Shown: positions 1 to 32,000 of the stretch, in pieces | How positions within the stretch are numbered: the stretch's first letter is position 1 | How the letters are laid out: each line of letters starts with the position of its first letter | Assembly: GCF_000392435.1 (NCBI RefSeq) | Contig: NC_021219.1 | Span: 840,001 to 872,000 of the forward strand | Source of the DNA: Candidatus Saccharimonas aalborgensis | Lineage (GTDB): Bacteria > Patescibacteriota > Saccharimonadia > Saccharimonadales > Saccharimonadaceae | Reading direction: 5' to 3' | DNA: 32,000 nucleotides | Made by a program: the position numbers and the translations under genes | Notes under the pieces: generated by a model | Databases searched by the model: none | The model's input: only the letters and a program-made list of their open reading frames with translations | Told to the model about the DNA's origin: nothing

Positions 1-332
1 TCGAGAAACGCTGAAAATGCCTGGCTGTCCTGCTGGCGGCTACCCCCTGAGAGTACGGGCACAAAGGATGCTTCTGGCAAGAGGTGCGCGGAGCGCGAGA
101 CCGCCTGCCAGTTTGAGTGGTTATCCTTGATGGGTACGTAGCGTTCATCGCTCAGGGTGATTGTCAGACTATGCTGATATGGCAGAAGTGCCCTAAAAAG
201 TGGTTCTATAGCCTGGCTCGCCGAACCACCCGGCAGCAGCAGAAGAACCTTATTGCCACTATCATGAGCCGCTCGAACTGCTCGCTCTATAGCATCAATG
301 AGTTGTTGGGTAACAGGAGTAAGCTGGGTCAT
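1..332 (-). CDS. pgl: 6-phosphogluconolactonase-like protein, N-terminal part (3' end runs off the window)
   Basis: Own minus-strand translation from ATG at 332: MTQLTPVTQQLIDAIERAVRAAHDSGNKVLLLLPGGSASQ...ITLSDERYVPIKDNHSNW. The GGS...DERxVP..SN pattern fits Pgl-type sugar-phosphate isomerase-like proteins. It is absent from the ORF track because there is no stop in the window. The ATG abuts the TAA (333-335) of the upstream gene. Confidence 0.5.
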   Translation of the reverse strand, partial: MTQLTPVTQQLIDAIERAVRAAHDSGNKVLLLLPGGSASQAIEPLFRALLPYQHSLTITLSDERYVPIKDNHSNWQAVSRSAHLLPEASFVPVLSGGSRQQDSQAFSAFL

Positions 333-968
333 TTAGTGGAGCACATCGATTACAAGTGGTGTGGTATTATCCCAGCTCGTATCGACATAGAGCAGCAATG
401 TGTCAGCTTTTTTTGGAACGGCAAAGCTGATCTGTCCCGTAGCTGTTGCTCCCGGTGCGAGGTCCTGGGCGGCGATGGGATTCTTAACATGCATTGAAGC
501 GTGGAGTGCCGAGTATTCTCCCTCGGGGGTTCGGACAAACAACTGGTTGACGGGAATAAACGGCTTCGCCGTAGAAGTACGATTGGTAATCGTAAAACTC
601 ATGATGAGCATTGTTTTGCCTTCTTCGACTCCGAAAGCGGGGTCTTCGGCACTATTTATGGTGACGTCCCTGACCGATGCCTCAAATGCACTGTTGAATG
701 TAGGGTCGAGAGTTTTTGTGACATGCGTCGTCGCGGCCGAAACGGCGACAGCTCGTAGTTTGCTCTCGTTTTGTTTGGTGACTTCTACCCAAAAAAGCGT
801 ATTGATGACCACTAGAGCGGCAATGCCAAGCACCAGTGTTCCCATAAGGAGACTATTCTCATCGGTAAAGCGACGAAAACGACCATATTCTTTTTTTAAT
901 TCGCCTACTTCATCCGCAATGAACTCAGCGGGGGTGGTGTGTTTTTTGTGAAATAGTTTACGCATCAC
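333..968 (-). CDS. membrane-anchored DUF4352-like beta-sandwich protein
   Basis: 211-aa ORF with one N-terminal TM (LLMGTLVLGIAALVVINTLFWV) and a C-terminal region resembling DUF4352 (MLIMSFTITNRTS...GQISFAVPK). AAGGAG SD lies upstream; the real start is probably ATG 965. It is a paralog of 3460-4008. Confidence 0.6.
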   Translation of the reverse strand: MMRKLFHKKHTTPAEFIADEVGELKKEYGRFRRFTDENSLLMGTLVLGIAALVVINTLFWVEVTKQNESKLRAVAVSAATTHVTKTLDPTFNSAFEASVRDVTINSAEDPAFGVEEGKTMLIMSFTITNRTSTAKPFIPVNQLFVRTPEGEYSALHASMHVKNPIAAQDLAPGATATGQISFAVPKKADTLLLYVDTSWDNTTPLVIDVLH

Positions 969-976
969 ATCTCCTT

Positions 977-3430
977 TTATGGTTTGGTTGCATCATAATA
1001 CCCCACACGGTACCCGAGTAAGAGGCTGCTAGCAGAATTGTTGATGGTGGCACTGCCGTGCGCGTGAGTAGTTGCTCCGCCGCTATCCTGATAACCTGGT
1101 ATGCTTGCGGTACCTCTAAGAATCGTATTGATACTGTGATTACATGTGGCAGAAGTGTTCTCAAGTGTAGAGGTGGAGCCAGATTTAATGCCTCCCTTGT
1201 GTGTTGGCCGGAAGCTTGTGATGTTGACAACCCAGGTAGTGTTCCAACCCCAACAGTTGCCAATGGTACTGTGTGCGGCGAGATCGGTCGGTCCATAGCA
1301 AGGCGTTAGTCCGCCGCAATACACTGGTGCGGGGTCACTTACGGTAAGGTTGGTGCTGTTTGATGTGGTACCACCAGCGTTTGAGCAGCTAAGTGAATAC
1401 ACGTAGGTGCCTGCCGGTGATACGGCGCCGGTAGACTGTGATCCGCTGGCTGCTTTGCTACCAGACCAGTTGCCACCAGCTGTGCAGCTGGTGGGGCTAT
1501 TGGCTACGCTCCACGATACCGTAGCACTTCCACCTGTTGTAATACTGGATGGCGAAACAGAGATACTTATAGCAGGAGGGGTTACGACTGTAACGGTTGC
1601 AGAACCACTCCCAGAGCCTGAGGAGTTTGTGCACGTTAGTGTGTAGGTATAGGTACCGGCAGTTCCAATTGCTCCCGTGCTTGCTGAGCCATTAGCGCTT
1701 TGGCTACCGCTCCAGGAACCGCTACTTGTACAACTAGTGGGTGCATTTGTGGCAGACCATGTGAGCGTGCTAGCTGCGCCCGTGGCAATTGTTGTTGGTG
1801 AGGCGGTAATCGATACTGCGGGGGGATTCGAGGAAGTGCCGTTACTTACTGTGACGCTTGTACTTGCGCTCCCCGTTCCTCCGTCATTATTACAATCAAG
1901 GGTGTAGTTGTAGGTGCGGATCGTACCGAGACCACCAGTACTTACTGAGCCGCTCGCTGCTTTTGCTCCCGACCAGTCACCACTCGCATTACAGCTCAGC
2001 GGCGTGTTGGTCGTCGACCAAGTGAGGTTGGATGAACCGCCTATCGTGACCGATATAGGGCTTGCTGATAAGTTGACAACGGGTTTTGGCGGCAATGAAA
2101 CAACCAGTGTTGTGCTTCGTTTTGCGCTTGTCCCTCCCTGGTTACTGCACTGAAGCTCGTATAGATAGTTGCCCGCCGAATTCATCGTCCCTGTATTAAG
2201 CGATCCACTCGCTGTTTTCGCGCCGCTCCAAGCGCCAGTTGCTGTACAACTCGTGGGATTATTGGTCGATGACCACGAGATGGTTGATGTCGCACGTGTA
2301 TAGATGGGAGAAGGGCTAACGGTGATCGAGACATCGGGGGGATTTGGGATTACCTGCAGCGCTGCGGTGTCAAAGGTTCCTCCGGCGGCATTGCTGCAGG
2401 TTAATGTAAATAGGTAGGTTTTTATTGTGCTCAGTCCTGCCATGACTTGTGATCCACTCGCTGCTTTTGCGCCTGACCAGTCACCGCTTGCAACACAACT
2501 GGTCGGAGCATTGCTTACAGACCACGAGAGTGTGGTACTAGCGCCAGGAACAATAGGCCCAGGTGGAGTGGCGGCGATTGTAACAATAGGAATATCTGCT
2601 GGCGGCGTACGCGCCTCGACGGTAGTTGTTGCTGAGCTGGAACCAGCTGCGTTTGAACACTTGAGCGTGTAGGTATAATTGCGTGTTTGAGTAAGTGAGC
2701 CTGTCGAGATACTACCGTCGCCACTTTTGGTACCACTCCAATCACCACTGGCTGTGCAGCTGGTGGGGCTACTGGTCGTTGACCAAATAATTTGCGTCGA
2801 GCTGCCGGTATACACCCAGCTATCAGTAGGCGCTATCGTCACGATGGGCGCGCGAGCTGCATTTCCTGTGACGGTACGGGACATCGACCCTACACCGACA
2901 GTTGCAAACCCCGTCCCAGTATCGGTCTTACAGGTGAGCGTAAAGAGGTAGGTTTGGACGGTCGTCAGCGCTGGAGTGTCTTCTTCGCCAGAAGCAGCCC
3001 GGGCTCCCGACCAATCGTCGCTGGCGATACATTCCTTAGGATTATTGGTAACGCTCCACTTTAGCCTACTTTTTCCACCAGTTACCACTGACGCGGGATC
3101 GGCAGTAAGAGTGACGACTGGCGGATTAGTGCCCGATGTCCCACCCTTTCCCTGCTCTACATTTCCACCTGGATTTGCTGCATCGCTTTTTTTGGCTTCT
3201 TCTTGAAGTGCCTCTTGGTCATTTGCGGTGAGACCATGGTCTTTACTAAACTCCTTGTTGGTACTGAGATAACTAAATATAGCAAACGAAACCATACTAA
3301 TAATCATTATTGCTGAGGCAACAGCAATCAGGAGCTTCACTGCCTTCGGGCTGAGCTTCGGCAGACGGAACCTTGGCGGTTTGGAATCAAGTGGTGTCTT
3401 GATCTTAGCAACAAATGGATCCAGTGGCAC
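977..3430 (-). CDS. large surface protein: N-terminal TM anchor, 7 tandem ~85-aa Ig-like Cys-pair repeats, C-terminal cytochrome b5-like domain
   Basis: 817-aa ORF with a GTG start preceded by AAAGGGGA. TM at aa 33-54. Repeats span aa 105-702, each with the pattern WS..N.P.SC.A.G.WSG.K..SG...TG......Y.Y.L.C.N..G. The last 115 aa read YGPTDLAAHSTIGNCWGWNTTWVVNITSFRPTHKGG...THAHGS...LLLGYRVGYY, resembling bacterial Cyt-b5 domains (Y..e.a.H....CW....g.V.d.T.F...HPGG...H.....IG). Confidence 0.75.
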   Translation of the reverse strand: MPLDPFVAKIKTPLDSKPPRFRLPKLSPKAVKLLIAVASAIMIISMVSFAIFSYLSTNKEFSKDHGLTANDQEALQEEAKKSDAANPGGNVEQGKGGTSGTNPPVVTLTADPASVVTGGKSRLKWSVTNNPKECIASDDWSGARAASGEEDTPALTTVQTYLFTLTCKTDTGTGFATVGVGSMSRTVTGNAARAPIVTIAPTDSWVYTGSSTQIIWSTTSSPTSCTASGDWSGTKSGDGSISTGSLTQTRNYTYTLKCSNAAGSSSATTTVEARTPPADIPIVTIAATPPGPIVPGASTTLSWSVSNAPTSCVASGDWSGAKAASGSQVMAGLSTIKTYLFTLTCSNAAGGTFDTAALQVIPNPPDVSITVSPSPIYTRATSTISWSSTNNPTSCTATGAWSGAKTASGSLNTGTMNSAGNYLYELQCSNQGGTSAKRSTTLVVSLPPKPVVNLSASPISVTIGGSSNLTWSTTNTPLSCNASGDWSGAKAASGSVSTGGLGTIRTYNYTLDCNNDGGTGSASTSVTVSNGTSSNPPAVSITASPTTIATGAASTLTWSATNAPTSCTSSGSWSGSQSANGSASTGAIGTAGTYTYTLTCTNSSGSGSGSATVTVVTPPAISISVSPSSITTGGSATVSWSVANSPTSCTAGGNWSGSKAASGSQSTGAVSPAGTYVYSLSCSNAGGTTSNSTNLTVSDPAPVYCGGLTPCYGPTDLAAHSTIGNCWGWNTTWVVNITSFRPTHKGGIKSGSTSTLENTSATCNHSINTILRGTASIPGYQDSGGATTHAHGSATINNSASSLLLGYRVGYYDATKP

Positions 3431-3459
3431 TAGTATGATTCCCCTTTAGCTTATTAGTA

Positions 3460-4008
3460 TCAGTGTAACAAGAATTTCATTGCTCCGCCACTCCAATCTG
3501 ACTCGATGTAAAGCCAGAAGGGTATGGTATCAGACACGAGATAACTGAGCTGGCCGTTGATTCGTTCCCCTGGAAGCAACGTGCCTGCTCGGAGTGGGGT
3601 ATCAAGAACGGAGGGGGTAACAAAGGCAACTGTCCCATCGGCAGACTTCAGATAGGTATCATTTGTCGGGGTGATTGTGATAGGGGTAGCGCCTGTATTG
3701 AGGATCAAAAGATCGATAACCTCGAAATGTTTACCCGTCGGTGCGGCGTAGGGGGCTTTGCCTTGGGTTTGGGTGACCTTAGTCACAGTGATCTCTACCA
3801 CCCCACTTCGCACCGGTGAGCCAAGTGTTAACCCGTGAAAACTAGGCCCGGCAATTGTTGGGTGTGTGATTCGATAACTAACACTTAGTACTGTAAAAGA
3901 AGTAATGCACAAGAGAAGAGAGATGACAAAAAACACCTGAGAGAATCGAGAGAGTCCAGTAGTATGCCGACGCGAGTGGTTATGGTTTTTTTGCATCGTA
4001 GTATCCAA
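3460..4008 (-). CDS. membrane-anchored DUF4352-like protein (paralog of 333-968)
   Basis: 182-aa ORF with an N-terminal TM (FFVISLLLCITSFTVLSV) and a beta-rich C-terminus (HFEVIDLLILNTGATPITITP...GQLSYLV). It overlaps the upstream gene by 29 nt (17 nt if the start is ATG 3996). Confidence 0.6.
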   Translation of the reverse strand: MDTTMQKNHNHSRRHTTGLSRFSQVFFVISLLLCITSFTVLSVSYRITHPTIAGPSFHGLTLGSPVRSGVVEITVTKVTQTQGKAPYAAPTGKHFEVIDLLILNTGATPITITPTNDTYLKSADGTVAFVTPSVLDTPLRAGTLLPGERINGQLSYLVSDTIPFWLYIESDWSGGAMKFLLH

Positions 4009-4735
4009 TAAAGAATGATGTCATATTGCGTTCAGCGTTTGATTTACTGGCGTTGCTATGGTTTCTTGTCTGGCCTTCGGCACCGACACTACCCCCTAGG
4101 GCATTTGCAAGGTTCGTACCGCATACACCACCTACTTCTATGCTTGAGATGCCACTCTTAGCACGATGAAATGCCGCATCAAATCCAGAAATATTGATGA
4201 CGCGATTACCGTTATATCCCCAACAGTTGCCGCTGGAATTGTGTGCAGCAACCTCGCGCGGTCCGTAGCAGCTGCTTGCCCCGTTGCAGTAGGTAACGGT
4301 TGGAGTACCAGGCGATGATGGGGCTGTGGGCGTTGTGGGTGGAGAAACAGCACCAGTTTTAACTGTTACGGTGACAGTTTGTTTGGCCTCTCCTGCTGCA
4401 TTTTTGCAGATAAGAGCATATGTGAAGATACCTTCTTTTGCGAGCCGACCCGTGCTTTGGCTGCCAAAAGCTGTCTTTTGGCCCTCCCATGATCCTTCCC
4501 CACGGCAACTATCGACGGTACCCTCGACAGACCACGTCAGACTACTAAACGAACCAGTCGCCACTTGTTGAGGTTGTGCCGAAAAGGTAATAACTGGTAT
4601 CGCCAAAGAAGCTTGCTGCGTTGCGCTGAGCTCCCTACCACTCTTCGATGGAGCGAAGATACCAGCGATAGCGATGCCGTTCATCCCGACGAGAGTGATA
4701 ATCATACTGACGGCAACAAGTTTCTTTAGCCACAT
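3980..4735 (-). CDS. surface protein: signal/TM anchor, one Ig-like Cys-pair repeat, P/T linker, C-terminal cytochrome b5-like domain
   Basis: 251-aa ORF with AGGAGG SD 8 nt upstream of ATG 4735. The C-terminus is YGPREVAAHNSSGNCWGYNGNRVINISGFDAAFHRAKSG...VCGTNLANALGG...RNHSNAS...FFIGYYDAKKP. It aligns along its length with the C-terminus of the 817-aa protein, including 4 Cys and 2 His. Confidence 0.7.
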   Translation of the reverse strand: MWLKKLVAVSMIITLVGMNGIAIAGIFAPSKSGRELSATQQASLAIPVITFSAQPQQVATGSFSSLTWSVEGTVDSCRGEGSWEGQKTAFGSQSTGRLAKEGIFTYALICKNAAGEAKQTVTVTVKTGAVSPPTTPTAPSSPGTPTVTYCNGASSCYGPREVAAHNSSGNCWGYNGNRVINISGFDAAFHRAKSGISSIEVGGVCGTNLANALGGSVGAEGQTRNHSNASKSNAERNMTSFFIGYYDAKKP

Positions 4736-4746
4736 ACATCTACCTC

Positions 4747-6150
4747 CTATGACATTCCAAATTCTTCGCTATGAATACTTGTGGCAGGAACACCACGTGC
4801 TCTCAGCTGCTTCTTGAGAGATTGCATCATGGGAGGTGGTCCACAGATGTAGAAGTCCTTTCCCTCCAATCCCCCACTGTTCTCGGCAATAAAATCAACG
4901 CTGAGATAGCTCGGTTGCTTATCGCCAATAAAGGGAATAATACGCAAATTGTTCGGTGCGCCAACGGCTTGCTCGGAGAGCATATCCCAGTTGATAAGCT
5001 CGGATTCGGTTTTGACCGAATAGTATAGGTCGGCATGTGCATTACTGCCCACGATATCCTTTGACATCGACAGAAAAGGCGTTATACCTATCCCGCCAGC
5101 AATCCAAATTTGCTGAGTGTTCTTGTAATTGACGTAACTGAAACGTCCGTAGGCGCCCTCGATATCGGCATGTGTCCCGGCTTTGAGGGCTGTCAGTTTG
5201 TTGGTATAATCCCCGAGACCTTTGATACTGATCTCGAGCGCACTATCTTTTGGATTTGAACTAATCGAAAATGGATGCCATTCCTTAGAGATTCCCGCAC
5301 CAGCTCCGATGAAGCGCATAAACACAAACTGACCGGGCTTGTAGGATATCGGTTGCCCGACGGGTTCAAGCTTGATTTGCACGACATTCCCAGCGACAAC
5401 AGTAACATCGCGGACGATATAGCGGTAGCGTCGGATGAGGATGCGTCCCAGTAGTGATTTGTAGACAAAAGCAGCTGTCCCCATAATGACGATCGCAAGC
5501 ATATACCAGCGCAAGCCAGGCAATTTCGCGACGTCACTGCTGATAAACAAAATATGCAGGGCGGAAATGGCAAACGCTACGCCCAGAAACTTATGAGTAA
5601 ATAGCCAGAATCTATACGGTAGTTTAATGAAAAATGTGATCAGCAGTAGGGCTACCATGCCCCAAAATGCGATGATGCCAAAAAAGATTGCCCATTGTTG
5701 CAGCACTGATTGGTGAAAAATATGATTGTCATCAAATAACGCTTGAAGTGGGAAAATACCGTTTGGTACAAGGAGAAGTGCTGCCTGCTTGATGTCGGTC
5801 GAAACAAATCGAAGCGCTAGCATGAGTGGATGAAATGACAGCATGATAAGGGCTAGACCGCCCAAGAGGTGATGTGCGATATATACTCGGTTGAGCCCAC
5901 CAAACAAATACTCGAGGAAACGCAACCTCGTTGCATAAAGAAGGTTAAGCGCGTACATGACGGTGCCGATAAGCCCTGTCACTTGCCCTAGCGCTAGCAT
6001 CACTTGCTCGGGTCGCTTGATATAACTCAGCGGATGGGCGTTGTGCCACAGAACAACGGGAATGATGCAGAGCAAAATAGTGATGCCCCAGCCCAAGAGG
6101 TACTCCCATCGAAAACTAATTATGACTGTTCGTTTGCCACTTGGTTGCAT
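4747..6150 (-). CDS. ferric reductase / NADPH oxidase (NOX/FRE) family transmembrane flavocytochrome
   Basis: 467-aa ORF with a 6-TM N-terminal half. Two His pairs are spaced 13 residues apart (HHLLGGLALIMLSFH and HKFLGVAFAISALH), the bis-heme motif of this family. The C-terminal half has HPFSISS (FAD), GGIGITPF (NAD(P)H) and CGPPPM. Confidence 0.85.
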   Translation of the reverse strand: MQPSGKRTVIISFRWEYLLGWGITILLCIIPVVLWHNAHPLSYIKRPEQVMLALGQVTGLIGTVMYALNLLYATRLRFLEYLFGGLNRVYIAHHLLGGLALIMLSFHPLMLALRFVSTDIKQAALLLVPNGIFPLQALFDDNHIFHQSVLQQWAIFFGIIAFWGMVALLLITFFIKLPYRFWLFTHKFLGVAFAISALHILFISSDVAKLPGLRWYMLAIVIMGTAAFVYKSLLGRILIRRYRYIVRDVTVVAGNVVQIKLEPVGQPISYKPGQFVFMRFIGAGAGISKEWHPFSISSNPKDSALEISIKGLGDYTNKLTALKAGTHADIEGAYGRFSYVNYKNTQQIWIAGGIGITPFLSMSKDIVGSNAHADLYYSVKTESELINWDMLSEQAVGAPNNLRIIPFIGDKQPSYLSVDFIAENSGGLEGKDFYICGPPPMMQSLKKQLRARGVPATSIHSEEFGMS

Positions 6151-6168
6151 AAGCGTCTTTCATAGAAA

Positions 6169-6177
6169 AGTATAGCA
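6169..6177 (-). promoter_or_regulatory. extended -10 box TGCTATACT upstream of the NOX-like gene
   Basis: The minus strand reads TGCTATACT 18 nt upstream of ATG 6150. The same nonamer or a near copy precedes the MFS, gltX, DUF3048 and pyrH genes. Confidence 0.4.
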
Positions 6178-6221
6178 TAGCGTCTGTCATCTGGTGAAGA
6201 AGTTGCGGAAATTGCCTCAGG

Positions 6222-7406
6222 CTAACCATCCATGGTCTTTTTGATAAGCTGCATACGCTTCAATCTGGCTATCGCAATGAGCATAAATGGCCATGTCAGC
6301 ACTATCATCCAGACCCCCTGCCCTACTGCACCGATGATACCAATCTGCTGTGCTATGCCCGCAAACAGAAGTGTTAGCCACACCTCGTGGATGAGTTTGA
6401 AATTGTTAGTGACCGATAGGAGTGTGGCCTTGTAACGACTGGAACCAAATAATTCTAACAAATAGTGCTGATACATAATACTTTGGTATCGCCACATTGC
6501 CATATTGATAACGTGTGCCGCTATCGCTAGCGGCAACGACTTGAAGAAGCCAATTGAAGTCATCATGAGGATATTCATTATGATATCGAGAGAGGCGTAC
6601 TGCTGAAATGTAAGGCGTCGGAGATGGTGGACAATGTAGCCCAAGGCGGCTCCTATGATACTCGGCGCGGCGTAGAGAAGTCCCATATATTGCGGGTTGA
6701 GACCAAGTGCAACGAAACTTAGGTTGTATAAATCAACCGGACTAGTGGCGAAGGCCATTACGAGTCCCGCAATACTAAAGGACCAGACCGTACGTCGAGT
6801 AACAACTTGGCGAATTGCCCGCAAAAACGAAGTGTGCTGAATGCTGTCTTCATGCGTAATGGGCGGCTCGGTAAAAAGCGACGCAATCGCGAATAAAACG
6901 CCGTATGCAATCACGCCTGCTATAAATGGCAAACGTTTGTCAACTGGATACAGCAGCGGAATAAGTGCAATAATTCCTGCGTTGACGATAAGACTAAGTG
7001 ACTATGCCCGTGCTGCAATCTTTGCATAATCACTAGCGTTGCTGAGTACAACGAGACTATCATGTACCAGTGCATCAACAGCGCCACTCATAAACGAGTA
7101 GCCAATTGCAGTGATGACTGACGCCAGCAAAATACCAGTGAAGTTTGGTAGGAATATGTAGCAGAGTGTCCCAATAAGCGCAAGCAGCGCACCGACACGT
7201 GCACTGCGTTTTCGGCCGTATATATCCGCTCAATAGCCTGTCATTGTCTCAAACAAAATGCTTGCTACGCTTCCGGCAGCGGCCGTAACGCCTATTTCTG
7301 AGATACTGAGGCCGATTCCCTGGCTTGCATAAATGGTGATGAGGGGTAGAAAGATACGCTTTGTAAATACCTTATAGACGCCAAATAGTCGAACATTACG
7401 GAGCAT
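6222..7406 (-). pseudogene. MFS transporter gene interrupted by two in-frame stop codons
   Basis: ORFs 6222-6932 and 7230-7472 share one frame. My translation of the gap is continuous MFS sequence (ADIYGRKRSARVGALLALIGT...SNASDYAKIAARA) bounded by TGA at 7230-7232 and TAG at 7002-7004. Motif A is G-Y-stop-A-D-I-Y-G-R-K-R. The full length would be 394 aa from ATG 7406. Confidence 0.7.
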
Positions 7407-7614
7407 CTTTTGCGAGAGGTTGAGTGGCACTATGTCAGTATAGCAGGTACTATTTGGCGCTCCCAACAACAAGGTTCACTCATGTTATATGAAAGAATTA
7501 TTGTCGAATTGAATTATGAAATGTCTAAGCCAGTCCACGCGTTGACAAAGAAAAACAGAGACGACACGGGGTTGGGCTGTGCTGTCTCTGTTATATCAGG
7601 CTTTATCTACGGTA

Positions 7615-8052
7615 CTAATACCAGTCCCACAACGCTGATCCAGGTATCGAGTCGGCCGTATAACCCCAATAAGTGTGTATGTTATTGTGCCATGCGTATG
7701 CCGAAAAGCTGCCCCATGTTTTAGGACCAACAATTCCATCAACTGGCATTTGATAGCTATGCCAACTGTTTACCCACCTCTGGAACACCTTAACGTTATT
7801 GTAGGTATTTGTGCCAAATTTTCCATCAACAACTAGGTAGTAACCACCACTGTATCCATTGCCACTCCAAGTGCCGGCTTCTGATTGCATTGCATTTAAC
7901 ATTGTTTGGATATATCGAACACAATCACCGCTTGAGCTTTTCGAGAAAGTCATTGTATTGCACGCCGATGACGCATGTGCGGTAGTTGGTGCGTATGTCA
8001 CAAACACTAAAGCTAAAGACAACGCAGCTGCTACAAGTTTAGTTCTAAGCAT
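7615..8052 (-). CDS. secreted peptidoglycan-binding (PG_binding_1-like) domain protein
   Basis: 145-aa ORF with a signal peptide (...APTTAHA/SS). CVRYIQTMLN...DGKFGTNTYNNVKVFQ...DGIVGPKTW matches the PG-binding repeat pattern. TATAAT (8089-8094) and AAAGGA SD lie upstream. Confidence 0.75.
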   Translation of the reverse strand: MLRTKLVAAALSLALVFVTYAPTTAHASSACNTMTFSKSSSGDCVRYIQTMLNAMQSEAGTWSGNGYSGGYYLVVDGKFGTNTYNNVKVFQRWVNSWHSYQMPVDGIVGPKTWGSFSAYAWHNNIHTYWGYTADSIPGSALWDWY

Positions 8053-8147
8053 ATTTTTCCTTTAATACCCTAAGTTAATATAAGGATCATTATACTAAAC
8101 TTTTGATTAATGTGAAGTTTTCGATAAATGTCTAGATGGAATATTCT

Positions 8148-8284
8148 CCGGTTGACCTTATGGGAATACCTAGTTTATGCCAAGCCGAGCCTTCAAGTGA
8201 CGGGGCAATAGCGAACTGCAAGACGGGTTCGATTCCTCCGAGTAGAACTCGGCGCAAACACCCCTGTAAAAGTAGAGGTGTTTG
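8148..8284 (+). repeat. degenerate copy of the tRNA-Glu 3'-end unit: att-like core, ~85-bp conserved block, hairpin
   Basis: 8148-8167 aligns, degenerately, with TGGTGATCCCACCGGGAAT. 8203-8253 matches 13492-13542 at 48/51 nt by hand alignment. Hairpin caaacacc/ggtgtttg at 8255-8284. Confidence 0.6.
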
Positions 8285-8292
8285 TGTGGTGG

Positions 8293-8836
8293 GCCTTTCG
8301 AGTGTGAAACGTACCTTACGCCGTCAAGGTCTCACCAAACCAGAGAGCAAATGGAAACGCTTCCGTCCACACATTGAGCGACCATAGGTTAATGTACCGG
8401 GTACGCTCGTCGAAGGGGATACAATTCACTTCGTACGCTCCGACGGTACGCGTTTGTATGTGCTGTCATTCATTGAACTATTACTTACGAGCTACTTACG
8501 CTGAGTACTCACTTCGCCGCAACCAGCAAGCTGGCCACCAGTTTGTGGTACGAGCACAGGATTTTCTAGGCATTAACTTCTCTATGTTCCAGACAGACAA
8601 TGGGGGTGAATTTGGGACGTAACTCCATGACATACTTTAGTCGAAGGGCATTCCCCTTTGACACACGAGGCTCCATCACCCGAACGACAATACTTACATT
8701 TGAACGGTTAGCCGAATTATCCAGCAAGAATGCCGATCTTTACTTGTTAACGAACAGCGAGTACCAGACAAGGTTGGCTGGTACTCGGCTCTATTATAAC
8801 TGGCATCGCCAAATAGCCATCGAGAGCAGGAGATAG
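8293..8836 (+). pseudogene. decayed rve-type DDE transposase (IS481/IS3-like) remnant, N-terminus missing, multiple frames
   Basis: Fragments lie in three frames: LRRQGLTKPESKWKRFRPHIERP; FQTDNGGEFG (DDE core motif TDNG.EF); YYNWHRQ (compare YN..RPH). No intact ORF remains. Confidence 0.6.
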
Positions 8837-9025
8837 ATTGTCCAGGGCTAGGTTGTAACAGAGGTTCGAACCGATACTTAGATAACGTCAAACAAAAGCA
8901 ATACCGTATGCATAGTAGGGCGTAGCAAAGCGCAGTTAATTATGTGATACCGGCACTCTTGTTGTAGTCACGATTAGATAGTATAGTTAGATTTGTAAGT
9001 TCACTTTAACTAACAGGAGGGTATT

Positions 9026-10732
9026 ATGGCAATAGAACAAAAATATTTAGACCAAGCGGCAAACGACCTATTCTTCGCATATGATGATTCGTTTGGATAT
9101 GCAGGCTTACCCCGGCCTACCACGACATATGACAGTGTTTTGGCCAGAGCCGCAAAGGAAGGTTCCACGAGCCAAAGCAAGGCCGTGTCGCTCATGCAAG
9201 AATATGCAGCATTGTTACAAAAGGAGGCAAATGATCCTAACACGCCGACAGGACCAACATCGTATGAGCTAAAAGAAGTAGACATATACGGGGTAAAGTA
9301 TTATGTGCTGAAGGACGATCCAAATCCTCATGTGGCATTTCGTGTCGACATCCCCGGCAAATTGATCATAGGAAATGCAATCCCTGGCTCGGGAAGCGAT
9401 GATGGTTATGCTCTTAACAATAATGCCGACCTTATTAACAACTATTTAAATAATAGTGCTATAGATGAACGAGATAAAAAGGTTGTTGCGCAGCTCATGG
9501 GCATTAGGCGGCCCACAGAAGCAGACATATTCAGGGCTGAAACTATCAGGAGTTATGGGGGTCTTACGCCAGGGGCCGCTGAGGAATTTGATCAAAATTT
9601 CTTCAACCCTGCCGCTGGGATTACGGAGGGAGTGCAAGAGAGACATGACGAAAAATTCGCATGGTGGAAGGAGGCGACAAATATGGAAAATGCGCAGTCC
9701 GAAGAAGAACTGCCGCTATACGCTCAATACGATCTGAAAATATTTGACCTCAACAATAAAATTGAGCTTTGGAAAGATCGTCCGGACGCGTTCCCTATCG
9801 AGGAAATAAATGCAGACCTGCAAGAGATGAAAAGGCTACAAGGCCTCTACGCTGCTACCCCAAAGCCAGATGTATTTAAGGATGAGGCGTTTAATTATGC
9901 TGCGACAGCAGGCTCCTCCTCAGGCGGCTCATCACCCGCGCCCACAGAAACAAATCCGAATACAAATACTACAGAGAATCCAAAAGATAGCACCGCTGAC
10001 GGCAATGTGCAAACTAACATCTCAAATAACTCCGTCACCGAAGATGATACCTTGACGGGGGGTGTAAAACCAGATAACCAAACGGGCTCAACATCAGACT
10101 CAGAGTCAGGTCCAGAAAAATCTGCCACACCCGCAACGCCTGCTACACCTGCGGTGACGTCGTCTAACTCATCAGGCAACTCTAATTCTAACAGCTCAGC
10201 CGATGAAAGTACTCCTTCTCGCCGCGACAAGAGTACTTCGAATAGTCACAAAGGTGCAGCTGCTGCGAGTAACACAGATGTTGCTGAGGATAGCAACGCG
10301 AGTATCGCTGGCGGTACCTACACCGTGAAAAAAGGCGACACTCTGAGCGAGATCGCACAGGCACACGGCATGGACTACCATACGCTGGCGAAGATAAATG
10401 GTATCGCCAATCCAAATTTGATTCACTCAGGTCAAATCATACGCATCGGCGATGGAGGGAGTGTTCCTAAGGAAGACCTATTGACCAGTACTCCAAGCGC
10501 GGGTACCTACACCGTGAAAAAAGGCGACACTCTGAGCGAGATCGCACAGGCACACGGCATGGACTACCATACGCTGGCGAAGATAAATGGTATCGCCGAC
10601 TCTCACTGGATCCATCCCGGACAACAGATAAGATTTAGTGATAGCGCAAGTGGTGGTCTAGGGGGCAGTACGGGAGACAATACCCTGCCATCCGGTGAGA
10701 TTGGTATGGTTCAGTACACAGATAGACAATAG
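9026..10732 (+). CDS. protein with unknown ~300-aa N-terminal domain, S/T/N/P-rich linker and two C-terminal LysM domains; no recognizable signal peptide
   Basis: 568-aa ORF with AGGAGG SD 7 nt upstream. There are two copies of YTVKKGDTLSEIAQAHGMDYHTLAKINGIA...G (LysM pattern). The N-terminus MAIEQKYLDQAANDLFFAYDD has no hydrophobic stretch. Confidence 0.85.
   Translation: MAIEQKYLDQAANDLFFAYDDSFGYAGLPRPTTTYDSVLARAAKEGSTSQSKAVSLMQEYAALLQKEANDPNTPTGPTSYELKEVDIYGVKYYVLKDDPNPHVAFRVDIPGKLIIGNAIPGSGSDDGYALNNNADLINNYLNNSAIDERDKKVVAQLMGIRRPTEADIFRAETIRSYGGLTPGAAEEFDQNFFNPAAGITEGVQERHDEKFAWWKEATNMENAQSEEELPLYAQYDLKIFDLNNKIELWKDRPDAFPIEEINADLQEMKRLQGLYAATPKPDVFKDEAFNYAATAGSSSGGSSPAPTETNPNTNTTENPKDSTADGNVQTNISNNSVTEDDTLTGGVKPDNQTGSTSDSESGPEKSATPATPATPAVTSSNSSGNSNSNSSADESTPSRRDKSTSNSHKGAAAASNTDVAEDSNASIAGGTYTVKKGDTLSEIAQAHGMDYHTLAKINGIANPNLIHSGQIIRIGDGGSVPKEDLLTSTPSAGTYTVKKGDTLSEIAQAHGMDYHTLAKINGIADSHWIHPGQQIRFSDSASGGLGGSTGDNTLPSGEIGMVQYTDRQ
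10313..10597 (+). repeat. two 96-bp copies identical at nucleotide level (10313-10408 and 10502-10597) encoding the LysM cores
   Basis: Direct reading shows both copies as ggtacctacaccgtgaaaaaaggcgacactctgagcgagatcgcacaggcacacggcatggactaccatacgctggcgaagataaatggtatcgcc. Confidence 0.9.
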
Positions 10733-10757
10733 CCCTTTACTTGCTTGGTGATCGGCT

Positions 10758-10794
10758 ACATACCCCAGCAGCACATATGTGAGCTGGGGTATGT
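10758..10794. terminator. bidirectional stem-loop between the convergent LysM and ABC genes
   Basis: Perfect 12-bp stem acataccccagc (10758-10769) / gctggggtatgt (10783-10794), followed by tatttc on the plus strand. Confidence 0.6.
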
Positions 10795-10830
10795 TATTTC
10801 ACAGTCTGGTCCCGGACCGATAAGGGTATT

Positions 10831-13047
10831 CTACTCTTCGCGTCGTTCGTGGTGGAATTCTACAACCACTTCGTCTGACATACTTAGGTCCGTCTCAGAA
10901 GAGCGCCCTGTAGTCTGATCGCTACTATGTGGCACAAAGAATACATCCCTTGAAGGCATCTCGACGTCTGACGAACCTATCTCTTGAAATACCTGTATGG
11001 TATTTGTCTGTCGTGCTTCAGGAACCGCCATATCCTGAATACCTATTTGGGTGTCAACTGCATTTGGAAGAACATAGCTCTTTTCATCAACGATTTCCTT
11101 CTCTGCTTGCTGAATAGCAATTCCTTCCAGTAGGGTGAGATAGTAATCTAGGCCGCCTAGCTCATTGACATTGGTTAGCGTGCCATTGTCTAATACATAA
11201 ATTGTATCCATGAGTGACAAGAGGGCTTTTCGGTGGGTTACCATGAGAACGGTTTTGTTGGTCACGATTCTCGATAAAGCGTCGCGAATATAGTTCTCAC
11301 TTTTGACGTCGAGGGCGGCGGTCGGCTCATCTAAACAGAGGATAGGAGCATTTTTAATCAGTGCACGTGCTATTGCCACCCGCTGTCGCTGACCACCGCT
11401 CAAAGAAGATCCGTTCTCGCCAACGAGCGTATTGATCCCAAGAGGTGTCTTAACAAGAAACTCGAGCACGTTAGACACTTCTACAGCGTTCATCACCTCT
11501 TCTGAGGTAATCCGCCTGTAGACATCGCCGTCATAAATATTTTCTGCGATGGTTCCACTAAAGAGCTGCGGGGTCTGGCTCACCCAAGAGATCTGACGTC
11601 TTAATTCTTGCAAAGAGAAACTCTGTGTGTCGTACCCGCCCAATAAAATACGTCCCTGGTCTGGCTCAATAAATAAAGGTAGCAGCTTTAAGACTGTGCT
11701 TTTTCCACCGCCACTTGGTCCAATAATTCCTACCTTTTCGCCCTCTCTGATTGTGATATTTAAATTCTTAAATATATCTTTCCCACCATATGAGTACGAG
11801 ACATTGTCAAACTGGATAACCGGGCGGATGCCCGCAGGAATATGGTCACCCTTTCTTAGAAATTCAACACCTTCATGGTCGCTTAGCACCTCATAGATAC
11901 GACTAACGTCAATCTCCTTTTGATACCGTGTGGTTATCTTTTTGACTAAGTTCTCAACTGGTCCTAGTAGGTACCCCATATACGTCATAAAGATGAAAAG
12001 TTCGCCAAATGTCATTTTCCCCTGCATGGCCTCGGTGCCACCAAAATACATCACTGTCGACGTTGCGAGGATCACAAGCAATGAGTTTGAATTCTCCAAA
12101 AGATTACCCCAAATAAGATTCTTACGACTTGCTTCGTAGCTGGCTCGCCAGTAGTTATCAACCTGCAATAGTTGCTTGTCTTCCAACGTAAAGGTCTGAA
12201 CCGTCTCGGCATTGTCAACGGCTTCATTGATTGAACTTGCTGTCTTGCTGTTAAGTTCAGTTAACTGTCTCGAGTATTTACCAAGATGCGGACCAATAAG
12301 TTTCATCGTAACGTATAGCATGGGCATGAGAACAACTGACACAATGGTCAGCCGTGGATTAAACGAAAACATTATGGCTAAGACGCCCATTATCATAATG
12401 ATCGAGCCGATGATAGATGAGGTCGTGTCAAGAACTAGGTCGGATAAACTATTTGTGACGACGTTTTGACGATAGACGTAGTCACCTTTTGCCAGGCGTT
12501 GCTGGTGAAAAAGTGGTAAATGCAATATGTGTAAAAAAGACTCGGTTTTAATTGAACGATTCAATGAAAAAGCAACTTTTTGAAGATGCATCGCACTAAT
12601 CCAGTTAAAGGCAGCACCGAAAAGGAATATCAGGATGGACATTATCGCCGTGTATGCAATCAGTGCGGGCTCACCAGTATAAGCTGTCAGCGGCCAAGGT
12701 GCAGGGATCGACCCAAATGCTGAATCGGCCATGATCTTCATAGGCCACGGTTTGAGCAGTGATATACCCGCGCTGATCGTTGTGACTATAACTACAGTTA
12801 CTACGCCTTTTGTTGCCTTTTTTTGGTATTTTTTTAGCCAAGTTTTGAAGTCAGTTTGTACTGTTCTCTTGACATTTACCTGCAGCCATGCATCAACTGC
12901 TGGATTGACCAATTCTGCGGGCCAGCCAATATCAATCAATACATCAGCCACCATATTTGGTTTCACACCACTTTTGACGGCCATGTCAACAGCTTGGAGT
13001 AACTGCGACATCACCTCATATTCTTTGTCCGCACCCCTTTTTTTCAT
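10831..13047 (-). CDS. ABC exporter, fused TMD-NBD (type I exporter fold), with extra ~90-aa N-terminal domain and ~120-aa acidic C-terminal tail
   Basis: 738-aa ORF with Walker A GPSGGGKST, signature LSGGQRQR and Walker B ILCLDEPTAALD. Six TM segments precede the NBD. TATAAT (13056-13061) lies 8 nt before ATG 13047. Confidence 0.9.
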   Translation of the reverse strand: MKKRGADKEYEVMSQLLQAVDMAVKSGVKPNMVADVLIDIGWPAELVNPAVDAWLQVNVKRTVQTDFKTWLKKYQKKATKGVVTVVIVTTISAGISLLKPWPMKIMADSAFGSIPAPWPLTAYTGEPALIAYTAIMSILIFLFGAAFNWISAMHLQKVAFSLNRSIKTESFLHILHLPLFHQQRLAKGDYVYRQNVVTNSLSDLVLDTTSSIIGSIIMIMGVLAIMFSFNPRLTIVSVVLMPMLYVTMKLIGPHLGKYSRQLTELNSKTASSINEAVDNAETVQTFTLEDKQLLQVDNYWRASYEASRKNLIWGNLLENSNSLLVILATSTVMYFGGTEAMQGKMTFGELFIFMTYMGYLLGPVENLVKKITTRYQKEIDVSRIYEVLSDHEGVEFLRKGDHIPAGIRPVIQFDNVSYSYGGKDIFKNLNITIREGEKVGIIGPSGGGKSTVLKLLPLFIEPDQGRILLGGYDTQSFSLQELRRQISWVSQTPQLFSGTIAENIYDGDVYRRITSEEVMNAVEVSNVLEFLVKTPLGINTLVGENGSSLSGGQRQRVAIARALIKNAPILCLDEPTAALDVKSENYIRDALSRIVTNKTVLMVTHRKALLSLMDTIYVLDNGTLTNVNELGGLDYYLTLLEGIAIQQAEKEIVDEKSYVLPNAVDTQIGIQDMAVPEARQTNTIQVFQEIGSSDVEMPSRDVFFVPHSSDQTTGRSSETDLSMSDEVVVEFHHERREE

Positions 13048-13273
13048 TACTGCTTATTATATCACTCTACTCCGCAAGAGGTATAGTCAAAATTTAGCCT
13101 ATCTACAACTCATATTGCCTGATGGTTTAGCCCTAATTTGACATAACAGATCGTTTGTATCCGAGCGGGCGCTTAGATATGAGTGCTAAGTGCATATCTG
13201 TAAGGACCACAACATAATAAGATTAGACTTACTGATACAGAAAAAGACCTTTCTGTGAAAGAAAAGTCTCTTA

Positions 13274-13602
13274 TGGTGATCCCACCGGGAATATCTAAAG
13301 ATGTAAACTATCCTCACTCGGAAAAATAAGCAAGCTGATTTTTCTCTCATTTCGTCGGTTTATCGAACCCTCCAGGTTCGGTTTCCTGACGGAAACCAAC
13401 CAGAGAAAAAACACCACCGTAGGGTGATGTTTTTTCTCTGGTGATCCCACCGGGAATACTAGAGTATATTGCGCCGTCGCAGCAAGCTGCCGGGCAATAG
13501 CGAACCGCGAGACGGGTTTGATTCCTCCGAGTAGAACTCGGCAAAGAAAAATCGCCTACCCATGCGGGGTAAGCGATTTTTCTTGGTGATCCCACCGGGA
13601 AT
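13274..13602 (-). repeat. three exact direct copies of the 19-nt tRNA-Glu 3' end (att-like), spaced 165 and 145 bp
   Basis: TGGTGATCCCACCGGGAAT occurs at 13274-13292, 13439-13457 and 13584-13602 (the last inside the tRNA gene). On the plus strand each copy is immediately preceded by a different stem-loop. Confidence 0.85.
13546..13582 (-). terminator. stem-loop directly downstream of tRNA-Glu
   Basis: gaaaaatcgcc...ggcgatttttc-type hairpin with inner taccc/gggta pairing. The T-run after the stem on the minus strand is short. Confidence 0.5.
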
Positions 13603-13658
13603 CGAACCCGGATTGCCAGGATGAGAACCTGGTGTCCTAACCGTTAGACGATGGGACC
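13584..13658 (-). tRNA. tRNA-Glu (anticodon CTC), CCA encoded
   Basis: Hand-folded 75 nt: GGTCCCA TC GTCT AACGGTTA GGAC A CCAGG TTCTCAT CCTGG CAAT CCGGG TTCGATT CCCGG TGGGATC A CCA. All four stems pair, with one G-U in the acceptor. Confidence 0.9.
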
Positions 13659-13695
13659 AATGCTGCTATATCGTAGCAAAAACAGAGGTGTTTGT

Positions 13696-14091
13696 CTAGC
13701 CATTTGCGGGGGTCGCGGGCTCAAGTGATGTAATCACTTCGAGGAGCTTGCGCGGGGTAATTTCTGCCTTGATAAGATATCCATCGACATCGTGTTCCAT
13801 CGCGGTACGGGATTCCTCATCTTGGTCAAAGTTGGTCATAACGAGGACATGCGTACCAGGAATAAGGTCTTTGCCTTCCCCCCTCAAAGCACGCAAAATA
13901 TCACTTCCGCGCATTTCTGGTAGCATAATATCGAGAAGAATGAGGTCGTAGCGGCGGTTGCGTGCCGCGACAAGCCCGTCGTTGCCATCAACCATCCAGT
14001 CGACAGTATAGCCGGCATGTTGGAGGCTACGAACATACATTTCGCCGATAAATCTGTCGTCCTCGATGCACAAAATAGTCTTGATAGCCAC
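13696..14091 (-). CDS. single-domain response regulator (receiver only, CheY-like)
   Basis: 131-aa ORF: ILCIEDD...LILLDIMLP (phospho-Asp)...VLVMTNF...YLIKA. No output domain. Confidence 0.85.
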   Translation of the reverse strand: MAIKTILCIEDDRFIGEMYVRSLQHAGYTVDWMVDGNDGLVAARNRRYDLILLDIMLPEMRGSDILRALRGEGKDLIPGTHVLVMTNFDQDEESRTAMEHDVDGYLIKAEITPRKLLEVITSLEPATPANG

Positions 14092-14096
14092 TCGAT

Positions 14097-15683
14097 TTAC
14101 CCCTTATACATTGAATGATTTTTTATCCAACCGCTCCCGCTATTGATGAGACTGGCATTGGTATGGTCGTTTGCCTGTAGTTTGTCAGCGACGGATGCGT
14201 AAATAGGAACGGTAAAGGTAAAGACAGACCCTTGGCCTTCGCTACTTTTCACTCCTATTGTACCACCGTGGGATTCGACAATTGCCTTACAAATGTAGAG
14301 ACCAATTCCTGTCCCGGCGACTGTTTCGCGCGAACGGTGGCTGCGGTAAAACTTGTGAAACAGATTGCCCACGATACTTGCAGGGATGCCTATGCCGTGG
14401 TCTTCAACCCATACGTTGACGAAGTTTCCTTCTACTGCGGCGCCAAGCGTTACAACACCACCTTCATTGCTATATTTTAGAGCATTGTCAATCAAGTTGG
14501 CCATCACTTCGCTGAGGCTTGAGCGATCAGCGGCAACGGTTGGAAGGTCTTGTGGTAGTGTAACAGAGAGAAGCCGACGTTGAGACTGAGCGCGCATGCG
14601 CATATCGTCACTAATTGTGTCGTAGATAGCGGCAAGTGAATCTTCGGCGAGGTGGATTTTCATGTGTCGACGATCAAACTTCGACGCGTTGAGGATATTA
14701 TTGATGTAGCCGCTGAGACGGTTTGCCGAAACAATCAGTCGCTTGATAAGCTCTGCTTGGTCGGGCTGTAGTGATGCGCCGAGCTCAATGTCCAGCACGT
14801 CGAGGTAACCTCGAATTACAGTGATGGGCCCACGTAGTTCATGAGCGGCAAAGGCAATGAAATCCAGCTCATCATCTTCTGGTTGATAAATATCCGTACG
14901 ATCAAACATCACCATCACTATCTCGGCCGCACTCCCCTTTTCGTAGGTGGCGGTGATATCAAAAATTCGTCGATCCTCCTCGCCGACAATTTTACTCGGT
15001 ATATGTAGCCATGATTTTTCGGCATGAACCGCCGTATCATGGCAGTCTTTGAGCCACTGTGTTAGTTCACCCTCCTTCTCAAATAGCAACTCCAAAACAA
15101 GTGAATTATCGGTCGTGCGGGTAACAGGTGCATGCTTATTGGCGAACTGTATCTGTCCCATGCTATCGAGTACAACAATACCCGCAGAGGTCTGGTCAAA
15201 GGCTTGCTTGAGACGTGTTGTGTCATCTGATAGGGATGAAGATTGTCGCTCGACAGGACCACCCGCTTCGGCTGCCGACTGATAGATATACTGCAGGAGC
15301 GGCTTGAAACCATCTCGCTCAAAATGTTTTGCGTTTGGATTTGGTGGCACAACGTCGCTTGGTTCACCAGAAACATGTGTTAGTGCTGCGGCGAGGTCTT
15401 TGAGGGGAATCAGCAGGTTCATTACCAAAATGTAGTTTAAGCTGAAGGTGCTCGCTGAAGTGGCAATCAGTACAATCCAAAAGGCTGCCGATGTGCTAGA
15501 AAACCCAGCAATAAGGAGCGACATTGCGACACAGATGACGATGAGGGTTTGCATACCGAGCGTCACCATAACGGCCGTGTTTCGGTATTTTGGCCAGTAT
15601 GCCTTAATAAGCGGCCGAGAAGTCCCTTTGGGCTCTACTGCCATGAGACACCTCCGGTACCATTTGGCACTGCGGCGATCCAC
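14097..15683 (-). CDS. membrane sensor histidine kinase
   Basis: H-box FAAHELRGPITVIRGY, N-box LIDNALKYS, G1 DHGIGIP, G2 GTGIGLYICK, and N-terminal TM segments. The start may be the internal MAVEPKG (15644). It overlaps the upstream gene end. Confidence 0.85.
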   Translation of the reverse strand: MDRRSAKWYRRCLMAVEPKGTSRPLIKAYWPKYRNTAVMVTLGMQTLIVICVAMSLLIAGFSSTSAAFWIVLIATSASTFSLNYILVMNLLIPLKDLAAALTHVSGEPSDVVPPNPNAKHFERDGFKPLLQYIYQSAAEAGGPVERQSSSLSDDTTRLKQAFDQTSAGIVVLDSMGQIQFANKHAPVTRTTDNSLVLELLFEKEGELTQWLKDCHDTAVHAEKSWLHIPSKIVGEEDRRIFDITATYEKGSAAEIVMVMFDRTDIYQPEDDELDFIAFAAHELRGPITVIRGYLDVLDIELGASLQPDQAELIKRLIVSANRLSGYINNILNASKFDRRHMKIHLAEDSLAAIYDTISDDMRMRAQSQRRLLSVTLPQDLPTVAADRSSLSEVMANLIDNALKYSNEGGVVTLGAAVEGNFVNVWVEDHGIGIPASIVGNLFHKFYRSHRSRETVAGTGIGLYICKAIVESHGGTIGVKSSEGQGSVFTFTVPIYASVADKLQANDHTNASLINSGSGWIKNHSMYKG

Positions 15684-16744
15684 GTTTGACCCCTAATGAG
15701 TGGGACTGCTTGACCAGAGGCGTCGAGTAACTCGAGTGGGCTACTTCTGCTCTTTTTGCGCCAGGTACATTCTGTCGCTATGCCATTTTGGAATACAACG
15801 GCGCTGCCGGTTCCCGACGTCGTGATACTTTCTCTGTAACCGTCTTCAAAGACGAGTGACATATCAACTTTCATTGCCACTACCACTGATGGTGCAATGC
15901 GTCCGAGCTCACGATCATTACTTGGTCCGCCAGCGACCGAGCGAAGGTAGGTGTTAGAGGTAGCATCGTAGGTGTACGCTGTATTGTAGAGAGGGCCGCT
16001 GATGTTGATAGTGACCGAGTTTGCCGTTGGACTCGCTGCAGGTTTACCGTCCACTCTGGGAAAGCTTGTGAAGTTTGATGTCGTATAGCCTTTGGTGGCA
16101 TTGAGGGCATCGAGACGCTCAAAATTTGTGTATACGTTGTGCGGTGGGTAGCGGTCACTGGCGCGCCAGTAAGAACTGCCATTGAAGAACTGATCGATAT
16201 CGCGGTAGGAGCCATTTCTGACTTCTTGGAGCGCGTACTGACTGCCTCCGACATGTGCAACACTTGCCTGGTAGGGCGCCAGCCAATCAACATAATAGAG
16301 TCGAACACTTCGTACGGGCCCGATAAGAGTCGGTTTTTGTTGCTGATAGAGCGCCAAAAAACGCGTGATTCCCCCCTCGGCCACCGCCTCATAGACGACG
16401 CCAGCGGATTTGAGTCCTGATTGTGGGCGTGCATCGGGGCTGTTTTCAATCATGATTGCTGTCACTGCCTGTTTTGTCGCCTGCTCGGACTCAACTTTCT
16501 CACCTGTGAGCGGTGAATAATACACCACAGGCGGAGCAGATTTTTTTGATGGTGACGGGGCGGAGGGAGTTGTATCGGACTGGGCTGGCTGTTGCGACAT
16601 CATGAATGCAGCAACACCACCGACCAGTATGATACTCACAACCCCCGCAAGAACAATACTGCGAGTTCGGTGAGTTCGGAGCCATTGGATGATGCGTGCA
16701 GGTGTTTTTTTGTGTGGCTCGGGCGCATAATACGTCGGTTTCAT
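15635..16744 (-). CDS. DUF3048 (YerB-like) membrane-anchored protein
   Basis: 369-aa ORF with an N-terminal TM. PLTGE...AIMIENSPDARPQSGLKSAGVVYEAVAEGGITRFLALY...IGPVRSVRLYY matches my memory of the DUF3048 core. TGCTATACT lies 10 nt upstream of the ATG. Confidence 0.7.
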   Translation of the reverse strand: MKPTYYAPEPHKKTPARIIQWLRTHRTRSIVLAGVVSIILVGGVAAFMMSQQPAQSDTTPSAPSPSKKSAPPVVYYSPLTGEKVESEQATKQAVTAIMIENSPDARPQSGLKSAGVVYEAVAEGGITRFLALYQQQKPTLIGPVRSVRLYYVDWLAPYQASVAHVGGSQYALQEVRNGSYRDIDQFFNGSSYWRASDRYPPHNVYTNFERLDALNATKGYTTSNFTSFPRVDGKPAASPTANSVTINISGPLYNTAYTYDATSNTYLRSVAGGPSNDRELGRIAPSVVVAMKVDMSLVFEDGYRESITTSGTGSAVVFQNGIATECTWRKKSRSSPLELLDASGQAVPLIRGQTWIAAVPNGTGGVSWQ

Positions 16745-16781
16745 GCTTACGCTTAGTATAGCAGAGGGGGGTATGCTAACG

Positions 16782-18200
16782 CTAGAGGCGAAATGCTAGA
16801 CGATCAAGGGTTCTCTCTCTTCCCAGCAGCGAAAGCGTGTCGTTTAGTTGTGGGCTAAACGGTGCCCAGGTAGTGACGATTCTGACGAGACTAAACAGTA
16901 CCGCGGGTGATTGACCAGTTTGTTCGAGAAGCCGATTTAGGCATATCTGTAACGCACCTGCTTGCCAATCATCACAGGCTTCAAATGAAGTTTTGACTAG
17001 TTCCAACAGATTGTTTATCTCATCAGCCGATAATTTTTTGAGCTGTTTATTGTCTAAAATTAGTTGTGGCTGAGGGGCCGGATCTTCAAAGAAATAGTTG
17101 GTGAGCATCGGCAGATCTTTGAGCGTCTTGAGGCGGTCTTGGGCAAGAGCTAGGACGCTACGCTTGTAGTCCTCAGGGTGTTTTTTGGCCGACTCTGGCC
17201 AAAAATACTCCACGCGGTTGATAAGATCATCGAGCGGCAGTTCGCGAATAAATTGTCCATTCATCCAGAGTAATCGCTTCTCGTCAAAGCGCGCACCACT
17301 ACGTTGTACGCGGTCGAGACTGAATTTTGTGATCAACTCATCCATCGTGAATACTTCCTGCTCAGTACCATCATTCCACCCCATCGTCGCGATGAAACTG
17401 TCGAGTGTTTCGGGCAAATAGCCATCGCGAATATAATCAAGCACATCTTTGGCGCCATCGCGCTTTCCTAATTTTTTGTTGCCCTGCTCGTTGAGAATAT
17501 GAGGCATATGGGCAAATACCGGATGAGTCAAGCCGAGAGCATCGTAGAGTGCTAGGTAGTTCGGCATACTGCTGATAAACTCTTGGCCACGGATAACATG
17601 TGTCACTTGCATCTCGGCATCGTCGACAATATGCGAAAAGTTGTATGTTGGGTAGCCGTCTGATTTGATGAGAATAAAATCATCGACCACTTCGGAGTTG
17701 GTGGTGATATCCCCCATTACCTCGTCGTGATAGTGATAGGCTTTTGGTTCGGTCTTAAAGCGAAGCGGCTGTGTGCCATCCCAGGCGGGTGGATTGTCGG
17801 GACGATAGTGACGATACAAAAACGCCTGTTTGTGCGCCGTTGCCTGGTCTCGAAATGCTTGAATTTCGTCGGCAGTATAGGGGTCGGCATAGGCACGTCC
17901 GGCGTCGATTAGTTTTTGAGCCCACTGTCGGTATATCTCAAGTCTTTCTGATTGTTTGTAGGGCGCAAACGGACCGCCAATATCAGGTCCCTCGTCATAG
18001 TGGAGTCCAAGTGATTTTAGGCTGGCGATCAGATGTTCTGCGCTGCCCGGCACTTCTCGTTTCTTGTCGGTGTCTTCGAGGCGCAAAATAAATTGGCCGC
18101 CGGCTTGCCTTGCTACAAGAAACGCAAATAAGGCGGTGCGAATACCGCCGACATGCAGATAGCCGGTGGGGCTCGGTGCAAATCGAGTGCGAATAGTCAT
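16782..18200 (-). CDS. gltX: glutamate--tRNA ligase
   Basis: 472 aa with RFAPSPTGYLHVGGIRTALF (HIGH region) and KLGKRDG (KMSKS-equivalent). The architecture is class I GluRS. Confidence 0.9.
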   Translation of the reverse strand: MTIRTRFAPSPTGYLHVGGIRTALFAFLVARQAGGQFILRLEDTDKKREVPGSAEHLIASLKSLGLHYDEGPDIGGPFAPYKQSERLEIYRQWAQKLIDAGRAYADPYTADEIQAFRDQATAHKQAFLYRHYRPDNPPAWDGTQPLRFKTEPKAYHYHDEVMGDITTNSEVVDDFILIKSDGYPTYNFSHIVDDAEMQVTHVIRGQEFISSMPNYLALYDALGLTHPVFAHMPHILNEQGNKKLGKRDGAKDVLDYIRDGYLPETLDSFIATMGWNDGTEQEVFTMDELITKFSLDRVQRSGARFDEKRLLWMNGQFIRELPLDDLINRVEYFWPESAKKHPEDYKRSVLALAQDRLKTLKDLPMLTNYFFEDPAPQPQLILDNKQLKKLSADEINNLLELVKTSFEACDDWQAGALQICLNRLLEQTGQSPAVLFSLVRIVTTWAPFSPQLNDTLSLLGRERTLDRLAFRL

Positions 18201-18207
18201 AGCAGGT

Positions 18208-18216
18208 AGTATAGCA
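18208..18216 (-). promoter_or_regulatory. extended -10 TGCTATACT, 7 nt before the gltX ATG (candidate leaderless promoter)
   Basis: The minus strand reads TGCTATACT ACCTGCT ATG. No SD-like purine run is present. Confidence 0.45.
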
Positions 18217-18251
18217 CGACAAGGGGCTAAGATGCAGGCTACCTGGCGAGC

Positions 18252-19223
18252 CTAAAGACTCGTTGCGACGTGCTCGATTTGATCGGCAGAGAGAGGTGCA
18301 TCGCCCGTAATGGTATAGAGGATGCCGCCGTTGACCCAGGCTGCCCCGGCATTGTAGGAATATATGGTTAGCCCTCCAGTAGTTGATATGGTGTAGTCGC
18401 TACCGGCTTTTTCGCGAACGTAATTTTCTAGGACGGCGGATGAATCCCAATCTGAACGAGACTGAGTGATGGTGTAGCTTTGTGGCCCGGCATTGGCGGC
18501 AAATTTCATGCTCACGGTCCCCTCTTGATAGGCAACAGGACCCGACAAGCTATAGCCAGAGGGTTGATAGCCAGGATAGGTGGCGTTGATACCGGCTTGC
18601 GCCGCCGCCACTCTTGTAGAGAGGCTGGGCATATTGAGGTACGTGACATAGGCGCCGAGGAGGAGTAAGGCCAGTGAACCAGACAACACACTAACAACCC
18701 GACGTGTACGACTCGACTGTTTGACGGGTTTGACTGGCTTTTTGGTGTGAGCAGGCTGCATGGCGGCAGTGGCGGCGGCGATCGCCTCTTGTTTGATAAC
18801 CTGAGATGGCTTAACTGTATATACTGGGAGTTTTTTGGCAGAGAGACGTGTTTCGGTGGCCGAAAGGAGCGGATGAGCAGTCGGAGCGATATCGTGCACT
18901 ACTACTGGGGCTTTCGGATGGTGCTGTGAGGCAAAGCGGGAGATGGTGTGCTGACTGTTGCCATCCTGGATGCGAACTTTTTTGGGTGTCGAGTTACTCT
19001 TAACGGTAGGAGATGCGATATAGCGGCGATTTAGTGTACGTGAATGTTGCGCAGGGGTGTGAACTGCACTGGCATGGTGCTGATGATGACTGGCGGGCAT
19101 CGTCTCGCGCAATCGAATACCAGTATGTTTGTCATACAAGACGCCATTGACTACTATCGTATCTTTACTCATTGTTTCTACCCTCACCGAAAGCTCACTA
19201 TTAGGATACTGCTCGTGGTTCAC
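18252..19223 (-). CDS. hypothetical single-pass membrane protein with beta-rich extracytoplasmic C-terminal domain
   Basis: 323-aa ORF with TM VVSVLSGSLALLLLGAYVTYL. The start is ambiguous: GTG 19223 or ATG 19172 (MSKDTIVVNG, preceded by GGTGAGGG). I recognise no family with confidence. Confidence 0.55.
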   Translation of the reverse strand: MNHEQYPNSELSVRVETMSKDTIVVNGVLYDKHTGIRLRETMPASHHQHHASAVHTPAQHSRTLNRRYIASPTVKSNSTPKKVRIQDGNSQHTISRFASQHHPKAPVVVHDIAPTAHPLLSATETRLSAKKLPVYTVKPSQVIKQEAIAAATAAMQPAHTKKPVKPVKQSSRTRRVVSVLSGSLALLLLGAYVTYLNMPSLSTRVAAAQAGINATYPGYQPSGYSLSGPVAYQEGTVSMKFAANAGPQSYTITQSRSDWDSSAVLENYVREKAGSDYTISTTGGLTIYSYNAGAAWVNGGILYTITGDAPLSADQIEHVATSL

Positions 19224-19280
19224 TCTTTATACTAATGAAACCTGCAGAAATATGCAATAAGCAGTATAATAAGGCTGTCT

Positions 19281-20735
19281 ATGTATCGAACACCCTCAAA
19301 ACGGAAACAGCGTGTACAGTTAACGTTTGTCTATAGTTTAATGACGCTAGCGGTGTTGGTTATCGTGGCTATCTTGGTGTTGGTAATGCAGGGGTATCGC
19401 TACAATGCCCACGACGGGCGTCTCGAGCAAGGGGGCCTTATCCAGTTTGCTAGTCGTCCTGAGGGAGCTTCGGTAACAGTTGATACCGCTAGCCTCGCAA
19501 ACAGAACACCGACGAAAATTACAGCTACCGCAGGTGTTCACACTGTTACACTACTCAAAGATGGGTACCGAAGTTGGCAAAAAAACGTCAAAGTGATTCC
19601 GGGTGGCATACTCTGGCTCAACTATGCCCTGCTCGTCCCCACCACCCCTGAGATAGTTCCTCTTGCGCAGTTTACTTCTATGACGGGAGCAATCACGTCG
19701 CACGATTTCAAATCGGTTCTTGTCAAAGATGCGGCGAACACGCCGACAGTGACACTATTTCATCCTGATGATGATACATTTACCCCAACGCGCATTACTC
19801 TTTCTGACCAGAGCTATACAAAAGCTGCAGCCGGGCTATCGGAACAATTTAGTTTGGTTTCATGGGATGACGATAACCGCTATGTTTTACTGAAACACAC
19901 TTACGGGAGCACTGAGGAATGGCTGGTGCTCGATACCAGCGGCGACCATGCGGTGACGAATGTCACTAAAGCACTCGGTATCACCATTCGCTCAGCAGCG
20001 TTTCGAATTGGCAACAATCGCCAACTGTATGTTATCACCCAGACTGGCGAAGTGCGGCGCGTGGATCTGGCTTCAATGACTATTTCTGGGCCGCTGCTTA
20101 CCGGTATCAGCGAGTTTTCTCAATACGATGCATCAACCCTGACTTATGTCACAGCACTCGATCAACCAACCAAAACCCGCTCTGTTGGCTATCTGACCGA
20201 TGGTGCACGCACACCGCTCACGGTCAAAACCTATACTGACGATGGTGTAGCACCCCTTTCGTTTGCAATCGCGCGCTACTATAACGTCACCTATACGGCA
20301 ATTGGGTATGGTGATTCAGTGGAAATCTCCTCAGGTAATTTGCCAGCAAGCGATAGCGGCAGCCCTCTTGTACTCAAGCCGGTTGCAACAATACCGCAAG
20401 TTGGCTCAGCGAAGCGCGTCGGGTTCTCGCCCAAGGATGCTCGATTTGTTTATGTCAGTACAGATCAGTCAGCTATCACCTATGATCTTGAGCTGCAGGC
20501 GCTCTCTCGGGTGACGTTCGCGGCTGCTCAGAGTAGACCAGTGGCGTGGCTCGATATGTTTCATTTTGCTGATACGAGCGGCGTACTGTATGAGTTTGAT
20601 GGCGCGAACCACCAAGTGGTTATTCCAGGTGCGTTGGCGGTATCACCGGCACTTTCACCCAATGGTAAATACTTTTACGGCTACGTGCCCTCTGCTTCAG
20701 GGGCGCAACTAGTTCGCGTGCAGCTTGCCCAGTAA
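19281..20735 (+). CDS. PEGA domain-containing membrane-anchored protein
   Basis: 484 aa with an N-terminal TM, then SRPEGASVTVD...TPTKI...GVHTVTLLKDGYRSWQKNVKV (PEGA motif), then a long beta-rich C-terminal region. Confidence 0.75.
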   Translation: MYRTPSKRKQRVQLTFVYSLMTLAVLVIVAILVLVMQGYRYNAHDGRLEQGGLIQFASRPEGASVTVDTASLANRTPTKITATAGVHTVTLLKDGYRSWQKNVKVIPGGILWLNYALLVPTTPEIVPLAQFTSMTGAITSHDFKSVLVKDAANTPTVTLFHPDDDTFTPTRITLSDQSYTKAAAGLSEQFSLVSWDDDNRYVLLKHTYGSTEEWLVLDTSGDHAVTNVTKALGITIRSAAFRIGNNRQLYVITQTGEVRRVDLASMTISGPLLTGISEFSQYDASTLTYVTALDQPTKTRSVGYLTDGARTPLTVKTYTDDGVAPLSFAIARYYNVTYTAIGYGDSVEISSGNLPASDSGSPLVLKPVATIPQVGSAKRVGFSPKDARFVYVSTDQSAITYDLELQALSRVTFAAAQSRPVAWLDMFHFADTSGVLYEFDGANHQVVIPGALAVSPALSPNGKYFYGYVPSASGAQLVRVQLAQ

Positions 20736-20737
20736 AC

Positions 20738-21925
20738 CTAGCGGGCACCAAATAATCGTTCGAGAAATGTCGGCGAATTGCTTGGCATAGAGCCGGTCGT
20801 GTTGCCGCCACCGGTTGGTTTGGCGGTAGCTGCTTTTGGATCAGGGCTGATTTGATCGGCAAACACGAGGAGTCGGTTGTTGGCAGTCCCAAGTGGCACG
20901 CAGGTGATGAGGGTGATGATCGGTTTATCAACAGGAAAGGTTAATGCGGAAACATCATTTGGTTTGACTACCTTTGTGCTGGTGATGAGATAGGTATAGC
21001 GCTTACCCTCGTAGTTTATATAGATTGTGTCGCCCTCTCGAAGTTGTTCAAGCCGAGCAAAGATAAACTTGTAATTTCCCTGATCGAGCCAGTCATTGCT
21101 ACTATGACCAGAAAAAACAGCGTTTCCTATCTGGCCCGGTCGGCTGCTGGCACCAGGAATATTGAACCATGCAACACCTTTAGTCATAGCAACGTTGAGT
21201 GAGTTTTGATCACTAGCCACCGCATCCCAGATGATGGGCACCTGGACATTGATTTTTGGCACGATAAGCAGCGGATCGGGCCCGATAGTTGCGTTTTGGC
21301 TCGGATCAACGATAATACTCTGAACGTCAAGGTTTCCTGGACTCACGTACGCTTCAATGTTTGCAAGGAGAACACGGTTGTATTGGAGAAACAAAAACAC
21401 CAACATCACAAATACAGCCGACAACACTGGTACAAAATGGCGACTCTTTCGGACTTGTTTTGCACGAGTGTTGATAGCCTGACGCACGCGACTCCTGAGA
21501 TCATAGATTGCCTCGTCTGTTGTCATTTCTTCTGGCGTCTCATCTGGCTGAGCGGTCTTCGCCTCTGCAGCCAATTGCTGCTTTGTTTGATGTACCTGAC
21601 TCAGATAGTAGCGGGCGTAATACTGTTGGTAATAACTTTGCCAGGCGGTGTGATATTGTTGCCAGATCGAGGGTTCGATATGATGCTGAGTTTCATCGTG
21701 AGTTCGCGCGTAGGGGCTGGGCGCTTCGTCCTGCTGCAATGACAGGGGTGAAATGACCGGCGTTGTCTGTGGAGCTTGTGAAGGAGTGGCGTAAATCGTG
21801 TCAATTTGGTCTCGAATGAGTGATGCGGCCTCCTGAGTACCTTCGCCACGGACATCATGCGTACTCACCGTCTGTCGCGGAGGTATAGCAAGGGCTGGTT
21901 TTGGGCGGGTATCATCTGGGCGCAT
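20738..21925 (-). CDS. sortase family transpeptidase with long N-terminal cytoplasmic region and TM anchor
   Basis: Catalytic TLITC, His in AVFSGHS, Arg in NNRLLVFA. I trimmed the ORF-track start (22129) to ATG 21925 (MRPDDTRPKP) because the upstream part is antisense to tRNA-Leu. Confidence 0.8.
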   Translation of the reverse strand: MRPDDTRPKPALAIPPRQTVSTHDVRGEGTQEAASLIRDQIDTIYATPSQAPQTTPVISPLSLQQDEAPSPYARTHDETQHHIEPSIWQQYHTAWQSYYQQYYARYYLSQVHQTKQQLAAEAKTAQPDETPEEMTTDEAIYDLRSRVRQAINTRAKQVRKSRHFVPVLSAVFVMLVFLFLQYNRVLLANIEAYVSPGNLDVQSIIVDPSQNATIGPDPLLIVPKINVQVPIIWDAVASDQNSLNVAMTKGVAWFNIPGASSRPGQIGNAVFSGHSSNDWLDQGNYKFIFARLEQLREGDTIYINYEGKRYTYLITSTKVVKPNDVSALTFPVDKPIITLITCVPLGTANNRLLVFADQISPDPKAATAKPTGGGNTTGSMPSNSPTFLERLFGAR

Positions 21926-22023
21926 ACTAGTAACTGTCTGCGATATAGTATACAATAACGGATGTGTAATGCCTACATGGTGCTTATGGCAACAAGAGTA
22001 GCGACAATAAAGAATGTGCCGAT

Positions 22024-22110
22024 GGGCTGGTGGCGGAATTGGTAGACGCGCTAGACTCAAAATCTGGTTCATGTACGTGAGTGGGGGTTCAAGTCCCCCC
22101 CGGCCCACCA
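22024..22110 (+). tRNA. tRNA-Leu (anticodon CAA), class II with long variable arm, CCA encoded
   Basis: Hand-folded 87 nt: GGGCTGG TG GCG GAATTGGTAGA CGC G CTAGA CTCAAAA TCTGG TTCATGTACGTGAGT GGGGG TTCAAGT CCCCC CCGGCCC A CCA. Confidence 0.9.
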
Positions 22111-22133
22111 GCAGATTGTTTATTGTCACTCCT

Positions 22134-22192
22134 AATAAAACGAAAACCCGCCCTCGAGGAACGGTCCGAGGCGGATTTGCCTCGAGGACGGG
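22134..22192 (-). terminator. rho-independent terminator of the islet ORF
   Basis: Stem cccgccctcgagg (22147-22159) / cctcgaggacggg (22180-22192), 12 of 13 paired, followed on the minus strand by TTTTCGTTTTATT. Confidence 0.65.
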
Positions 22193-22215
22193 TCTCGTAG
22201 AGCGGGGGTGAGCAG

Positions 22216-22515
22216 CTACCGGCTGCTCGGCGGTGGACTCAGCGTGGGATCGATGTAGGGGCGCAGCCGCGTCATCAGGTCCTGCGCCAATCTCACGCGG
22301 TCATCCTGACGATTGCGCTGACCCCTTGCGATGTGTCCGAGCTGAACGAAGACAGTGTCCCAGTCTTCGGCACCCAGCGCCTCAAGCAGCGTCTCGCTAC
22401 TGCGGCGCATAGTGCGGAACCTCGATGTCTTGCATTGGCCGGCGAGTCGCCGGATGTCGGCTCGGAGGCGCCTGTCGTTGACCTCCACACGACGAATAAC
22501 TCCTGCTGGTTTCAC
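22216..22515 (-). CDS. hypothetical 99-aa Arg-rich protein encoded in the high-GC islet
   Basis: GTG 22515 is preceded by AAGGAG at 7 nt, and the frame shows high GC3. VKPAGVIRRVEVNDRRLRADIRRLAGQ...RLAQDLMTRLRPYIDPTLSPPPSSR. I do not believe the ORF-track extension to 22626, which is AT-rich promoter DNA. Confidence 0.5.
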   Translation of the reverse strand: MKPAGVIRRVEVNDRRLRADIRRLAGQCKTSRFRTMRRSSETLLEALGAEDWDTVFVQLGHIARGQRNRQDDRVRLAQDLMTRLRPYIDPTLSPPPSSR

Positions 22516-22713
22516 GAGTCTACTCCTTTTCTGTCGGGGGTGTAGACTAATATTTTTATAACACATAAATAGAAATACTACAACCCTTGACTTATCTAAA
22601 TCCCAACCCCTCCCCACTCCACACAACCGGCCCGCCGCTAACTAAATCAGCCTTCGCTCTTGGCGGGCCTTGGCCCATCAGGGCCAACTGTCTGTCGGAG
22701 GAGGGGGTGAGAT

Positions 22714-23511
22714 TCAGGTTTGATCTGTAATCAGGCTTGCCGTGAGGGCTTCGAGCGGATGAGAGGGGTTCCATGCCCAGTAGGCTGCGGCGCAGGTCGC
22801 CGTCGTGCCGCGCCAGATAGCGAGCGGGTTTTCCCATGCGGTCGTTGTCACGTTGCCATCATGGGCAACGACAACTGTCTCGCGGTGGAGCACCACCAGC
22901 GTTACCGGGTATGTGATAGTAAACTTATGCACTGCTTCCACGAGCTGCATCAGCTGCATACTGAATGTCAACATCTTTGGATAGTAGACGGCTTGAAAGA
23001 GTTTTTGGAGTTGAGCAAAGGATAGCACCAGTGCCGTGGAGGGACGATTGACAAGAGCGGCGGTGTCGTTTTTGATCAGGTCGATAGCATCTCTGGTGAT
23101 GACCAGTGGTCCACTATAGGTGCGAAGCATATCGGAGTACACGATAGCGGTTTCACTGTTTCGTCCGGCATCACCGACGAGAAGTAGCATCGTTGACCAG
23201 TGAGCAAGTGCTTGCATGTCGGGTAGCGCTTCACGGGAGAGGCTGCCGCTTGGGTTGCTGGGGCTCAAGACAACCTCTGTCATAGACGGTGGGATGGTTT
23301 TTCTCAGAGCATCAGGCAAGAGCACGCGTACTTCCCCTACCCCGCTATCGTGTGCAGTAGAGTATGCTTCGGCAACCGCCGCAAAGCCGAGTTTGTTGCC
23401 GCCAATAATTCCGAGTCGCCCTGCGAGCGCACGTTGCTCTGGTTTACTCCACTCGATATCGGGAAAGAGTGGTTTAGAGGCGGTCTGCTGTTGCCAATAC
23501 GTAGGGGTCAC
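22714..23511 (-). CDS. diverged YjeF C-terminal / carbohydrate-kinase-like protein (NAD(P)HX dehydratase-like)
   Basis: GRLGIIGGNKLGFAAVAEAYSTAHDSGVGEVRVLLP resembles the YjeF_C N-terminal motif (G.vlviGGs..y.GA...A..aAlr.GaG.v.v). I do not see the C-terminal GGxGD motif. Confidence 0.45.
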   Translation of the reverse strand: MTPTYWQQQTASKPLFPDIEWSKPEQRALAGRLGIIGGNKLGFAAVAEAYSTAHDSGVGEVRVLLPDALRKTIPPSMTEVVLSPSNPSGSLSREALPDMQALAHWSTMLLLVGDAGRNSETAIVYSDMLRTYSGPLVITRDAIDLIKNDTAALVNRPSTALVLSFAQLQKLFQAVYYPKMLTFSMQLMQLVEAVHKFTITYPVTLVVLHRETVVVAHDGNVTTTAWENPLAIWRGTTATCAAAYWAWNPSHPLEALTASLITDQT

Positions 23512-24211
23512 CGGCTGCTCCTGTCAGAGTATAGGCAATATTTTTGCGTTCGATCACTACTTTCCACCCCCGTTGTCGTGCGGTATGCAGTAGTTCCACG
23601 GTGGGGTTAAACGCTATGGGGTATGTCACGAGTTCAAGCATGCCGATGTCGCTATCGGAGTCGCCTACGGCAACGCTCTCTGTCAGCGTGAGATCATGCT
23701 CTTTGACATAGTCGCTGATGATAGTTCGCTTGCTGCCGGGAACATAGCGTTCGATCTTGCCGGTGAAGCTATCGCCAGAGCGCTCATAGACGGATCCGAT
23801 ACAATCATCGAACCCATAGCGTGCAGCAAATGGCGCGACAACTTCCTGCTGGGAACCGCTCAGTGCCAGGATATAGTAGCCGTCCTTGCGGAGTTTTTTG
23901 ATGAGCTTGTGAGTATAGACATATATCTTGTGACCACTCTCGGCAACAACTTGATGAGCGGCTTCATCGAAGGCGTGACTGGGAATCGAGGTGAGATTAC
24001 CAACGAGGGTATCGACGACAAATTGTTCGTAGCTCGCGAAGCTGGCCTTACGTGATACCCATTGATTGAAGGATTTGTCGAGCTGTTTAGCTATTTCCTC
24101 ACCGAAATAGCCCTGTTCCTTTAGTTTAAAGACAAGCTCATGATAGAGCTGCCATCGAAACAGCGTCCCGTCGATATCGATGATCGCGAGTGGCTGCTTT
24201 TTACTACTCAT
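23474..24211 (-). CDS. HAD-superfamily hydrolase (subfamily IB, SerB-like)
   Basis: Motif I IIDIDGTLF, motif II LSGSQ, motif IV GDSDSDIGM. 245 aa. Confidence 0.75.
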   Translation of the reverse strand: MSSKKQPLAIIDIDGTLFRWQLYHELVFKLKEQGYFGEEIAKQLDKSFNQWVSRKASFASYEQFVVDTLVGNLTSIPSHAFDEAAHQVVAESGHKIYVYTHKLIKKLRKDGYYILALSGSQQEVVAPFAARYGFDDCIGSVYERSGDSFTGKIERYVPGSKRTIISDYVKEHDLTLTESVAVGDSDSDIGMLELVTYPIAFNPTVELLHTARQRGWKVVIERKNIAYTLTGAAGDPYVLATADRL

Positions 24212-24702
24212 AGAGCCTCCTTTGTCATTACGTCATGGCGTGTTAACTCATACGCATCATCAAACACAAATGTAGCATCGACGATCTTGCCGGCTAGGAC
24301 GTGCGGAAGCCAGTGTTGGTCATCTTGCCACATATTCTCATAGGGAATAGTGTCAATATTGAACCATTTTGGTTTCATTTCCTCGCTTTCGTGTGGATCG
24401 CCTTCCCACTCACGACAGGTATAGACGTGCACATCGATATTTGAATACATGTCGACAGGGGGTTCCTGATAAAAACGCAAGATACCAGCAGGCGTAATAG
24501 CCCTGGCGGTGACCCCCACTTCCTCTTGACACTCACGAACTGCCGCCTGCTCGGGAGTTTCGCCTGGCTCACACTTCCCGCCGGTGCCATTCCATTTTCC
24601 ACTGCCATGGCCGATTTTTTTCATCGCCAAGAGAATCTGGTTGTCTCGCAGTAGAAAGAGCAGTGTTAGTTGGGGGCGTTTCGCGGCAGTGTCAGTAGTC
24701 AT
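24208..24702 (-). CDS. NUDIX hydrolase (MutT-like)
   Basis: Nudix box GGKCEPGETPEQAAVRECQEEVGV. ATGA overlap with the downstream HAD gene. Confidence 0.85.
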   Translation of the reverse strand: MTTDTAAKRPQLTLLFLLRDNQILLAMKKIGHGSGKWNGTGGKCEPGETPEQAAVRECQEEVGVTARAITPAGILRFYQEPPVDMYSNIDVHVYTCREWEGDPHESEEMKPKWFNIDTIPYENMWQDDQHWLPHVLAGKIVDATFVFDDAYELTRHDVMTKEAL

Positions 24703-24712
24703 TGGACCCTCC

Positions 24713-25432
24713 TTACCACCTCAAGGCATTTATCTTTGAGAGGAGCTGTTCGGCCGTTTGTTCATCGCGAAGCACAAATCGCTGCTCAACCACTGTCTTG
24801 ATGGCAGAAGCAGCGTAATCAGGGTTATCTGGTTGATTACAGATGATAGAAGCGTCGGTGTTGGCGAGCAGCCAATCAAGAGATTGGGCGCCCTCTGCGA
24901 GCCGCTTGGCACGGTCTTCTGCGCTCTCAAAGTGACGCCGGTTAAACCACGACTCCCATGCGTCTGGAGGGGCAACGAGGCCGATAAGGCGTACGTCACG
25001 AAACGGTAGACGACGATACATGTCGGTCGAGTTGCTGAGCATTGGGAGGAGATTGAACTCACCAGGATAAGAGGTGTCGAGCGTTCCATAGAGCTCACCC
25101 GTTGTCGGATGAATGACGTAGCTTACGGCGCGTCCCTCTTCGATGAGTGTTACTAGTTCACCTATGCCCTCATCGGTTTTGGCAAACAACTGCATCGTAT
25201 CTGGCGTGTCGTCGGGGCGTGGCTCGCGGGTAGAGATACTGCGAACAGAGCGAAATCGGCTATCATTGTCGGTCAAGTGGTCAATCACGTAATTTTTTCC
25301 GACAGAACACGGGCCAATGATGCCAATAAGCGATTTTGTCCCAAGCTCTGCGCTGACGCGGCTGTTTGGACGATACTCGGGTTGAGATGCTTTTGCTCGT
25401 TCGAAGCGCTGGGTGATACTGGCAGATAACAT
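24713..25432 (-). CDS. guanylate kinase-like P-loop protein
   Basis: P-loop GIIGPCSVGKNYV and STREPRPDD (compare Gmk TTR.pR.gE). GGAGAG SD upstream. The function is not certain. Confidence 0.5.
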   Translation of the reverse strand: MLSASITQRFERAKASQPEYRPNSRVSAELGTKSLIGIIGPCSVGKNYVIDHLTDNDSRFRSVRSISTREPRPDDTPDTMQLFAKTDEGIGELVTLIEEGRAVSYVIHPTTGELYGTLDTSYPGEFNLLPMLSNSTDMYRRLPFRDVRLIGLVAPPDAWESWFNRRHFESAEDRAKRLAEGAQSLDWLLANTDASIICNQPDNPDYAASAIKTVVEQRFVLRDEQTAEQLLSKINALRW

Positions 25433-25501
25433 CTGTTAACACTCTCCTACGGTTAGTCTATTTTTAGTATACAGTAAATCTCTCTCTGGTACACTGAGAC
25501 T

Positions 25502-26698
25502 ATGCAGATGCAACGTAGGAGCCGTATAATGCGGTGGATAGCCGGAATTGCAGTTGCCCTCATGAGTGTGGGTATGACGTGGTATTTCTTGACACGGCCA
25601 GCCAAGACCCCATCATCAGGGACCAACTCCGCTACTCAAACATCGGTGTCCCCGTCCTCGCCATCGCAAAAAATCAGGATTGCGGCTATGGGTGATATGC
25701 TGGCCCATGATTCGGTGGTATCGCAAGCAAAGATAGCATCAGGATACAACTTCACCCCCTATTTTAGCCGGATTCGACCCGTCTATACACAAGCCGATGT
25801 TGTGTTTTGCAATACCGAGACGCTATCGAGCGGTACGGCCTTCGGCATTAGCGGCTATCCGTCGTTCAACGCGCCGACCGAGTTTGCTGACGGCCTTACC
25901 AAGGGCGCAGGCTGCAATGTCATCAATCTCGCGACAAACCACATCGCCGATAAGGGCCAGCTAGCGATCAACGCAACACTTGACAACTGGCAATCTCAAC
26001 ACGTTTTGGCATACAGTGGCGCCAACCGCTCATCGGCCGAGCAAAACACGGTACGGTATTTTACAAAAAATGGTCTTAAGGTAGCATTTATCGCCTTTGC
26101 TGATTTTAGCAATGTGACGGTGCCTGCGAGCTATAGTCTCAATAATTACCACGACACGGCGCTAGTTAAGAAGCTTCTTACAGAGGCACGGGCTAACGCG
26201 GATGTGGTGATCGTGTCTACTCACTGGGGCACAGAGGATAGCAATATCGTCAACACAGACCAGCAGCAAGCAGCAAAACAATTTGCTGAGCTGGGGGCGG
26301 ATGTCGTCATCGGCACGGGTCCTCACGTCGTCCAACGAGTATCTTGGCTTGATCGTCCCTCTGGAGGCAAGACACTTGTCTGGTACTCGATTGGCAATAT
26401 GCTTTCCAGCCAGCTCAAAACAGATGAGCTCACAGGAGGTGTGGCTGGGTTTACTGTTACCAAACAAAACGGTGTCGTGAGCATAACAGACATGTCGTTT
26501 GTCGGTACCTTTATGAGTTATGAGTGGTCGGCGGCCGACCAGGCGGCGAGTAACTTAGCAGCGAGACACAATCTCCTACTGCAGCCTTTGGCAGAGGCCA
26601 ACGATGCAACTGCAGCCTTTGGCACGACGGTGGCAGAGCGCAGTGCGTACCTTCACCGGGTACTGGGTAATGAGGTTCAGCTAGCGGTAACGCCGTAG
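25502..26698 (+). CDS. CapA-family (PGA_cap metallophosphatase-like) membrane-anchored protein
   Basis: N-terminal TM; IAAMGDMLAHD, NLATNHIADKG, VSTHWGTEDS motifs. TGGTACACT box 6 nt before the ATG. Confidence 0.75.
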   Translation: MQMQRRSRIMRWIAGIAVALMSVGMTWYFLTRPAKTPSSGTNSATQTSVSPSSPSQKIRIAAMGDMLAHDSVVSQAKIASGYNFTPYFSRIRPVYTQADVVFCNTETLSSGTAFGISGYPSFNAPTEFADGLTKGAGCNVINLATNHIADKGQLAINATLDNWQSQHVLAYSGANRSSAEQNTVRYFTKNGLKVAFIAFADFSNVTVPASYSLNNYHDTALVKKLLTEARANADVVIVSTHWGTEDSNIVNTDQQQAAKQFAELGADVVIGTGPHVVQRVSWLDRPSGGKTLVWYSIGNMLSSQLKTDELTGGVAGFTVTKQNGVVSITDMSFVGTFMSYEWSAADQAASNLAARHNLLLQPLAEANDATAAFGTTVAERSAYLHRVLGNEVQLAVTP

Positions 26699-26699
26699 A

Positions 26700-27368
26700 T
26701 TATTTGACCTGACTGCGCTGCTTGAGCTCACTAAGTGCTGCATCAAGATAAGGTTTGGCTTCATCGAGGGCGAGCTCTGATTGGCTTAGTGCTCTCGCAA
26801 GATCTTTGCCGACATACCGAAAGTGCCACGGTTCGTAGGTATATTTTGTGACGCTGATCTTGTCCTTTGGGTAGCGCAAAATAAAGCCATACTCTGCAGC
26901 ATGGGTGGCGAGCCATTTCCCTGCGGCAGTATCCCCGAAACACGTGTCAAGATAACAGGACCGATCAACATAGCTGATATCAAATGTCAGGCCAGTTTGG
27001 TGTTCGCTACGGCCTGGGCGAGCACTAAATGTGTCGGCAACTTCCTGACCATTTTTTGCGACGTAACTATTGTAGTAAATGGCTTGCTGCTCGTATGAGC
27101 GGTAGCCGCTACCGATCATCAGATCATAGCCTTGATTCTTTGCGGCAGCAAATAACGCTTCTACTGCTGGCAAAATATCTGTTCGTAGTGAACGTTCTTC
27201 GCGTGGCTTGTCGCTCCTCGTGGCAACTGTAGCAAGGCTGACAGTAGGAGTGTAATGCGGATTATTGAGAGGATAGTCTTTGCTGACGACGCGCCACACA
27301 CTTGCATCACTTGCATAATCTTCCTTGAGAGCGACAATGGGGGTGGCTCTAGGAAGCGAAACCATCAC
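26700..27368 (-). CDS. VanY / peptidase M15B D-alanyl-D-alanine carboxypeptidase catalytic domain (N-terminal anchor in another frame, see 27365-27526)
   Basis: SGYRSYEQQ, RPGRSEHQTGLTFD, EPWHFRYVG (Zn ligands H, D, H). Confidence 0.85.
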   Translation of the reverse strand: MMVSLPRATPIVALKEDYASDASVWRVVSKDYPLNNPHYTPTVSLATVATRSDKPREERSLRTDILPAVEALFAAAKNQGYDLMIGSGYRSYEQQAIYYNSYVAKNGQEVADTFSARPGRSEHQTGLTFDISYVDRSCYLDTCFGDTAAGKWLATHAAEYGFILRYPKDKISVTKYTYEPWHFRYVGKDLARALSQSELALDEAKPYLDAALSELKQRSQVK

Positions 27369-27526
27369 GTCGGGGGCTGAGTTGGTTTTGATACTTGCTC
27401 AGAAGGAGGGGGTGTTGATGGTGCCGTTGTCTGGTGTGGTGTCAAAACAATCCAGCCGAGGATACCTACGATCGCTACCACGGCAGCGGTAACGACAATC
27501 TTTTTTGAGTGATGACGGATATTCAC
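27365..27526 (-). other. 53-codon ORF encoding the likely signal-anchor of the VanY protein, separated from it by a frameshift at a C5 run
   Basis: Own translation from GTG 27526: VNIRHHSKKIVVTAAVVAIVGILGWIVLTPHQTTAPSTPPPSEQVSKPTQPPT-stop. Adding one C to the minus-strand C5 run (27372-27376) reads ...QPPDVMVSLPRATP in the VanY frame. Confidence 0.6.
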
Positions 27527-27541
27527 ATTGTTTAGGTCTAT

Positions 27542-27964
27542 CTATAATGATTCGAGAACTGTACGACTTACACCGGCTTTTTTTGCGAGGTAGTCTATCA
27601 TTCGTTCCAAACGGTCGATCTTGTGTTGCATAGCTGCCATTTCGGCGGCATAGGTATCTAATTTTGCCGCATAGCCGTCTATCAGAGATTCGAGGCGTCT
27701 GATGTCGTCTTTTGTGGCCATATTCTCGAGTGTTTTTTCGATCGCGCTAAAGCGTTGTTCGTTGTAGACAAACATTTTATCAAACCGCTTATCAATCTTC
27801 TCGAACCGACTATCAATATGCTCAAACCGTTTATCGATTTTTTCAAACCTATCATCGATTTTCTCAAACCTATCATCAATCTTCTCGAACCGCTCAGTTA
27901 CTTCATTGGCAAACTGAGAAAGTGTTGACATAATTTCTGCGTTTGAAACATCGTCTGAACTCAT
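27542..27964 (-). CDS. coiled-coil protein with six tandem heptad units RFEKIDx
   Basis: 140 aa: ...TERFEKIDDRFEKIDDRFEKIDKRFEHIDSRFEKIDKRFDKM... followed by a second predicted helix. Confidence 0.7.
   Translation of the reverse strand: MSSDDVSNAEIMSTLSQFANEVTERFEKIDDRFEKIDDRFEKIDKRFEHIDSRFEKIDKRFDKMFVYNEQRFSAIEKTLENMATKDDIRRLESLIDGYAAKLDTYAAEMAAMQHKIDRLERMIDYLAKKAGVSRTVLESL
27767..27892 (-). repeat. six tandem 21-bp units inside the coiled-coil gene
   Basis: Units of 21 nt lie at 27892-27872, 27871-27851, 27850-27830, 27829-27809, 27808-27788 and 27787-27767. The last is degenerate. Confidence 0.85.
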
Positions 27965-27971
27965 ATGACAA

Positions 27972-28769
27972 TTATATCAGCTCTATACTGACCGGACAAT
28001 GGTCGCTGCCCATGACGTCGGGGTGGATAGTGGGGTTTTTGATCTGGCCAGCGATAGCTTTGCTTGCCAGCCAATAGTCGATGCGCCAGCCGACATTGCG
28101 GGCGCGGGCATTTGCCCAATGCGTCCACCAGGTGTATGCCTCGCTGCGGTCCGGGTAGGCGGCGCGGAACGTATCCACAAAGCCCGCTTCTAGGTAGTCG
28201 CCAAATCGTTCTCGCTCTTGGTCCGTGAAGCCGTGCTTGCCGACATTTGGTTTGGGGTTAGCCAGATCGATTTCCTGATGAGCGACGTTCATGTCGCCAC
28301 AGTAGAGGACGGGCTTTGAGGTTTCGAGCTGTCGGAGGTATGCCAGGCAGGCGCGGTCCCAGTGCTGATAGCGGAGGTTCAGCCGGCTGAGATCACCCTT
28401 GCTATTTGGTGTGTAGCAGGTCACGACCCAAAATTTGTCAAATTCGGCGGCGATGATACGTCCTTCGGCATTGGGGTCACCGTAGCTGTCACCCGTGACG
28501 CCGTAAGTAGCGATAATGTTCGCAGGAAAGCCGTCGATATAGCGAAGGGCGGGCGTTTTGGTAAAGATAGCGGTACCGCTATAGCCCTTTTTGACGGCAC
28601 TATAGAAATGTTCTTCGTATTGTGGTAGGTCGATCTCGACTTGCCCACGCTCGGCCTTGGTTTCTTGCAAACAGAGAATGTCTGGGTCATGATCGGCGAT
28701 AAATCGCTGCAAGGTTCCCTTGCTTAGTACGGCACGAATTCCATTGACGTTCCAGGAGTATAACTTCAT
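27972..28769 (-). CDS. xth: exodeoxyribonuclease III
   Basis: MKLYSWNVNGIRAV..., LCLQETK, GDMNVAH, SDHCPV. Start trimmed to ATG 28769 to match the canonical ExoIII N-terminus. The ORF-track extension to 28877 is not believed. Confidence 0.9.
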   Translation of the reverse strand: MKLYSWNVNGIRAVLSKGTLQRFIADHDPDILCLQETKAERGQVEIDLPQYEEHFYSAVKKGYSGTAIFTKTPALRYIDGFPANIIATYGVTGDSYGDPNAEGRIIAAEFDKFWVVTCYTPNSKGDLSRLNLRYQHWDRACLAYLRQLETSKPVLYCGDMNVAHQEIDLANPKPNVGKHGFTDQERERFGDYLEAGFVDTFRAAYPDRSEAYTWWTHWANARARNVGWRIDYWLASKAIAGQIKNPTIHPDVMGSDHCPVSIELI

Positions 28770-28775
28770 GAGGTT

Positions 28776-28781
28776 ATTATA
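28776..28781 (-). promoter_or_regulatory. TATAAT box 6 nt upstream of the xth ATG (candidate leaderless promoter)
   Basis: The minus strand reads GCTATAAT AACCTC ATG. Confidence 0.45.
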
Positions 28782-28922
28782 GCGTGCTTTGGTTTCATAT
28801 AAAAAAGACCCTGGCGTAGCCGGATCAATCAAATGGTTGTTACATGAAAGGGCGGTGACCCGCCCGACGCTCTTCAAGGAGGCATCGGGCGGGTCTGGTG
28901 GTAAAACCCTGAGGATAAGAGA

Positions 28923-29423
28923 TCACTCGCCGGGGATCGGCAGTGCCTCCAGCTCCCACCCCTTCAGCTCATCGCTGTAGCGCAGCCGTCCGTAGACGGG
29001 CTGGCCGGCGACCAACTGGTCCATGAGACCGCGGTCGGGTCGTTGGCAGACGATCTCGTGGTTGCCCATCCACAGCGTGACGGGGTTGAGGCCGGCCACC
29101 CCTGGTTTGGAGAGCTTGTAGAGATGATTCGCCGCTCGCTCATTGTGGACACTCACCCAGGCGTAGCGGGTGACGTGGAACCAGCCCGTGTTCCATTCGC
29201 GGTCGCGCTTGGCGAGCAGCTGGTCGCCTCGGTACCCGAGGAAGAGGGCTGTGATCAACATCACGACTCCCCAGATCAGCAGGTACGAGTTGACTTTCGG
29301 ACGCATCATGAGCCCAACCAGAAGCATGGTGGGGCCAGTAATGCCACACACCGCCATCGCCCAAGAGGCGATGGCGGCCTTGCGGTGGTAGAAGCCGTAC
29401 TTGCTAGGTACTTCGGTGGCCAC
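28923..29423 (-). CDS. hypothetical membrane protein: two N-terminal TM helices plus ~100-aa soluble C-terminal domain (YdbS/bPH- or NfeD-like architecture)
   Basis: 166 aa with a GTG start preceded by AAGGGAGG and high GC3. TMs are AAIASWAMAVCGITGPTMLLVGLMM and SYLLIWGVVMLITALFLGY. The family is not recognisable by eye. Confidence 0.65.
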   Translation of the reverse strand: MATEVPSKYGFYHRKAAIASWAMAVCGITGPTMLLVGLMMRPKVNSYLLIWGVVMLITALFLGYRGDQLLAKRDREWNTGWFHVTRYAWVSVHNERAANHLYKLSKPGVAGLNPVTLWMGNHEIVCQRPDRGLMDQLVAGQPVYGRLRYSDELKGWELEALPIPGE

Positions 29424-29502
29424 AGGGGGCCTCCCTTCGTTTGATGGGATATTACCATTATTATTATAACATAAATAACAATATAAATAAATACTTAGTC
29501 AA

Positions 29503-29528
29503 ATAAAAAAACACCCTGTTGAGGGGTG
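29503..29528 (-). terminator. rho-independent terminator after the SPFH gene
   Basis: The minus strand reads CACCCCTCAACAGGGTG followed by TTTTTTTATTTG. Confidence 0.7.
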
Positions 29529-29613
29529 AAAACGTGACAAGCTAGGAATCGGTGGCTCACCTCGAGCTGGCGGGGGATCACTCCCCCGCCAGCTCTGTAA
29601 AGGTGGGCAGGTA

Positions 29614-30669
29614 CTACTTGGTGGCGGTTCCGCTGGGCACGACCACCGCGGAGCTGCCGCCGGGCCAGCAACTGAAGCCAGCCGGTAGCGGATACCCCTT
29701 GGCGATGGCGTCCGCCAGGTGGTCGAGGCACTTCGAGACCAGGACGTTGGGATCCTTGGACACTGAAGCCGCCAACTTCTCGTTGGCGATAGCTTGCTGT
29801 TCCGCGGTCTTGACGGCTTGCTGTGCAATGCGCGTCTGGGCTACCTGGCCCTGGAGGTCATTGATCTTGCGCTGGGTGGCATCGTCGTAGTTCATGACGG
29901 TGACCGCCAGCTCCGACACGTCGATCTGGGATCCCACCGCGGTCCTCATCTTGGTGAGGGCCTGACCGCTGAGGACCGACAGTTCGGGTGCGTTGGACTG
30001 ACCGGTCTCGGCATCGACCGACAGCGGGTCGTACGACTCGAAGACGGCATTGAGGACCGACTGCAAGTTCTTGGTCACCAGGGCATCCCTGATGTTCTCG
30101 AACGTGCGGTAGTTCTGGAACAGCCCATCGACCGCCGTCTCCTTGGCCTGCCACTTGACGTACATGTTGGCGCAGGCCACGATTTGGTGCGCGATGCGCA
30201 CCTGGATGCAGCCCTCGTTGAAGGCGGCTCCGGTGGGGCGGTTGTGCGTGTCGGTCTGGATGGCACCGTCCATCAGAGTGACATCCTGCCACGGTGCCTT
30301 GAAGTGAGGGCCGTTGGACATGGAGCTGGTGGGCGCGCCGAGGGTGGTGACCACACCGATGTCCTTGGTGGGGACGATGACGAAGGTGGAGAAGAACAGC
30401 ATGATCGCGGCGAGACCCGCGAGTGCCACACTGCCGTACCTCGTGACCTTGCCGGTGATGGCCTGGGTGCTGGTGTCCGGACGCTGGGGCTGCAATTCGT
30501 GGAAGTAAAGCCCGCGGTTCTCTGCAGCGTCACGCCGCGAGCGCCAGTCGGCCAGCTCCTTCTTGTAATTGTCTTCGATGCCGCTGGCATCGTCGCTGTT
30601 CTTTCGCGCATAGATGCGCGTGCCGATTGCGGCAAGGAGCAGCAACGCGACAACGATGGTTTCGATCAT
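29614..30669 (-). CDS. SPFH / band-7 (stomatin-prohibitin-flotillin-HflK/C) domain membrane protein
   Basis: 351 aa with two TM segments (aa 3-20 and ~79-100). VPTKDIGVVTTLGAPTSSMSNGPHFKAPWQDV... is a typical SPFH core start. The C-terminus is a Q/A-rich coiled coil (INDLQGQVAQTRIAQQAVKTAEQQAIANEKLA). GC3 is very high. Confidence 0.7.
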   Translation of the reverse strand: MIETIVVALLLLAAIGTRIYARKNSDDASGIEDNYKKELADWRSRRDAAENRGLYFHELQPQRPDTSTQAITGKVTRYGSVALAGLAAIMLFFSTFVIVPTKDIGVVTTLGAPTSSMSNGPHFKAPWQDVTLMDGAIQTDTHNRPTGAAFNEGCIQVRIAHQIVACANMYVKWQAKETAVDGLFQNYRTFENIRDALVTKNLQSVLNAVFESYDPLSVDAETGQSNAPELSVLSGQALTKMRTAVGSQIDVSELAVTVMNYDDATQRKINDLQGQVAQTRIAQQAVKTAEQQAIANEKLAASVSKDPNVLVSKCLDHLADAIAKGYPLPAGFSCWPGGSSAVVVPSGTATK

Positions 30670-30827
30670 TGACAGTCTCTCTGCGACGGGTTTGGGCTCC
30701 CGAATCGCACACCACTATCAAGCCAGTTGATAGCAAGGTGCGACTCGGGATAATTCAGTAGTAAATTGATTCCTAGCTTGTCAAGCGCGAGGGTTGCTCG
30801 CACTATGCACGCGTGTAGGCGTGACAT
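30666..30827 (-). CDS. candidate 53-aa upstream ORF translationally coupled (ATGA) to the SPFH gene; may instead be a structured 5' leader
   Basis: Own translation from ATG 30827: MSRLHACIVRATLALDKLGINLLLNYPESHLAINWLDSGVRFGSPNPSQRDCQ-stop. The TGA (30666-30668) overlaps the SPFH ATG (30667-30669). TATAAT (30836-30841) lies 8 nt upstream. Codon bias is weak and the region contains long palindromes. Confidence 0.3.
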   Translation of the reverse strand: MSRLHACIVRATLALDKLGINLLLNYPESHLAINWLDSGVRFGSPNPSQRDCQ

Positions 30828-30889
30828 CGTTGCATATTATAGCAAATTATAGTTAAAAAGTCAATACGTTTTCCAGTGGTCACACCTGC

Positions 30890-30895
30890 TATACT
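30890..30895 (+). promoter_or_regulatory. TATACT box (TGCTATACT) 6 nt upstream of the pyrH ATG (candidate leaderless promoter)
   Basis: The plus strand reads CTGCTATACT AAGCTC ATG. Confidence 0.45.
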
Positions 30896-30901
30896 AAGCT
30901 C

Positions 30902-31618
30902 ATGTATAAACGAATCTTACTCAAACTTTCAGGCGAACAACTACAGGGCTCTCACGAGAGCGGATTTGATACTGAGCGTGCCGTGTGGATCGCTGGACAG
31001 CTCAAACAAGCCCTCGCGACAGGGGTACAAATCGTCATCATGGTTGGTGGTGGCAATTATGCGCGTGGAGCGCAGCTTGCTGATGACAAAATACAGCGCA
31101 TCACTGGGGATTATGTCGGTATGCTGGCCACACTTATGAATGCGCTGACACTGGCTGATGTATTCAATAGCGAGGGCGTCGATGCGCGAGCACTGAGCAA
31201 TATCGAGGCGAATCAGCTTGTTGACCAATTTACCCACCGTCGAGCGGTGAGCCATCTCGATAAACACCGGGTCGTGATCGTGGCGGGCGGAACTGGGCGG
31301 CCGTTCCTCACGACCGATACGGCTGCGGTCAATCTCGCACTAGAGTTACAATGTGATGTTGTAGTCAAGACAACGAAGGTTGACGGTGTCTATACCGCAG
31401 ACCCGGCTCTCGACACCACAGCTACCAAATATGAGCATCTCAGTTACGATGAAGTCATCGCTAACCCCTCTATCACCGTCATGGACAAGGCGGCAATCGG
31501 TCTCGCGCTTGAGCAGCACATTCCTATCGTGATCTGTGATCTCCTGACGGAGGGAAATATAGCCCGTGCAGCTCGTGGCGATACTGTCGGTACACTCATA
31601 GGTGAAAAAATGGCATGA
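30902..31618 (+). CDS. pyrH: UMP kinase
   Basis: 238 aa: YKRILLKLSGEQL, VIMVGGGNYARG, VVIVAGGTGRPFLTTDTAA. This is the typical PyrH amino-acid kinase fold pattern. Confidence 0.9.
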   Translation: MYKRILLKLSGEQLQGSHESGFDTERAVWIAGQLKQALATGVQIVIMVGGGNYARGAQLADDKIQRITGDYVGMLATLMNALTLADVFNSEGVDARALSNIEANQLVDQFTHRRAVSHLDKHRVVIVAGGTGRPFLTTDTAAVNLALELQCDVVVKTTKVDGVYTADPALDTTATKYEHLSYDEVIANPSITVMDKAAIGLALEQHIPIVICDLLTEGNIARAARGDTVGTLIGEKMA

Positions 31619-32000
31619 AAGCGATATCACCAACCTTGAGCGTCATTGTCTGCGCGTATAATGAAGCCGATACGATTAAGCCTTGTCTATCATCACTTAT
31701 GGAGCAACGAAAGGATATAGATGAGATTATTGTCGTCGACAATAACTCGACCGACGATACTGTCGCTATCATCAAGAAACATTTTCCAGATATCACTGTC
31801 GTCCATGAGTCAGAACAGGGATTGATACCGGCTCGAAATACCGCTTTTGACCGTGCTACGGGTATGGTTATGGCGCGCGTTGATGCTGACGCAAAGATAT
31901 TGCCAGGCTGGGCGCACGCCATAAAGCAACATTTTGCTTCGCACCCGGAGCTTTGGGCTGCTACCGGCACGGTATATTACTACGATGCTCCCCTACGGCA
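31615..32000 (+). CDS. family 2 glycosyltransferase, N-terminal part (runs off window end)
   Basis: Own translation from ATG 31615 (ATGA overlap with the pyrH stop): MKAISPTLSVIVCAYNEADTIKPCLSSL...IIVVDNNSTDDT...ARNTAF...RVDADA. Not in the ORF track because there is no stop in the window. Confidence 0.75.
   Translation, partial: MKAISPTLSVIVCAYNEADTIKPCLSSLMEQRKDIDEIIVVDNNSTDDTVAIIKKHFPDITVVHESEQGLIPARNTAFDRATGMVMARVDADAKILPGWAHAIKQHFASHPELWAATGTVYYYDAPLR

Follow-up and report, generated by a model that had tools for sequence, protein, structure and literature searches.

Why does the 3′ end of a tRNA gene recur, letter for letter, in the DNA beside it? In the 32,000-nt stretch of the Candidatus Saccharimonas aalborgensis genome analyzed here (NC_021219.1:840001-872000; hereafter, the window), the final 19 nt of tRNA-Glu, TGGTGATCCCACCGGGAAT, are found at 13274, 13439, and 13584, with zero copies expected from 100 shuffles. 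An earlier note on this DNA had counted the same three copies and read them as attachment scars of elements that integrate into tRNA genes. The gene and its exact repeats are as follows.

13584-13658, minus strand: tRNA-Glu(CTC), called by ARAGORN and Rfam
13584-13602 (plus-strand numbering): 19-mer copy 1, the final 19 nt of tRNA-Glu
13439-13457, minus strand: 19-mer copy 2, exact sequence match
13274-13292, minus strand: 19-mer copy 3, exact sequence match

Each 19-mer spans the tRNA-Glu sequence from the middle of the T-loop to CCA. Allowing up to three mismatches added no further match to TGGTGATCCCACCGGGAAT anywhere in the window, and the 3′ end of the window's tRNA-Leu, used as a control, occurs a single time. 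A promoter-like site, TAGACA-17-TACGAT, lies at 13698-13670. On the tRNA (minus) strand, every copy is followed by a hairpin and a T-run, the three hairpins being different in sequence, as had also been pointed out before; they fold at −26.3, −29.8, and −13.0 kcal/mol (z-scores against shuffles: −7.1, −8.7, and −3.2). The covariance-model search that had been suggested for unrecognized small RNAs in the repeat units returned no family: only the two real tRNAs of the window reach the Rfam gathering score, region 13100-13720 shows chance-level matches besides the tRNA at E ≤ 10, region 8050-8420 shows no matches whatever, and ARAGORN finds no additional tRNA or tmRNA in the window. By these searches, the units match no known RNA family, tRNA, or tRNA pseudogene.

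The DNA between the copies forms two mini-cassettes that contain no genes: U1, which spans 145 bp from copy 1 to copy 2, and U2, of 165 bp; a third segment, E3, adjoins copy 3.

13544-13583, no strand assigned: term1, an 18-bp hairpin with A-run and T-run flanks and the shape of a bidirectional terminator (−26.3 kcal/mol, z −7.1)
13458-13543, minus strand: block A of U1, with hairpin P1 (13527-13541), core GGAATCAAACCCGTCTCGCGGTTCGCTATTGCC, 13-bp stem P3, then ..CTCTAGT
13293-13438, minus strand: unit U2, with term2 (13399-13438), hairpin GGTTTCC..GGAAACC (13380-13397), and a spacer ending ..CTTTAGAT

U1 is made up of term1 as its left end, block A, and a 19-mer. The core GGAATCAAACCCGTCTCGCGGTTCGCTATTGCC of block A is an inverted copy of tRNA-Glu positions ~39-61, interrupted by a 14-nt insert. 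U1 and U2 are unrelated in sequence, which excludes a simple tandem duplication; they and the start of E3 have only the 19-mer in common. Term2 of U2, a unit with a 64-nt internal deletion in L015, is homologous to the native tRNA-Glu terminator of the relative L036. Since U2 opens with a terminator of this native type, simple serial integration with the newest element nearest the tRNA fails to explain the order of the units. The position of U2 between U1 and E3 is an observation that we count against reading the locus as an array of elements.

Comparison with strains 97 to 99.9% identical to the window (99.9% for CP065015.1) indicated that the units come and go, with all cassette junctions lying exactly at the 19-mer. 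Reading away from the tRNA, the arrangements and larger deletions are as follows.

tRNA, E3: L050
tRNA, U1, E3: L041, L042, and L066 (U2 absent, as in L050)
tRNA, U2, other flank: L059, L061, L065, and L067 (U2 directly at the tRNA)
tRNA, U1, U2, E3: the window, L001, L005, L022, and L034
6180-13273 (7,094 bp): absent from the sister MAG JBAQIS01 (L015)
228-13286: deleted in CP065017.1 (L035), a closely related complete genome

The search for empty and occupied sites in relatives that the earlier note had called for was thus productive, with L015 lacking 6180-13273 and L050, L042, L059, and L065 lacking U1 and/or U2 at the 19-mers. In addition, many metagenome contigs break off within the tRNA or right at its end. 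In L015, copy 3 is connected via 14 nt to a ferric-reductase promoter region; set against the far junction of the window, this empty site yields no clean attB/attR pair. The limits had to be redrawn: instead of a segment of about 5 kb at 8148-13602, the variable stretch covers 6180-13273 (7.1 kb rather than 5.1 kb), with a wider region at 228-13583. The L035 deletion, 228-13286, marks out what lies between tRNA-Glu and the 6PGL-6PGD gene as dispensable and variable.

Candidate enzymes are found in relatives, where large serine recombinases (LSRs) occupy the same tRNA end, intact in L031, L033, and L052-L058. L031 has a 4.5-kb element, encoding a 529-aa LSR, whose insertion point falls exactly between the tRNA CCA and term1 and whose flanks read TCACCA; L033 carries a 572-aa LSR at the same tRNA-Glu. 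The two proteins are 23% identical to each other, and both ORFs terminate in MVIPPGIEPGLPG and a stop, the final 13 codons of each being tRNA antisense. The L031 protein matches Resolvase (1e-26), Recombinase (3e-8), and, weakly, Zn_ribbon_recom, with the motif KRVSTEEQ. The 572-aa family, with PF00239, with or without PF07508, and the motif IRVSTTKQ, is spread across Saccharibacteria and overlaps tRNA-Glu in 7/7 integrated loci examined. Because the LSR gene overlaps the tRNA 3′ end, these elements bring their own copy of that end along with a terminator for the tRNA. In L051, where the context is not a tRNA, the LSR itself contains a 26-nt sequence that mimics the tRNA end; given this mimic in its 3′ end, integration by the 572-aa LSR would yield long repeats. 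L031, the sole LSR element with both ends available, has just 6 nt at its flanks versus the 19-bp repeats of the window, and the L054 element shows no tRNA-end repeat within 11.7 kb. Elements of serine recombinases have been described with very short repeats (PMC5704250). Serine-recombinase cores typically measure 2 to 12 bp, and the greater length of the window's repeats is counted against an LSR origin. Block A is absent from the LSR elements sampled. A Phage_integrase-type protein was found neither in the gene tables of the locus look-ups (a screen that leaves out L016 and L020, whose loci came from DNA scans) nor among the Pfam-scanned ORFs of the window and L017. Of the classical tRNA-integrating elements proposed earlier, the tRNA-end att repeats are present, but the recombinases found are of the serine type rather than the classical tyrosine type.

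Traces of such recombinases are visible in the island beyond copy 3, which has the following parts.

13216-13273, plus strand (LSR frame): LSR C-terminus relic and term3, about 19 codons upstream of the repeat; left end of E3
10831-13047, minus strand: ABC exporter of 738 aa, ABC_membrane and ABC_tran (Pfam); island cargo
9026-10732, plus strand: LysM protein of 568 aa, two LysM domains (Pfam); island cargo
8374-8836, plus strand: rve-type (DDE) transposase remnant, frameshifted and 5′-truncated
8255-8290, plus strand: LSR-type terminator relic, a hairpin with a match to the tRNA terminator that genes of the 572-aa LSR family contain within their 3′ coding region
8168-8253, minus strand: block A′, a second copy of block A, about 86 nt
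8148-8167, minus strand: degenerate 19-mer copy 4, 13/20 aligned columns matching the window's own tRNA end
6180-8147, no strand assigned: second island segment, containing two minus-strand ORFs, one for a PG_binding_1 protein (7615-8052) and one of 236 aa (6222-6932)

With its seven repeat-encoded codons included, the LSR relic comprises about 26 codons (13216-13293) that run into copy 3 and read ..IRLTDTEKDLSVKEKSLM followed by VIPPGI; the DNA directly after copy 3 translates to ..KEKSLMVIPPGI, with stop codons before it. Beyond the 19-mer, 12 of the 13 nt next to copy 3 are identical to the LSR junction of L033. The same DNA forms term3, a terminator-like hairpin on the minus strand. At the other end of the first segment, the hairpin at 8255-8290 matches the terminator of the 572-aa family with a score of 36, against a maximum of 25 in 500 shuffles. 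The earlier statement that no tyrosine or serine integrase is left is right as to genes, the window's ORFs giving no recombinase against Pfam, but misses this tail of some 26 codons and the LSR-type terminator relic.

The homology between the two ends of the segment was as described before, a stretch of about 90 bp with a 51-nt block (48/51 identical, 8203-8253 versus 13492-13542) and then the hairpin at 8255-8290; identity is 88% over 60 nt (8194-8253 versus 13483-13542), and the alignment of block A with block A′ extends to about 105 nt with the degenerate copy included. That fourth copy, already proposed at about 8148-8167, is weak on its own (13/20), but adjacency to the homologous block supports it. 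It is closer to an L020-type tRNA-Glu end (16/20 versus 13/20 for the window's own), and the replaced tRNA 3′ half of L002 likewise carries the acceptor of another lineage; together, these indicate import from other Saccharibacteria. On the tRNA strand, the second segment ends in ..CCGCAACTTCTTCACCA (6192-6208), resembling the attR end of the L031 element (..CAACCACGTTCACCA). GC content is 43 to 46% across much of the island (about 7000-9500 and 11000-13500) and 46 to 50% at about 9000-11500, where the LysM gene and the 3′ part of the ABC gene lie, with flanks at about 50%. The ABC exporter is truncated or fused in L041. As for the rve-type remnant, residues 34 to 81 of ORF 8374-8619 share 56% identity with a protein of 297 aa that has rve, rve_3, and HTH domains, a match that supports the earlier identification in spite of the lack of a direct Pfam match at 8374-8836. 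An rve-type insertion sequence was rejected as the cause of the repeats: only this decayed remnant is present, and the 19-mers are tRNA derived and do not flank it.

The strain junctions at the 19-mer, the LSRs at the same tRNA end, and the tail relic at copy 3 are best explained together if the window holds integrative elements that have decayed in tandem array at a tRNA-Glu hotspot, akin to CIMEs or pseudo-SCC islands, and we consider this the probable reading. The 19-mer copies would be reiterated attachment-site cores in a hypervariable hotspot directly downstream of tRNA-Glu(CTC), used in related genomes by elements driven by LSRs whose gene is convergent with the tRNA and overlaps its 3′ end. 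The array would comprise the mini-cassettes U1 and U2 plus a recombinase-less island of 7.1 kb that is divided into segments 13273-8148 and 8147-6180 and retains just the final LSR codons at its left end. U1, U2, and 8148-13273 each have 19-mer copies at their bounds and encode no recombinase, in keeping with the definition of a CIME (flanking att sites but no genes for integration or transfer). LSR-mediated integration presumably created the array, the small units being either what is left of larger elements or a native flank together with a pseudo-site, and units would be gained and lost today by recombination between 19-mers, whether site specific or by homologous recombination or slippage with allelic exchange among strains. 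The att-scar reading of the earlier note survives in its att-type repeats, tRNA hotspot, and decayed, recombinase-less cargo, and is corrected in extent, recombinase type, the nature of U1, and order; of serial integration followed by deletion, the tandem array holds up, while neither U1 as a random deletion scar nor a simple serial order does.

It is U1 that lends the most weight to a different view, in which this unit and its relatives form a conserved functional host module, with the repeats kept by function and the island polymorphism incidental; the module could yield a structured RNA, transcribed from the tRNA strand and ending like a tRNA at its 3′ terminus, or could act in cis on the expression of tRNA-Glu. 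The order tRNA-Glu, terminator, P1, block A, tRNA-end copy is the same in L017 (Saccharimonadaceae, with tRNA-Glu TTC), L020 (Saccharimonadales), L015/L019, and L016; at the position of term1, L017, L019, L020, and L016 have different stems. The core GAATCRAACCCG..GCGGTTCGCTAT is invariant, whereas P1, P3, and the terminator vary by compensatory substitutions, with double changes in 4/23 predicted pairs in an alignment of nine sequences, several of them near-identical or degenerate. The 19-mer of U1 follows the acceptor variant of the local tRNA in L017 and almost does so in L020, and the G-U pairs of P3 favor the strand in tRNA orientation. Conservation in other genera, the invariant core, and the compensatory changes suggest function rather than a decaying scar, and from these comparisons U1 is a module conserved beside tRNA-Glu across Saccharibacteria genera, not a random deletion scar. 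Against a host module, U1 is missing from L050, L059, L061, L065, and L067 of the same species and from the relative L036; it has no Rfam match at the gathering score or at E ≤ 10; the units contain no sigma-70-like promoter, and U1 is preceded upstream by a strong terminator; folded as a single sequence, it does no better than shuffled versions (minus strand, z −0.5; plus strand, z −1.9); and paired changes would also keep the symmetry of inverted-repeat protein-binding sites. We therefore hold a host module to be rather unlikely. The earlier note had thought of a conserved structured RNA family as an alternative to integration, and U1 is indeed conserved with structure-preserving substitutions, but it matches no RNA family and is polymorphic within the species. 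A somewhat less likely, speculative variant takes block A plus the 19-mer as a functional, conserved pseudo-attachment site that is a palindromic mimic of the 3′ half of tRNA-Glu. The region behind tRNA-Glu would then be a recombinase-operated, integron-like gene-capture cassette array run by LSRs, whose C-termini are rewritten through integration into the tRNA.

The length of the repeats bears on the enzyme. In textbook cases, tyrosine integrases acting at tRNA 3′ ends leave direct repeats of at least 19 bp, which begin in the T-loop and restore the tRNA (PMC5704250). The window's repeats might accordingly be scars of phages or ICEs integrating at the T-loop and 3′ end of tRNA-Glu, with LSRs as mere co-users of the hotspot; the L031 LSR element makes a repeat of only 6 nt. 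This we judge improbable, as the screened loci revealed no such integrase, the ORF relic entering copy 3 is an LSR tail, and the 26-nt mimic of the 572-aa LSR would give long repeats as well. Least credible, in our estimate very much so, is that the copies arose without site-specific recombination, the tRNA 3′ end having been duplicated locally or multiplied through slippage or unequal crossing-over before the copies diverged. Unit loss between 19-nt repeats 145 to 310 nt apart is easily explained by slippage or homologous recombination, and every smaller array could derive by deletion from the three-copy state; but the units share nothing else, their boundaries carry junction sequences of foreign origin, namely an LSR tail, an LSR-type terminator, and acceptor variants from other lineages, and relatives have intact elements at the same junction.

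For a decayed array, the closest precedent is the tandem accretion of ICEs, IMEs, and CIMEs in Streptococcus at tRNA-Lys, fda, and other sites, CIMEs being cis-mobilizable, recombinase-less elements that retain attL and attR (PMC5704250, citing Pavlovic 2004 and Bellanger 2011). There, too, the 3′ end of a conserved gene is repeated directly, decayed integrase-less elements stand in tandem, unit content varies by strain, and relatives have intact elements at the same site. The Streptococcus arrays, however, use tyrosine integrases rather than LSRs, and the window has two gene-less units of 145 to 165 bp, one of them conserved across genera. As in classical tRNA islands and prophages (P4-type, pSAM2-type AICEs), the repeat runs from the T-loop to CCA, the element brings a replacement 3′ end with a terminator, and accessory cargo has lower GC in parts; unlike them, the screened loci associate with serine-type recombinases. 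SCC and pseudo-SCC composite islands of staphylococci, at the 3′ end of rlmH (orfX), are driven by the LSRs CcrAB and CcrC. Shared with SCC are an LSR that inserts at a conserved gene's 3′ end and leaves that gene active, direct repeats of about 15 to 20 bp as marks of each unit, and recombinase-less cassettes in arrays; different are the target, a tRNA gene, the recombinase ORF reading across the junction into tRNA antisense, the host, a Saccharibacteria (CPR) bacterium with a genome of about 1 Mb, and the LSR families, unrelated to Ccr as judged by Pfam domains only. Integron arrays offer an analogy only: a one-sided array beside a fixed site, cassettes of widely differing size, assortment among strains, and an imperfect palindromic element plus short conserved core ending each cassette. 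An actual integron was rejected, as neither the gene tables of the look-up loci nor the Pfam-scanned window ORFs gave a Phage_integrase-type (IntI) match.

The tRNA-end repeats are a known kind of mobile-element scar, linked in this case to serine recombinases and to an unusually conserved noncoding module, whose conservation came unforeseen. It is unusual for serine recombinases to target and restore a tRNA 3′ end with their own reading frame entering the tRNA, and the tRNA-derived palindromic module may represent a recombination or regulatory site of a new kind. In Saccharibacteria, with genomes of about 1 Mb and genetic tractability only just emerging, a defined landing site behind tRNA-Glu that differs among strains shows at which place, and by what means, reduced genomes acquire accessory genes. 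Two unrelated serine recombinases use it, their att sites can be read from natural junctions, and the site also provides candidate tools for site-specific integration in this phylum.

The tRNA-Glu(CTC) gene lies on the minus strand at 13584-13658 (ARAGORN, Rfam), and its last 19 nt, which read TGGTGATCCCACCGGGAAT on the plus strand and are hereafter called the 19-mer, occur exactly at 13584 (copy 1), 13439 (copy 2) and 13274 (copy 3). The window holds no further match at ≤3 mismatches, none is expected in shuffles, and the 3′ end of its other tRNA (Leu), used as a control, is present once. A hairpin and T-run follow every copy on the tRNA strand, and the three hairpins differ (term1, term2 and term3, with folding energies of -26.3, -29.8 and -13.0 kcal/mol, respectively, all far better than shuffles). 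In addition, block A is homologous to block A′ some distance away (88% over 60 nt; core, 48/51), and a degenerate 19-mer, copy 4, sits directly beyond block A′. Exact matches, folding and alignments showed the earlier note to be accurate on the tRNA-end copies, their differing hairpins, the degenerate copy and the block homology.

Order of features along the tRNA (minus) strand
Response regulator gene, then tRNA-Glu (13584-13658)
U1, 145-bp unit between copies 1 and 2: term1, small hairpin P1, block A (13458-13542)
19-mer copy 2 (13439)
U2, 165-bp unit between copies 2 and 3: term2, second hairpin, spacer
19-mer copy 3 (13274)
E3, island segment beyond copy 3: term3, ABC exporter, LysM protein, rve-type transposase remnant, hairpin (8255-8290), block A′ (8168-8253)
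Degenerate copy 4 (8167-8148)
2-kb segment with peptidoglycan-binding protein and 236-aa ORF
Ferric-reductase-like gene, several DUF4352 and surface proteins, 6PGL-6PGD gene

The island is mostly 43-46% GC, with the LysM gene and the 3′ part of the ABC gene at 46-50% and the flanks at about 50%. Scanning ORFs and a stitched pseudo-protein directly gave no Pfam match for the rve remnant, which was recognised only via a homologue from an exhaustive search, a protein carrying rve, rve_3 and HTH domains to which 48 residues of the remnant align at 56% identity. A 151-nt direct repeat (10313-10463 versus 10502-10652, 83% identical) spans both LysM domains of the LysM gene, which is 63 codons shorter in strain L023, consistent with loss of one repeat unit. 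The hairpin by block A′ (8268-8285) also shares 16/18 nt (ACAAACACCTCT.YTTTT) with the promoter region that immediately precedes tRNA-Glu (13678-13695).

The tRNA-Glu locus is a strain-variable hotspot. Contigs near-identical to the window carry the name Candidatus Saccharimonas aalborgensis, and the 1.0-Mb genome CP065015.1 is 99.9% identical to it over 16 kb. Comparing contigs whose response regulator is identical or almost identical, we found four arrangements, all of whose junctions fall exactly at the 19-mer.

Arrangements after the response regulator, with the loci showing each
tRNA, E3: L050
tRNA, U1, E3: L041, L042, L066
tRNA, U2, other flank: L059, L061, L065, L067 (L065 runs on into a VIT1 gene)
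tRNA, U1, U2, E3: window, L001, L005, L022, L034

The earlier note had named empty versus occupied sites in relatives as a check, and such differences do exist: besides these exact cassette states, the 97% identical sister MAG JBAQIS01 has only 14 nt linking copy 3 to the ferric-reductase promoter, so that window 6180-13273 (7,094 bp) is absent there. In CP065017.1 (99.8% identical), the deletion covers window 228-13286, so that one breakpoint falls within copy 3 and the other within the 6PGL-6PGD gene. A further strain, represented by L002 and L023, has the tRNA T-arm and acceptor 3′ strand swapped for another lineage's sequence type and other DNA in place of U1 and U2, and many metagenome contigs end within the tRNA or at its end.

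Several of these loci show further peculiarities. The 13-kb deletion in the complete genome CP065017.1 leaves a 6PGL-6PGD fusion without its N-terminal 6-phosphogluconolactonase part (431 aa versus 521 aa), while in L041 (10879-13589) an ABC exporter fragment is fused to an MMPL gene. At about 4030-4120 of L065, U2 is followed by a 19-mer copy with one mismatch (GGGATTACCA) and, 75 nt past it, by ..ATCGTTCACCA/AAAATAG, which resembles the attR end of the element in L031 (contig WBZP01001323) and precedes the VIT1 gene. It is one more small relic at the hotspot.

Intact elements occupy the same tRNA end in relatives. In L031, whose core genes are about 91% identical, a 4.5-kb element lies exactly between the tRNA CCA and term1 and encodes a 529-aa large serine recombinase (LSR; 10468-12057) with Resolvase, Recombinase and a weak zinc-ribbon match. 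Its junctions read GGGATCACCA/TATAGG.. and ..CAACCACGTTCACCA/AGAAAAATCG, so TCACCA alone (6 nt) is repeated. A second contig of this lineage, L033, carries at the same tRNA end a 572-aa LSR (1399-3117) with 23% identity to the first. Both reading frames cross the att junction and end in MVIPPGIEPGLPG plus stop, the last 13 codons being antisense of tRNA-Glu and the stop codon antisense of TCA in its anticodon loop. Read-through LSR ORFs are also found in L052 and L054 (10001-11719 in each) and in L051 (10001-11734). The 572-aa family comprises >100 clusters (75-100% identity), almost all of them precisely 572 aa long, and is found throughout Saccharibacteria, RAAC3_TM7_1 included; in 7/7 integrated loci examined, the gene overlaps tRNA-Glu (CTC or TTC).

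L051 holds a 98%-identical LSR copy in a non-tRNA context, with only a 26-nt tRNA-end mimic, past which the C-terminus diverges (tail ..LVIPPEIEPMLILVIFLL plus stop; 577 aa). An element-borne attP would be expected to look like this mimic, and an attP of this type would yield long tRNA-end repeats upon integration. Since the tail is tRNA antisense in tRNA loci and differs in L051, integration would rewrite the LSR C-terminus. In L054, a search for the far end of the LSR element turned up no tRNA-end repeat within 11.7 kb, so some 572-aa copies may be fixed or domesticated.

The window has recombinase relics too. Past copy 3, the first 13 nt (TAAGAGACTTTTC) equal the L033 junction at 12/13 positions, and the plus-strand frame into copy 3 (..IRLTDTEKDLSVKEKSLM/VIPPGI), which has stop codons upstream, aligns with both LSR tails; therefore, E3 starts with the final codons left over from a serine recombinase that has been lost. 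Genes of the 572-aa family contain a tRNA terminator within their 3′ coding region, and the hairpin at 8255-8290 matches it (score 36; shuffle maximum 25). The far end of the 7.1-kb segment (..CAACTTCTTCACCA) is similar to the attR end in L031. Copy 4 matches the tRNA-Glu end of the lineage of L020, a Saccharimonadales MAG, at 16/20 positions versus 13/20 for the window's own, which suggests import together with foreign DNA. Comparing the island with LSR elements and distant loci (tblastx) revealed junction relics and an ABC ATPase motif only; therefore, its cargo is not common to the sampled LSR elements.

U1 reaches beyond the species. Scanning a genome collection with the block A core gave ten matches, 5/10 of them chance hits in unrelated phyla; a metagenome scan gave one true match (L010, again WBZP01001323) and one chance match in a GC-rich gene. 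The arrangement of tRNA-Glu, bidirectional terminator, P1, block A and tRNA-end copy recurs elsewhere, U1-type loci being those of the Saccharimonadaceae MAG L017 (tRNA-Glu TTC), L020, a second S. aalborgensis MAG, and L016. Across these loci, the block A core GAATCRAACCCG(TC)TYGCGGTTCGCTATTGCC is invariant, while P1, the 13-bp stem P3 and the terminator carry paired substitutions (e.g., GCAGC/GCTGC to GCGGC/GCCGC to GTTGT/ACAAC). The 19-mer downstream of U1 has the local tRNA acceptor variant (L017, GAGATCA at both sites; L020, one mismatch). The core itself repeats tRNA-Glu positions ~39-61 in inverted orientation (CCTGGCAAT/CCGGGTTCGATTCC), with a conserved insert of 14 nt dividing it; local alignment of block A to antisense tRNA is significant (score reached by 3/500 shuffles), and that to sense tRNA is not (29/500). 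In the more distantly related Saccharibacteria MAG L016 (1-500), the module has the opposite orientation with respect to the response-regulator gene and is preceded by ..TCGACGTGGCTCACCA, with no tRNA-Glu within this stretch; its GACGTGGCTC motif also lies downstream of the second terminator in L017.

Such conservation might mean that U1 serves the host as a functional RNA or cis element, which we consider unlikely. U1 is absent from some S. aalborgensis strains and from the relative L036, its single-sequence fold is not exceptional, and a promoter scan found no promoter-like site inside U1 or U2. Neither hidden small RNAs nor phage matches, for both of which the earlier note had proposed searches, came to light: Rfam (gathering score and E≤10) returned the real tRNA plus chance-level matches and no known family in both repeat regions, ARAGORN found no extra tRNA or tmRNA gene, and IMG/VR viral contigs gave 0 matches to the block A 3′ part, a degenerate block A core or the alternative tRNA 3′ half of L002, so the units lack support as phage attP regions. 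In L036, a terminator homologous to term2 directly follows the tRNA; therefore, the left part of U2 is native flank. By nhmmer, block A occurs at the tRNA-Glu locus only and in none of the sampled LSR elements. That block A plus 19-mer might serve as a functional pseudo-attachment site, in a capture array that resembles an integron and is operated by serine recombinases, seems to us a long shot.

The repeats, the polymorphism at exact junctions, the intact elements in relatives and the recombinase relics are direct observations; as their probable explanation, we regard integrative elements that accumulated in tandem at the tRNA-Glu 3′ end and then decayed. Serine-recombinase integration would have made the 19-mer array, and recombination between 19-mers may now add and remove units. 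Candidate circle junctions would be 6192-side+TCACCA/19-mer+TAAGAGAC for the island, and ..CTCTAGT+19-mer+term1 and ..TTTAGAT+19-mer+term2 for the mini-cassettes. Our confidence goes no further because serine recombinases do not typically leave repeats as long as 19 bp (PMC5704250, section 2.1), duplication by the L031 element amounts to 6 nt only, no excision product was seen, and simple repeated insertion at the tRNA does not explain the unit order; our attempt at a history of the array gave no unique sequence of integration events. Unseen tyrosine-integrase elements might account for the repeat length, yet the intact elements at this site in relatives encode LSRs, and we think such an origin very unlikely. 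Purely local duplication, which would need no recombinase, is the most improbable reading; simple tandem duplication was rejected, as the units are unrelated in sequence, and so was IS target-site duplication, as the transposase remnant is not flanked by the repeats, which derive from the tRNA.

Accretion and decay of this kind has precedents, and tRNA-end repeats bounding accessory DNA are ordinary. Pseudo-SCC cassettes beside SCC at rlmH follow the same pattern. So do CIMEs, recombinase-less elements keeping att sites, beside ICEs or IMEs at a conserved gene 3′ end (PMC5704250, section 2.3). Three features set the present array apart: the recombinases are LSRs, which overlap a tRNA end and restore it; two cassettes are down to 145-165 bp; and one of these mini-cassettes is conserved well beyond the species. 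New are the Saccharibacteria context, the targeting of one tRNA end by two unrelated serine recombinases with read-through C-termini, the miniature cassettes and a conserved palindromic module derived from tRNA.

Genes by the tRNA-Glu LSRs include FtsK/SpoIIIE, DUF3768, DUF7249, restriction and OLD-nuclease genes, and a diversity-generating retroelement (cargo regions: L054, 5940-8872; L052, 1-7333; L051, 1531-5514). The retroelement consists of RVT_1, bAvd and an N_methyl target protein; a type IIG restriction enzyme accompanies the OLD-family nuclease, and FtsK/SpoIIIE an ABC/FtsX pair. DUF3768 and DUF7249 recur beside the LSR.

Follow-up and report, generated by a model that had tools for sequence, protein, structure and literature searches.

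The segment between pyrH and xth in Candidatus Saccharimonas aalborgensis (TM7), the source of the 32,000-nt window analysed here, raises the question of what it is, where it came from, and whether its two genes work together. Both genes are encoded on the minus strand, as are all elements of their units described below. The first gene encodes a 351-aa SPFH/band-7 membrane scaffold protein (29614..30669), and the second encodes a 166-aa orphan protein with two predicted transmembrane (TM) helices (28923..29423). Overall GC is 0.63 in each gene, and GC3 is 0.852 and 0.826, respectively (z = 6.2 and 5.7), compared with a mean of 0.513 (sd 0.055) for the other ORFs of the window (n = 25). Codon choice is actinobacteria-like (AAG/AAA, 17/0; TTC/TTT, 10/0), and the third codon base is C at 0.51 and G at 0.34, whereas usage is approximately even in the native genes. 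The GC-rich, atypical 2-kb segment described in the initial annotation was therefore confirmed. Its two minus-strand transcription units were also recovered, the first with a promoter and a terminator and the second with an RBS and a 3' hairpin. With moderate confidence, we regard the segment as the S. aalborgensis version of an old accessory slot that lies between pyrH and xth, is prone to recombination, and is common to a Saccharibacterial clade.

The cassette frame and its cargo

Unit 1 has the appearance of a self-contained expression cassette, consisting of a strong promoter, a boxed leader, the cargo ORF(s), a GC hairpin, a reverse-complement box, and a terminator. The promoter (30836..30864) is of the sigma-70 type and close to consensus (TTGACT, 17-nt spacer, TG-extended TATAAT; 11/12 match). 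It stands back to back with the pyrH promoter region. A TTGACTTTTT...TATAAT-like sequence is kept upstream of the cassette in the related loci L001, L009, L010, L012, L023, and L034 and in both units of L036. Downstream of the promoter, the 5' leader (30670..30829; about 160 nt) is structured and holds small hairpins (30784-30827), the box (BOX, 30768..30783; TGACAAGCTAGGAATC on the gene strand), and a long hairpin (30698-30750). The leader is 94-98.6% identical to that of sister strains, as far as 11 nt before the ATG. The leader hairpins of the window have folding z values of -3.5 and -4.7, and the hairpin after the box reached z of -4 to -9 in seven of eight instances (the L012 segment was shortened by a mis-called start). 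Between the window and L009, the long hairpin has undergone compensatory changes (C:G to U:A), and its inner-stem sequences are completely different. A 53-aa uORF had initially been proposed at 30666-30827. This candidate was rejected: the peptide is not conserved and the region folds as the structured leader.

On the 3' side, a GC-rich hairpin with a 14-bp perfect stem (29564..29595; z -7.1) lies just beyond the SPFH stop codon, and an intrinsic terminator (29505..29528; CACCCCTCAACAGGGTG then T7) closes the cassette. Between them, in the 3' UTR, is the second box (BOX', 29535..29550; GATTCCTAGCTTGTCA on the gene strand). BOX and BOX' are the 5' and 3' arms of a perfect 16-nt inverted repeat, and exact copies of the box occur only at these two sites in the 32 kb. 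The box core, ACAAGCTAGGAAT, is conserved at all related cassette loci. All related loci have a hairpin that is equivalent to the one at 29564-29595 but different in sequence (z -3.4 to -10.3), and the terminator position is kept in most of them. In the 3' UTR alignment, double-sided changes were seen in 5 of 13 predicted pairs (the 29564-29595 stem plus three terminator pairs). Cofolding of the 5' and 3' UTRs predicted a BOX:BOX' duplex in 7/7 instances, as a closing helix of 14-16 bp. The leader and cassette elements gave no match in Rfam 15. It was unexpected that a conserved promoter, covarying hairpins, and a 16-nt box frame the cassette regardless of its cargo.

The cargo itself varies. 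In blastn comparisons with L001, L002, L005, and L008, the flanks were 88-98% identical and the junctions fell at window positions 29621 and 30680. The exchangeable segment (29622..30679) extends from 11 nt before the ATG to two codons before the stop. In sister strains, an unrelated pair of genes (207 aa and 594 aa) stands exactly in place of the SPFH ORF, and the flanking proteins are 95-98% identical. The slot holds SPFH in L009, L012, L023, L036, and L037, and a 170-207-aa plus ~600-aa pair in L001-L008, L034, and L035. All slot genes listed in those loci have a GC3 of 0.70-0.92, compared with 0.45-0.68 for most flanking genes. L036 carries two tandem cassette units. Identities of SPFH and flank are discordant, with 84% for xth and 65% for SPFH in L009 and 75% for both in L036, and the SPFH of the window pairs with L036a in a neighbor-joining (NJ) tree (bootstrap 88). 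From the ORF-precise replacement and the discordance between gene tree and flanks, we infer that the cargo is swapped among strains and lineages via homologous recombination, for which the conserved UTRs and the flanking housekeeping genes would serve as homology arms.

The two proteins and their possible functions

The SPFH protein is 100% identical to the NCBI entry 'SPFH/Band 7/PHB domain protein [Ca. Saccharimonas aalborgensis]'. The assignment, already made in the initial annotation, was upheld by Pfam (Band_7, E 7.8e-12; 46 bits, cutoff 23.6) and by an AF2 model (pLDDT 83), with which Foldseek retrieved prohibitin, HflK/C, erlin, stomatin, and flotillin (E 1e-10 to 5e-6; probability 1.0). 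The PHROG profile phrog_200 matched residues 77-323 (E 2.1e-40). N-terminal helices (2-52 and 67-95) are followed by the SPFH domain (96-261), coiled coils (263-303 and 308-324), and a C-terminal tail with an FSCWPG motif, and four cysteines (154, 166, 314, and 334) are invariant. The protein most likely forms an oligomeric ring or cage anchored in the membrane via its N-terminal helices. The positive-inside rule, the invariant cysteines, and the HflK/C-like layout suggest that the SPFH domain is on the outer membrane face. The role of such a cage may be to shield or organise some membrane client in the envelope of the epibiont.

The 166-aa gene forms a separate unit with a GTG start, a strong RBS (AAGGGAGG, 29430-29437), and an AT-rich upstream region (29440-29504). 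A GC-rich hairpin downstream (28857..28895; 93% complementary) is the probable 3' end of the unit, and a terminator-like site is found at 28865-28850. The AF2 model has long helices at 8-39 and 42-77, which we read as two TM helices, and then a beta-rich domain of about 90 aa, whose pLDDT of 42-63 indicates low confidence and for which Foldseek returned no match at E<1. The soluble domain was rightly called unrecognised; the protein had no match in Pfam, NCBIfam, PHROG, PADLOC, or PDB. Among 1.84 billion representatives, nothing was found beyond one cluster, and the only four homologues are in close relatives at the same position. The TM hairpin is encoded by a hypervariable segment (29204..29400; approximately codons 9-73), with DNA identity of 34-70% in 3/3 pairwise strain comparisons versus 96-100% in its flanks. 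Its dN of 0.50-0.76 and dS of 0.76-1.09 compare with 0.013-0.021 and 0.11-0.22 for xth; the hairpin would thus diversify or recombine far faster than the genome. The C-terminal soluble domain (28926..29203; ~93 aa, KRDREWNTGWF...ALPIPGE) is conserved (dN/dS ~0.2-0.5) and contains most of the 75 invariant columns.

A role in phage exclusion or surface variation, which enlarges on the earlier speculation about a defence module, seems unlikely, although several observations are in keeping with it. The envelope proteins of the slot would be under frequency-dependent selection from Saccharibacterial phages or host contact, with SPFH as a counterpart of the band-7-like proteins of actinophages, perhaps serving superinfection exclusion. 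Such selection would account for the polymorphic cassette as well as for the hypervariability of the TM hairpin. The slot products all appear to be membrane proteins when their sequences are read by eye; the locus combines strain-level presence or absence with deeply diverged alleles and mosaic recombination, as is typical when selection is diversifying or balancing; and homologues are widespread in temperate actinophages and Mycobacterium abscessus prophages. However, a PADLOC search with the slot proteins gave nothing meaningful (the sole match was BrxC, E 0.0025, 14 bits), and the neighbourhood is without defence or prophage genes. In the one prophage examined, the band-7-like gene has early replication and recombination genes around it and lies outside the lysogenic immunity region. 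For LeBron gp49, the listing is 'NKF', and the cytotoxicity is only mild. The dN/dS of the TM region (0.5-0.9) is compatible with relaxed constraint and with diversifying selection alike.

The functional pairing of SPFH with the 166-aa protein, as initially proposed, did not hold up. The two genes occur together only in S. aalborgensis: L009, L010, and L012 have SPFH but lack the 166-aa gene, L001-L008 have the 166-aa gene but lack SPFH, and the actinobacterial SPFH copies stand alone with no conserved neighbour. A specific form of pairing is a two-component module in which the 166-aa protein, though divergent, would do the work of a short NfeD and regulate or nucleate the SPFH cage. Short NfeD proteins (YuaF, YbbJ) have N-terminal TM helices and then a small C-terminal beta-rich domain, an architecture that the 166-aa protein recalls. 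The SPFH-NfeD complex QmcA-YbbJ (8z5g) was among the Foldseek matches of the SPFH model, and SPFH has a two-TM protein after it in L036 and L037 (155 aa, with a beta-rich part) and in L009 (64 aa) as well. We nevertheless consider such a module distinctly improbable. Neither the whole 166-aa protein nor its isolated domain matched NfeD, bPH_2, or DUF3592 in Pfam even at E<=1, a PDB profile search retrieved no NfeD chain at E<=10, and the low-confidence model had no significant Foldseek match. Comparison of the 166-aa family with the 155-aa and 150-aa proteins of L036 by hhalign was not significant. By the predicted topology, the soluble domain of the 166-aa protein would be cytoplasmic and the SPFH domain would lie outside. 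L001-L008 retain the 166-aa gene though unrelated genes replace SPFH, and SPFH lacks it in L009, L010, L012, and all actinobacterial and phage contexts examined. The TM-hairpin allele is also independent of cassette type; L001 and L005, which have the cassette in common, show an identity of 26% in their TM regions. Unit 2 would encode a lineage-specific, unrelated two-TM protein that is a neighbour of SPFH and not its obligate partner. A loose functional association of SPFH with small two-TM proteins may exist, because such proteins follow it in L036, L037, and L009.

The box pair and the origin of the segment

The box pair could act on the DNA rather than the RNA level. The inverted boxes would then be recombination sites, either the arms of an invertible phase-variable segment or the terminal inverted repeats of a non-autonomous mobile cassette. 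The cargo is indeed flanked by a perfect 16-nt inverted repeat, the arm sequence itself is conserved across lineages beyond mere complementarity, and L036 has its units in tandem. This explanation is nonetheless a poor candidate. The unit has one orientation relative to pyrH and xth in the window, L239, L001-L008, L009, L012, L023, L034, and L036, and its chromosomal slot is always the same. No adjacent recombinase or transposase and no target-site duplication were found. The exchange borders are inside the boxes and adjacent hairpins and not at the boxes, and the neighbouring hairpins covary as RNA structures do.

Outside Saccharibacteria, members of the SPFH family turned up solely in Actinomycetota, the phylum to which the known hosts of Saccharibacteria all belong, and in 366 genomes of actinophages, whose hosts are Mycobacterium, Streptomyces, Gordonia, and Rhodococcus; the phage records are annotated 'band-7-like membrane protein'. 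Cultured Saccharibacteria have actinobacterial hosts (PMC11659515, PMC11880426). An actinobacterial origin of the gene is plausible on this distribution, as the high-GC actinobacterial or actinophage donor of the initial annotation would have it, and the breadth of distribution suggests an ancient transfer from Actinomycetota to Saccharibacteria. In NJ trees (308 columns, few taxa), the five box-flanked Saccharibacterial SPFHs form one clade (bootstrap 100), nested with Micrococcales-type sequences in an enclosing clade (bootstrap 100). Three further Saccharibacterial copies are placed elsewhere, with support of just 53-75% for polyphyly. The nearest relatives outside Saccharibacteria are chromosomal Micrococcales genes (50-55% identity) and not phage copies.

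The recency of the acquisition did not stand. A recent island would be 2 kb of actinobacterial or actinophage DNA, inserted with both genes between xth and pyrH and not yet ameliorated in GC3. The actinobacteria-like codon usage of both genes, the otherwise actinobacterial or actinophage family, and the sister strains that lack SPFH between 97% identical flanks fit this reading. It is already largely refuted, and we give it very little weight. The closest SPFH homologues are Saccharibacterial (62-75% identity), in the same slot with the same box pair and equally high GC3, ahead of actinobacterial (41-55%) and phage (37-45%) sequences. Recent acquisition is unsupported because these orthologues, which include those of distant Saccharibacteria, are close to synonymous saturation: their identity at four-fold sites is 0.45-0.52, where saturation would give 0.35-0.38, GC4 is 0.74-0.88, and GC3 is still 0.8-0.9; the 594-aa family gave the same four-fold-site result. 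The 166-aa, 207-aa, and 594-aa families are equally high in GC3, and for the 166-aa and 594-aa families no actinobacterial homologue was found (the 207-aa protein was checked against profile libraries only). Exchange covers the ORF alone, and the UTRs around it are native and conserved. No integrase, tRNA target, direct repeats, or target-site duplication was found at the locus, nor any NfeD, defence, or mobile-element signature. An assembly chimera, with a contaminating high-GC contig fused to the TM7 genome, has the abrupt composition change as its sole support and is refuted, since the junctions were reproduced in the independent ENA scaffold L239 (99.4% identity across window positions 28441-31087, with the order pyrH-SPFH-166aa-xth unchanged), P0001 was present on 12 contigs, and the islands of sister-strain assemblies (NCBI, ENA, Logan) are syntenic with identical junctions.

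In the old-slot interpretation that we prefer, the SPFH gene would have been acquired long ago by an ancestor of the Saccharibacterial clade. The high GC3 is not a simple leftover of the donor, because it is kept across nearly saturated synonymous divergence and is also seen in slot genes without an actinobacterial homologue. Its persistence therefore points to some force maintaining GC3. The candidates are GC-biased gene conversion, the slot being a recombination hotspot, and selection that acts on the codons or mRNA properties of cassette genes with strong expression.

Comparison with known systems

The SPFH protein has the Band_7 domain (Pfam) in common with HflK/HflC, prohibitin, erlin, stomatin, flotillin, and QmcA. 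With cage-forming SPFH proteins it shares an N-terminal membrane anchor, an SPFH1/2 domain, a long coiled coil, and a C-terminal tail, and with HflK/C the probable outward-facing SPFH domain. It differs from them in having two N-terminal helices rather than one, four invariant cysteines, and the conserved FSCWPG tail. In sequence it resembles solved SPFH proteins only marginally (HflC profile E 0.005; 13-18% identity), and, unlike the HflK/HflC pair, it is encoded by a single gene with no ftsH or nfeD adjoining. The likeness to the phrog_200 actinophage band-7-like proteins is a strong profile match (37-45% identity), but the gene of the window is chromosomal in a Saccharibacterium, between housekeeping genes and within its own frame of promoter, leader, and terminator. 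SPFH-NfeD operons (YuaF-FloT, QmcA-YbbJ) likewise have an SPFH gene and then a small N-terminal-TM protein with a beta-rich C-terminal domain. Here, in contrast, there is no NfeD sequence signature, the transcription units are separate, the genes are not co-inherited, and searches for the 166-aa family found it in one narrow Saccharibacterial lineage only.

Base-pairing of 5' and 3' UTRs occurs in bacterial mRNAs such as Staphylococcus aureus icaR and Bacillus subtilis hbs, and rRNA or phage transcripts can be enclosed by stems that RNase III processes. The cassette resembles these in the complementary ends of one predicted transcript with stable hairpins beside them. It differs in that the pairing is a predicted one, the box sequence is invariant across lineages and frames interchangeable cargos, the boxes do not overlap the real RBS, and there is no Rfam 15 entry. 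With replacement or flexible genomic islands (O-antigen, capsule), the slot shares a fixed position between conserved housekeeping genes, unrelated contents in near-identical strains, atypical composition, and a mosaic recombination history. It is distinct from them in being tiny (1-2 genes), in having borders at ORF ends within conserved UTRs, in carrying membrane proteins rather than glycan synthesis genes, and in keeping a high GC3 over deep divergence.

Locus and composition

Two open reading frames (ORFs) lie on the minus strand between xth and pyrH, an interval referred to here as the slot. The first encodes an SPFH protein of 351 aa (29614-30669), and the second, of 166 aa (28923-29423), starts with GTG behind the ribosome-binding site (RBS) AAGGGAGG. 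pyrH is located on the plus strand (30902-31618). The true start of xth, on the minus strand, is the ATG at 28769; a TTG at 28877 was rejected because it is too far upstream for homologues of 264-265 aa. The neighbours of the locus comprise pyrH, xth, VanY, PGA_cap, NUDIX, HAD, sortase, and tRNA synthetase genes. The junctions, flagged for checking in the initial annotation, are genuine: the independently assembled ENA scaffold L239 matches 28441-31087 at 99.4% identity and has the same gene order.

The GC content is 0.50 for the whole window and 0.63 for each of the two ORFs, and the high-GC signal is concentrated at their third codon positions. GC3 was 0.852 in the SPFH gene and 0.826 in the 166-aa gene versus a mean of 0.513 (sd 0.055) in 25 other window ORFs (z = 6.2 and 5.7, respectively). 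AAG/AAA usage was 17/0, TTC/TTT usage was 10/0, and the third base was C at a frequency of 0.51 and G at 0.34. These values bear out the high-GC two-gene segment with atypical codon usage described in the initial annotation, and the codon choice of both ORFs looks actinobacterial.

Several features of the surrounding genes were also recorded. xth (27972-28769) has a GC3 of 0.64, the highest of the native window genes, and 0.63-0.66 in every related genome (the more distant Saccharibacterial loci L009, L012, and L034-L036); this may be a spill-over from whatever lifts GC3 in the adjoining slot. The -10-like hexamers TATAAT and TATACT upstream of xth (28769-28803) and pyrH (30880-30902) end only about 6 nt before the ATG, which suggests leaderless or near-leaderless mRNAs. 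A 140-aa coiled-coil protein of low GC (0.41) is encoded at 27542-27964 and contains a 21-nt tandem repeat (7 aa, RFEKIDx) of about 5.4 copies at 27774-27892. Its length ranges from 77 to 140 aa among sister strains, suggesting variation in repeat copy number. The ORF at 4747-6150 carries ferric-reductase transmembrane (TM), FAD-binding, and NAD-binding domains and is bacterial NADPH-oxidase-like, which is unexpected for a reduced fermentative epibiont.

SPFH genes and alternative cargos of the slot

Saccharibacteria are obligate epibionts of Actinobacteria and have genomes of about 1 Mb. In a pattern-seeded scan of GTDB species genomes, the SPFH family was found only in Actinomycetota and Saccharibacteria. 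The actinobacterial proteins share 41-55% identity with the window protein, and their carriers include Cellulomonas, Pengzhenrongella, Nostocoides, Intrasporangiaceae, Dermatophilaceae, Aeromicrobium, Propionibacteriales, and Mycobacterium. No conserved partner or prophage context was found for these copies, which sit among ordinary metabolic genes. The SPFH protein also matched the profile phrog_200, an actinophage band-7-like membrane protein (E 2.1e-40, 140 bits). A tblastn search recovered SPFH homologues, annotated as 'band-7-like membrane protein', in 366 phage records, all of phages of Actinobacteria (hosts: Mycobacterium, 256; Streptomyces, 89; Gordonia, 15; Rhodococcus, 5). Besides these phage proteins, the family counts about 470 homologues. 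The phrog_200 proteins are phage-encoded, whereas the window SPFH gene is chromosomal and has no phage genes among its neighbours. The hosts of cultured Saccharibacteria are exclusively actinobacterial (PMC11659515, PMC11880426). Given these hosts and the family distribution, the high-GC actinobacterial or actinophage donor proposed in the initial annotation is reasonable as the ultimate source of the SPFH gene, which is most likely of actinobacterial origin.

The same proposal fails as an account of recent acquisition. The closest SPFH homologues with examined genomic context (62-75% identity) are all Saccharibacterial and all lie in the pyrH-xth slot. The gene order is pyrH, SPFH, a 64-aa gene, and xth in L009; SPFH and xth in L012; an SPFH pseudogene and then xth in L023; and pyrH, a 138-aa gene, SPFH, a second SPFH, a 155-aa gene, and xth in L036. 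In L023, a MAG labelled 'uncultured Candidatus Saccharibacteria', the orthologue (5900-6800) is interrupted by two frameshifts and by a W codon changed to an in-frame stop, which reflect either a true pseudogene or an assembly error. At four-fold degenerate sites, the slot orthologues are near saturation, with an identity of 0.45-0.52 versus 0.35-0.38 expected from composition alone. Synonymous sites of the flanking xth and pyrH are likewise at or near saturation (xth of the window versus L036: 0.47 versus 0.35 expected). Despite this divergence, GC at the SPFH four-fold sites is 0.74-0.88 in every lineage. No integrase, tRNA target, or direct repeats were found in 28700-31000 or the neighbouring genes, nor was any prophage or mobile-element signature found in the segment or its neighbours. 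A recent genomic island was thus rejected, its atypical composition notwithstanding.

The composition itself calls for a different explanation. GC1/GC2 of the SPFH gene (0.58/0.43) are only slightly lower than the actinobacterial values (0.64/0.48). From the residual synonymous identity, amelioration was roughly estimated to leave a GC3 of about 0.7 even if the gene had been transferred at the split, and the observed values of 0.80-0.90 exceed it. The high GC3 is therefore maintained and not just inherited from a donor. No ribosomal-protein, EF-Tu, GroEL, or similar marker gene for GC3 comparison was present in the window or the fetched Saccharibacterial loci.

In neighbour-joining trees, the five slot SPFH copies form a clade (bootstrap 100) within a bootstrap-100 clade that includes Micrococcales-type sequences. 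Three other Saccharibacterial copies (L022, L028, and L029) are placed among different actinobacterial groups with a support of 53-75%, and this placement suggests additional transfers. For TM7x, one study found that little of the DNA was host-derived (PMC7427843).

The slot is polymorphic among close relatives. In sister strains (L001/L002, L005, and others; three assemblies), the flanking xth, pyrH, VanY, PGA_cap, NUDIX, and HAD proteins are 95-98% identical to those of the window, and 29622-30679 is exchanged for two unrelated genes encoding membrane proteins of 207 and 594 aa. The exchanged segment begins 11 nt ahead of the SPFH ATG and ends two codons short of the SPFH stop, and the 5' leader and 3' UTR are kept. 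The 594-aa family has only 15 homologues; its more distant members also occupy the pyrH-xth slot (L034, L035), with a GC3 of 0.78-0.92 and near-saturated synonymous sites. Both the SPFH and the 207-aa plus 594-aa families occur in this slot, which is thus a polymorphic site of long standing with alternative membrane-protein cargos, all of high GC3. Similarity of cargo and flank is discordant (L009: xth 84%, SPFH 65%; L036: xth 75%, SPFH 75%), which points to cargo exchange among Saccharibacterial lineages; the window SPFH groups with the L036 copy L036a (bootstrap 88). The transcription unit of the cargo is most likely a strongly expressed, exchangeable envelope-protein cassette. Its strain-level variation suggests selection, by agents that we infer to be phages or host contact. 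A role in phage exclusion, put forward speculatively in the initial annotation, gained no support: PADLOC-DB returned only BrxC for the SPFH protein (E 0.0025, 14 bits), taken as noise, and nothing for the 166-aa, 207-aa, 594-aa, and 155-aa proteins.

Related loci showed further peculiarities. In L036 (2130-4330), the cassette occurs as two units in tandem, which encode different Band_7 proteins (303 and 270 aa) and each have a separate promoter, box pair (described below), and terminator. Nearby genes with a GC3 of 0.73-0.88 encode another three small proteins, two-TM and beta-rich, of 138, 155, and 150 aa. In L010, the region adjoining the SPFH cassette (9192-16820) contains high-GC3 genes for TerC (0.79), PRTase_3 (0.63 and 0.72), and proteins of 220 aa (0.82) and 440 aa (0.81), while the other genes of that genome have a GC3 of 0.41-0.53; the block includes a vWA-TerF-like gene and resembles a tellurite-resistance-type cluster. 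Several metagenome contigs of sister strains (the ends of L006 and L007; L004) break in or beside the cassette, about 55 nt upstream of a 162-aa gene, consistent with co-existing cassette variants splitting the assembly graph.

Paired boxes and hairpins around the cargo

A perfect 16-nt inverted repeat brackets the cargo, with its arms 1217 nt apart. One arm, BOX (TGACAAGCTAGGAATC, 30768-30783), is located in the leader, and its reverse complement, BOX' (29535-29550), in the 3' UTR; neither has another exact copy in the window. The pair, with the core ACAAGCTAGGAAT, surrounds the cargo in the sister strains L001-L008, in the more distant loci L009, L010/L011, L012, L023, and L034, and in both tandem units of L036. 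The boxes are kept around SPFH, around a second SPFH type, and around the 207-aa plus 594-aa pair alike, and are absent from actinobacterial loci. L010 and L012 have one compensatory box change in common (G:C to A:U), and L036 has a 1-nt bulge. The pair is also retained around the disrupted SPFH orthologue of L023.

The order of the cassette elements is conserved, but the sequence around the boxes is not: promoter (TTGACT-17-TATAAT), small hairpin(s), BOX, long hairpin, RBS, ORF(s), GC-rich hairpin, BOX', and terminator. Each instance was folded individually, and the 5' and 3' UTRs were cofolded. The post-box hairpin had z-scores of -4 to -9 in seven of eight instances (the L012 segment was shortened by a mis-called start), the post-stop hairpin had z-scores of -3.4 to -10, and a BOX:BOX' helix was predicted in 7/7 cofolded instances. 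Compensatory changes were found in the long leader hairpin between the window and L009. MAFFT alignment of the leaders followed by RNAalifold predicted no pairs, with the variable hairpins misaligned and the L012 range too short. In 28700-31000, no Rfam hit reached E < 1 (best E 1.1), and all scores were far below the gathering thresholds; across the whole window, Rfam matched two tRNAs only. A metagenome scan with the 15-mer TRACAAGCTAGGAAT gave at least 120 matches, mostly single and attributed to chance; L128, among the metagenome matches listed, has both arms in reverse order. A scan of viral contigs for the box gave 80 single matches and no pairs.

The leader wholly contains the 53-aa ORF that had been listed as a candidate uORF, which starts at about the transcription start site predicted near 30829. 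Beyond DKLGI, which the box encodes, the equivalent frame in L009 yields a peptide of unrelated sequence, whereas compensatory changes preserve the RNA hairpin. Because it lies inside the leader and its peptide is not conserved, this ORF was rejected as a gene.

We prefer to read the box pair as a helix that would close the 5' UTR onto the 3' UTR and either clamp the transcript for stability or offer a site to RNase III; on this reading, the conserved UTRs would also supply homology arms for the exchange of cargos. Action at the DNA level is less likely. A perfect 16-nt flanking inverted repeat is what an inverton would have, but all independent assemblies examined (more than 10) show a single orientation, and none of the annotated neighbours was found to have a recombinase domain. 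Terminal repeats would fit poorly with the lack of a target duplication, and either DNA-level role is at odds with an exchanged segment that ends inside the boxes and not at them. A literature search turned up no description of the locus or of the box element, nor any paper linking Saccharibacteria and Actinobacteria through SPFH.

The 166-aa neighbour, the SPFH protein, and a proposed cassette

The SPFH and 166-aa genes had been viewed as a scaffold-plus-partner module, and their distribution speaks against it. Homologues of the 166-aa protein number only four; each belongs to the S. aalborgensis group and occupies this same position, and a profile search across 1.84 billion representatives added no others. 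The homologues in L001-L008 lie downstream of the 594-aa non-SPFH gene, and SPFH occurs without the 166-aa gene in L009, L010, L012, and Actinobacteria. The conserved operon co-occurrence with SPFH that would be expected of an NfeD gene was not seen for the 166-aa gene.

Nor did sequence support the families proposed for this protein. It had no profile-library or PDB match. NfeD (PF01957) did not match at E<=0.1 for the whole protein or at E<=1 for residues 71-166, and no NfeD chain appeared in the PDB profile search at E<=10. Pfam likewise gave no bPH_2 or DUF3592 match, the sole sub-threshold match being DUF6095 in the TM region (E 0.021, 15 bits versus a cutoff of 23.8). In the AF2 model, helices at 8-39 and 42-77, read as putative TM helices, precede a C-terminal domain that is beta-rich but modelled with low confidence; a Foldseek search with this model found no match.

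The 166-aa gene has a mosaic structure. Between strains, its upstream region and initial 8 codons are at least 92% identical, whereas the TM hairpin (29204-29400) has a DNA identity of 34-70% in all three pairwise comparisons (dN 0.50-0.76, dS 0.76-1.09). The flanks of this hypervariable segment are 96-100% identical between the same strains. The C-terminal domain is conserved (dN 0.06-0.12; for comparison, xth has dN 0.013-0.021 and dS 0.11-0.22). L001 and L005 have the upstream cassette in common and completely different TM hairpins; thus, the TM variation is uncoupled from the cargo. The 166-aa protein is most likely an unrelated neighbour with a fast-diversifying TM hairpin. A diversity-generating retroelement was rejected as the source: the 32-kb window contains neither a second copy of 29150-29423, as a template repeat, nor a long ORF with a YxDD motif, and the variation includes indels and is not base-restricted.

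A more far-reaching, tentative proposal is as follows. In Saccharibacteria, the pyrH-xth slot would serve as a dedicated 'plug-in' expression cassette with an RNA frame. The leader BOX would pair with its 3' UTR complement and close the mRNA into a hairpin-buttressed loop, which would either clamp the transcript for stability or be processed by RNase III. The conserved UTRs could double as homology arms through which lineages swap envelope-protein cargos, and the SPFH scaffold would be a cargo taken up from the actinobacterial host phylum. The host-like GC3 of the cargos (0.8-0.9) might be upheld by selection or by biased gene conversion. The cargos, along with the neighbour bearing the hypervariable TM hairpin, may act where the epibiont meets its host or its phages. 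That the RNA-framed cassette, UTR homology arms, host-derived SPFH, maintained GC3, and interface role all hold jointly is, in our estimate, rather unlikely.

The initial annotation was sound in its observations and only partly so in its interpretation. The interest of the locus lies in its population genetics, maintained composition, and cis-frame more than in an SPFH-plus-partner island acquired by horizontal gene transfer (HGT). Envelope variation and host-acquired genes of Saccharibacteria are a poorly known field, and this locus offers a concrete case, an SPFH membrane scaffold common to Saccharibacteria, their host phylum, and the phages of that phylum. It is also a small, well-delimited hotspot at which near-identical strains carry different membrane proteins. 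Its codon composition looks foreign yet demonstrably does not indicate recent transfer, which advises caution for composition-based HGT calls. The paired 5' and 3' boxes and covarying hairpins are a candidate cis-element that might serve as a native expression frame for genetics in Saccharibacteria.

The SPFH/band-7 assignment itself was confirmed by profile, predicted fold, and structural search. The 351-aa ORF is 100% identical to the NCBI entry 'SPFH/Band 7/PHB domain protein [Candidatus Saccharimonas aalborgensis]' and matches Pfam Band_7 (PF01145) at 46 bits versus a cutoff of 23.6 (E 7.8e-12; residues 98-293, profile positions 2-176 of 176). The AF2 model, built from an alignment of 34 sequences, has a pLDDT of 83. 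It comprises N-terminal helices (2-52 and 67-95), an alpha/beta SPFH domain (96-261), coiled coils (263-303 and 308-324), and a disordered tail, and thus shows the alpha/beta fold, long coiled-coil helix, and N-terminal membrane anchor that characterise SPFH proteins. Cys 154, 166, 314, and 334 and the FSCWPG tail are invariant across the family, and the inter-helix loop is K- and R-rich; together with the model, these features suggest that the SPFH domain faces outward. Disulfides are predicted for the cysteine pairs 154/166 and 314/334. Foldseek matched the model to 8rrh, 7vhq, 9cz2, 9vvj, and 9z7u at E 1e-10 to 1e-8.

The sequence similarity of the 351-aa protein to solved SPFH structures is marginal (HflC, E 0.005). 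In structure, its model matches the cage-forming prohibitin, HflK/C, erlin, stomatin, and flotillin (Foldseek E 1e-10 to 1e-6), and the SPFH cargo most likely forms a membrane cage on the epibiont surface. The SPFH domain of HflK/C is outward, and the same orientation is predicted for the 351-aa protein.
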